Shown: piece after piece, positions 1 to 33,413 of the stretch
Layout of the letters: the number at the start of each line of letters is the position of its first letter
Numbering within the stretch: the first letter of the stretch is position 1
NCBI GenBank assembly: GCA_037481775.1
Contig: JBBFKZ010000016.1
Location: forward strand, 1 to 33,413
From: Candidatus Bathyarchaeia archaeon
GTDB taxonomy: Archaea; Thermoproteota; Bathyarchaeia; Bathyarchaeales; Bathycorpusculaceae
DNA length: 33,413 nucleotides
Direction: 5' to 3'
Made by a program: the position numbers and the translations under genes
Notes under the pieces: generated by a model
Told to the model about the DNA's origin: nothing
What the model saw: the letters and a program-made list of their open reading frames with translations, nothing else
Databases searched by the model: none

Positions 1-336
1 ATAGGCGGCACTGCACAAGACTTCCTAGGAGAGTACATGGCAGGCGGCGTAATTCTGATTCTCGGCTTGGATCTGCGGGAAGGCGAGTTATGCAAGGCGC
101 GTTTTGTCGGTACAGGCATGCACGGCGGAGTAATATACGAGCGCGGCAGCATCCTCATGCCCAGTAAAGAAACCAGCGTTATGCAGGTTGGCAAGCGCGA
201 TTTAAGCATCATAGGCACATTGGTGAAGGAGTTCTGTGAGCACTTCGGCGCGGATTACAAGACTATTATGGACGCTAAGTTCCATAAAATAGTTCCCATC
301 TCCAAAAGACCCTACGGCAAATTATATTCCTACTGA
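1..336 (+). CDS. Glutamate synthase domain-3 (GXGXG / GltB C-terminal-like) protein, 5'-truncated by window edge
   Basis: Frame 1 is open from base 1: IGGTAQDFLGEYMAGGVILILG...ARFVGTGMHGGVIY, the GEYMxGG / GxGMHGG beta-helix repeats of stand-alone archaeal GltB domain-3 proteins; stop TGA 334-336. Confidence 0.8.
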   Translation: MGGTAQDFLGEYMAGGVILILGLDLREGELCKARFVGTGMHGGVIYERGSILMPSKETSVMQVGKRDLSIIGTLVKEFCEHFGADYKTIMDAKFHKIVPISKRPYGKLYSY

Positions 337-496
337 TCCCGTAGCCTCACTGAATGCTTTAGGCGAGATAAACCTCGCAGGTTGGTGCTGTTTTTCAGCT
401 CCCTAAATTTTTTATCTTACACCTGATGAAAAAAATGATTAGCTAATGTAACGTATGCTTTTTCAGTTAATTAATACAATGAAGCATTCTGTACGG

Positions 497-510
497 GTAA
501 AAGTTTATAT
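497..510 (+). promoter_or_regulatory. Putative BRE/TATA of thermosome gene
   Basis: GTAAAAG followed by TTTATAT (504-510) upstream of SD GAGGT and ATG 577. Confidence 0.5.
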
Positions 511-576
511 TTTCCTCTGGTTTTTGCATATTTCCGATTGGTAACAGTTCTGGCTTTAAAGTGAGGTTGAAGATAT

Positions 577-2226
577 ATGGCGTATTTGACAACAACAGGT
601 TCAGGACAACCAGTTCTGATCCTTAAAGAAGGCACTTCAAGAAGCAGAGGAAAAGAAGCTCAACGCAATAATATCATGGCTGCGCGTGTAATCGGCGAAG
701 TTCTGAAGACTACTCTTGGTCCACGCGGCATGGACAAAATGCTCATTGACAGTTTGGGTGACATCACTATAACAAACGATGGTGCGGCGATTCTGAACGA
801 AATTGATGTGGAGCACCCAGCGGCAAAGATGATGGTGGAAATTGCTAAGACGCAGGACGATATGGTTGGTGACGGAACCACTACTTCCGTTGTGCTGGCT
901 AGCGAGTTGCTTAAGAAGGCTGAGGAGCTTATTGATCAAGGCATTCATCCTACAATACTTGTGAGTGGTTACCGAAAGGCTGCGCAAAAGGCAGTGGAAA
1001 CCATAAACAAAATGGCCGTGCCTGTTGACATTAATGATCGTAAGACGCTTCTTAAAATTGCATTGACGTCTATGAGTAGCAAGGCAGTAGGTGGTGCAAG
1101 AGAGCACCTTGCTGAAATTGCTATAGATGCTGTGAAGCAGGTTATGGAGCAGCGTGGAGATAAGAGAATTGCTGATATAGACAATATTCAGCTTGTAAAG
1201 AAAACTGGCAAGAGCCTTCTTGAGACGCAGCTTATAAGAGGTATAATCATCGACAAGGAAGTTGTTCATTCAGGAATGCCTAAGAAGAAGGAGAACGCGA
1301 AGATTGCACTTTTAGATTGCGCGTTGGAGATTGAGAAAACCGAGATAAGCGCTGAAATTCGCATTCGCGATCCTGCGCAGATGAAGGCGTTTTTGGATCA
1401 AGAAACCAGCATGATGAAGGCTATGGTGGACAAAATTAAGGCTGCGGGCGCTGAGGTTGTCTTCTGCCAGAAAGGCATCGACGATATGGTTCAGCACTTC
1501 CTAGCTAAGGAGGGCATAATAGCTGCTAGGCGCATCAAGGAGTCTGACATGGAAAAGCTTGCGCGCGCAACTGGTGGACGCATTGTTTCCGACTTAGAAG
1601 ATTTGTCCGCTAAAGATCTTGGTCAAGCGGGTTTAGTTGAAGAGCGCAAAATCGGCGAAGACAAAATGATTTTCGTTGAGAAATGCAAGGATCCTCATTC
1701 AGTGGCTATACTCTTGCGTGCTGGGCTGGAGCGGATGGTGGATGAAGCTGAAAGAGCAATGACTGACTCGCTTTCAGTGGTTTCAGACGTTATTGAAAAT
1801 AGTAGAATTGTCGCTGGCGGCGGAGCAATCGAGGTTGAAGTTGCCAAGGAACTGCGCAATTATGCCACAAAAGTCGGCGGCAGAGAACAGCTTGCAATAG
1901 AAGCTTTCGCAGAGGCTGTTGAAGTGATACCTAAAACTTTGGCTGAAAACGCAGGCTTCGAGCCAATAGACATAATCGTGGAGCTTCGAGCTACTCACGA
2001 GAAAGAAGACGGCAAATACAAAGGCATCAATGTTTTCACCGGCAAGCTGCAAGACAGTTTCGAGGCTGGCGTTATTGAGCCAGCGGTGGTCAAGGAGCAG
2101 GCTATAAAATCAGCCGCTGAATCTGCAGCAATGATATTGCGCATAGACGATGTTATCGCTGCCTCAAAGCCTAAAGAAGGGCCAGGTGGCAAGACACCAC
2201 CAGGCGGTTTTGAAGGCGAAGAATAA
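577..2226 (+). CDS. ths: Thermosome (group II chaperonin) subunit
   Basis: 549 aa; [26 protein letters not shown]-binding motif, [12 protein letters not shown]; SD GAGGTTGA upstream. Alpha vs beta not resolved. Confidence 0.97.
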
Positions 2227-2228
2227 AC

Positions 2229-2262
2229 TTCCTTATTTTCTTTATTTTCTTGGATTCTCTAC
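2229..2262 (+). terminator. Pyrimidine/T-rich archaeal terminator after thermosome
   Basis: TTCCTTATTTTCTTTATTTTCTT directly after stop, facing convergent lysM. Confidence 0.5.
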
Positions 2263-2447
2263 TATTCTCTAATTGGTAGTAAAAATTATTGAGCTTTCAG
2301 CATGTTTATCTTGGCTAATTTGGCTTGTGACTGTTCCCTTTAAGCTGCAGGTTTGCCATTTGATAGCCCCTCTATAGGTTTCTGCATTGAATTGCTAATA
2401 TGTGGCAAATATGATGGCGCGAAGGTGTGTGCTTCTTTGTGTTCTGG

Positions 2448-2858
2448 TTACCAGCTTCGTAGAACTATCATGGTGTTGGTTTTCATTATGCCTTCTACTC
2501 TGCGAATTTTCTCTACGCACTCGTTGACTTCGACAACGTTCATTCCGCTGATAACTGCAACAATATCGTATTCGCCGGTTACTTCGTAGACGGTTTCTAC
2601 GTTTGGAATTTCCTGTATTTTCTTGGAGACTTCTTGTGTTGGTAAGGACGGATCGGTTGCTAATAGCGTAATTGCCTCTGCCCCTTCTGCTATGCCGATT
2701 TTAACTGTGAACTTTCTTATCACGCCAGAATGTGTAAGCTCCTTGATTCTTTTTCTAACCGCGCCTTCTGATAAGCCAACTTGTTTGCCGATGGCGGCGT
2801 AGCCAGCGCGGCCATCCTCCTTTAAAATTTGCAGTATTTGCTTGTCTTTGTCGTCCAT
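2448..2858 (-). CDS. lysM: Lrp/AsnC family transcriptional regulator, LysM-like
   Basis: N-terminal HTH (MDDKDKQILQILKEDGR...GLSEGAVRKRI), C-terminal RAM domain (VYEVTGEYDI); divergent from lysW cluster, like Sulfolobales LysM. Confidence 0.85.
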   Translation of the reverse strand: MDDKDKQILQILKEDGRAGYAAIGKQVGLSEGAVRKRIKELTHSGVIRKFTVKIGIAEGAEAITLLATDPSLPTQEVSKKIQEIPNVETVYEVTGEYDIVAVISGMNVVEVNECVEKIRRVEGIMKTNTMIVLRSW

Positions 2859-3002
2859 TAGGTTTTCCCCATGTGTTTGTGTATCGTGTAGAATTTAACG
2901 ATTTCTGCATTTGACTACGTCTGACTATTACGGATTCCCGTCGTGGTTTGTGGTTTACGTGCCTGTTTTCGGAAAGCTGGGCAAGTTTGCACTGTTAGGA
3001 TT

Positions 3003-3061
3003 TGTTCTAAATGGAACATTAGCAGCGTAATATGTTACAAATAAGTCGCAACATTTAAAAG
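3003..3061 (+). promoter_or_regulatory. lysW promoter: palindrome TGTTC-N6-GAACA + BRE + TATA
   Basis: TGTTCTAAATGGAACA (3003-3018), AAGTCGCAA (3043-3051), TTTAAAAG (3054-3061); same architecture recurs at 13233-13295. Confidence 0.7.
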
Positions 3062-3158
3062 AAAGACGGGTAAATGAAAATGACATTTCCAATAGATAAA
3101 ATGTGATAAGCAAATGATTAAACAAAATGCACATACAAAACCCCAAGAGGTGAAAGTA

Positions 3159-3335
3159 ATGTACAAGAGTAGATGCCCCGATTGCGACGCTGAACTTGAT
3201 GTGCCGTCAGACACAGAGACAGGCGAGATCTTAAGTTGTCCAAGCTGCGGGCTTGAGCTTGAAGTGAAGCAGATAAAAGGCGGATGCGTTGACCTTCAAG
3301 AGCTAACTATGGAAGGAGAAGACTGGGGCGAATAA
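3159..3335 (+). CDS. lysW: Amino-group carrier protein LysW (alpha-aminoadipate/glutamate carrier)
   Basis: 58 aa from ATG 3159 after SD GAGGTGA; CPDC/CPSC zinc ribbon, acidic, C-terminal EDWGE. Confidence 0.97.
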   Translation: MYKSRCPDCDAELDVPSDTETGEILSCPSCGLELEVKQIKGGCVDLQELTMEGEDWGE

Positions 3336-3416
3336 AATATTCACCTCTAAGCTTGAAACTGACTTTGTTTCTCAAGTTTTTTAATAACCAACTTTTCCAT
3401 GGGATGCCGGCAATCA

Positions 3417-4595
3417 ATGAGTATAGCACTTCTTTATGAACATTCAGAAACCGATGAAATGGGCATAAAGCTCACCGCGCAAGACTTGGGTATAGATTTA
3501 GTTTTCCTGCCGTTCCGCAAAATCGCCCTCGTCATAGGCAAGACTGACTTCACAGCTAAAACTAAAGGAAAAGATTACACCAGCTTAATCAAAGATGCGG
3601 TGGTGGTGCTTAACCGCGCGCAAAGCAAAAACCGTCGGTTACAAGCAGGATACTTTATGGAGATGCTTGGCAAGAAAACCATAAACACAAGCCAAATAGA
3701 ATTCATTTGCTATAGCAAATTGCGCACGCTGCTGCATTTTTGGATTGCAGGGCTTCCCATTCCAAAAACCGTTTACGTGCCCTGCGACGCGGTTGACACT
3801 TTGAAAAGCGGCAGTTTAATCCACAACGAAAAAGACATCGCTGATCTGCTGCAGAACGAGCTTGCCATTGAAGAGGGAATCGTGATAAAGCCTGACGCTG
3901 GAACACATGGGAAAGGCATGGTACTCGCAAGAAATCGCGAGCAGCTTGTTACCAGCATTCAAGAAACGAAGCCTTCGATAATAAATCCCGTGGGCATCGT
4001 TGCGCAAGAGTTAATTCAAAAGTGGTTTTACGATTTGCGGATTATAGTTTCAAAGGAGAAAGGTAAAGCGCCAGTTTGTCATCCCGTGGCTTTAGCAAGA
4101 GGCGGCTTCAGAGATTTTCGAACAAACACCTACTTGGGCAACACAGTTTTCGACGCCCGAATTCCACTAAACATTAGAGAGTTGGCTGTTAAATGCGGTC
4201 AAGCTCTGGGGAAGGATGCTGAAGCTTGGGTTTTCGCCTTAGACGCCATGATTAACGTCGGCGAAAACAAAACCGTGGATGATGTGGCACTCATCTCTGA
4301 ACTGCAAAAGGCAGAGGAGGAATATGAAAAAGTGCGTGTCGTTAAGCAGGATGAAACTCGGCTTAGAGACTTCCAAAGCTGGAATCGCCTATTAGAAGAG
4401 GCTTTCCAGCGTTACAAGAGCACTAAACCCTACGAGAAAATTAAAAGCATAATTGAAGAAAGCATCGAGAAAAACAGCGACCGCGTAGTCTTCCATGAAG
4501 CTAACTCTTGCCCAGAATTCTGGGAGCACACGCGGCTAATAGCTGGCATGAACGTGGCAGTGCCGCTGTTGAAGTGCGCGCAAAGCCTAATCTAG
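3417..4595 (+). CDS. lysX: LysX/ArgX-like ATP-grasp (RimK family) LysW ligase, divergent with large insertion
   Basis: LPIPKT, VIKPDAGTHGKG, QELI, DLRI, FRTN, EANSCPEF ATP-grasp motifs; lies between lysW and lysY. Start 3417 (MSIALLYE) preferred; 3399 possible. Confidence 0.8.
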   Translation: MSIALLYEHSETDEMGIKLTAQDLGIDLVFLPFRKIALVIGKTDFTAKTKGKDYTSLIKDAVVVLNRAQSKNRRLQAGYFMEMLGKKTINTSQIEFICYSKLRTLLHFWIAGLPIPKTVYVPCDAVDTLKSGSLIHNEKDIADLLQNELAIEEGIVIKPDAGTHGKGMVLARNREQLVTSIQETKPSIINPVGIVAQELIQKWFYDLRIIVSKEKGKAPVCHPVALARGGFRDFRTNTYLGNTVFDARIPLNIRELAVKCGQALGKDAEAWVFALDAMINVGENKTVDDVALISELQKAEEEYEKVRVVKQDETRLRDFQSWNRLLEEAFQRYKSTKPYEKIKSIIEESIEKNSDRVVFHEANSCPEFWEHTRLIAGMNVAVPLLKCAQSLI

Positions 4596-4620
4596 TCAAA
4601 GTAACATAAGGTGTGGCGAG

Positions 4621-5676
4621 ATGTTGAGAATAGGAATAATTGGGGGAACAGGCTACGTCGGCGGAGAACTCCTACGCCTGCTGCTGCTCCATCCAGAAGT
4701 TGAAATCACAATGGTTACTTCCCGCCAGAGCGTAGGAGAATACATATTCAATGTGCATCCGAACCTACGCGGGCTAACACAGATGAAATTCGTGCCTCAG
4801 GACATAACGGAGCTTAAGAAAAACTGCGACCTCGTGTTCACTGCGACTCCTCACGGCGGCTCAGTGAACCTTGTTCCTAAACTTCTGGAAGCAGGGCTTA
4901 AGGTAATTGACATGAGCGCCGATTTTCGCCTGAAAAACCCTGTGGACTACGAAACCTACTACGGCTGGAAGCATGCGTATCCGGAATTGCTTAAAGAAGC
5001 CGTGTACGGCTTGCCCGAGTTGCATCGGGAAGAAATCAAAACCGCTCGGCTCGTAGCGTGCGCGGGCTGCGAGGCTACTGCCGCCATTTTAGCTCTAGCG
5101 CCAATAGCTAAAGCCGGCTTAATCGATAAGGATAAAATTGTGGTGGACATAAAAGTGGGTTCTTCGGGCGGCGGCAGCAAACCCACATCGGCTTCGCATC
5201 ATCCAGAACGCTTCGGCGGCGTGCGACCCTACAAGGTTGTTGGGCACCGGCACATCGCCGAGGTGGAACAGGAACTGAATGCGTTGGGCAGCGATCAGGT
5301 AAAGATTTCCTTCACGCCGCATGCGGTGAACATGGTGCGTGGCATACTGGCTACCATACACACTTTTCCAAAGCAGCCCATAGCTGCTAAGGACATCTGG
5401 CGCGTCCTCCGCGGAATGTACGGTAACGAGCCATTTATCCGATTAGTCAAGTATCAAAAGGGACCTTACCAGCTGCCTGACCCGAAAATCACTTTGGGCA
5501 CAAACTTCTGCGACATAGGCTTCGAAATCGACGAGCATGCAAACCGCCTCATACTTTTCTCAGCGCTGGATAACATGGTTAAGGGCGCCTCAGGCCAGGG
5601 CGTCCAGTGCCTAAACATCATGATGGGCATAGACGAAACCACCGGCCTCAAAAGCACGGGATTCCATCCGATGTGA
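4621..5676 (+). CDS. lysY: [LysW]-aminoadipate/glutamate phosphate reductase (LysY/ArgC)
   Basis: GGTGYVG Rossmann motif, DMSADFR, ACAGC catalytic Cys, GSSGGG, HRHIAE, DNMVKGASGQ. Confidence 0.95.
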   Translation: MLRIGIIGGTGYVGGELLRLLLLHPEVEITMVTSRQSVGEYIFNVHPNLRGLTQMKFVPQDITELKKNCDLVFTATPHGGSVNLVPKLLEAGLKVIDMSADFRLKNPVDYETYYGWKHAYPELLKEAVYGLPELHREEIKTARLVACAGCEATAAILALAPIAKAGLIDKDKIVVDIKVGSSGGGSKPTSASHHPERFGGVRPYKVVGHRHIAEVEQELNALGSDQVKISFTPHAVNMVRGILATIHTFPKQPIAAKDIWRVLRGMYGNEPFIRLVKYQKGPYQLPDPKITLGTNFCDIGFEIDEHANRLILFSALDNMVKGASGQGVQCLNIMMGIDETTGLKSTGFHPM

Positions 5677-5682
5677 TAGCCT

Positions 5683-6492
5683 ATGTTGCTTGTAATCAAG
5701 ATGGGCGGAAGCATACTCAAAGAAGGCGCGTCTTCAGAGCTTGTTGCAGACTTGAAGGCGCTGGCGCAGGAGCATAAGCTGGTTCTCGTTCACGGAGGCG
5801 GCGCCGAAGTCACTGAAACCGCCAATAAGCTGGGTAAGGAGCAGCAGTTTATCGTTTCGCCTGAGGGCTTCCGAAGCCGCTATACTGACAAGGAAACCAT
5901 AGAAATCTACATCATGGTCATGGCTGGAAAAATTAACAAGCAAATCGTCGCGGCGCTACAGAGCCAAGGCATAGCCACCATAGGCCTGTCAGGCTTGGAC
6001 GCTGCGCTTTTGAAGGCTGAGCGTAAAAAACGCTTAATAATTGTGGATGAGCGTGGGCGAAAAAAGGTTATTGACGGCGGCTACACCGGAAAAATAACAG
6101 AGGTTAACGTAGACCTCCTAAAGTTTCTGCTTGAAAAGGGCTACGTGCCTGTTGTAACGCCCATAGCTCTAAGCGAAGAATTTGAACCGTTAAACGTGGA
6201 CGGCGACCGAACAGCCGCCGTGATCGCCGCTGCTCTCAAAGCAGACCGCTTAGTTCTGCTGACTGATGTGGAGGGTTTACTGCTGAAAGGTAAGCTCGTC
6301 CCGAGGATAACTGCAGCGGAAGCGGAAGATTCTCTCTCAAACATTGGTAAGGGCATGAGCACCAAGGTGCATGCTGCTTTGGAAGCGCTTAAGCAAGGCG
6401 TCAAGGAAGTGCTGATAACCTCCGGCGTCAAGCCGCAGCCGATTTCCTCCGCGTTAAAGCATGAAGCTGGAACAGTGATGGCAAGTGAATGA
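5683..6492 (+). CDS. lysZ: [LysW]-aminoadipate/glutamate kinase (LysZ/ArgB)
   Basis: VIKMGG, VHGGG, SRYTD, GGYTGKI, LNVDGDR; basic RKK patch typical of LysW-binding kinases. Confidence 0.95.
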   Translation: MLLVIKMGGSILKEGASSELVADLKALAQEHKLVLVHGGGAEVTETANKLGKEQQFIVSPEGFRSRYTDKETIEIYIMVMAGKINKQIVAALQSQGIATIGLSGLDAALLKAERKKRLIIVDERGRKKVIDGGYTGKITEVNVDLLKFLLEKGYVPVVTPIALSEEFEPLNVDGDRTAAVIAAALKADRLVLLTDVEGLLLKGKLVPRITAAEAEDSLSNIGKGMSTKVHAALEALKQGVKEVLITSGVKPQPISSALKHEAGTVMASE

Positions 6493-7696
6493 ATACGACA
6501 TAATGAACTTCGAAAACAGGTTAATGGCGAATGTTTTCTCTAAGCGTCCCGTGGTGATAACGCGCGGCAAGGGCGCCTTAGTCTGGGACATAAACGGCAA
6601 AGAATACATTGACTGTATGGGCAGCTACGGCGTGGCCCTGCTGGGGCACTCGCACCCGAAAGTGGTGGAAGCCATATGCAAGCAGGCGGAGACACTTATT
6701 TCCTGCCACGCCAGCCTCTACAATGACAAGCGAACCGAGTTTCTGCAAAAGCTCATCAGCATCATGCCACAGGGCTTGAACAAGGCGTTTCTCTCGAACA
6801 GCGGTGCGGAATCCGTTGAGTGCGCCATAAAGTTGGCTAGAAAATTCACAGGCAAACCCGAAATAATCGCTGTCATGGGCGCCTTTCACGGCAAAACCAT
6901 GGGCGCGCTGTCCGCGACATGGGACAAAAAATACCGCGAGCCCTTCCAGCCTCTGGTTCCAGAATTCAAGCACGTGCCTCCTGACAACCTTGAAAAGCTA
7001 CGTGAAGCAATAACCGACAAGACGGCTGCTGTGCTTCTGGAGCCAATACGCGGCGAAGGCGGCGTACGCGTTCCACCCGCCGAATATCTGCCTGGCGTCC
7101 GAGAAATCTGCGATGAGCACAACGTCCTCCTAATCTTGGATGAAGTGCAAACAAGCTTCGGCCGAACTGGCAGAGTCTTCGCATGCGAACACTGGGGCGT
7201 AATACCCGACGTAATGTGCTTGGCTAAGCCGTTTGCAGGCGGCTTGCCGATAGGCATAACAGTGGCGAAAGAAGCCATCATGTCCTCCTTTGGTCTCGGC
7301 GAGCACACAAGCACCTTCAGCGGAAGCCCTCTGGTTTGCGCCGCTGCATGCGCCGCCATCGACGTGCTGATAAACGAGCGGCTTGTGGATAGAGCCGCGG
7401 AACTCGGAGGCTACTTCAAGGCTAAGCTGGAGGTGTTGCAGGCTAAGCATAAGATTGTGAAGGAAGTTCGCGGCTTAGGCCTGATGCTGGGCATGGAACT
7501 TCGCTATGACGTCCGAAACATTATAGTCAAAACTTTAGCAAAGGGCGTGCTAATTTTGGAAGCAGGCCGAAACGTTCTACGCTTCCTACCGCCCTTAGTC
7601 ATCGAGAAAGAGCACATCGACCGGGTCATCACCGTGCTTGACGAAGTTTTAGGTGAAGAAGAAAGTGAACGACAAGGCAGTGCAGTTTCTAATTAA
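6485..7696 (+). CDS. lysJ: [LysW]-semialdehyde transaminase (LysJ/ArgD), class III PLP aminotransferase
   Basis: GTG start overlapping lysZ; NSGAES, FHGKT, EPIRGEGG, DEVQT, LAKP (PLP Lys). Confidence 0.95.
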   Translation: MNEYDIMNFENRLMANVFSKRPVVITRGKGALVWDINGKEYIDCMGSYGVALLGHSHPKVVEAICKQAETLISCHASLYNDKRTEFLQKLISIMPQGLNKAFLSNSGAESVECAIKLARKFTGKPEIIAVMGAFHGKTMGALSATWDKKYREPFQPLVPEFKHVPPDNLEKLREAITDKTAAVLLEPIRGEGGVRVPPAEYLPGVREICDEHNVLLILDEVQTSFGRTGRVFACEHWGVIPDVMCLAKPFAGGLPIGITVAKEAIMSSFGLGEHTSTFSGSPLVCAAACAAIDVLINERLVDRAAELGGYFKAKLEVLQAKHKIVKEVRGLGLMLGMELRYDVRNIIVKTLAKGVLILEAGRNVLRFLPPLVIEKEHIDRVITVLDEVLGEEESERQGSAVSN

Positions 7697-8789
7697 CCTG
7701 CTTGGCATTTACAGCCCTTCAGGCAAAGAGGAAGCCATAGGCAACTTTCTCGCCGAAGAAATGATGAAGATGGGCTTCCAGGTTGGCGTCGACAGCGTCG
7801 GAAACGTAATCGGCGTGATCGGCGAAGGCGAACCGGTCATTCTCTTATGTGGGCACATGGACACCGTGGCAGGGCATATTCCGCTGCGGGTTGAGGACGG
7901 TAAAATCTACGCTCGAGGCGCAGTGGACGCCAAGGGGCCTCTCGCAGCTATGGTTATGGCTGCCGCCTCAGTGGGCAAAGACTCTGCATTTAAAGGGAAA
8001 ATTTTAGTCGTCGGCGCCGTGGAAGAAGAGGCTACAAGCCGCGGCATTCGGCATTTGATAACGCAGGGAATAAAAGCTGACTACGCCATATTCGGCGAGC
8101 CCAGCGGTGTTGAACACATAACCGTAGGCTACAAGGGGCAAGTTCAGCTTAGAATAGTTGTGAAGACTGATACTGGTCATGCTTCTACGCCTTGGCTTTA
8201 CGATAATGCGCTGGACAAAGCATACGAGCTCTGGCAGCAAATTAAGACTGCCTATTCTTACTCTCCGTCGGGTAACCAGAATGGTGAAAGCCCTTTTTAC
8301 GCTGTAACCGCCTGCCTCACAAAGTTGACTGGTGGAAGAGCAGACTCCGTAATACCCTTCGAAAGCGAAATGGCCATCGACATCAGAGTGCCGCCTCAGT
8401 TTACCACTGCGCAAATTATTGAACAAACGCGGAAAATAATTGCCCAGTATCAGGCAAGCAACCCAAAAGTTGCGGTAAAAGCATCTGTTCATGATGCTGT
8501 GGAACCGTTTGAAGTGAACAAGAACTCGCTGCTGGTTCACGCGCTGTCAGCAGCAATTAGAAAAATACGCAACAAACCAGCCACGTTAATGCGGAAAACT
8601 GGGACAGGCGACATGAACATTCTCGGTAACGCCATGAACCTGCCCATAGTCACCTATGGCCCAGGCGATTCACATCTAGACCACAGAACAGACGAGCACA
8701 TCGTCATAAGCGAGTATCTGGACAGCATCCAAATTTATAGAGAAACACTTCTGAAGCTTTCGGAGCTGCATAATAAAGATAAAAGTTAA
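7665..8789 (+). CDS. lysK: [LysW]-lysine/ornithine hydrolase (LysK, M20 family)
   Basis: GHMDTV, RGAVDAKG, EEE, GEP, TGTGDMN, YGPGDS..DH...EH; GTG 7665 follows SD AGGTGA (7651-7656). Confidence 0.93.
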   Translation: MNDKAVQFLINLLGIYSPSGKEEAIGNFLAEEMMKMGFQVGVDSVGNVIGVIGEGEPVILLCGHMDTVAGHIPLRVEDGKIYARGAVDAKGPLAAMVMAAASVGKDSAFKGKILVVGAVEEEATSRGIRHLITQGIKADYAIFGEPSGVEHITVGYKGQVQLRIVVKTDTGHASTPWLYDNALDKAYELWQQIKTAYSYSPSGNQNGESPFYAVTACLTKLTGGRADSVIPFESEMAIDIRVPPQFTTAQIIEQTRKIIAQYQASNPKVAVKASVHDAVEPFEVNKNSLLVHALSAAIRKIRNKPATLMRKTGTGDMNILGNAMNLPIVTYGPGDSHLDHRTDEHIVISEYLDSIQIYRETLLKLSELHNKDKS

Positions 8790-8798
8790 CAGGCCGCG

Positions 8799-10208
8799 CT
8801 ACATTTTGTCCAGCTTGAATTCCTCGTGGATTGCGCGGACTGCGGCTTCGCCATCCTTTTCTTTGACCACGAATGAAATATTAAGCTCTGAGGAGCCCTG
8901 CGCAATCATTCGGATGTTTATTCCCTTCTTTGCCAACGCCGTGAATATCCTCGACGCCACGCCAGGTGTGCCCTTCATGTTTGCGCCCATAGCGGCGATA
9001 ACGCAGACGTCGTCTTCATCCGTGATTTCGCTGACCATGCCTCTGCCGAGAAGCGCTATTTCCAGCGCGCTGAGCGCTCTGCCCAACAAGTTTCGGCGTA
9101 TTATCAACGATACGTTTGCCTCGGAGACCGCGGCGGAAATCATCATGACGTTGATGTTGCTTTTGCCCAGAACATCAAGAACTTTAGCGTAGCTTCCTGG
9201 AGCACCAACCATCGCTGCGCCTTTAATGTTAATCATCGCTACATCTCTTATCATCGCCACCGCCTTTACCACGTCCTTAGATGCGGCTTCTTGCCCGTCT
9301 GCTATGAGGGTGCCTGGATTTTCAGGGTTAAAGACGTTTCTTATTCGCACGGGGATGCGCGCTTCAGCTACGGGCTCCAGGGCGCTTGGATGCATTGCCT
9401 TGGCTCCGAAAATGGCCATTTCAGCGGCTTCTCCGAAAGAAAGTTGCGGCAACGTTTTGGCTGAAGGCACAATCTTCGGGTCAGTTGTCATAATGCCGTC
9501 TACGTCGGTCCATATCCAGACTTCGTCGGCGGATAGCGCTACGCTGAGGATTGTAGCCGTGTAATCTGATCCGCCGCGTCCTAGCGTGGTGACTATGCCG
9601 TCTTGGGTTGCAGCTATGTATCCCGTTACAACAGGCACAATTTTTTTCTCAAGTAGCGGTTCAAGCCTTTCGCGCACGTGATGCGTGGTAACATTCATTA
9701 GCGGCCGCGCTTCTCCGAAATTGTCATCTGTCACTATTCCTGCCTCTTTCCCGGTGAAATACTGTGTGGGCACTTTGATGTTCCGTAGGGCGCCCCAAAC
9801 TAATGGCGCAGACAGTCTCTCGCCAAAGGATAAAACGTAATCTTTTGATTTAGGTGTAACTTCGCCGACGTAGCAGATGCCCATAAGCACTTTCTCAAGT
9901 TCGTCAACCGTTTTCTTGATTACCTGCTTTACTTCTTTCTGTATGCCTTCATCCTCTATTGCTTTCTCAGCCGTTTCCAAGTGCCGCTCTGCTAATTGTC
10001 GTGTGAATTCTTGAACTTTCTTTTCGCTTTGCTTTTTTGCTTGTTCCGCTTCTTCTAGTAGCTGGTTTGTTACTCCTGCTAAAGCGGAAACCACCACTAC
10101 TACGCTGTAGCCTTTTTTCACGTTTTCCGCTACTATGCTGGCTACTCGGCGGATGTTCTCGCCTGTAGCAACTGATGTTCCACCAAACTTCATAACTACT
10201 TTCTTCAT
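8799..10208 (-). CDS. lysC: Aspartate kinase, monofunctional, two C-terminal ACT domains
   Basis: VMKFGGTSV, VVSA, SFGERLS, TLGRGGSDYTA, WTDVDGI; ACT repeats (QGSSE). Confidence 0.95.
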   Translation of the reverse strand: MKKVVMKFGGTSVATGENIRRVASIVAENVKKGYSVVVVVSALAGVTNQLLEEAEQAKKQSEKKVQEFTRQLAERHLETAEKAIEDEGIQKEVKQVIKKTVDELEKVLMGICYVGEVTPKSKDYVLSFGERLSAPLVWGALRNIKVPTQYFTGKEAGIVTDDNFGEARPLMNVTTHHVRERLEPLLEKKIVPVVTGYIAATQDGIVTTLGRGGSDYTATILSVALSADEVWIWTDVDGIMTTDPKIVPSAKTLPQLSFGEAAEMAIFGAKAMHPSALEPVAEARIPVRIRNVFNPENPGTLIADGQEAASKDVVKAVAMIRDVAMINIKGAAMVGAPGSYAKVLDVLGKSNINVMMISAAVSEANVSLIIRRNLLGRALSALEIALLGRGMVSEITDEDDVCVIAAMGANMKGTPGVASRIFTALAKKGINIRMIAQGSSELNISFVVKEKDGEAAVRAIHEEFKLDKM

Positions 10209-10225
10209 GTTTCATCCTTCCATTG

Positions 10226-11257
10226 CTATGAGAGCATTTTGCTTGCTAGTCTACGTCTTATTTCTAGCAAGTCCCTTAAAACTGCACTGGCGGTTTCTAT
10301 GCCGCCGGCGCCCTTTCCAACAAGTGTCTGCTCCCCAGCGAATTCAGTGTAGAAGGTTACTGCGTTCAGTACGCCGCTGACGCATAAGGGGCTGTTTTTC
10401 GGTATCTCCATCGGCTTAACGGTTGGCTTGCCTTTTCCGTCTATTGCGCCTATGAGCTTTATGGTGTTGCCTCTTTTTGCTGCTTCATCAAGCGCCTGCA
10501 GTGTCACATCGCGGATGCCTGTTCTATCCACGTCCCTTAGCGTTACCTTCTTGTTCATCACCCAGTTGGTCAGAATAACAATTTTACATGCAGTATCAAA
10601 TCCTTCAATATCCATGGTTGGGTCTGTCTCTGCGTAGCCGAGCTTCTGCGCGTTTGCAAGCGCTTCTTGGAAGGACACGCGATTTTGCGCCATTTCCGTC
10701 AGTATATAATTGGTTGTGCCGTTTAGTATACCCTTTATGGCTAAGATTTTGTCTCCTGCGAGGCAACGCTTGGCAAACTCCAGCATGGGTGTCCCGCCGC
10801 CGACTGTTCCGCTGAACCGCAGGTAAACATTGTTGTATTCAGCTAATTCCATAAGCGCTGGCAACGCTAGGGCTAACGGTCCCTTATTGGTGGTGACAAC
10901 ATGCTTTCCAGTTTTGAACGCCGTTGTAATATGCGACATGGCGGGCTCGCCGTTTTTGATGTTAACCGGCGTGACTTCAACAACAACTTCTGCTTCAACG
11001 GACTCGATTACGTCTAACGCTGTCATTCCTGGGTGCCCAAACTCCGGATCTGCTGATATTGGAGCGCCTTTTTGCCTAAGCGTCTCTAGCTTTTCAGTGC
11101 TTAGTCCCCTTGGGTTGATTACTGCGCCATCTATATCGACGATGGCAACGATTTTCGGATTAAACCCGTAATCCTTAACTTTCTCCGCATACCGCCGGGC
11201 TAGTATTGCCGTTACGCTTTTGCCAACCACGCCAAACCCAATCAGGATAATCCTCAT
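10226..11257 (-). CDS. hom: Homoserine dehydrogenase
   Basis: IGFGVVG, VVTTNKGP, TVGGGTP, GILNGTTNYIL, GYAETDP, GKGAGG. ATG 11257 (GTG 11263 alternative). Confidence 0.95.
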   Translation of the reverse strand: MRIILIGFGVVGKSVTAILARRYAEKVKDYGFNPKIVAIVDIDGAVINPRGLSTEKLETLRQKGAPISADPEFGHPGMTALDVIESVEAEVVVEVTPVNIKNGEPAMSHITTAFKTGKHVVTTNKGPLALALPALMELAEYNNVYLRFSGTVGGGTPMLEFAKRCLAGDKILAIKGILNGTTNYILTEMAQNRVSFQEALANAQKLGYAETDPTMDIEGFDTACKIVILTNWVMNKKVTLRDVDRTGIRDVTLQALDEAAKRGNTIKLIGAIDGKGKPTVKPMEIPKNSPLCVSGVLNAVTFYTEFAGEQTLVGKGAGGIETASAVLRDLLEIRRRLASKMLS

Positions 11258-11264
11258 GCCCACT

Positions 11265-12515
11265 TCACCTTGCCATGACTTCTATGGCTCTCTTTAATCC
11301 TAAAACATCTTCGATAGCCGCCATTTCCGCATCGACTTCCACAGGCTTCTCGCTCATCTTAACCGCGGTATCTGGGTCTTTAAGTCCATGGCCCGTGGTT
11401 ACACAGACTACGCGTTCATCCTTGTCTATCACGCCGTTTTCAACGAGCTTTATCAAACCCGCAATCGATGAAGCGCTTGCCGGCTCAACAAATAAGCCCT
11501 CAATTCTCGCAAGCAACTTCTGCGCGCTTAAAATCTCCTCGTCAGTCACGGTTTCAGCAGTCCCCTTCGACTCCCGTATGGCGTTTAACGCTTTTTTCCA
11601 GCTTACCGGCGCGCCTATTCGTATGGCGGTTGCAACGGTTTCAGGCGAAGCGACAGGCACGATGGTGTCGCTTCCAGTCTTTATTGCCCGCGCTATTGGC
11701 GCTGCACCCGCCGCCTGTATCCCCGTCATCTTTGGAAGCCCCTTCACAAAGCCAAGCTCGTGGAACTCCTTGAAGCCTTTCCAAATGGCGCTTATGTTCC
11801 CTGCGTTTCCAACCGGCACAATAACCCTATCTGGCGCTTCCTGGTTCAGCTGATCGCAGATTTCGAAGCCCAGCGACTTTTGCCCTTCAATTCTGAATGG
11901 GTTAACCGAGTTTAGTAGGTAAATGGTCCGGTGCTTCTCTGAAAGCTTAAGCACAATATCCAAGGCTTGGTCAAAGTTGCCGCGCACTTGAATGACCTTC
12001 GCGCCGTAGATCATGGCTTGCGAAAGTTTTCCGTATGCAATTTTGCCTGAAGGTATCAAAACTGCGCATTGTAACCCTGCCTTCGCTGCGTAAGCCGCCA
12101 ACGATGCCGAGGTGTTGCCTGTAGACGCGCATATAACGGATTTAACGCCTAGCTCAACAGCTTTGGTTACGCCGACGGTCATGCCTCTGTCCTTGAAGGA
12201 GCCTGTGGGGTTTTCACCCTCATTTTTCACATAAAGCTCGCGCAGCCCCAGATGTTTTGCCAAGCGCAAGCATGGATGAAGCCCTGTGCCTCCCTCATTT
12301 AATGAAACAATTTTTGAGGCGTCACTTATAGGCATGAAGTCTCGGTAACGCCACACTGAAAGCGGCGCCTTCCGCCAATCGCTTCCCTTAAGTGCTTTAC
12401 TCAATTCCTTATATTCATATTTTATTTCAAGTATGTCTCCGCATTTTCTGCAGAAGTACACAATTTCATTTACATCGTATGTGCTTCCGCAGTTAATGCA
12501 AACCTGCTTAGCCAC
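11265..12515 (-). CDS. thrC: Threonine synthase with N-terminal Zn-ribbon
   Basis: CINC/CRKC, NPTGSFKDRG PLP Lys, ASTGNT, PVGNAGN, TGHGLKD; GTG 12515 follows SD GAGGTG. Confidence 0.95.
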   Translation of the reverse strand: MAKQVCINCGSTYDVNEIVYFCRKCGDILEIKYEYKELSKALKGSDWRKAPLSVWRYRDFMPISDASKIVSLNEGGTGLHPCLRLAKHLGLRELYVKNEGENPTGSFKDRGMTVGVTKAVELGVKSVICASTGNTSASLAAYAAKAGLQCAVLIPSGKIAYGKLSQAMIYGAKVIQVRGNFDQALDIVLKLSEKHRTIYLLNSVNPFRIEGQKSLGFEICDQLNQEAPDRVIVPVGNAGNISAIWKGFKEFHELGFVKGLPKMTGIQAAGAAPIARAIKTGSDTIVPVASPETVATAIRIGAPVSWKKALNAIRESKGTAETVTDEEILSAQKLLARIEGLFVEPASASSIAGLIKLVENGVIDKDERVVCVTTGHGLKDPDTAVKMSEKPVEVDAEMAAIEDVLGLKRAIEVMAR

Positions 12516-12647
12516 TACATCCACCTCTTTAACCTGAATATTCCGCGTGCATCGCTTTTGCCGTGGTTGGCAAACAGTATCAAATTGTAAGTATTAACAC
12601 TATTGTTGGTTTCCAGCGCTATTCGCCGCCGCGAAAGCATCTGCGCA

Positions 12648-13226
12648 TCACCCTACTAGGTTGGACAGAACCTCGTAAGCTTTGAGGCTGTCCTTTTTTT
12701 CTACAACAATTATTGTTTCTGTCCAGCAGGAGATGAACTCTATGATGTTCACGTTTTGCTCCGCCAGCAACGTCGTTAAGAAGGCAACAACTCCTGGCGT
12801 AGCTTCCAACTCTTCAGGCGAATGAATTACTATCATTGTGCAATTATCATGCTTGACAAGCGCGTTAATTCTCTCAGGCATGTCGCTTCTGTCGAGAAGG
12901 TAAACGTACTTGCCGAGCAAGTCTACTTTCATCCCGTTTTTGGTGTTCAATTCCTTGCTTGTTATCATAACGGCTTTTCTGTCATAAACTGCTATTCCGC
13001 TCCGCTTCAGCACCTGCAGAACTTTTTCTTCCCTTTTCTGCTTATGCTTTTGAAGGTCTTCTGCAAACCTTCGCAAGGCCGCTTTTATGGCGCTGGTGTT
13101 GTCTATTTTCAGCTCTTTCTGGATTTGGCGGGCTAGCTCGCTGAGGTTAACTATGCCCTTTTCCAGCGCCTCCAGCAGATACGGCTTGTTTTGAAGGTGA
13201 CTTCTCACAGTTTTAGCTATTGGCAT
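12648..13226 (-). CDS. Predicted amino-acid-sensing regulator: N-terminal HTH-like region + C-terminal ACT domain
   Basis: GIVNLSELARQI...SAIKAALRR helix-turn-helix-like segment; TPGVVAFLTTLLAEQNVNIIEFISCWTETIIVV ACT fold; ATG 13226 lies 27 nt downstream of TTTAAA (13253-13258), consistent with a leaderless mRNA. Confidence 0.7.
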   Translation of the reverse strand: MPIAKTVRSHLQNKPYLLEALEKGIVNLSELARQIQKELKIDNTSAIKAALRRFAEDLQKHKQKREEKVLQVLKRSGIAVYDRKAVMITSKELNTKNGMKVDLLGKYVYLLDRSDMPERINALVKHDNCTMIVIHSPEELEATPGVVAFLTTLLAEQNVNIIEFISCWTETIIVVEKKDSLKAYEVLSNLVG

Positions 13227-13232
13227 GGTGCA

Positions 13233-13295
13233 TAAATGTATCAAATGGAACATTTAAAGCTTGTTAAGTCACAAAAAAGTCGCAATGTTTAAAAA
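13233..13295 (+). promoter_or_regulatory. Divergent argG / HTH-ACT promoter with palindrome TAAATGT-N10-ACATTTA, BRE and TATA
   Basis: Palindrome 13233-13256; AAGTCGCAA 13277-13285; TTTAAAAA 13288-13295; aligns ungapped with the lysW promoter. Confidence 0.7.
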
Positions 13296-13348
13296 CACCG
13301 CCCCCGAGGTAAGGGAAATAAATTTCATTCAAAAAGCGGGGGAGCAAA

Positions 13349-14572
13349 ACGACCGAAAAAATCGTATTGGCCTACTCAGGCGGACTAGACACGTCCGTGA
13401 TGATTAAGTGGCTTCAAGAAAAATATAACGCCGACGTGATAACCGTAACAGCCAACGTCGGCCAGCCAGAAGATCTAAAGGAAATTGAGGCAAAAGCGAA
13501 AAAACTAGGTGCCTTAAAACACTACTCAATAGACGCCAAAGAGGAATTCGCTAAAGATTACGTTTTTCCAGCAATAAAAGCCAACGCACTGTACGAGGGA
13601 AAGTATCCCATAAGCACCAGCCTCTCTCGGCCGCTTATAGCCCAGAAGATGGTTGAAATCGCAGAAAAAGAAGGCGCAACCGGCTTAGCACATGGATGCA
13701 CAGGCAAAGGCAACGATCAAGTGCGCTTTGACGTAACATTGGGCGCGTTGGCGCCGGACTTAAAGATCATTGCACCTGTCCGCGAATGGAACATGACCCG
13801 CGAAGAAGAAATCGAATATGCGAAAGCCAAGGGCATTCCAGTTTCCAATGCAGCAAAGAAATATAGCATAGACCAAAGCATCTGGGGCAGGTCCATCGAG
13901 TGCGGTGTATTGGAAGATGCCAGCAAAGAACCGCCTGAAGACGCTTTCGAATGGACTGTCTCGCCTGAGAAAGCGCCGGACAAACCAGAATACGTTACCA
14001 TCCAATTTGAAGCAGGCGTCCCTGTTGCCTTGAACGGCAAGAAGCTTGATCCTCTCACGCTTATTGAAACATTAAATAAGACCGCGGGAAAGCATGGCAT
14101 CGGCCGCATAGACCACATAGAGGACCGCTTGGTCGGCATCAAATCACGAGAAATCTATGAGTGCCCAGCCGCCACCGTCATCATAGAAGCACACAAGGAC
14201 CTGGAAAAGATGGTTTTAACGCGGCATGAAGTCTTGTTCAAGCAGCAAATTGACGCCCAATGGACATTTCTGGCTTACGCGGGCTTGTGGGTGGAGCCTC
14301 TAAAAGAAGATCTTGACGCCTTCATAAACAAAACTCAGGAAAAAGTCAACGGAGAAGTCCGTGTGAAACTATACAAGGGCGGGCTTCAAATAGTAGGCCG
14401 CTCATCGCCGATGTCGCTTTACGACAAGAATCTGGTTAATTATAACATAAAAACCGGCTTTAACCCTGCTTACTCCAAAGGATTCATTGAACTTTGGGGT
14501 CTGCAAACCAGAATGGCTAATATTCTGAAAAGAAAAGCTAAGCAGCAAAAAGGCACTGCGGGAGGCGAGTAA
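13349..14572 (+). CDS. argG: Argininosuccinate synthase (probable non-canonical ACG start)
   Basis: KIVLAYSGGLDTS, HGCTGKGNDQVRF, SIECGVLED, GIKSREIYE. The ORF-track TTG (13367) is the Leu of the conserved KIVLAYS motif; in-frame TAA at 13319-13321. Confidence 0.95.
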   Translation, partial: TTEKIVLAYSGGLDTSVMIKWLQEKYNADVITVTANVGQPEDLKEIEAKAKKLGALKHYSIDAKEEFAKDYVFPAIKANALYEGKYPISTSLSRPLIAQKMVEIAEKEGATGLAHGCTGKGNDQVRFDVTLGALAPDLKIIAPVREWNMTREEEIEYAKAKGIPVSNAAKKYSIDQSIWGRSIECGVLEDASKEPPEDAFEWTVSPEKAPDKPEYVTIQFEAGVPVALNGKKLDPLTLIETLNKTAGKHGIGRIDHIEDRLVGIKSREIYECPAATVIIEAHKDLEKMVLTRHEVLFKQQIDAQWTFLAYAGLWVEPLKEDLDAFINKTQEKVNGEVRVKLYKGGLQIVGRSSPMSLYDKNLVNYNIKTGFNPAYSKGFIELWGLQTRMANILKRKAKQQKGTAGGE

Positions 14573-16056
14573 TGTCAAAGCTGCTGCGAGGCGGACGCTT
14601 ATCAGCGGTACGCGAGGACGTTGCAAAGTTCACCTCCTCAATGAAGGATGACCTGCGGCTGGCAGAAGCCGTAATCGCCATCAACAAGGCTCACGTAATA
14701 ATGCTAATGGAGCAGAAAATTCTTAAGCAATCAGACGGCGCCCAGCTTCTGCAAGCGCTCGCCAAATGCTCCAGCACGGCCTTGGATGCTTCAGCGGAAG
14801 ATGTTCACATGGCTGTGGAGGAAGCAGTGCTCCGAGAGGTAGGCGAGACAGTAGGCGGAAACCTTCATATCGCTAAAAGCCGAAACGATCAGGTTTCCAC
14901 CGCCATTCGCATTGAACTGCGGAAGGAGCTACTTAATCTTATGCGTGCCGTGGCTCACGTGCAAGAGCATCTGATAGAAGTTGCAGAAGACCATTTGAAA
15001 ACCGTCATCTTAGAGTACACGCATCTGCAACCGGCGCAACCAGTAACATTTGCTCATTACCTGATGTCGCATTGCGCTGCGTTGGAACGCGATCTTGAGC
15101 GTCTCCAAAACGTTTACGCACGGGTTAACCTCTGCCCGCTTGGCGCAGGCGCACTGGCAACAACAAGCTTCCCAATAAACCGCGACAGAACTGCGGCGCT
15201 TCTAGGCTTCGCCGGAGTAGCTGAAAATTCCATCGACGCCGTTGGCAGCCGGGACTTCATAATAGAAACCCTTGCTGTGCTTACGCTAATCGCCGTTAAC
15301 CTAAGTCGCTTCGCCGAGGACCTAATAATCTGGAGTTCCTCTGACTTTGGCGTGGTGGAGCTGCCGGACGAGTTCACCAGCACAAGCAGCATCATGCCTC
15401 AGAAGAAAAACCCCGAGGTACTGGAGGTCATCCGTGCACGAGCCAGCCATGTGCTAGGCGATTTCGTAGCCGCAGCTGCAGCAGTGAAAAGTTTGCCATC
15501 CACGTATAACCTTGACTTCCAAGAGATAACGCCCAAATTGTGGGCTTCAATAGAATCTGTTCATGCTTCACTGGATATGCTCCATAAGCTGCTGCCCAAA
15601 CTGAAAGTAACGCAGAGTGTTGCGGATAAGGCGAACGCGAGTTTCGTAGCGGCAACCGAGCTTGCCAATCTGCTTGTGCGAAAATATGATGTTTCCTTCA
15701 GAACAGCGCATAAGATAGTCGGCGCCTTTGTTAAAGCGCTAATAGATGCGAAGCTAACTTTCGCGGAAGCTACCTCCGAAATGCTTCAGAAAGCAGCGGA
15801 AAACACTGCAAACATTAAGCTGAAAGTTAAGGCTGAAGAATTGAAGGCGCTTGCTGACCCGCTTGTGCTGGTTGAAGCATGCAAAGTTAAGGGCGGTCCT
15901 GCTCCTGAAGTGGTTGAAAAAGCATTGAATGAATGGAAGGAAAAGTTGCTTCAAACCAAATCCCATATATTGCAGTTAGATAAGCTGCTTGAAAAAGCTG
16001 AAAATGCCTTGGAAGAAGCTGTTTCCGCATATTCCAGTGAAAAACGTAAAACTTAA
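14572..16056 (+). CDS. argH: Argininosuccinate lyase
   Basis: EDVHMAVE, KSRNDQV, YTHLQPAQP, SSIMPQKKNP signature; TAATG coupling to argG. Confidence 0.96.
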   Translation: MSKLLRGGRLSAVREDVAKFTSSMKDDLRLAEAVIAINKAHVIMLMEQKILKQSDGAQLLQALAKCSSTALDASAEDVHMAVEEAVLREVGETVGGNLHIAKSRNDQVSTAIRIELRKELLNLMRAVAHVQEHLIEVAEDHLKTVILEYTHLQPAQPVTFAHYLMSHCAALERDLERLQNVYARVNLCPLGAGALATTSFPINRDRTAALLGFAGVAENSIDAVGSRDFIIETLAVLTLIAVNLSRFAEDLIIWSSSDFGVVELPDEFTSTSSIMPQKKNPEVLEVIRARASHVLGDFVAAAAAVKSLPSTYNLDFQEITPKLWASIESVHASLDMLHKLLPKLKVTQSVADKANASFVAATELANLLVRKYDVSFRTAHKIVGAFVKALIDAKLTFAEATSEMLQKAAENTANIKLKVKAEELKALADPLVLVEACKVKGGPAPEVVEKALNEWKEKLLQTKSHILQLDKLLEKAENALEEAVSAYSSEKRKT

Positions 16057-16085
16057 AAATTCAGAATGGTAGGTAGTATAGGGCT

Positions 16086-17231
16086 TTGGCACCAGAACAA
16101 ACTTCCAGCAAAAACAAGAAAGCGGTTCTACTGTTAGCGGACAGCACTTTCTTCATCGGCAAAGGTTTTGGTGCAGCACGGAAAGTTTCAGGCGAAGTTG
16201 TTTTCTCCACATCAATGGTTGGCTACCCAGAATCGCTCACAGATCCTTCATATAAAGGTCAAATCTTGACCTTAACTTATCCGCTTGTAGGCAATTACGG
16301 CGTTCCACCACGCGATATGAAATTCGGATTGCCCATTTACTTCGAGTCAGACCACATCCAAGTGCAAGGCTTAGTTATCCATGAACTCTGCAATGACCCA
16401 CACCATTGGGCGTCAACGAGAACACTAGACAGGTGGCTGCAAGATGAAGGCGTACCAGGCATTTACGGCGTTGACACCCGGCGTCTCACCAAAAAACTGA
16501 GAACATACGGAGTAATGCTGGGCATTCTACAAGTTTGTGAAGCCGGCGAAGAGCCTAATTTGGAAAATCTTATTCAAGAAGCAAAAATGGGCATTCGAGA
16601 TCCCAATTTAACTGATTTAGTTAAGGAAGTAACCGTGAAGGAACCCATACACTATAATGTGGACGGCAAATATACTGTTGTTCTAATCGACTGTGGCGTC
16701 AAATATAATATTCTGCGGAACCTGCTGAAGCGCGGTATCAACGTTATAAGAGTTCCCTACAACTTCTCAGCGAAAGAAATCCTGGAGTATCATCCGAACG
16801 GCGTTTTCCTGAGTAACGGTCCAGGCGACCCGAAAAAATGCGTTAGCACCATCCAATGCGTCAGCGAGCTTGTCGATAAAGTTCCGATGATGGGCATCTG
16901 CTTGGGTGCTCAGATACTCGCGCTGGCAGTAGGAGGCGACACCTACAAACTAAAGTATGGGCATCGCTCCCAAAACCAGCCTGCGCTAGACTTGAAGACT
17001 AACCGTTGCTACATCACCACGCAGAACCACGGTTACGCCATCGACACAGAATGCTTCTGCAGAATACCGCTGGAGCCATGGTTCATAAACGCCAACGACA
17101 AAACCATAGAGGGCGTGAAGCACAAGAGCAAACCTGCTTTTGCCGTGCAATGGCATCCCGAAGCTGCGCCAGGACCATACGACACCGAATTCCTCTTTGA
17201 CGAATTCAAGAAACTAATGGAGGCTGCTTGA
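16086..17231 (+). CDS. carA: Carbamoyl-phosphate synthase small (glutaminase) subunit
   Basis: GEVVFST.M.GYPESLTDPSY.GQ, LSNGPGDP, GICLG nucleophile Cys, QWHPE; TTG start. Confidence 0.96.
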   Translation: MAPEQTSSKNKKAVLLLADSTFFIGKGFGAARKVSGEVVFSTSMVGYPESLTDPSYKGQILTLTYPLVGNYGVPPRDMKFGLPIYFESDHIQVQGLVIHELCNDPHHWASTRTLDRWLQDEGVPGIYGVDTRRLTKKLRTYGVMLGILQVCEAGEEPNLENLIQEAKMGIRDPNLTDLVKEVTVKEPIHYNVDGKYTVVLIDCGVKYNILRNLLKRGINVIRVPYNFSAKEILEYHPNGVFLSNGPGDPKKCVSTIQCVSELVDKVPMMGICLGAQILALAVGGDTYKLKYGHRSQNQPALDLKTNRCYITTQNHGYAIDTECFCRIPLEPWFINANDKTIEGVKHKSKPAFAVQWHPEAAPGPYDTEFLFDEFKKLMEAA

Positions 17232-17232
17232 A

Positions 17233-20200
17233 GTGCCCAAGTTTGACTGGATACGCAAAGTGCTGGTGCTGGGAAGCGGCGCCATAAAAATCGGAGAAGC
17301 AGCCGAATTCGATTACTCTGGAAGCCAGTGCCTCAAGGCTCTGCGAGAAGAGGGCATCGAAACTGTCCTGGTAAACCCAAATGTGGCTACTATTCAAACA
17401 GACCCACGTCTCTCCGGCAAAGTGTACCTGTTACCTGTGACGCCTGAATACGTGGAAAAGGTTATCCAAAAAGAAAGACCTGATGGAATTCTCTTAGGGT
17501 TCGGCGGTCAAACCGCGCTTAACTGCGGTGTTGAACTCGCACAGCGCGGCGTCTTTGATAAATATAACGTGAAGGTTCTCGGAACACCTGTTGAATCAAT
17601 AGAGCGTACTTCAAATAGAGAGCTCTTCAAGCAAGTAATGGCTGACGCCAATGCGCATCCATTGCGAAGTAAATCCGCCACCACAGTTAAGGATGCCATT
17701 GCAGCAGCTGAAGAAATCGGTTATCCCGTCATAGTTCGCGTTGCCTACACTCTTGGTGGTAAAGGCGCAGGCGTCGCCCATAATGCTTGGGAACTGAAAG
17801 AAATTGTAACGCGAGGCTTAGCGCAAAGCCGCATTACTCAAGTGCTTGTGGAAGAGTATGTAGGCCACTGGAAAGAACTTGAATATGAAGTTATGCGGGA
17901 CTATGCAGATAACTGCTTAATCATCTGTAACATGGAAAATTTGGATCCCATGGGTGTCCATACAGGCGATTCCATAGTCATTGCGCCTTCGCAGACGCTG
18001 ACAAACCGTGAATATCACCTCATGCGGTCAGCGTCAATAAATGCCATAAGAGCGTTGGGCATAATCGGCGAATGCAACATTCAATGGGCCCTACATCCGA
18101 AATCCGAAGAGTTCCGCGTCATCGAAGTTAATTCACGTATGTCAAGAAGCTCGGCGCTCGCAAGCAAAGTAACCGGATACCCCCTGGCATACATTGCAAC
18201 AAAATTGTCCATCGGATATCTTCTTCCCGAACTTATAAACAAAGTTACCGGCGTAACCACCGCATGCTTTGAACCAGCGCTTGATTATGTTACAATCAAG
18301 ATTCCACGATGGGACCTGCAGAAATTCAAAAACGCAGATCGCCACATCGGTCCTCAAATGCGCTCTGTCGGCGAAGTAATGGCAATCGGACGCTGCATTG
18401 AAGAGGCGCTGCAGAAGGCAGTGCGGATGTTAGATCTCGGCAAGAAGGGTCTTGTCTGCAACGATGACGAAGATGAGCCAGAACCAATTGAAACCATCAA
18501 CGATGTGCTGGCAAACCCCACCGACGAAAGACTTTTCAAAATTGTTAAAGCCATAAAAATGGGCATATCTATCGAGGAAATCTATCGCTTAAGTGGTGTT
18601 GATCCATTCTTCCTTTATAAAATTAAGAATATCATCGACATGGAAAGAAAACTTCGTAAATTAAATCTCGATGATAGCGATGCCGCCGAGATTCTGAGGG
18701 AAGCCAAGCGCTTAGGCTTCTCTGACGAGCAAATCGCAATCTGCCTAAAAACCGATCAATTTACAATAAGAGCATTCAGAAAGAAAGCAGGTATTACTCC
18801 TGTCGTAAAGCAGATTGACACTTTGGCTGCAGAGTGGCCTGCTAAAACTAATTATCTCTACATGACATACGGCGGTGACGAAGATGACCTCGAATTTAGC
18901 CGTCATGAGAGCAAAGTTATCGTTCTAGGCGCAGGAGTTTTCAGAATCGGCTCAAGCGTAGAATTTGACTGGTGTGGAGTCAACACAATTTGGGCACTTA
19001 AGAAGAACGATATCAAAGAAGCCATAATGGTTAACTACAACCCTGAAACGGTCTCAACAGATTATGATATTTCTGACAAACTGTACTTTGAAGAATTAAC
19101 CGTTGAAAGGATTCTGGACATTTACGAGAAAGAACAGCCACTAGGAGTAATCGCCAGTGTCGGCGGTCAAATCCCAAATAACTTGGCATTGAAACTGGCA
19201 AATGCGGGCGTAAAGCTTCTGGGCACTTCAGCAGAAAACATAGATTTAGCCGAGGACCGATCAAAGTTCAGCGCCCTTTTGGATGAGTTGGGCATTCCCC
19301 AGCCAGGTTGGAGCAAACTTACCTCCATCGATGCGGCTAAACGTTTCGCAGAGAAAATCGGGTATCCAGTAATAGTGCGTCCCAGCTATGTCTTGTCCGG
19401 CTCAGCCATGCGCGTGGCGTATGACGAGACTGCACTGGAAAACTTTCTCAAGTTGGCAGCCAAAGTTTCCCGCGAACATCCCGTAGTTATCTCCAAATTC
19501 ATCGAAAAGGCAAAGGAAGTTGAAGTAGACGGAGTCTCCGACGGAGAAAACGTCATAATCGGCGCCATAATGGAACATGTGGAAAATGCTGGCGTTCACA
19601 GCGGCGACGCCACAATGAGCATTCCCCCTCACACGCTTTCACCTGAGATTCAGCAAAAAATTGAAGAATGCACGCAAAAAATCGTTAAAGCCCTGAGCAT
19701 TAAGGGACCCTACAACATTCAATATCTCGTGAAGGACGGCGTGGTTCACGTTATTGAGTGTAACCTGCGTGCGTCAAGATCAATGCCATTCGTAAGCAAA
19801 ACTAGAGGCGTAAACTTAATTGAACTTGCCACGCTAGCTATGCTGGGCAAAAAGATTGAACTTAAGAAGTTGCCGCCTGCGATGCACGTGGGCGTAAAAG
19901 TTCCTCAGTTCAGTTTTATGCGGCTAAGCGGAGCAGATCCGGTCTTAGGCGTTGAAATGCTCAGCACAGGCGAGGTGGCATGTTTAGGCGAAAACTTTGC
20001 TGAAGCTTTCTCAAAAGCGTTGCAAGCAGCCGAGTTCCGAATCCCCCCTAAGGGTGGCTCAGTGCTCATAACTGTCGGAGGCGAAGAACCAAAAAGAAGA
20101 GTTGTGCCCATAGCAAAGGCTTTCGAGGAAATGGGCTTCAAAATCTATGCCACCGCGCACACTGCTGAGGTATTGCGAGCGGAAGGAATAAAAAACGTAA

Positions 20201-20499
20201 CAGTTCTACATAAGGTCAAAGAAGCCAGTGCAAGCCCGAACATTCTTGATTATCTTCGTGATCAAAAAATCGATTTGGTCATAAACGTGCCAATGGGAAG
20301 TAAGAACAAGAGCTATTCCGATGTTTTGACAGATGGCTACATAATCAGACGGCAAGCAGTGGAATTCAACGTTCCAGTCATTACGAATCTGGAGTTAGCC
20401 GCCGCGCTTGTTAAGGTCTTACAACAGCAAGGCAACAATGGTGCTACAATTCGTTCTTTGAACGAGTACATGAGTGAATTGCCTTGGCGGCTCTGGTAA
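17233..20499 (+). CDS. carB: Carbamoyl-phosphate synthase large subunit
   Basis: GSGAIKIGEAAEFDYSG, two ATP-grasp halves (HTGDS, HSGD), NPETVSTDYD, C-terminal MGS domain; GTG start. Confidence 0.97.
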   Translation: MPKFDWIRKVLVLGSGAIKIGEAAEFDYSGSQCLKALREEGIETVLVNPNVATIQTDPRLSGKVYLLPVTPEYVEKVIQKERPDGILLGFGGQTALNCGVELAQRGVFDKYNVKVLGTPVESIERTSNRELFKQVMADANAHPLRSKSATTVKDAIAAAEEIGYPVIVRVAYTLGGKGAGVAHNAWELKEIVTRGLAQSRITQVLVEEYVGHWKELEYEVMRDYADNCLIICNMENLDPMGVHTGDSIVIAPSQTLTNREYHLMRSASINAIRALGIIGECNIQWALHPKSEEFRVIEVNSRMSRSSALASKVTGYPLAYIATKLSIGYLLPELINKVTGVTTACFEPALDYVTIKIPRWDLQKFKNADRHIGPQMRSVGEVMAIGRCIEEALQKAVRMLDLGKKGLVCNDDEDEPEPIETINDVLANPTDERLFKIVKAIKMGISIEEIYRLSGVDPFFLYKIKNIIDMERKLRKLNLDDSDAAEILREAKRLGFSDEQIAICLKTDQFTIRAFRKKAGITPVVKQIDTLAAEWPAKTNYLYMTYGGDEDDLEFSRHESKVIVLGAGVFRIGSSVEFDWCGVNTIWALKKNDIKEAIMVNYNPETVSTDYDISDKLYFEELTVERILDIYEKEQPLGVIASVGGQIPNNLALKLANAGVKLLGTSAENIDLAEDRSKFSALLDELGIPQPGWSKLTSIDAAKRFAEKIGYPVIVRPSYVLSGSAMRVAYDETALENFLKLAAKVSREHPVVISKFIEKAKEVEVDGVSDGENVIIGAIMEHVENAGVHSGDATMSIPPHTLSPEIQQKIEECTQKIVKALSIKGPYNIQYLVKDGVVHVIECNLRASRSMPFVSKTRGVNLIELATLAMLGKKIELKKLPPAMHVGVKVPQFSFMRLSGADPVLGVEMLSTGEVACLGENFAEAFSKALQAAEFRIPPKGGSVLITVGGEEPKRRVVPIAKAFEEMGFKIYATAHTAEVLRAEGIKNVTVLHKVKEASASPNILDYLRDQKIDLVINVPMGSKNKSYSDVLTDGYIIRRQAVEFNVPVITNLELAAALVKVLQQQGNNGATIRSLNEYMSELPWRLW

Positions 20500-20605
20500 A
20501 GCGCTAATTTCCACTAAATCTTGCGATCATCTTTGCAGGAAACATAGACATGACTCGTTTTTGATTTAGGGCATAGATGGTCTATTGTGAAATTAAAAAT
20601 GACAC

Positions 20606-20642
20606 TTTCCAAACGTATGGAAACTTCCAAAAGCCTTTAATA
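20606..20642 (+). promoter_or_regulatory. Palindromic operator candidate + BRE/TATA of homocysteine operon
   Basis: TTTCCAAACGTATGGAAA (20606-20623; 16/18 self-complementary), then CCAAAAGCC and TTTAATA (20636-20642). Confidence 0.55.
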
Positions 20643-20682
20643 CACGTTTTATCATTTCGGTTCGTTTGTTGGTTGGAGGTAA

Positions 20683-22191
20683 ACGAAACTCAAACCCAAA
20701 CAGAACACCCGAACAATTAAAGAAATAAACCAGAAAATACGAAAGGGCGATGTCCAAGTTTTAACCGCTGAAGAGATGAAGCGTCTCGTTGAGAGCAGCG
20801 GCGTTGAAGTTGCTTTCCGAGAAGTTGATGTTGTAACCACAGGAACTTTTGGCGCCATGTGCTCTTCAGGTGCGATTATAAACCTTGGGCATTCAGATCC
20901 GCCGATAAAAATTGAGAAAGCTTGGATAAACGACGTGCCAATCTGCCATCCCGGCGCAGCGGTGGACTTGTATATCGGCGCGACTGCCATGTCCGAGCGG
21001 CAGCCTTTCGAGTACGGCGGCGGCCATGTAATTGAGGATCTGGTAAGTTGCAAAGAAGTTGAATTGCGCGCCACATCATACGGCACCGACTGCTATCCGA
21101 GAACTCAGATACGGACGCATTTAACAAAGGATGATTTGAACCAGTTTCATCTGCTGAATTTCCGCAACTGCTATCAACGTTACGCCTGCGCCGTAAACAG
21201 CCGCGACGAGACAATTTACACTTACATGGGCAAGCTGCTGCCAAGAATGAAAAACGCCACCTACTCCGGCGCGGGCGAGTTAAATCCTCTGATGAATGAT
21301 CCTGACTACGAAACCATAGGCATCGGCACACGGATATTCCTCGGCGGAGCCCAAGGATACGTGATCGGCGAGGGAACACAGCACGATCCGCAGAACCGTT
21401 TAGGAACCATAATGGTTCGTGGAGACGCCAAGAAGATGAGTCCTGAGTTCTTGCGAGGCGCATCCTTCACGCGCTACGGTACCACACTTTACGTTGGAAT
21501 AGGCATACCTATACCCATCTTGAATGAGGGCTTGGCTAAGAAAACTGCCATACGAGATGAAGAAATCTTCACAAACGTGGTTGATTATGGTGTGCCACGC
21601 AGAGATCGCCCAGTGTTGGGCAGAGTAAGCTACAAGGAGTTGAAGTCCGGTTCAATAACTATCGGCGATAGGCGAATACGAGTTAGCTCGCTGTCCAGCT
21701 TGAAAACTGCGCGGAAAATAGCCGCCACATTGAAAAAATGGATTGAAGAAGGCGAGTTCTACTTGACAGCGCCTGTTGAGCGCTTGCCGCTTGACACCGT
21801 TTTCAAACCGATGCGGCAGACTGAAGAGGTCTCCTTCGTGGCTAACGTAATGCAAAAAGCAATCACCTGCAAGGAAACCGAGCCTCTGCAGGCTGTAGCC
21901 GAGCGCATAGTCACCCGCTCAGTAAACCACATCGTAATGGTTGACGACGCTGGCAGGCTAACTGGCATAGTAACTTCATGGGACATAACTCGCGCACTGG
22001 CATATGGCAAAACAGCGCTGGCCGACATCGTTACTCGGCGAGTAATTACCGCTAAGCCTGATGAGCCCTTAGAGATTGCTTCGAAGCGGATGGCGCAGCA
22101 TAACATTTCCGCGTTGCCCGTTATAGACAACGAAAAGAGAGTGTTGGGAATCGTCACCGCTGAGGACGTATCTAAACTGCTGGGAAGGTGA
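20683..22191 (+). CDS. L-aspartate semialdehyde sulfurtransferase (homocysteine biosynthesis, DUF39 + two CBS domains; MA1821/MJ0100-like)
   Basis: VDVVTTGTFGAMCSSGA, NFRNCYQ, TIYTYMG, GELNPLMNDP, GIGTRIFLGG, C-terminal CBS pair. Frame stays open upstream of ATG 20776 through RTIKEINQKIRKGDVQVLTAEE to TAA 20680-20682; start position (ACG 20683) is inferred. Confidence 0.9.
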   Translation, partial: TKLKPKQNTRTIKEINQKIRKGDVQVLTAEEMKRLVESSGVEVAFREVDVVTTGTFGAMCSSGAIINLGHSDPPIKIEKAWINDVPICHPGAAVDLYIGATAMSERQPFEYGGGHVIEDLVSCKEVELRATSYGTDCYPRTQIRTHLTKDDLNQFHLLNFRNCYQRYACAVNSRDETIYTYMGKLLPRMKNATYSGAGELNPLMNDPDYETIGIGTRIFLGGAQGYVIGEGTQHDPQNRLGTIMVRGDAKKMSPEFLRGASFTRYGTTLYVGIGIPIPILNEGLAKKTAIRDEEIFTNVVDYGVPRRDRPVLGRVSYKELKSGSITIGDRRIRVSSLSSLKTARKIAATLKKWIEEGEFYLTAPVERLPLDTVFKPMRQTEEVSFVANVMQKAITCKETEPLQAVAERIVTRSVNHIVMVDDAGRLTGIVTSWDITRALAYGKTALADIVTRRVITAKPDEPLEIASKRMAQHNISALPVIDNEKRVLGIVTAEDVSKLLGR

Positions 22192-22199
22192 GAGACTGA

Positions 22200-22628
22200 A
22201 TGACGCGTATACTCCTTAGGTTCTCCGAAAACATTGTTGAAGAGCCAATAATAGCACAAATAATTTTGGAATTGAAAGTGCCAATTAACATTATCACGGC
22301 GCATGTGAACTCGAAAGGCGGCGAGGTCATAGCCGAAGTGCCTAACGAAGCGCTGGACAAAGTGGTTCAAGCTTTCCGCCAACGAGGCGCGGCGGTTAGC
22401 ATACCCAAGCTTATCGAGGTCGACAGCGAGAAATGCATCAGTTGCGGCGCGTGTGTCACACTATGCCCCGTGGAGGCAATTAAAATTGACGAGGACAAAT
22501 CGATAGTTTTCGATAGAGAAAAATGCATTGGCAGCCTCTGCAGCGCATGCGTGGACGCTTGCCCAACAAGATCCATCAAATCAGTGAAGCAAAATAACAC
22601 TGAAGTCGTAGGTAACCGCGGTCACTGA
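22200..22628 (+). CDS. NIL domain + 2x[4Fe-4S] ferredoxin (MA1822-like homocysteine biosynthesis partner)
   Basis: N-terminal NIL-like LRFSENIVEEPII...INII; CISCGACVTLCP and CIGSLCSACVDACP; directly downstream of DUF39-CBS. Confidence 0.88.
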   Translation: MTRILLRFSENIVEEPIIAQIILELKVPINIITAHVNSKGGEVIAEVPNEALDKVVQAFRQRGAAVSIPKLIEVDSEKCISCGACVTLCPVEAIKIDEDKSIVFDREKCIGSLCSACVDACPTRSIKSVKQNNTEVVGNRGH

Positions 22629-22647
22629 AGCGTTTTGGAGCGAAGCA

Positions 22648-23352
22648 ATGAAAAGCCTCCTCAAAGAACCTTTTATTTTCAAAGAATCCCAATGCGTAAT
22701 AATCGCCGACAAGCCAGAAGGTCTCCAAGCAGCTAAAGAATCCATTAAGCAACACAGGCGCAAGCTAGAAGAATACATTAAAACTAACCCACGATTTTTG
22801 CATACGCTCGAGCCTGTAGCGGTTCCTAGTAAACCGCTGGTTGCCAAGCTCATGGCGGAAGCAGCGGAGAAAGCAAATGTCGGACCCATGGCGGCTGTCG
22901 CCGGCGTCCTAGCCGACTTAGCAGTAAAGGCTATGCTGCGCGCCGGTTGCGAAGTGGCGGTCGTAGAAAACGGCGGTGAAATCTCAGCAGTGGCAAACGT
23001 GCCCATCGACGTGGCGGTTGCCGTGGGCGACACGCCACTATCAAAGCGATTCGGCTTCAGACTAACGGAGTTCCCAATAGGCGTCGCCACAAGCTCTGGG
23101 CGGTTCAGCCACGCCTTAAGCTTCGGAGACGCAGACGCTGCAACGGTCTTCTGCAAAAACGCAGGATTAGCCGATGCAGCAGCAACAGCAGTATGCAACG
23201 TGGTTAAAGGAGAGGACTGCCAAGCCGCCATCCACGCTGGGATGAACAAAGCGCTTTCCATTCAAGGCGTCGAAGGAGTACTCATAATCTACAAGGATTT
23301 CACAGGAACCGCAGGCAAAATTCCACAAATAATCAAAATAAGTTCAATATGA
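22648..23352 (+). CDS. UPF0280 / ApbE-like protein (COG2122, MA1715-like sulfide assimilation)
   Basis: VGPMAAVAG, VENGGEI, GVATSSG, HALSFGDADA, ADAAATAVCN. Confidence 0.88.
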   Translation: MKSLLKEPFIFKESQCVIIADKPEGLQAAKESIKQHRRKLEEYIKTNPRFLHTLEPVAVPSKPLVAKLMAEAAEKANVGPMAAVAGVLADLAVKAMLRAGCEVAVVENGGEISAVANVPIDVAVAVGDTPLSKRFGFRLTEFPIGVATSSGRFSHALSFGDADAATVFCKNAGLADAAATAVCNVVKGEDCQAAIHAGMNKALSIQGVEGVLIIYKDFTGTAGKIPQIIKISSI

Positions 23353-23562
23353 CGCGATATGCAAAAGCACGATAAACGTTTTTTCCATTTTCCACTCTCT
23401 TTTTAACTATGATGAATGTTCAAAATGAACTAAATATTTTGATCGTTTTTTAGAGGGAAGCCATCAAAGGCTGAGGATACTGAAACTTGCAAGATCTCGA
23501 TCAAAGTTATGAGTCACTTTCAGTTGTTTCACTTTTGATGCAGCTTATGCTGCAAGCGAAAA

Positions 23563-24009
23563 TCATTGGAAATATTTTTTGATTTCTTCGAGTGAAAGAA
23601 CCATGATGCCCTTCTCTTTTAATATTCTCTCGGCATTTTCTAAGTCACTGGCTCGCAGAATCAACGCGATTTTGCCGTCCACATGCACCGCAGAAGAATA
23701 TGCGTACTCGATGTTTATGCCGCCATCAGCCAGAATCTTGGTTATTTTAGACATTTTATTCTCTTCCGTAATGAAAACCGCCGTCACTTCTGTGTTTTTC
23801 TTTGACTTCGCAAGATTGTAATCTGCTGCCTCCAAAACAGTTGTCGCTTTAACAGGATCTTCTGTCACCATCCGCACTAACCCAAACTCGCCAGCATCAG
23901 CAATCGATAGCGCAAAAACTCTAATTCCATTCTTATCCAACTGAGCCATAGCCTCAGACAAAGAACCCGGCCTATTATCCAGATAAACGCTCACTTGTGG
24001 TATAGGCAT
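23563..24009 (-). CDS. Tandem ACT domain protein (type commonly linked to paaK)
   Basis: QVSVYLDNRPGSL, ALSIADAGEFGLVR, GINIEYAYS; ATG 24009. Confidence 0.88.
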   Translation of the reverse strand: MPIPQVSVYLDNRPGSLSEAMAQLDKNGIRVFALSIADAGEFGLVRMVTEDPVKATTVLEAADYNLAKSKKNTEVTAVFITEENKMSKITKILADGGINIEYAYSSAVHVDGKIALILRASDLENAERILKEKGIMVLSLEEIKKYFQ

Positions 24010-24099
24010 AAAGACCACGGTTCTCAATTAGCTTCAGACAATATTTATATTTTCACATAAGCTATAGTAAACGATTCATCATCTCGGAGACAGCGCTGC

Positions 24100-24837
24100 T
24101 TGCTAGAGTGTGTCGAAATCTCAAAACGCTTCGGCGGACTTCAAGCATTAAAGAAAGTAAACTTAACAGTTAACAAAAACGAAATCGCAGGGCTCGTTGG
24201 CCCCAACGGCTCAGGAAAATCAACATTACTAAACCTCATAAGCGGCGTTTATAAACCTGATTCAGGGAAAATTCTTTTTCTAAACGAAGACATCTCCTCG
24301 CTCCCACCATACGCTGTTTGCTCTAAAGGTATAGCAAAAACTTCGCAGACGGTTCAATCCTTCCCAGATTTGACTGTGATTGAAAATGTGCTTGCCGGAG
24401 TGCTGTTTGCTCAGAAAAAAACCGCAGACAACTCTGATCCTGAAGAAAGCGCAAAAGAACTTTTGGAATTTGTAGGTATAGACAAAACAAAATTCAATGT
24501 GGAAGCCAAAAACCTGAACGTGATTGAATTACGCCGTGTTCAACTTGCCAAAGCGCTGGCAACCATGCCTAAATTACTGCTTTTAGATGAGCTTCTCACA
24601 GGCTTAACTCCAAAAGAAAGTGATGAAGCTATCGAACTGATAAAACTCATCAATAAACAGGGAATAACCGTGCTTATAGTTGAGCATGTAATGCGCGTCA
24701 TTATGGGCTTATGTAATCGCGTAACAGTCTTGCATCACGGCGAAAAAATCTTTGAAGGTACACCAAAAGAAGTAGTTAACAACGAGAACGTGATAAAAGT
24801 GTACCTCGGCAAAAGATACCTGCTCTGTGAGGACTAA
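24100..24837 (+). CDS. livG: HAAT/Liv-type ABC transporter ATP-binding subunit (LivG-like)
   Basis: SKRFGGLQAL, GPNGSGKST, LLLDE, IVEH, VIKVYLG; TTG start. Confidence 0.9.
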   Translation: MLECVEISKRFGGLQALKKVNLTVNKNEIAGLVGPNGSGKSTLLNLISGVYKPDSGKILFLNEDISSLPPYAVCSKGIAKTSQTVQSFPDLTVIENVLAGVLFAQKKTADNSDPEESAKELLEFVGIDKTKFNVEAKNLNVIELRRVQLAKALATMPKLLLLDELLTGLTPKESDEAIELIKLINKQGITVLIVEHVMRVIMGLCNRVTVLHHGEKIFEGTPKEVVNNENVIKVYLGKRYLLCED

Positions 24838-24838
24838 G

Positions 24839-25543
24839 ATGTTAGAAATCAAAAATGTATCCGCCTCATACGGCATGATTCAGATACTTCGCGACGTATC
24901 ATTTCATGTTAAAGAAAAAGAAATTGTCAGCATCATAGGTCCCAACGGCGCAGGAAAAACAACTCTCGTTAAGACAATCGTGGGTTTGTTACATCCGACA
25001 AAAGGAGAAATTCGTTTTAAAGGCGAAAACATAGAAAAGCTGCCACCATACGAAATAGTGAAAAGAAACATAACCTTAATTCCTGAAGGCAGAGAAATTT
25101 TCCCTAAAATGACAGTCGAAGAAAACCTTCTGTTAGGTGCATACACAATTAACGATAGAGATAAAATAAAAGAAGCAAAAGAACGTGGTTACCAAATTTT
25201 CCCGGTGCTTAAGAAAAAAGAAAAAGCGCTGGCTCAAACTCTCAGCGGTGGTGAGCAGCAAATGCTTGTAATCTGCAGAAGTTTAATGTCAAACCCGGAG
25301 ATGTTAATTTTAGATGAGCCTTCTCTTGGATTAGCACCGCTAATCGTGGAGAAAGTATTGGATACAGTGCGTAAAATCAATGAAGAAGGCGTCACCATCC
25401 TTCTAGTTGAGCAGAATATTCGTGATTCTCTTGAAATTGCTGATAGAGGATACGTTCTTGAGCAAGGTAGAGTAATTTTAGAAGGAACAAGTAGAGAACT
25501 TTTATGCAGTAAACACATAAAAGAAGCATATTTAGGCCTTTAA
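24839..25543 (+). CDS. livF: HAAT/Liv-type ABC transporter ATP-binding subunit (LivF-like)
   Basis: GPNGAGKTT, PEGREIF, LSGGEQQML, LDEPSLGLAP, VEQN, EAYLG; ATG 24839 after GAGG. Confidence 0.92.
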   Translation: MLEIKNVSASYGMIQILRDVSFHVKEKEIVSIIGPNGAGKTTLVKTIVGLLHPTKGEIRFKGENIEKLPPYEIVKRNITLIPEGREIFPKMTVEENLLLGAYTINDRDKIKEAKERGYQIFPVLKKKEKALAQTLSGGEQQMLVICRSLMSNPEMLILDEPSLGLAPLIVEKVLDTVRKINEEGVTILLVEQNIRDSLEIADRGYVLEQGRVILEGTSRELLCSKHIKEAYLGL

Positions 25544-25555
25544 AAAGTGATAAAC

Positions 25556-26875
25556 ATGAATGGCAGCGAATATTGGAACGAAAAAATCGAAACCATGCCC
25601 ATACAAGAGTTAAGAAAACACCAGTTTAGAAAGCTCAAAGAACAAGTAAAACACTGCTACGAAAACAGTGTGTTCTATAGGAAAAAATTCAAAGACGCTG
25701 GATTAAAGCCTGAAGACATTAAAACATTGGAAGACCTGCAGAAAATCCCCTTCACCGTGAAAGATGATCTTAGAGACAACTACCCTTTAGGTATGCTCGC
25801 GGTTAACCCTACAGACATAGTTGAAATTCACGCCTCTAGCGGAACAACTGGGAACCCTATAATCGGCGCCTACACGAAAAATGACATTGACGTATGGCGA
25901 GAACTGATGGCACGCACCATCTACACTGCCGGCGGAAGAAAAGAAGACGTGATCCACATCGCCTATGGCTACGGACTATTCACAGGCGGCTTAGGCTTCC
26001 ATTATGGTGCTCAAGCAATCGGAGCAATGGTAATTCCAGCAAGTGGCGGGATGACACAGCGGCAAATAAAACTCATGAAAGACCTGTGCGCTACAGTGCT
26101 ATGCTGTACTCCAAGCTTCGCAGTTTACCTCGCCGAAACAATGGCGAAAGAAGGAATAAACCCCAAAAAGGATCTGAAACTCAGGCTCGGCCTCTTCGGA
26201 GCAGAACCATGGTCCGAAAAAATCAGAGAACGCATCGAGGCAGAACTCGGCATAGAAGCCTTCGACATCTATGGTCTAACTGAACTCTGCGGTCCAGGCG
26301 TTTCCATAGAATGCAATGAACATGAGGGGCTACATATTTGGGAAGACCACTTCATTGTAGAAACGATTGACCCTGAAACTGGCGAGATTTTATCTCCAGG
26401 AGAAGAAGGCGAATTAGTTTTTACGACGCTGACCAAAACGGGCATTCCGATGCTGCGTTTCAGAACTAGAGACCTTTCAGTGCTAGCCACTGAAAAATGC
26501 GCTTGCGGTCGCACTCATGCGCGGATGCTGAGGGTAATGGGCAGATCAGATGATATGTTAATCATAAGGGGAGTCAATGTCTTTCCCTCACAGGTAGAAT
26601 ACGCCGTGATGTGCTTCCCAGAATTAGCTGCTCAATATCAAATAATTGTTGACAGACCGGGAGCTTTGGATACGTTTGCTGTAAAAGTGGAGTTAACCGA
26701 ACAAGCGTCGCATGATAAGCAGTTAGACAAAGAGGCGCTTAAACGTAGAATCCAGGAAAAAATCCATGGAATAACAGGGTTATCTGCGGAAATCGAAATC
26801 GTGCCTTGTGGTGAAATCCCCCGAAGCGAAGGAAAAGCAAAAAGAGTCTTAGATCTACGCAAGGGCAAAACGTGA
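25556..26875 (+). CDS. paaK: Phenylacetate/aryl-acid CoA ligase (PaaK family)
   Basis: HASSGTTG, YGYGLFTGGLGFHYG, FGAEPWS, DIYGLTE, HIWEDHF, GRSDDMLIIRGVNVFP, GKAKRV. Start 25556 (GTG 25547 alternative). Confidence 0.92.
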   Translation: MNGSEYWNEKIETMPIQELRKHQFRKLKEQVKHCYENSVFYRKKFKDAGLKPEDIKTLEDLQKIPFTVKDDLRDNYPLGMLAVNPTDIVEIHASSGTTGNPIIGAYTKNDIDVWRELMARTIYTAGGRKEDVIHIAYGYGLFTGGLGFHYGAQAIGAMVIPASGGMTQRQIKLMKDLCATVLCCTPSFAVYLAETMAKEGINPKKDLKLRLGLFGAEPWSEKIRERIEAELGIEAFDIYGLTELCGPGVSIECNEHEGLHIWEDHFIVETIDPETGEILSPGEEGELVFTTLTKTGIPMLRFRTRDLSVLATEKCACGRTHARMLRVMGRSDDMLIIRGVNVFPSQVEYAVMCFPELAAQYQIIVDRPGALDTFAVKVELTEQASHDKQLDKEALKRRIQEKIHGITGLSAEIEIVPCGEIPRSEGKAKRVLDLRKGKT

Positions 26876-26888
26876 AGGCCATAACCAA

Positions 26889-29075
26889 ATGAAAAAAATT
26901 GCGATAGACCAGCCTGGAAAGGTCGTTCTGCTTAACGGCGATGAAGCGGTTGCCAGAGGCGCAATCGAAGCAGGCATTAAGATGGCTGCCTCTTATCCAG
27001 GTACTCCAGCAACAGAAATTCTGGAGACAATAGCTGAGGTTGCAAATGCTTTTGGAATCTACGCTGAATGGAGCGTAAACGAGATAGTTGCCACCGAAGT
27101 GGCTGCTGGCGCTTCGATGTCCAATGCACGATCCATGGTTTCCATGAAGCATGTGGGATTAAACGTGGCTGCTGACGCTGTTATGACGCTGGCATACACG
27201 GGTGTGGAGGGTGGCATGGTTATCGCGGTCTGCGATGACCCTGCGATGCACAGTAGCCAGAATGAGCAAGATACGAGATATTTTTCTGTTCATTCAAATT
27301 TGCCTCTGTTGGATGCAGGTAACCCGCAAGAAGCTTTGGATATGACGCGGGAAGCCTTTGAAATAAGTGAAAAACTAAAGTTGCCTGTTATAGTGCGGTT
27401 GACCACGCGGGTGGCTCATGGGAAAGCACGAGTAAAACTTGGGAGAATCCAGAAAGCTAACCGGCAAGTTGAGTTTGACAAGAATGGCGCACGGTGGGTT
27501 ATGGTGCCCTCAAACGCTATTAGGCAGCATAAGATTCTGCAGCTTAAACTTGCTGAAGCAAAAAAACTTGTTAATAATTCCAGATTTAACGTCATTGAAG
27601 ACAACGGAAGTCAAGTGGGTATAGTTGGAAGCGGCGTAGGCTATTACTACGCGCGTTCCATACTGGATACAAGTAAATTTTCCTGGTTGAAGTTAGGCTT
27701 CGTATATCCATTTCCGTCAGACATTGTTAAGGAGTTTGCTTCGAAAGTAAAGACGATAATTGTTGTTGAAGAACTGCGCCCTTACCTCGAAGAGAACATG
27801 CAGCGATTAAACCTAAACTTCTTAGGCAAGGAACATCTGGGATTGGATGAAACTGGAGAGTTCACTCCAGACACATTGCGCGAAGCATTTTCAAGGTTAG
27901 GATTATGCGATAAACCAGAAAACCCGGAAGAGTTGGCGCTACCCCCGCGACCACCCGTTTTATGTCCAGGTTGCCCCCACCGGGCTTTCTATTATTCTCT
28001 AAACATGGTTAGTCAATCCATTAATTGCGATCCTCAAAAATGTGTAGGATGCGTTATCTGCGAGTACGCCTGCTCATGGACCAAAGAACAAGTGTTCAAT
28101 CCACTAAAGTCCAGAATACGCGCAATAAGACTTGATCCGTTTTCCAATGCAGCTATAGCATGCAAAATCTGCAAAGAAGCACCTTGCGTAGCCGCTTGCC
28201 CCGAAAAAGCGCTGCGGCAGTCCCCTGAAACCGGAATTGTGGCAGTCGACGAGGACAAATGTACCGGCTGCGGCTGGTGTGTAAGCGCTTGTGATCACGG
28301 AGCTATAACTCTGCATCCAAATAAGCATAAAGCTATTGTTTGCGACATGTGTAACGGTGAACCCGAATGTGTTCGGTTCTGCCCAGAAGGCGCCTTAAGC
28401 TTCTCGGGCAAAACAACTGATAAAATCGTTACAGGCGACATAGGCTGCTACACTTTAGGTGTTCTTCCGCCAGTGAACACTGTGCACACTTGCCTATGTA
28501 TGGGCGCTGGAATTTCGCAGGCAGCAGGGATGTTTCACGCTGGCATAAAAGACAAAGTGTTTGCAGTCATAGGCGACTCAACTTTCTTTCATGCTGGAAT
28601 GCCCGGTTTGCTTAACATAGTATATAACAAAGCAAACGTGTGCGTGATTGTTTTGGATAATCGTTCTGTAGCCATGACCGGGCATCAGCCAACACCGGGT
28701 TCCGGAAAAACCGCCATGGGCACAGATGCAAAAATAATTCGGATTCAAGACATTGCAAAAAGCTTTGGAATCGAAAAAGTTGCAGTTGTTGACCCCTACG
28801 ACGTGCAGAAAACAACCAAAGTGCTACGTGAGATGCTTAGCTATCAGGGCCCATCAGTGATAATTTCTGAGAGACCTTGCCCCCTCAGGATTGAAAGAGG
28901 GCCGGCGCGTGAGGTCTCAAAAGAATGTAATTCATGTGGTATGTGCGTGAAAGTTTTCGGTTGCCCAGCCATCTCTCTAACTGTCGAACGGGCGGAGATA
29001 GATCCAACTCTCTGCTGGGGCTGCGGTGTCTGCGAGCAAGTTTGTCCCTTCGGCGCGATAAGGAGCACTGGTTAG
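26889..29075 (+). CDS. iorA: Indolepyruvate:ferredoxin oxidoreductase alpha subunit with inserted polyferredoxin domain
   Basis: YPGTPATEI, EWSVNE, MKHVGLNVAAD, SSQNEQD, RPPVLCPGCPHR, GDIGCY, GDSTFFH TPP motif, AMTGHQP, C-terminal 2x[4Fe-4S]; plus a 16-Cys insert at aa ~374-510. Confidence 0.93.
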   Translation: MKKIAIDQPGKVVLLNGDEAVARGAIEAGIKMAASYPGTPATEILETIAEVANAFGIYAEWSVNEIVATEVAAGASMSNARSMVSMKHVGLNVAADAVMTLAYTGVEGGMVIAVCDDPAMHSSQNEQDTRYFSVHSNLPLLDAGNPQEALDMTREAFEISEKLKLPVIVRLTTRVAHGKARVKLGRIQKANRQVEFDKNGARWVMVPSNAIRQHKILQLKLAEAKKLVNNSRFNVIEDNGSQVGIVGSGVGYYYARSILDTSKFSWLKLGFVYPFPSDIVKEFASKVKTIIVVEELRPYLEENMQRLNLNFLGKEHLGLDETGEFTPDTLREAFSRLGLCDKPENPEELALPPRPPVLCPGCPHRAFYYSLNMVSQSINCDPQKCVGCVICEYACSWTKEQVFNPLKSRIRAIRLDPFSNAAIACKICKEAPCVAACPEKALRQSPETGIVAVDEDKCTGCGWCVSACDHGAITLHPNKHKAIVCDMCNGEPECVRFCPEGALSFSGKTTDKIVTGDIGCYTLGVLPPVNTVHTCLCMGAGISQAAGMFHAGIKDKVFAVIGDSTFFHAGMPGLLNIVYNKANVCVIVLDNRSVAMTGHQPTPGSGKTAMGTDAKIIRIQDIAKSFGIEKVAVVDPYDVQKTTKVLREMLSYQGPSVIISERPCPLRIERGPAREVSKECNSCGMCVKVFGCPAISLTVERAEIDPTLCWGCGVCEQVCPFGAIRSTG

Positions 29076-29076
29076 A

Positions 29077-29673
29077 ATGAAGCTGGATGTGATTTTCGCG
29101 GGCGTTGGCGGACAAGGTGTAGTGGTATTAAGCGATATTTTCTGTGAGGCGGCACTGCTGGATGGGTTTGATGTTGCAAAAGCAGAAGTTCACGGCATGG
29201 CTCAGCGAGGCGGCTCAATCGTTGCGTACGCCCGAATCGGCGATAAGGTTGAATCGCCTCTAATAGAGCGAGGAAAGGCTGATGTAATATTAGGTTTCGA
29301 GGTTCTTGAAACTGCAAGAGTTCTGCGCATGTTAAAGAATAAAGGCACCGTAGTCATGAACACGAAGTATATACCTCCCAATGTCGTGTTCCAAGACTTA
29401 GCATCTAAACCCGTTAAGATAGATGAGCTAATTGGTGTGATAAGGAAGAAGGCATCTAGAGTTTACGAAATAGACGCTATACGCATCGCCACTGAGCTTG
29501 GGAACCCCATTGTTGTCAACACAGTGCTTCTCGGAGCGCTTTCAGCTATTCCAGAGAATCCTATAAAAAAGGAAACATTAGAGAAGGCCATGTGCGAGCG
29601 GCTCAAAGGGAGGCACCTTGACATTAATTTGAAAGCTTTTCAGCGTGGCAGAGAAAGCGTACTTTTGAGTTAA
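29077..29673 (+). CDS. iorB: Indolepyruvate:ferredoxin oxidoreductase beta subunit
   Basis: GVGGQG, EVHGMAQRGGS, NTVLLGAL, NLKAFQRG. Confidence 0.94.
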   Translation: MKLDVIFAGVGGQGVVVLSDIFCEAALLDGFDVAKAEVHGMAQRGGSIVAYARIGDKVESPLIERGKADVILGFEVLETARVLRMLKNKGTVVMNTKYIPPNVVFQDLASKPVKIDELIGVIRKKASRVYEIDAIRIATELGNPIVVNTVLLGALSAIPENPIKKETLEKAMCERLKGRHLDINLKAFQRGRESVLLS

Positions 29674-29724
29674 TTTTATTAACGCTATATGCGATATTAG
29701 CGAAGAAAAAATGGAGAAGGGATA

Positions 29725-31119
29725 ATGCAAAAGAAGTTAGTTATTGCTCTTATTGCTGTAATCGTAATTATCACCGCAGTCGTTGCTTCATGGCAATTAA
29801 CCCAGCTGCCTTCATCTGAGGCGCGCCCAATCAAGATAGGTTTGGTTGCATGTTATGAAAAAGCTGAGGGCCAAGACATGGATCGCGCAGCTAAACTGGC
29901 AGTTAAAGAGATTAATGACGCCGGTGGAGTTTATGTGCGAGACTGGCATACCAAGGTTCCCATCGAATTAGTTATAGTTGATACGCAAGATGATACACCA
30001 AGTAAATCCGTTGGTCCTGTAACCCGCGCAATAATAGAAGACGAAGTTGACTTGTTGATCGGCGGCTACACAAGCGCCGGCACTCTCGCTAATCAGGTTG
30101 TAGCAATTGAACATCGTGTTCCCTACATAATAACAGGTGCATCGACAAGTCTTGTCACAAGAAGAGGCCCTCAAGGCAATTATGGCGGATTACCTGATGG
30201 CGATACGCGAAGAATTGAAGATGCTGAAGGAATGAGTTACATGTTTCACTATTGTACAACAACTGCTGATTACAGCAAAACTGTAGTTAAGTTCTTTGCT
30301 GAAGAAATGAAACCTTTGCTTGACAGTAAGTATGGCTTTGATTCTTCTAGAAAGCTTAGGCTAGCTATACTTTACCGTGACGATGCTTTTGGCAAGGGCG
30401 TTGCCGCTGATACTAAAGCATTAATACAGAGTTATAATTTGCCCATAGAAATTGTCGCTGAGAGGAGTTACCCAACAACTGCTACTTCCTTCCAAACTGA
30501 TCTCACTGCCGTGAAAGACGCTAGTCCTGATGCAGTGTATGTTGTAGACTTTATCGCGAACACTGCTGAAATTATCAAGGAAGGACAGAGAGACGTAGGC
30601 TTAAACACTGTATACATCGCTGTTGAATGTTGTGAAGACCCAGCGTTCTACACTCTTCTAGGCCCATACGGTCATGAACAACTGTTAGAATCAAAGTTTG
30701 CTCCATATGCTGGTCCTCCATACTATCTTGCTTCAATCGAAAACTACGTGAAAAAATATCAGGAAACGTATGGCACGCTTCCAGGAATGATGGGTGCTGA
30801 CACATACGATGCTTTCTACATAGCTAAAGATGCAATTGAGCGCGCAGGCACATTAGACAAAGCGGCAATTAGAGATGCTTTAGAATCATGCGCTTTAGAT
30901 CAGATATTGATAATAACTGAAACGGGCAAAATAGAATTCAGCACTGGCACAAACTATCACGAGATTGCACCAGTAACTTTCGTTGAGCAGCTTATATGGA
31001 ATGCGGATGTCAACGAGTGTAGATCTGTAATAGTGTATCCTGCAACTGCGCCAGGCGTTGGCAAATTAAAGCAGGCTGACTTTGTTCTGCCAACTGCTTA
31101 CGCACCAGGAAGTCCGTAG
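29725..31119 (+). CDS. livK: HAAT/Liv-type substrate-binding protein with N-terminal membrane anchor
   Basis: Hydrophobic N-terminus, IKIG...AAKLAVKEINDAGGV, GGYTS, DDAFGKG, YDAFYIAKDAIERAG. Ligand not determinable. Confidence 0.85.
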   Translation: MQKKLVIALIAVIVIITAVVASWQLTQLPSSEARPIKIGLVACYEKAEGQDMDRAAKLAVKEINDAGGVYVRDWHTKVPIELVIVDTQDDTPSKSVGPVTRAIIEDEVDLLIGGYTSAGTLANQVVAIEHRVPYIITGASTSLVTRRGPQGNYGGLPDGDTRRIEDAEGMSYMFHYCTTTADYSKTVVKFFAEEMKPLLDSKYGFDSSRKLRLAILYRDDAFGKGVAADTKALIQSYNLPIEIVAERSYPTTATSFQTDLTAVKDASPDAVYVVDFIANTAEIIKEGQRDVGLNTVYIAVECCEDPAFYTLLGPYGHEQLLESKFAPYAGPPYYLASIENYVKKYQETYGTLPGMMGADTYDAFYIAKDAIERAGTLDKAAIRDALESCALDQILIITETGKIEFSTGTNYHEIAPVTFVEQLIWNADVNECRSVIVYPATAPGVGKLKQADFVLPTAYAPGSP

Positions 31120-31134
31120 GCTTTCTTAATCAAA

Positions 31135-31153
31135 CTTTTTTCTTTTATTGTTT
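31135..31153 (+). terminator. T-rich terminator after substrate-binding protein gene
   Basis: TTTTTTCTTTTATTGTTT shortly after stop 31119. Confidence 0.4.
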
Positions 31154-31207
31154 GAGTCTCGTATATTTTAAATATTCATCATGAGAAAATAGGTGGGTCG
31201 ATACTGC

Positions 31208-32080
31208 ATGATTACCTCTGGCTTAATTCAAGCATTGCTTTGGGGGATAGCCAGCGGTTGCGTTTATATACTGTTGGCTACTGGATTAAACATCATCTTC
31301 GGAGTTATGAAACTCGTCAATTTTGCCCATGGTCAATTACTGATGATTGGCGCCTACATCGCTTTTACGGTAACCAGCGCACTTGGGCTAAATGCCTACA
31401 TTGCTATTCTGGTTGCCATGGGCGCTGTTGCTCTAATCGGCGTTGGCCTTGAAAGATTCACCTTTCGCAAGGTTCTTGGAACCGATAAGTTGAATGAAAT
31501 CTTCATCAGTCTTGGCTTAATTTACGTGTTTGAAAACGCTGCTGTTCTTCTCTGGGGGAATACCCCCCAGCAGATTCCAAGTCCACTCAAAGGAACCCAA
31601 CTCTACATAGGACAAATCGCAATTGGTTACGATCGTCTACTGGCCATTTTAATTGTAGGCGTCATACTGTTTGCTCTTTTCCTTTTGCTAAAGAAAACCA
31701 AAATAGGCTTGGCTATGCGCGCAACCAGCCAAAAAAGTAGCGCTTCAATGCTTATGGGTGTTAACATCGAAAAGGTCTATATTTTCACTTTTGCTTTGGG
31801 CGCCGCGTTAGCGGGCGCCGCCGGAGCACTGTACGGAATGATTTTTCCCTTCGATCCAAGCATCGGCGCGCTTCCCACGATCAAAGCTTTTGCCATAATC
31901 ATAATTGGAGGTTTAGGCAGCATACCTGGCGCAGTGATTGGCGGTCTTCTCTATGGTATAGCGGAGAACCTCGCGGTCTACCTTCTTGGTGGAATATGGC
32001 AAGACGCTATAGCTTTCGCTTTGCTCATAATCGTGCTCGTAATTAGACCAACCGGAATTTTCGGTGAGAGAGGTGAATAA
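31208..32080 (+). CDS. livH: HAAT/Liv-type permease (LivH-like)
   Basis: GLNIIFGVMKLVNFAHG, GLAMRA, GGLGSIPGA, RPTGIFG; ATG 31208 (GTG 31193 alternative). Confidence 0.92.
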   Translation: MITSGLIQALLWGIASGCVYILLATGLNIIFGVMKLVNFAHGQLLMIGAYIAFTVTSALGLNAYIAILVAMGAVALIGVGLERFTFRKVLGTDKLNEIFISLGLIYVFENAAVLLWGNTPQQIPSPLKGTQLYIGQIAIGYDRLLAILIVGVILFALFLLLKKTKIGLAMRATSQKSSASMLMGVNIEKVYIFTFALGAALAGAAGALYGMIFPFDPSIGALPTIKAFAIIIIGGLGSIPGAVIGGLLYGIAENLAVYLLGGIWQDAIAFALLIIVLVIRPTGIFGERGE

Positions 32081-33139
32081 ATGGCTATAAAAAAGGCATT
32101 CGCAAACTCGTTTAGTTTAGTTAAGAGCGAAGTAGCGGATTTTTATCGCTCCCAAAAACTTTACCCTGTTATAATCACCCTAATTATCGCGGCGATTATG
32201 CCCTTTTTCGTAAGTAGCTACGTAATTAGTGAAGTCTTAACACCAATGATTATCTTCGCAATTTACGCTTCAAGCTGGAACCTGCTTGCCTCTTCAGGGC
32301 AAGGCTCCTTGGGGCACGCGGCTTTCTTGGGCATAGGCGGCTTCACCTCGGCTTTGCTTACAATCAAATTAGGCTTACCATCAATAGCTAGTCTCTTTTT
32401 GGGCAGCTTGATTTCAGCTGCGATAGGCGTGCTAATAGGCCTAGCATGTGTTAGGTTGAAAGCATGGTTTCTAGCCATGGTTACTTTCGGCTTCTCCGTA
32501 ATCATCGTCACCATTTTCAGCGAATTTGACGAGTTCACCGGTGCCATCATGGGCTTCAGAACTCCGCTTATAGTTGAGCGTGGCATTCCATTTTATTACA
32601 CGGCACTTGTTTTTTCAGCAATTTCTATCTTCATAATTTATCTTATAATGAAATCGAAACTGGGCCTGGCTTTCAGAGCCATACACCAGAACGAGCTTGA
32701 AGCTAAAATGATCGGCATCAACACCGCTAAGTACCGTCTAATCGCTTTTGTTATTAGCACTTTCTTTGCGGGCTTAGCAGGAGAACTTTACGCCCAGTCA
32801 ATCCAATATATTCAAAATTTTATTTTTGCGCCTTACTATTCGTTTTTGCCGCTTATGATGTCTGTTATCGGCGGATTAGGCACCATAGAAGGGCCAATAG
32901 TTGGTTCCGTCATAATTAGAGTAATCGACTCTTACCTGCCCAGTGTAGACTCTGCGCTGGACGGCCTGCTTCACCCCTTATTTCCTAGCGTAAGTCATGT
33001 CGGTCCTCCACTACGCATGTTAGGTCTAGGTGTATTCTTCATTGTGATTGTAATTTTTGCGCCAAAAGGTGTGTCTCCTCTTATAAAGAAAGCATACAAT
33101 TATTTACGCAGTAGCCCAAAGGAGAAAAAAACACGATGA
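32081..33139 (+). CDS. livM: HAAT/Liv-type permease (LivM-like)
   Basis: WNLL..SGQGSLGHAAF, GLAFRAIHQNE, GGLGTIEGP, FAPKG. Confidence 0.9.
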   Translation: MAIKKAFANSFSLVKSEVADFYRSQKLYPVIITLIIAAIMPFFVSSYVISEVLTPMIIFAIYASSWNLLASSGQGSLGHAAFLGIGGFTSALLTIKLGLPSIASLFLGSLISAAIGVLIGLACVRLKAWFLAMVTFGFSVIIVTIFSEFDEFTGAIMGFRTPLIVERGIPFYYTALVFSAISIFIIYLIMKSKLGLAFRAIHQNELEAKMIGINTAKYRLIAFVISTFFAGLAGELYAQSIQYIQNFIFAPYYSFLPLMMSVIGGLGTIEGPIVGSVIIRVIDSYLPSVDSALDGLLHPLFPSVSHVGPPLRMLGLGVFFIVIVIFAPKGVSPLIKKAYNYLRSSPKEKKTR

Positions 33140-33413
33140 AAGGTAAAGATATCTTCCGAGAAAATTTGGGAATCCAAGTTCTTGAAGTAAAAGATGGTTA
33201 CGCAAAGCTCTCTCTGAAATTAACGAAAAACCACATAAACTCTCTGGGTGCAGCTCATGGTGGAGCAATTTTTGCATTAGCCGATTGCGCCTTTGCAGAG
33301 GCTGCTAATTTTGGAGAAAATGTCGCGGTTGCGGTGCAAGTGAGCATTAATTTTCTGAAGCCAGCGTTCGAGGGCGATACTCTTACAGCAGAGGCCGTAA
33401 GGGTATCTGAGGG
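33136..33413 (+). CDS. paaI: PaaI-family hotdog thioesterase, 3'-truncated (not in ORF track)
   Basis: ATG 33136 overlaps the livM stop (ATGA); translation MKGKDIFRENLGIQVLEVKDGYAKLSLKLTKNHINSLGAAHGGAIFALADCAF...SINFLKPA has the N..G..HGG...LAD motif. Confidence 0.88.
   Translation, partial: MKGKDIFRENLGIQVLEVKDGYAKLSLKLTKNHINSLGAAHGGAIFALADCAFAEAANFGENVAVAVQVSINFLKPAFEGDTLTAEAVRVSE

Follow-up and report, generated by a model that had tools for sequence, protein, structure and literature searches.

The two operons and their divergent neighbours

The window (the whole stretch of DNA analysed, 33,413 nucleotides) contains an ornithine-branch operon that starts with lysW and an argG-argH-carA-carB operon, each preceded by a divergently transcribed gene, lysM in the first case and the gene of a 192-aa ACT-domain protein in the second (Table 1). 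NCBIfam and Pfam searches bore out the identities that an earlier note on this DNA had given to lysM, to lysW and the LysW-pathway genes, to the four genes of the argG operon and to the ACT-domain gene. Placing the start of lysW at the ATG at 3114 agrees with the relatives, in which ATGATTAAACAA is conserved; in one of them no ATG follows further on. For argG, the start-codon position in 76 loci points to ACG (13349) as the probable initiation codon, after a Shine-Dalgarno sequence GGGGGAG (13338-13344). Because the genome contains the DAP lysine pathway and no match to homocitrate synthase over the cut-off was found in it, both operons are predicted to serve arginine only in this organism.

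Table 1 Features of the lysW and argG promoter regions (positions in the window).
Feature	Position	Strand	Basis
lysM ortholog (Lrp/AsnC family), divergent from lysW	2448..2858	-	NF040947, 175 bits against a cut-off of 180; Pfam HTH_AsnC and AsnC_trans_reg
Lrp-type box TTACGGATTCCCGTCG, candidate LysM site, apart from the shared element	2928..2943	.	Conserved CGG.TT.C block
Distal 16-bp palindrome, lysW copy, TGTTCTAAATGGAACA	3003..3018	+	Sequence; 51 bp ahead of lysW TATA
Proximal box, lysW copy, ATGTTACAA and AAGTCGCAA, 11 bp apart	3032..3051	+	Sequence; TtAcaAATAAGTCGCAA at at least 90% across relatives
lysW TATA box TTTAAAA	3054..3060	+	Sequence and conservation in relatives
Ornithine-branch operon lysW(argW)-lysX-like-argC/lysY-argB/lysZ-argD/lysJ-argE/lysK	3114..8789	+	NCBIfam
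DUF7523 and tandem-ACT protein, 192 aa, candidate regulator	12648..13226	-	Pfam PF24367 (1.1e-12), PF13840 (2e-10)
Distal palindrome, argG copy, TGTATCAAATGGAACA	13237..13252	.	Sequence; on the minus strand, between regulator-gene TATA and start codon
Putative TATA box TTTAAAT of the regulator gene	13251..13257	-	Position, 31 nt before ATG (13226)
Proximal box, argG copy, AAGTCACAA and AAGTCGCAA, 11 bp apart	13266..13285	+	Sequence; conserved as aGT.ACAAAAAAGTCaCAA
argG TATA box TTTAAAA	13288..13294	+	Sequence and 73-locus conservation
Operon argG-argH-carA-carB	13349..20499	+	NCBIfam

A composite element shared by both promoters

As reported in the earlier note, the stretches 3009-3060 and 13243-13294 align without gaps at 41 of 52 positions. 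We recomputed this likeness and scanned the whole 1.82-Mb assembly with either 52-mer on both strands (3,637,188 positions): the runner-up reached 32/52, which places the match between the two promoters far outside chance. The string AAATGGAACATT is identical in both copies, each of which ends in its TTTAAAA box, and the AwGTyrCAA repeats lie 11 bp apart at both sites (3032-3040/3043-3051 and 13266-13274/13277-13285), all as previously described. Inverted repeats are likewise present in both copies and centred 43.5 bp before the TATA box; although listed in the earlier note with different arms, they are one and the same 16-bp palindrome, in register, and the longer arms seen in the argG copy (TAAATGT...ACATTTA) come in part from a second, minus-strand TATA box (TTTAAAT, 13257-13251).

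The element is a composite of this 6-4-6 palindrome, TGTWYY-AAAT-GGAACA, and two 11-bp-spaced AAGTCRCAA-like repeats abutting the TATA box. The palindrome starts 51 bp before the TATA box and lies 28 bp from the BRE position, which the last of the repeats overlaps (in the lysW copy it ends 2 bp ahead of the TATA box). The palindrome pattern occurs at three sites in the genome, including both element copies, and the generic promoters of this genome exhibit only a preference for A at -5 to -3, with no GTCRC. Further downstream, a conserved GACATTTCC at 3081-3089 is, judging from its spacing, the likely start region of the lysW transcript.

The element is conserved at lysW and argG promoters alike in about eight genera of one Bathyarchaeia family. 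We found it at lysW in 13 genomes and at argG in 12 loci of relatives and 73 distinct further loci, with invariant spacing in both cases. On the lysW side, the palindrome is kept as tTGt.c.AaatggAACA in 12 lysM-linked promoters. On the argG side, most of its positions reach 90% conservation or more across the 73 distinct loci, where ACATTTAAAG, corresponding to the putative TATA box of the divergent gene, is invariant or nearly so. The short distance between this TATA box and the ATG implies a leaderless or near-leaderless mRNA.

Such a likeness could in principle be a mere relic of promoter duplication, the argG/regulator intergenic region having been copied before lysW with no shared regulation. 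In fact, the spacer between the boxes is also similar (CATTAGCAGCGTAAT versus CATTTAAAGCTTGTT, with CATTAAAAGCTTAAT in the lysW copy of G018), suggesting common descent of the whole module. However, both copies have stayed conserved, at constant spacing, between genera with ArgG identities of only 73-86%, the flanking intergenic DNA diverges across the same span, and in a distant subfamily, too, the two promoters share an element, with other half-sites, so that we consider the absence of any shared regulation highly improbable. What the comparative data do support is a cis element that has been conserved and is confined to two promoters, those of the LysW-route ornithine and argGH-carAB operons.

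A further copy had been predicted before argF, but none was found upstream of the ornithine carbamoyltransferase gene in any of the 11 relatives that have the element (the carbamoyltransferase gene is also found in relatives without argG, 35 of the 41 genomes having it). The element does not precede all arginine-biosynthesis units: apart from the carbamoyltransferase step, arginine is made from glutamate by just two operons, and these are the ones it marks. The proposal that one regulator co-controls both operons is thereby supported in part: a single shared regulator is the most economical reading, but the predicted argF member is lost.

The protein encoded opposite argG

The 192-aa protein matched two Pfam families, PF24367 (DUF7523) over residues 3-85 (49 bits, gathering cut-off 27) and PF13840 (ACT_7; 40.8 bits, cut-off 27), and 51 of its 80 aligned relatives also matched PF24367. 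Its structure was predicted with high confidence (pLDDT 96.7). The C-terminal part is modelled as a confident tandem ACT fold (beta-alpha-beta-beta-alpha-beta), a ligand-sensing module. Residues ~75-192 fold like the ACT pairs of threonine- or lysine-binding aspartate kinases (Foldseek E ~1e-6, TM 0.45-0.5), and a profile match to 3l76 (E 1.6e-10) was also obtained. Unlike an aspartate kinase beta subunit, however, the protein has no kinase domain, carries an extra basic four-helix N-terminal domain and is encoded by a gene that is not co-transcribed with an enzyme gene.

This N-terminal domain contains 17 K+R against 9 D+E and is modelled (pLDDT 90) as three short helices and one long helix. 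The label 'HTH' that had been attached to the protein was not confirmed: the domain is DUF7523, it matched no HTH family of Pfam, and Foldseek returned nothing for it at E <= 0.001. None of its structural neighbours (VIA) was significant: the best reached a Z of 6.2, and the DNA-binding domains, scattered amid unrelated helical matches, were one of LuxR type (Z 5.6) and homeodomains (Z 4.3-5.1). Since neither family nor fold identifies it as an HTH domain, we refer to DNA binding by this protein as putative.

As for the ligand, the mammalian cytosolic arginine sensor CASTOR1 binds arginine between its ACT domains. It belongs to the same Pfam family (ACT_7, PF13840) as the candidate regulator, and an automatic Atlas cluster name mentions CASTOR; the profile match to CASTOR1 chains reached only E 0.04, a lead towards the ligand and not evidence for it.

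The gene is closely linked to argG. It was found in 19 of the 41 relatives, and in every one of them (19/19) it lies next to argG; among the 21 genomes that have a full argG, 19 contain it, and among the 19 without an argG match, none does. argG is divergent from it in 76 of 80 GTDB loci, and 15 of 30 more distant loci of the phylum have argG adjacent to one of its relatives. Elsewhere, the divergent neighbour is carA (3 checked) or the gene of a Lys/Arg/Orn ABC binding protein. Within the subfamily, the gene precedes thrC in 73 of 80 loci. The whole family is large, with more than 2,300 sequence clusters and members in 144 of the 301 genomes sampled from the phylum, about half. In its other branches, and this counts against a role in arginine control, arg genes were adjacent in none of eight loci, and Hsp20 or peptide-transporter genes were seen as neighbours. 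G016 (74% complete), the sole genome with just an argG fragment, also lacks the DUF7523-ACT gene.

Which protein reads the element

The earlier note had left the choice of regulator open between LysM and the ACT-domain protein. To our knowledge, LysM of Sulfolobus is the only regulator near the arginine pathway to have been studied in archaea without ArgR. The statement that archaea generally lack ArgR held as far as we tested it: the ArgR C-terminal domain (PF02863) had no match in this genome (96.7% complete), and the control search detected it in eight bacteria and in none of four archaeal controls. The absence of this Arg_repressor_C domain from the genome argues against membership of a bacterial ArgR regulon.

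The lysW locus resembles that of Sulfolobus at lysWXJK in having a LysM ortholog, an amino-acid-responsive regulator encoded next to lysW, and a candidate site upstream of BRE/TATA. The Sulfolobus study places the LysM site 11 bp upstream of the lysW BRE/TATA, in agreement with the earlier note, and describes it as a palindrome of 15 bp in which position -4 is C and position -3 is G (PMC3597687). Lrp operators in general are given in PMC2715240 as 13-15-bp palindromes with an odd A/T centre (abcde-WWW-e'd'c'b'a'). The shared palindrome, with 16 bp, an even centre and no CG in its half-sites, does not fit an operator of this type.

LysM might nevertheless read the shared element and co-control both operons, the ACT-domain protein doing something else. 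The Sulfolobus protein activates lysW from its site upstream of BRE, with binding that is also arginine-responsive (PMC3597687), and with their GTTC...GAAC the half-sites are reminiscent of the optimum for FL10, GTTCGA[AAT/ATT]TCGAAC (PMC2715240). LysM orthologs (43-94% identity) occur in 21 of 22 relatives with an argG match; in G028, which has such a match, the best Lrp match is 34% identical, and relatives without argG reach 31-35% at best. Against this, the shared palindrome is of 6-4-6 type and lacks the CG at -4/-3 of the 15-bp LysM box (PMC3597687), and the element, unlike that box, lies further from the BRE position, adds direct repeats and is common to argG. It is also retained at lysW in G010 and G016, genomes without an adjacent lysM, and the palindrome remains with the ACT-protein gene after loss of argG. 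Better Lrp-type boxes are found elsewhere: at 2928-2943 here, which fits the C (-4) and G (-3) of the Sulfolobus LysM box (same source), as CTACGGATTTCGTAG in G040 and as TTACGAAAATCGTAC before lysM in G017, the latter two being clearer. Finally, LysM has the same recognition helix, LSEGAVRKRIK, in this genome, G017 and G040, with two residues changed in G010 and G009, yet the type of shared motif differs among these five genomes, so that the motif does not follow the DNA-reading helix of LysM. We consequently regard LysM as an unlikely reader of the element; it probably acts separately, through the putative Lrp-type box at 2928-2943.

In the genomes compared, the motif type does change with the DUF7523-ACT protein. 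Relatives of a distant subfamily carry TGACCA-N4-TGGTCA over the regulator start and TGACCAAAA adjoining the target TATA box, an arrangement that applies to argG and carA and, for G009 and G017, to lysW as well. The distance from palindrome to TATA is 51-55 bp in 21 promoters of this subfamily versus 51 bp here, and the analogous palindrome lies at -9 to -12. The regulators, ~25% identical, differ in the putative recognition-helix region (NYSAIARMLKP versus NLSELARQIQK), and the operator half-sites change together with helix 28-39 of the protein.

This co-variation also bears on another possibility, that some other transcription factor reads the element and the DUF7523-ACT protein serves in metabolism, as a regulatory subunit or sensor similar to aspartokinase beta whose gene merely shares a divergent promoter with argG. 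In its favour, enzyme regulatory ACT pairs are all that the protein significantly resembles, and its N-terminal domain was assigned to no DNA-binding family or fold. Regulatory subunits, however, are usually co-transcribed with their enzyme, whereas this gene is transcribed divergently from targets of several kinds (argG, carA, binding-protein genes), with the palindrome lying over its own start. In addition, the aspartokinase encoded in the window comes with ACT domains of its own. Together with the half-sites that co-vary with helix 28-39, these observations make a purely metabolic role improbable. The comparative evidence favours the 192-aa DUF7523 and tandem-ACT protein as the most likely reader of the composite operator, by putative DNA binding.

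A model for autoregulation and co-control

The operator is located at the core promoter of the regulator gene itself, between TATA box (13257-13251) and ATG (13226), and is kept with this gene. In three loci (L115, L152 and L154) argG is missing or lies 1.5 kb off; there the proximal box has been lost and the palindrome and regulator-gene TATA are retained, as expected of an autoregulatory operator. We favour, with moderate confidence, a model in which the DUF7523-ACT protein is autoregulated, controls both operons and probably senses arginine. On the regulator promoter, the protein bound between TATA and start codon would block recruitment of the polymerase and so repress its own gene; at argG and lysW, occupying palindrome and proximal repeats, it would cover the BRE. 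Arginine on the ACT domains would then shut both operons. Sites just upstream of TATA are also a typical layout of archaeal activators, according to PMC2995911, and repression would be our preferred reading over activation. The ligand could be another amino acid, because the ACT pair is similar to aspartokinase domains that bind threonine and lysine and the gene precedes thrC, and two different proteins could read the distal palindrome and the proximal repeats, as these differ in sequence.

A possible archaeal counterpart of ArgR

In bacteria, ArgR/AhrC combines one amino-acid sensor, palindromic, tandem 18-bp ARG boxes at scattered arginine and carbamoyl-phosphate operons, autoregulation, and paired sites over the core promoter. 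The system described here is similar in having one candidate amino-acid-sensing regulator, palindromic boxes at scattered arginine and carbamoyl-phosphate operons, putative autoregulation, and paired sites that overlap core promoter elements. It differs in its unrelated candidate protein (DUF7523 and tandem ACT), in its archaeal BRE/TATA promoters, and in argF lying outside the regulon. Our search of open-access text found no publication naming DUF7523 or describing an archaeal arginine regulator of this type. We tentatively suggest, as a possibility we hold less firmly than the model for this locus, that DUF7523 and tandem-ACT proteins may be unrecognised amino-acid-sensing transcription factors of archaea with a new DNA-binding domain. 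Their argG- and carA-linked branch would be the functional counterpart of ArgR in Bathyarchaeia and several other Thermoproteota lineages, acting on a composite operator of constant geometry (a 6-4-6 palindrome 51-55 bp before TATA plus half-sites at the BRE) and sensing arginine via the ACT_7 pair. In this locus both the operator and the candidate protein are defined, and the signal from the comparison of genomes is clear. If the suggestion is true, it would provide a function for the DUF7523-ACT family and a regulon marker for the annotation of uncultured archaea.

The composite element at the lysW and argG promoters

The earlier note on this DNA had claimed an ungapped alignment, with 41/52 identity, between window positions 3009-3060 and 13243-13294, and this was borne out by our genome-wide comparison. 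With each 52-mer as query, the other copy scored 41/52 and the remainder at most 32/52 (3,637,188 positions, both strands of the 1.82-Mb assembly), so the match between the two copies is real and far above chance. The inverted repeats that the same note had described as different are present at both copies, but both represent a single 16-bp palindrome, aligned in register and starting 51 bp before the TATA box in each case. The AAGTCRCAA-like repeats adjoining the TATA box do not correspond to a general promoter feature, since generic promoters of this genome (n=93) exhibited only a preference for A at positions -5 to -3 before the TATA box. No third composite copy turned up in the genome when the sub-boxes and the complete 52-mer were scanned for, exactly and with mismatches, and Rfam yielded no family above threshold within the window.

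Coordinates of the genes and sequence features in the window
Feature	Position	Strand	Sequence or size	Support or remark
lysM	2858 to 2448	minus		175 bits vs cut-off 180
Lrp-type box	2928-2943		TTACGGATTCCCGTCG	Apart from the shared element
Distal palindrome, lysW copy	3003-3018		TGTTCTAAATGGAACA, 16 bp	
AAGTCRCAA-like repeat pair beside TATA, lysW copy	3032-3040/3043-3051		11-bp spacing	
TATA box, lysW	3054-3060		TTTAAAA	
lysW, then long LysX-like ligase, argC/lysY, argB/lysZ, argD/lysJ, argE/lysK	to 8789			NCBIfam/Pfam
Aspartate kinase, homoserine dehydrogenase and threonine synthase genes		minus		NCBIfam/Pfam
192-aa protein gene (candidate regulator)	13226 to 12648	minus		Pfam DUF7523 (1.1e-12), ACT_7 (2e-10)
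Distal palindrome, argG copy	13237-13252		TGTATCAAATGGAACA, 16 bp	
AAGTCRCAA-like repeat pair beside TATA, argG copy	13266-13274/13277-13285		11-bp spacing	
TATA box, argG	13288-13294		TTTAAAA	
argG, argH, carA, carB	to 20499			NCBIfam/Pfam

The loose palindrome TGTNNYAWWTRNNACA was rejected as a finder of further regulon members, its frequency in 41 genomes not exceeding that of a reversed control (3 matches vs 6 for the control in the genome of the window, G000). Paired matches in the relatives G002 and G007 were also discarded as copies of the element because they belong to an unrelated operator next to a small ribbon-helix-helix-like gene. There, a long inverted repeat of the TGTTACAAAT...ATTTGTAACA type occupies an unrelated divergent intergenic region (G002:C5:98009-98073 and G007:C20:74207-74281, loci L187 and L188) and probably forms, with the adjoining small gene, another operator-regulator pair.

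Gene content and pathway

NCBIfam and Pfam confirmed the annotation of lysM, the lysW operon and argGH-carAB proposed earlier. G000 contains dapA and lysA above cut-off and no homocitrate synthase above cut-off; the role of the LysW route is therefore most likely confined to ornithine and arginine. The ArgR C-terminal domain was not found in this genome. Judging by the database names of near-identical proteins, the organism belongs to Bathyarchaeia. The dapA and lysA genes (G000:C7:55782-61150) lie near an ORF of 536 aa that includes an ACT region and may encode a second aspartokinase, and lysA appears as two adjoining matches (55955-57025 and 55782-55946), which may reflect a frameshift or a split gene.

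Several other features of these genes deserve mention. For argG, the apparent start codon is non-canonical and lies 4 nt past a strong Shine-Dalgarno sequence, GGGGGAG (window 13338-13369; loci L076-L155 in other genomes). In the window this codon is ACG (13349-13351), and at the conserved position in 76 loci we counted ATA 49, ACG 13, ATC 4, ATT 3, ATG 3 and other codons 4 times, with no conserved canonical start downstream in these 76 loci. The start of lysW, judged from sequence conservation, is most likely ATG 3114 (window 3114-3335; a product of 73 aa, extended by 15 residues at the N terminus) and not the inner ATG 3159; ATGATTAAACAA is kept in relatives, one of which (G018) has no later ATG. 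The LysX/ArgX-like ligase (window 3399-4595, 398 aa; 49-91% identity among relatives having the lysW cluster) matched RimK/LysX models weakly, over residues 9-274 and at 68-77 bits, below the cut-offs, and its C-terminal ~120 residues had no family match. Finally, window 24100-33413 holds a gene cluster for LIV-type ABC transport, a phenylacetate-CoA ligase-like protein and the alpha and beta subunits of indolepyruvate:ferredoxin oxidoreductase, which suggests aromatic amino acid uptake and fermentation.

Conservation and extent of the regulon

Conservation at orthologous promoters had been set as a test of the element, and it was found at both operons in a search of 40 relatives. The argG promoter copy occurred at 12 loci, spread over seven genera of one family, the window's genus among them (ArgG identity 73-96%), and the lysW promoter copy in 13 genomes, the window's own included, two of which (G010 and G016) carry it at lysW without an adjoining lysM. 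Using the regulator protein, we collected 80 further GTDB loci, in 76 of which argG is divergent from the regulator gene. Across 73 distinct intergenic sequences, the stretch from palindrome to TATA box was at least 90% conserved nearly throughout, with zero length change. That the two arginine operons share one cis-regulatory module is, in our view, very probable. At one locus, L151 of Candidatus Bathycorpusculum termitum, the complete element is followed by a frame resembling a decayed argG remnant, for which tblastn gave no match to ArgG.

A copy had also been predicted before argF, and here the prediction failed: the ornithine carbamoyltransferase gene was without the element in 11 of 11 genomes bearing it at other promoters. 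This gene (G000:C18:13004-13906; L189-L217 in relatives) was found in 35 of 41 relatives, many of them without argG or the lysW cluster, and may function in catabolism or otherwise; a conserved promoter of its own, GGTTTCCATAAAGCTTAT, precedes it. Another candidate was thrC, as its promoter and that of the regulator have ATTTGATAC in common in G000, at the same distance from the TATA box. We dropped it because GATAC was kept at that place in only 20 of 56 loci. The thrC promoter (window 12525-12647, minus strand) has its own conserved CAAAATTAATAAT-like sequence, with a palindrome, ACA(A/G)TTTGATACTGT, 3' of it in the window's genus. The regulator gene and thrC adjoin in 73 of the 80 loci, with a gap of at least 480 nt in 18 of those.

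The DUF7523-ACT protein

The AlphaFold model of the 192-aa candidate regulator (pLDDT 96.7) shows helices at residues 3-12, 15-23 and 28-39 and a fourth, long helix at 44-74; two ACT-like units come after these. The C-terminal two-thirds resemble the paired ACT domains of aspartate kinases by structure (Foldseek, E about 1e-6), and the sequence profile agrees (1.6e-10 to 3l76). Of the original label 'HTH-ACT', the ACT half is thus sustained by ACT_7 and Foldseek, but the HTH half is not: the N-terminal domain matched no HTH Pfam family and had zero Foldseek matches at E ≤ 0.001. Its best VIA Z was 6.2, among assorted helical hits that also contained homeodomains and a LuxR-type DNA-binding domain (Z 5.6), and the N-terminal domain is basic (net +8). 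Because it is not a recognised DNA-binding fold, we infer DNA binding from genomic context. The homodimer prediction scored 0.29 against a mark of 0.42. CASTOR1, a mammalian arginine sensor, belongs to the ACT_7 family; since the regulator profile matched it at E 0.04 only, we set this similarity aside as support and treat the kinship, and the arginine ligand it would imply, as a lead only.

Which protein reads the element

The earlier note had left the choice open between this protein and LysM, the Lrp-family protein encoded divergently from lysW. The DUF7523-ACT protein occurs in 19 of 41 relatives, beside argG every time, that is, in 19 of 21 genomes with full argG vs 0 of 19 without an argG match; G016, with an argG fragment only (74% complete genome), is without it. 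LysM orthologs occur in nearly all arg-positive genomes as well, so the phyletic pattern alone is not decisive.

What favours the DUF7523-ACT protein over LysM is the combination of a subfamily split, a matching change of motif and an unchanged LysM helix. The local subfamily (type A) has members at least 63% identical, and the distant one (type B; 221-244 aa) is about 25% identical, differing in the region of helix 28-39 (NLSELARQIQK vs NYSAIARMLKP). Genomes with type B have TGACCA-N4-TGGTCA over the regulator start and TGACCAAAA against the target TATA box, in the same layout as type A and with a palindrome-to-TATA distance of 51-55 bp (21 promoters) vs 51 bp in the window; this motif is common to the argG and lysW promoters in G009 and G017. 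The LysM recognition helix, LSEGAVRKRIK, is identical in G000, G017 and G040 and differs by two residues in G010 and G009, its state being independent of motif type. Moreover, a separate Lrp-type box accompanies lysM in G040 (CTACGGATTTCGTAG), in G017 (TTACGAAAATCGTAC, just before lysM) and in the window. It fits the specificity measured for Sulfolobus LysM, a 15-bp palindrome with C at -4 and G at -3 (PMC3597687), and also the TvFL3 optimum, TACGA[AAT/ATT]TCGTA (PMC2715240). The DUF7523-ACT protein as reader of the element is consequently the best-supported reading, and we consider it somewhat probable. The lysM-lysW spacer has two further conserved blocks, AAAATTTAACGnTTTCTG and TTTTCGGAAA (window 2888-2906 and 2966-2975), the former being likely the lysM promoter on the minus strand.

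A putative autoregulatory operator and a possible mechanism

Directly after the palindrome of the argG copy, ACATTTAAAG shows almost no variation among the 73 intergenic sequences compared. Its minus-strand reading, TTTAAAT, lies 31 nt upstream of the regulator ATG at 13226, and we take it to be the putative TATA box of the regulator gene itself. The palindrome would then sit between this TATA box and a leaderless or near-leaderless gene start, the classic repression position in archaea. At three loci argG is absent (L115, L152) or has moved 1.5 kb off (L154); the palindrome and the TTTAAAT TATA box remain there with the regulator gene and the proximal box is lost, as would be expected of an autoregulatory operator.

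We propose that an oligomer of the regulator would bind the palindrome and the proximal repeats, hindering polymerase recruitment at its own promoter and masking the BRE at argG and lysW. The binding would become tighter in the presence of an amino acid, arginine being the most plausible one, and LysM, acting on its own box, would probably add further control at lysW. We infer both the ligand and the outcome; given binding, repression is slightly ahead of activation, archaeal activators such as Ptr2 and LysM also working from sites close upstream of the TATA box (PMC2995911).

Wider family and relation to known systems

A profile search with the family retrieved 2,329 clusters at E ≤ 0.001; of 301 genomes sampled from the phylum, 144 had a match. 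Pfam DUF7523 also gave a match in Haloferax volcanii. argG adjoins the homolog in 15 of the 30 best-scoring phylum loci; at others that were checked the homolog is divergent from carA (L157, L164, L172), from a gene that is carA-like by eye (L162) or from a Lys/Arg/Orn ABC binding protein gene (L180). Divergent placement by amino-acid-related genes thus recurs in the family, and the argG/carA-linked branch spans several taxonomic families. At eight loci from four further families there were no arg genes nearby, and at the four whose neighbours were viewed the homolog was divergent from genes for Hsp20 (two), a Lys/Arg/Orn binding protein (one) and an oligopeptide-binding protein (one); the DUF7523-ACT family is therefore wider than arginine control. 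In one taxonomic family (f19), a homolog occurs in all but one of the 43 genomes sampled (42); at the two loci viewed (L218, L220) it is divergent from an Hsp20 gene and not from amino-acid genes.

The cluster look-up named family members only as 'hypothetical protein', and database names of close relatives were 'DUF7523 family protein', 'ACT domain-containing protein' and, from one source, 'aspartokinase'. In open-access full-text literature, the term DUF7523 was not found, nor was anything relevant on an archaeal arginine regulator or regulon. The proposed system is like bacterial ArgR with its ARG boxes in regulatory logic, although the protein is unrelated; it would act at the same operon as Sulfolobus LysM, with a different box and protein family, and shares the sensor fold of its regulator with aspartokinase ACT pairs. 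It would be of a known kind, a ligand-sensing factor giving feedback control of a biosynthetic regulon, and what is new here is the uncharacterised protein family together with a newly defined composite operator.

Follow-up and report, generated by a model that had tools for sequence, protein, structure and literature searches.

In the anaerobic metabolism of amino acids and aromatic compounds, the indolepyruvate:ferredoxin oxidoreductase (IOR) and its relatives hold a central place, and the reaction they catalyse is reversible, fixing CO2 when run backwards. In PFOR a ferredoxin domain lies within the chain and works as an internal wire; this built-in ferredoxin has two clusters and occupies a chain position different from that of the inserted domain of IorA described here. 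A further point of comparison comes from the small iron-sulfur subunits of the tungsten aldehyde oxidoreductases (AOR). According to a nanowire study, WorS, AorA and HycB3/4 are homologues that form Fe-S nanowires, and CooF as well as HycB3/4 are called homologues of WorS (PMC12318220). The same study describes, for WorSL, an N-terminal domain of WorS that packs on the AOR cluster, with its cluster S1 10.8 A away from it, and a C-terminal domain that passes the electrons on; in WorS/AorA a subunit attaches by its C-terminal helix to the C-terminal domain of the following one, a WorA helix recruits WorS in the same manner, and deletion of the C-terminal helix abolishes nanowire assembly (PMC12318220).

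The stretch of DNA analysed here (33,413 nt, hereafter the window) carries an iorA gene in which a four-cluster domain of the WorS/AorA type has been placed inside the IOR alpha subunit. The genes of the locus and the parts of iorA are the following:

23563..24027, minus strand: ACT-domain-pair protein (Pfam ACT_8), divergent from the operon
24100..25543, plus strand: two ABC ATPase genes, LivG/LivF-like (ABC_tran, BCA_ABC_TP_C)
25547..26875, plus strand: PaaK-like arylacetate-CoA ligase, AMP-forming (AMP-binding, AMP-binding_C_2), ending 14 nt upstream of iorA
26889..29075, plus strand: iorA, insert-bearing alpha subunit of IOR, 728 aa in a single open frame
26889..28007, plus strand: IorA aa 1-373, pyrimidine-binding domain followed by domain II and the first part of the TPP domain, which carries Cys359/Cys362 (CPGCPH)
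28008..28421, plus strand: inserted 4x[4Fe-4S] polyferredoxin domain, WorS/AorA type, aa 374-511, in frame, 138 aa
28422..28883, plus strand: IorA aa 512-665, the TPP-binding domain, which carries Cys520 (GDIGC) and Cys664 (TPP_enzyme_C, E 8e-25)
28884..29075, plus strand: IorA aa 666-728, C-terminal ferredoxin domain of the usual 2x[4Fe-4S] type, and stop codon (Fer4 at aa 703-725)
29077..29673, plus strand: iorB, beta subunit, POR domain III (Pfam POR, E 3.6e-42), starting 2 nt after iorA
29725..33139, plus strand: Liv-type solute-binding protein and two permease genes (Peripla_BP_6, BPD_transp_2 twice)
33136..33411, plus strand: 4HBT-fold thioesterase (Pfam 4HBT), cut by the window end

The iorA product reaches 709.6 bits on the NCBIfam model TIGR03336 (IOR_alpha; cut-off 650.9) and is the sole protein of the genome above the cut-off of this profile, the match being split in the genome search into two stretches with the break at model positions 376/377. 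POR_N spans aa 24-194 and TPP_enzyme_C aa 517-658. In an alignment of 63 insert-bearing and 16 insert-free rows, C359, C362, C520 and C664, which we take by homology to PFOR to be the ligands of the TPP-proximal cluster, are invariant in 79/79 IorAs, while the eight cysteines of the C-terminal 2x[4Fe-4S] domain (C680/683/686/692 and C709/712/715/719) are kept in 63/63 insert-bearing and 15-16/16 insert-free rows. The adjacent iorB gives 180.7 bits on TIGR03334, under the cut-off of 205.8. By its score, its domain set, the four proximal cysteines and the neighbouring iorB, the protein classifies as an IorA, and from its membership of this family it is predicted to use ferredoxin in acting on indolepyruvate or another arylpyruvate.

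A first-pass annotation of this DNA had described an in-frame ferredoxin inserted in the catalytic core of IorA, and the single frame together with the interrupted TIGR03336 match bears this out. Both flanks quoted there, CPGCPHRAFYYSLNM and KIVTGDIGCYTLG, occur in the 728-aa translation, and in 19 IorAs of the same order that lack the insert the alignment places them, as had been stated, only a few residues apart. Measured between the same motifs, the distance from CxxCxH to GDIGC is 151 aa in most insert-bearing relatives (range 146-152) and 15 aa in two distant insert-free loci. The translation of 28008-28421 contains 17 Cys: the 16 previously counted in four groups (C385/388/391/395, C425/428/433/437, C458/461/464/468 and C485/488/494/498), plus C380. 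The Pfam matches of the insert are Fer4_11, Fer4_7 and Fer4_9 (E 8e-12 to 1e-12). To judge from the sequence, it is located between the second and the third conserved Cys of the putative TPP-proximal cluster motif, which agrees with the position beside this motif assigned to it earlier, the ligand role being taken over from PFOR by homology. The retention of the C-terminal domain could likewise be confirmed by its eight Cys and its Fer4 match, and because this two-cluster domain stands beside the four-cluster insert, it is fair to count, from the Cys motifs, as many as seven clusters in each alpha subunit. GC content makes no step across the insert (0.46-0.51 inside, 0.41-0.47 beside it). In an AF2 model the insert is less confident than the rest (10-residue pLDDT blocks of 59-82, with a whole-chain mean of 87.3), and a complex prediction of IorA 1-373 plus 512-728 with the insert 374-511 gave an ipSAE of 0.00 in two runs, which speaks neither for nor against docking.

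That this architecture should derive from a chimeric assembly or a mis-called frame is practically inconceivable. No point in support of such an origin was found; the frame is open throughout iorA, and contigs from other studies, independent of this one, span both junctions, the entire stretch being covered by a 30.9-kb contig from run X9 and both junctions being bridged by a contig from run X10, with no alternative joints reported across the junctions in either. The exact IorA protein is present on 3 contigs and a near-identical member of its cluster (at least 90% identity) on a contig of 1.86 Mb. Each of the 120 homologues among the matches listed aligns, at 70-100% identity, over the full length of the junction-spanning query; 110 have a length of 727-731 aa and the other 10 are shorter. 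No RNA run figures among the 24 runs listed. The contig and homologue data thus refute a chimera, a possibility that the first-pass annotation had set out for checking.

The full insert is found in 62/72 loci from species-representative genomes, and most of the genomes with an insert locus are named Bathyarchaeota, Bathyarchaeia or Bathyarchaeales. IorA of the split form occurs in 16/81 sampled genomes of the order, with no second IorA at E<=1e-30 in any of these 16, and among representatives at 50% identity no other protein cluster spans both junctions. Species bearing the insert have been recovered from soils, peat, sediments, hot springs and termite guts. The insert architecture is conserved in one archaeal order, so that of the earlier reservation that it might be already common and characterised only the first part applies, and within this order; no characterisation was found. 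In agreement with the earlier impression of novelty, no description of it was met in the literature searched on Bathyarchaeota IOR, IorA structure, aryl acids and iron-sulfur insertion.

All 17 insert Cys, C380 included, are invariant across the 63 insert-bearing sequences, and pairwise identity averages 70.5% in the insert, 73.9% in the C-terminal ferredoxin domain and 77.5-81.6% in the core; by these sequence measures the insert is kept under selection. Three species (L070-L072) have the same operon without the insert, PaaK and the binding protein still adjoining, and in one species (L087) a 77-aa in-frame internal deletion has taken away 9/17 insert Cys; because the insert is absent from the former and half-deleted in the latter, it is dispensable in nature. 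Maximum-likelihood trees nest L070-L072 within the insert clade (SH-aLRT 82 in a 36-row tree; 97, 99, 95 and 97 in a 73-row tree), and a topology that keeps the insert rows in one group is not rejected by AU tests (p 0.073; p 0.455). As we read these trees and tests, the long outgroup branch can attach beside L070-L072, and loss rather than gain in these species is favoured only by linker remnants.

With regard to ancestry, the closest PDB sequence matches of the insert are WorS (9mqx_E, E 1e-28), AorA (8c0z_C) and WOR5-S (6x6u_B), the matches of this type (9mqx_E, 8c0z_C, 6x6u_B, 6x1o_B) extending over some 125-130 residues with E values from 1e-28 to 3e-25. PFOR or OFOR chains were absent among the best 60 of 61 PDB sequence matches to the insert, and neither by sequence nor by fold did searches of the PDB bring up an IOR chain. 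The closest stand-alone relatives in Bathyarchaeia share 46-64% identity with the insert and, in 18/18 fetched loci (20 ORFs), have an AFOR_N/AFOR_C gene as their immediate neighbour. All inserts fall into one clade (support 96), sister (93) to stand-alone polyferredoxins that include all 20 AOR-linked ones, and the trees of the IorA core and of the insert show the same subclades; phylogenetically, the insert has a single origin. It aligns to residues 7-131 of the 152-residue 9mqx_E and has no tail, its last CP motif running straight into IorA, whereas 23/23 stand-alone relatives have 29-71 further residues.

The description of the insert as CooF/HydN-like, given at first, stands at the level of the superfamily and of the Cys pattern, which CooF/HydN/HycB/DmsB-type subunits have in common with it. 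Below that level it does not: the insert falls far under the equivalog cut-offs of HydN (NF007658, 52.3 vs 260 bits) and DmsB (66.2 vs 214.1 bits), CooF, HydN and DmsB are clearly less close to it in PDB sequence matches than the AOR-type small subunits, and CooF/HydN was rejected as its identity. The top NCBIfam model is PadI (NF045766), with insert residues 3-134 on model positions 5-137 of 443. PadI is the beta subunit of NADH-dependent phenylglyoxylate dehydrogenase, in which the module is N-terminal and not internal as here; as the best model for the insert, it indicates that such a polyferredoxin module is also carried by a subunit of another aryl-2-oxoacid oxidoreductase. The insert was not taken as a member of PadI, since it scores 88.5 bits where the cut-off is 700 and covers no more than model positions 5-137; PadI was also set aside as a precedent, nothing on it having been found in the literature searched. 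For an ordinary OFOR beta subunit of the genome, PadI is absent among the best 25 of 26 family matches.

The gene context of the insert form is equally distinctive. A PaaK-like homologue lies at most 100 nt upstream of insert-form iorA in 15/15 relatives (16/16 with the present locus), as against 0/19 for insert-free iorA; the ligase of the window scores 569.7 bits on TIGR02155, under the cut-off of 646.3. A Liv-type ABC importer usually accompanies insert-bearing iorA, the solute-binding protein and both permease genes lying downstream in 11/15 relatives, and homologues of the 4HBT protein and of the ACT pair are found in 11/15 and 9/15, respectively. The neighbours of insert-free iorA in the same order are beta-oxidation genes, a beta-eliminating lyase or an ADP-forming acyl-CoA synthetase, contexts that look catabolic. 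The operon of Liv-type importer, PaaK-like ligase, IorAB, thioesterase and ACT protein suggests that imported aryl acids or aromatic amino acids are handled. As to direction, we lean slightly towards arylacetyl-CoA + CO2 + 2 e- -> arylpyruvate, that is, salvage to aromatic amino acids; a catabolic route also fits the AMP-forming ligase and the thioesterase, and the genome carries shikimate-pathway genes of its own. The insert-form IOR may have to serve both directions, since no other IOR was found in these genomes.

The explanation we prefer, and regard as somewhat probable, is a genuine domain insertion of single origin that acts in cis as a built-in electron wire with a second port. An ancestor of the PaaK-coupled Bathyarchaeales IorA lineage would have acquired a gene like those that neighbour tungsten AOR genes and encode small Fe-S subunits with four clusters; this subunit would have entered, its C-terminal tail missing, a surface loop between the second and third Cys of the putative TPP-proximal cluster motif. 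By analogy with the N-terminal domain of WorS on the AOR cluster, the N/C-terminal half of the insert would be tethered beside the proximal cluster and the other half would face outwards. If all motifs are occupied, the insert and the C-terminal two-cluster domain would give each alpha subunit seven [4Fe-4S] clusters and a second electron port, which could serve a candidate partner distinct from the small ferredoxin normally used, or could buffer electrons. The proposal first made, that IOR docks onto a low-potential donor and reductive carboxylation is driven in this way, is plausible on account of the PaaK-plus-importer context and of the AOR ancestry.

Some alternatives deal with what the inserted domain does, and the simplest makes it a passenger, mainly structural, that binds clusters and contributes nothing essential to catalysis or partner choice. 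The loss of the whole insert in L070-L072, and of half of it in L087 with the gene intact, is in its favour, as is the functioning of canonical IorAs without one; however, the invariance of the 17 Cys, an identity near that of the C-terminal ferredoxin domain, the retention of the insert in most species-representative loci and its strict linkage to one operon type make this role rather improbable, and equally so the idea that the insert has been preserved by weak selection acting, for instance, on stability or on a general role in buffering electrons. It is far less likely again that the inserts of neighbouring alpha subunits touch, forming a WorS/AorA-like nanowire or coupling the active sites of a dimer: the homologues WorS, AorA and HycB3/4 do build nanowires, but the assembly described in the study cited above requires the C-terminal helix (PMC12318220), and the insert is tail-less while all its stand-alone relatives are tailed.

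The outward half of the insert might instead accept, as a plug in trans, the C-terminal helix of AOR-type small subunits or a hydrogenase or Bfu helix, which we consider unlikely; the same holds for the consequence that IOR would be physically wired to a tungsten AOR or hydrogenase, low-potential oxidation of aldehydes or H2 driving reductive carboxylation with the ferredoxin pool bypassed. In support of such docking can be cited the descent of the insert from AOR small subunits, the binding of helix to next subunit in WorS/AorA and the recruitment of WorS by a WorA helix (PMC12318220), the conserved tails on the small subunits of the two AOR pairs of the genome, encoded at L061:5252-5743 and L063:6265-6774, and a NuoE/F/G-like plus [NiFe] hydrogenase cluster lying divergently beside paaK-iorAB in 2/8 relatives' loci with annotated flanks (L012, L013). 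In the source genome, however, the hydrogenase cluster is on another contig, and AOR pairs are widespread: the 18 fetched are spread over 10 family codes of the phylum, so that finding such pairs together with the insert is hardly informative. An orphan AOR of this genome (G000:C1:197596-199479), lying between two aminotransferase genes and lacking a small subunit gene, was rejected as the general partner of IOR because its orthologues (at least 57% identity) are found in only 5/16 insert-bearing genomes and also in many insert-free ones. Quite unlikely, finally, is the more specific proposal that the insert, its own C-terminal helix lost, serves as the acceptor end of a nanowire, still binding the helix of a free AOR-type polyferredoxin, a hydrogenase or a Bfu adaptor, so that oxidation of aldehydes or H2 at potentials lower than that of the ferredoxin pool would directly drive the carboxylation of arylacetyl-CoA to arylpyruvate; if true, it would amount to a carbon-fixing salvage route to aromatic amino acids in Bathyarchaeia.

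In the IorA described here, a whole four-cluster subunit sits between two putative cluster-binding Cys of a TPP enzyme and has been kept across dozens of Bathyarchaeales species. Insert-free close relatives and one half-deleted form provide natural controls, and hence a clean system in which to follow how extra Fe-S wiring affects a 2-oxoacid oxidoreductase in its bias, its partner choice or its electron buffering. Anoxic sediments and soils harbour Bathyarchaeia in abundance, so the question of this wiring bears on the turnover of aromatic compounds there (PMC9534799).

Compared with the known systems, the domain order is identical to that of canonical IorA/IorB (TIGR03336/TIGR03334), with POR_N, domain II, TPP domain and C-terminal 2x[4Fe-4S], but canonical IorA is without the 138-aa four-cluster domain that here separates Cys362 from Cys520, and the insert lineage differs from it in being always coupled to a PaaK-like ligase gene; relative to the ordinary Bathyarchaeia IorA clade, it stands on a long stem of about 1.0 changes per column. 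Single-chain PFOR (7plm, 6cin, 1b0p) matches the fold of the whole chain (Foldseek E ~1e-21, TM-score 0.55 on the query). The small subunits WorS, AorA and WOR5-S have four Cys motifs identical to those of the insert. Unlike WorS and AorA, however, the insert is not a free subunit, has no AOR gene beside it (none lies within the window), is without the C-terminal tail that in those proteins is the nanowire-assembly helix, and carries an extra invariant Cys380.

The iorA gene of the window is one open frame with a 728-aa product. This protein qualifies as the alpha subunit (IorA) of indolepyruvate:ferredoxin oxidoreductase (IOR) by its score (709.6 bits against NCBIfam TIGR03336, cut-off 650.9), its domains and its partner gene. 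The TIGR03336 match falls into two pieces that meet at model positions 376 and 377, and exactly between them lies an in-frame polyferredoxin domain.

26889-29075, + strand: iorA, 728 aa
28008-28421, + strand: insert, IorA aa 374-511, 138 aa

The flanks quoted in the first-pass annotation are both found in this protein and lie only a few residues apart in 19 aligned insert-free IorAs from the same taxonomic order. The insert contains the four ferredoxin-type Cys motifs then described plus one further Cys, and is matched by Pfam Fer4_11, Fer4_7 and Fer4_9. It is located between the second (C362) and third (C520) of four cysteines (C359, C362, C520, C664) that are invariant in 79/79 aligned IorAs and that, by homology to PFOR, we take to be the ligands of the TPP-proximal cluster. 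Since the usual C-terminal two-cluster domain is kept intact beside the four insert motifs, as had also been noted, a total of up to seven [4Fe-4S] clusters in each alpha subunit, the number put forward earlier, is a fair count. The AF2 model of IorA is good overall (pLDDT 87.3, pTM 0.84) and has a PFOR-like fold, with lower confidence in the insert (10-residue pLDDT blocks of 59 to 82). As a separate feature, the cysteines at aa 115, 380, 535 and 585 (nt 27231, 28026, 28491 and 28641) are invariant in 63/63 sequences of the insert clade; C115, C535 and C585 are each present in at most 1/16 insert-free IorAs and C380 in 0/16.

The insert is a real part of IorA, with junctions spanned by other contigs. 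Each of the 120 listed relatives aligns over the full junction-spanning query with 70-100% identity; 110 are 727-731 aa long and the other 10 are shorter. The exact protein occurs on three contigs, a 1.86-Mb contig carries a near-identical cluster member (at least 90% identity), an 851-base stretch was found in runs from 17 studies, and the insert shows no shift in GC content. The two junctions, for which read coverage had been proposed earlier as a check, were followed in contigs from four sequencing runs that carry no flag as possible source of the window DNA. One 30.9-kb contig of run X9 covers the whole stretch, being a near-identical record that may itself be the source; one contig of X10 bridges both junctions, and contigs of X12 and X13 each bridge single junctions, one X13 bridge reaching only 28 letters past the junction, below the required 31. 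No alternative joints were seen at the insert junctions in the contigs of the four runs.

No description of an IorA with an internal polyferredoxin was found in the literature searched, in line with the first-pass annotation. A search of 1.84 billion representatives at 50% identity yielded no full-length protein across both junctions; the only sequences retrieved were two fragments, one for each junction, and a 607-aa insert-free relative. Junction-spanning matches occur in 5/201 sampled genomes of the phylum, all from the window's own family. Of 81 genomes sampled from the order, 45 give a match at E<=1e-30: the split form is present in 16 (ten of family f1 and six of one genus of f5), a contiguous IorA in 22, an IorA with a 24-aa gap in one, an IorA in two fragments in one and only weak matches in 5. 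At this threshold a second IorA is absent from all 16 insert genomes. The window's genome (1.82 Mb, 96.7% complete) has this IorA alone. A scan of species-representative genomes gave 72 IorA loci, 62 of which hold the full insert (gap 146-152 aa, 17-18 Cys), the rest being three close insert-free loci, one half-insert, four fragments and two distant insert-free loci (44% identity, bacterial titles). The commonest record titles are Candidatus Bathyarchaeota, Bathyarchaeia, Bathyarchaeales or Bathycorpusculum, a genus of the order Bathyarchaeales; the few titles with other taxa are taken as binning or naming differences. In the core trees the insert-form IorAs of the f5 genus nest within those of f1, while other f1 and f5 genomes carry an ordinary IorA, which together suggest that the operon may have moved between families or one IorA form may have been replaced by another.

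All 17 insert cysteines are invariant in 63/63 insert-bearing sequences. Mean pairwise identity is 70.5% in the insert, 73.9% in the C-terminal ferredoxin domain, 77.5% in the IorA N-terminal part and 81.6% in the TPP domain. In the three close insert-free species (loci L070, L071 and L072; the L070 protein is P0133), each IorA flank shares 69-71% identity with that of the window protein, and iorA still has the PaaK gene upstream and the gene for the binding protein downstream. ML trees place these IorAs within the insert clade (in the 73-row tree with SH-aLRT values of 97, 99, 95 and 97). The alternative to this nesting survives AU tests (p 0.073 and 0.455), an outcome that we read as a long outgroup branch able to attach beside them. 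Clean secondary loss of the insert is the probable explanation, favoured because their insertion site retains roughly a dozen additional linker residues that resemble both insert ends. At locus L087 the IorA ORF (2974-4959) has an in-frame 77-aa deletion within the insert, between two 'CEY' sites, which takes out C395 and motifs II and III and leaves 8/17 Cys. This protein shares 90% identity with L088, a full-insert neighbour, and there is no nearby PaaK gene.

The best solved-structure matches to the insert are small Fe-S subunits of tungsten aldehyde oxidoreductases (AOR), namely WorS of Acetomicrobium mobile (9mqx_E, E 1e-28), AorA of Aromatoleum aromaticum (8c0z_C) and WOR5-S of Pyrococcus furiosus (6x6u_B, 6x1o_B); the earlier label 'CooF/HydN-like' holds at superfamily level but not closer. 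Outside IorA, the best matches across the phylum are ORFs of about 160-260 aa that stand alone; the top 60 or so share 46-64% identity with the insert. In 18/18 fetched loci of this kind the polyferredoxin gene directly adjoins an AFOR_N/AFOR_C gene. The window's genome holds three such paralogues, two after AOR genes and one alone. The 16 inserts included in an 89-sequence tree group as a single clade (support 96), sister (93) to a group of stand-alone polyferredoxins holding all 20 AOR-linked ones. Since the core tree, with insert columns dropped, gives the same subclades as the insert tree, these phylogenies indicate that the domain entered IorA once and then evolved with its host gene. Past the last Cys-Pro motif, 23/23 stand-alone relatives have a tail of 29-71 residues, mostly a conserved LAQKAR..KKLF-like stretch; the insert has no tail and runs directly into IorA. 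In WorS and AorA, according to PMC12318220, this tail is a C-terminal helix that docks onto the next subunit to build an Fe-S 'nanowire', and its deletion abolishes nanowire assembly. Another chain, P0144 (897 aa), carries the polyferredoxin domain at residues 691-825 after a long N-terminal part that, by eye, looks like an AOR catalytic subunit; the chain would be a further case of the domain's capture by fusion.

The operon comprises a divergent ACT-pair protein, two ABC ATPases, a PaaK-like ligase (569.7 bits on TIGR02155, cut-off 646.3), iorA and iorB, followed by a Liv-type binding protein, two permeases and a 4HBT thioesterase. A PaaK homologue lies at most 100 nt upstream of insert-form iorA in 15/15 relatives, and transporter and thioesterase follow downstream in 11/15. 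Next to insert-free iorA, PaaK is found in 0/19 cases (the nearest are 2.0 and 5.4 kb off); the neighbours there are genes for 3-hydroxyacyl-CoA dehydrogenase, enoyl-CoA hydratase or acyl-CoA dehydrogenase, or for beta-eliminating lyase or ADP-forming acyl-CoA synthetase, the last being the usual partner of IOR in amino-acid fermentation according to PMC5817080. The combination of an AMP-forming ligase with an importer suggests that the operon activates imported aryl acids. Methanococcus maripaludis is known to use aryl acids for aromatic amino acids in an IOR-dependent manner. Three points speak against a purely anabolic role: chorismate synthase, EPSP synthase and prephenate dehydratase are all encoded in the window's genome, the insert form is its sole IOR, and the operon thioesterase fits catabolism as well. 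Upstream of the operon the window holds the following genes.

3399-8789 and 13367-20499: amino-acid biosynthesis block, with a LysW/Arg-type set (RimK-like ATP-grasp, semialdehyde dehydrogenase, amino-acid kinase, class III aminotransferase, M20 peptidase), then argininosuccinate synthase and lyase and carbamoyl-phosphate synthase
20776-22628: homocysteine-biosynthesis enzyme (HcyBio and CBS), then NIL-domain 2x[4Fe-4S] ferredoxin
22648-23352: 234-aa ORF, no Pfam match

Among possible electron partners, a tungsten AOR gene of the window's genome (G000:C1:197596-199479; L064:5594-7480, minus strand) has no adjoining small-subunit gene. This orphan lies between class I/II and class IV aminotransferase genes, with which it looks like an amino-acid catabolic trio, and it was rejected as a general partner for lack of co-occurrence, orthologues being present in 5/16 insert genomes. 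A fourth AOR gene (G000:C2:61894-63212; L065:4853-6972, minus strand) is in two ORFs, with one TAG within the match; a pseudogene, frameshift or sequencing error could account for this split. A five-gene cluster encoding NuoE/NuoF/NuoG-like proteins and the small and large subunits of a [NiFe] hydrogenase stands divergent beside paaK-iorAB in only two related genomes (L012:5852-9264, L013:987-4357), out of eight relatives' loci with annotated flanks; in the window's genome it is on another contig (C1:11084-15887; L067:4084-8887), adjoined by a second hydrogenase with an FAD/NAD-binding subunit.

In the proposed working, the insert would bind four clusters. Each end of the domain is anchored no more than about 20 residues from a proximal-cluster Cys, which would put its terminal half beside that cluster, with the other half pointing outwards. 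The enzyme would then have two electron ports, one formed by the insert and one by the usual C-terminal ferredoxin domain. According to PMC12318220, the N-terminal domain of WorS lies against the AOR cluster at a distance of 10.8 A, an arrangement that the placing of the insert's terminal half would parallel. Of the NCBIfam models, PadI scores best on the insert, yet far under its cut-off. Compared with WorS and AorA themselves, the insert differs on two points: it is part of a longer chain rather than a free subunit whose gene adjoins that of an AOR, and it has no C-terminal helix. It descends from such a subunit and would work like one.
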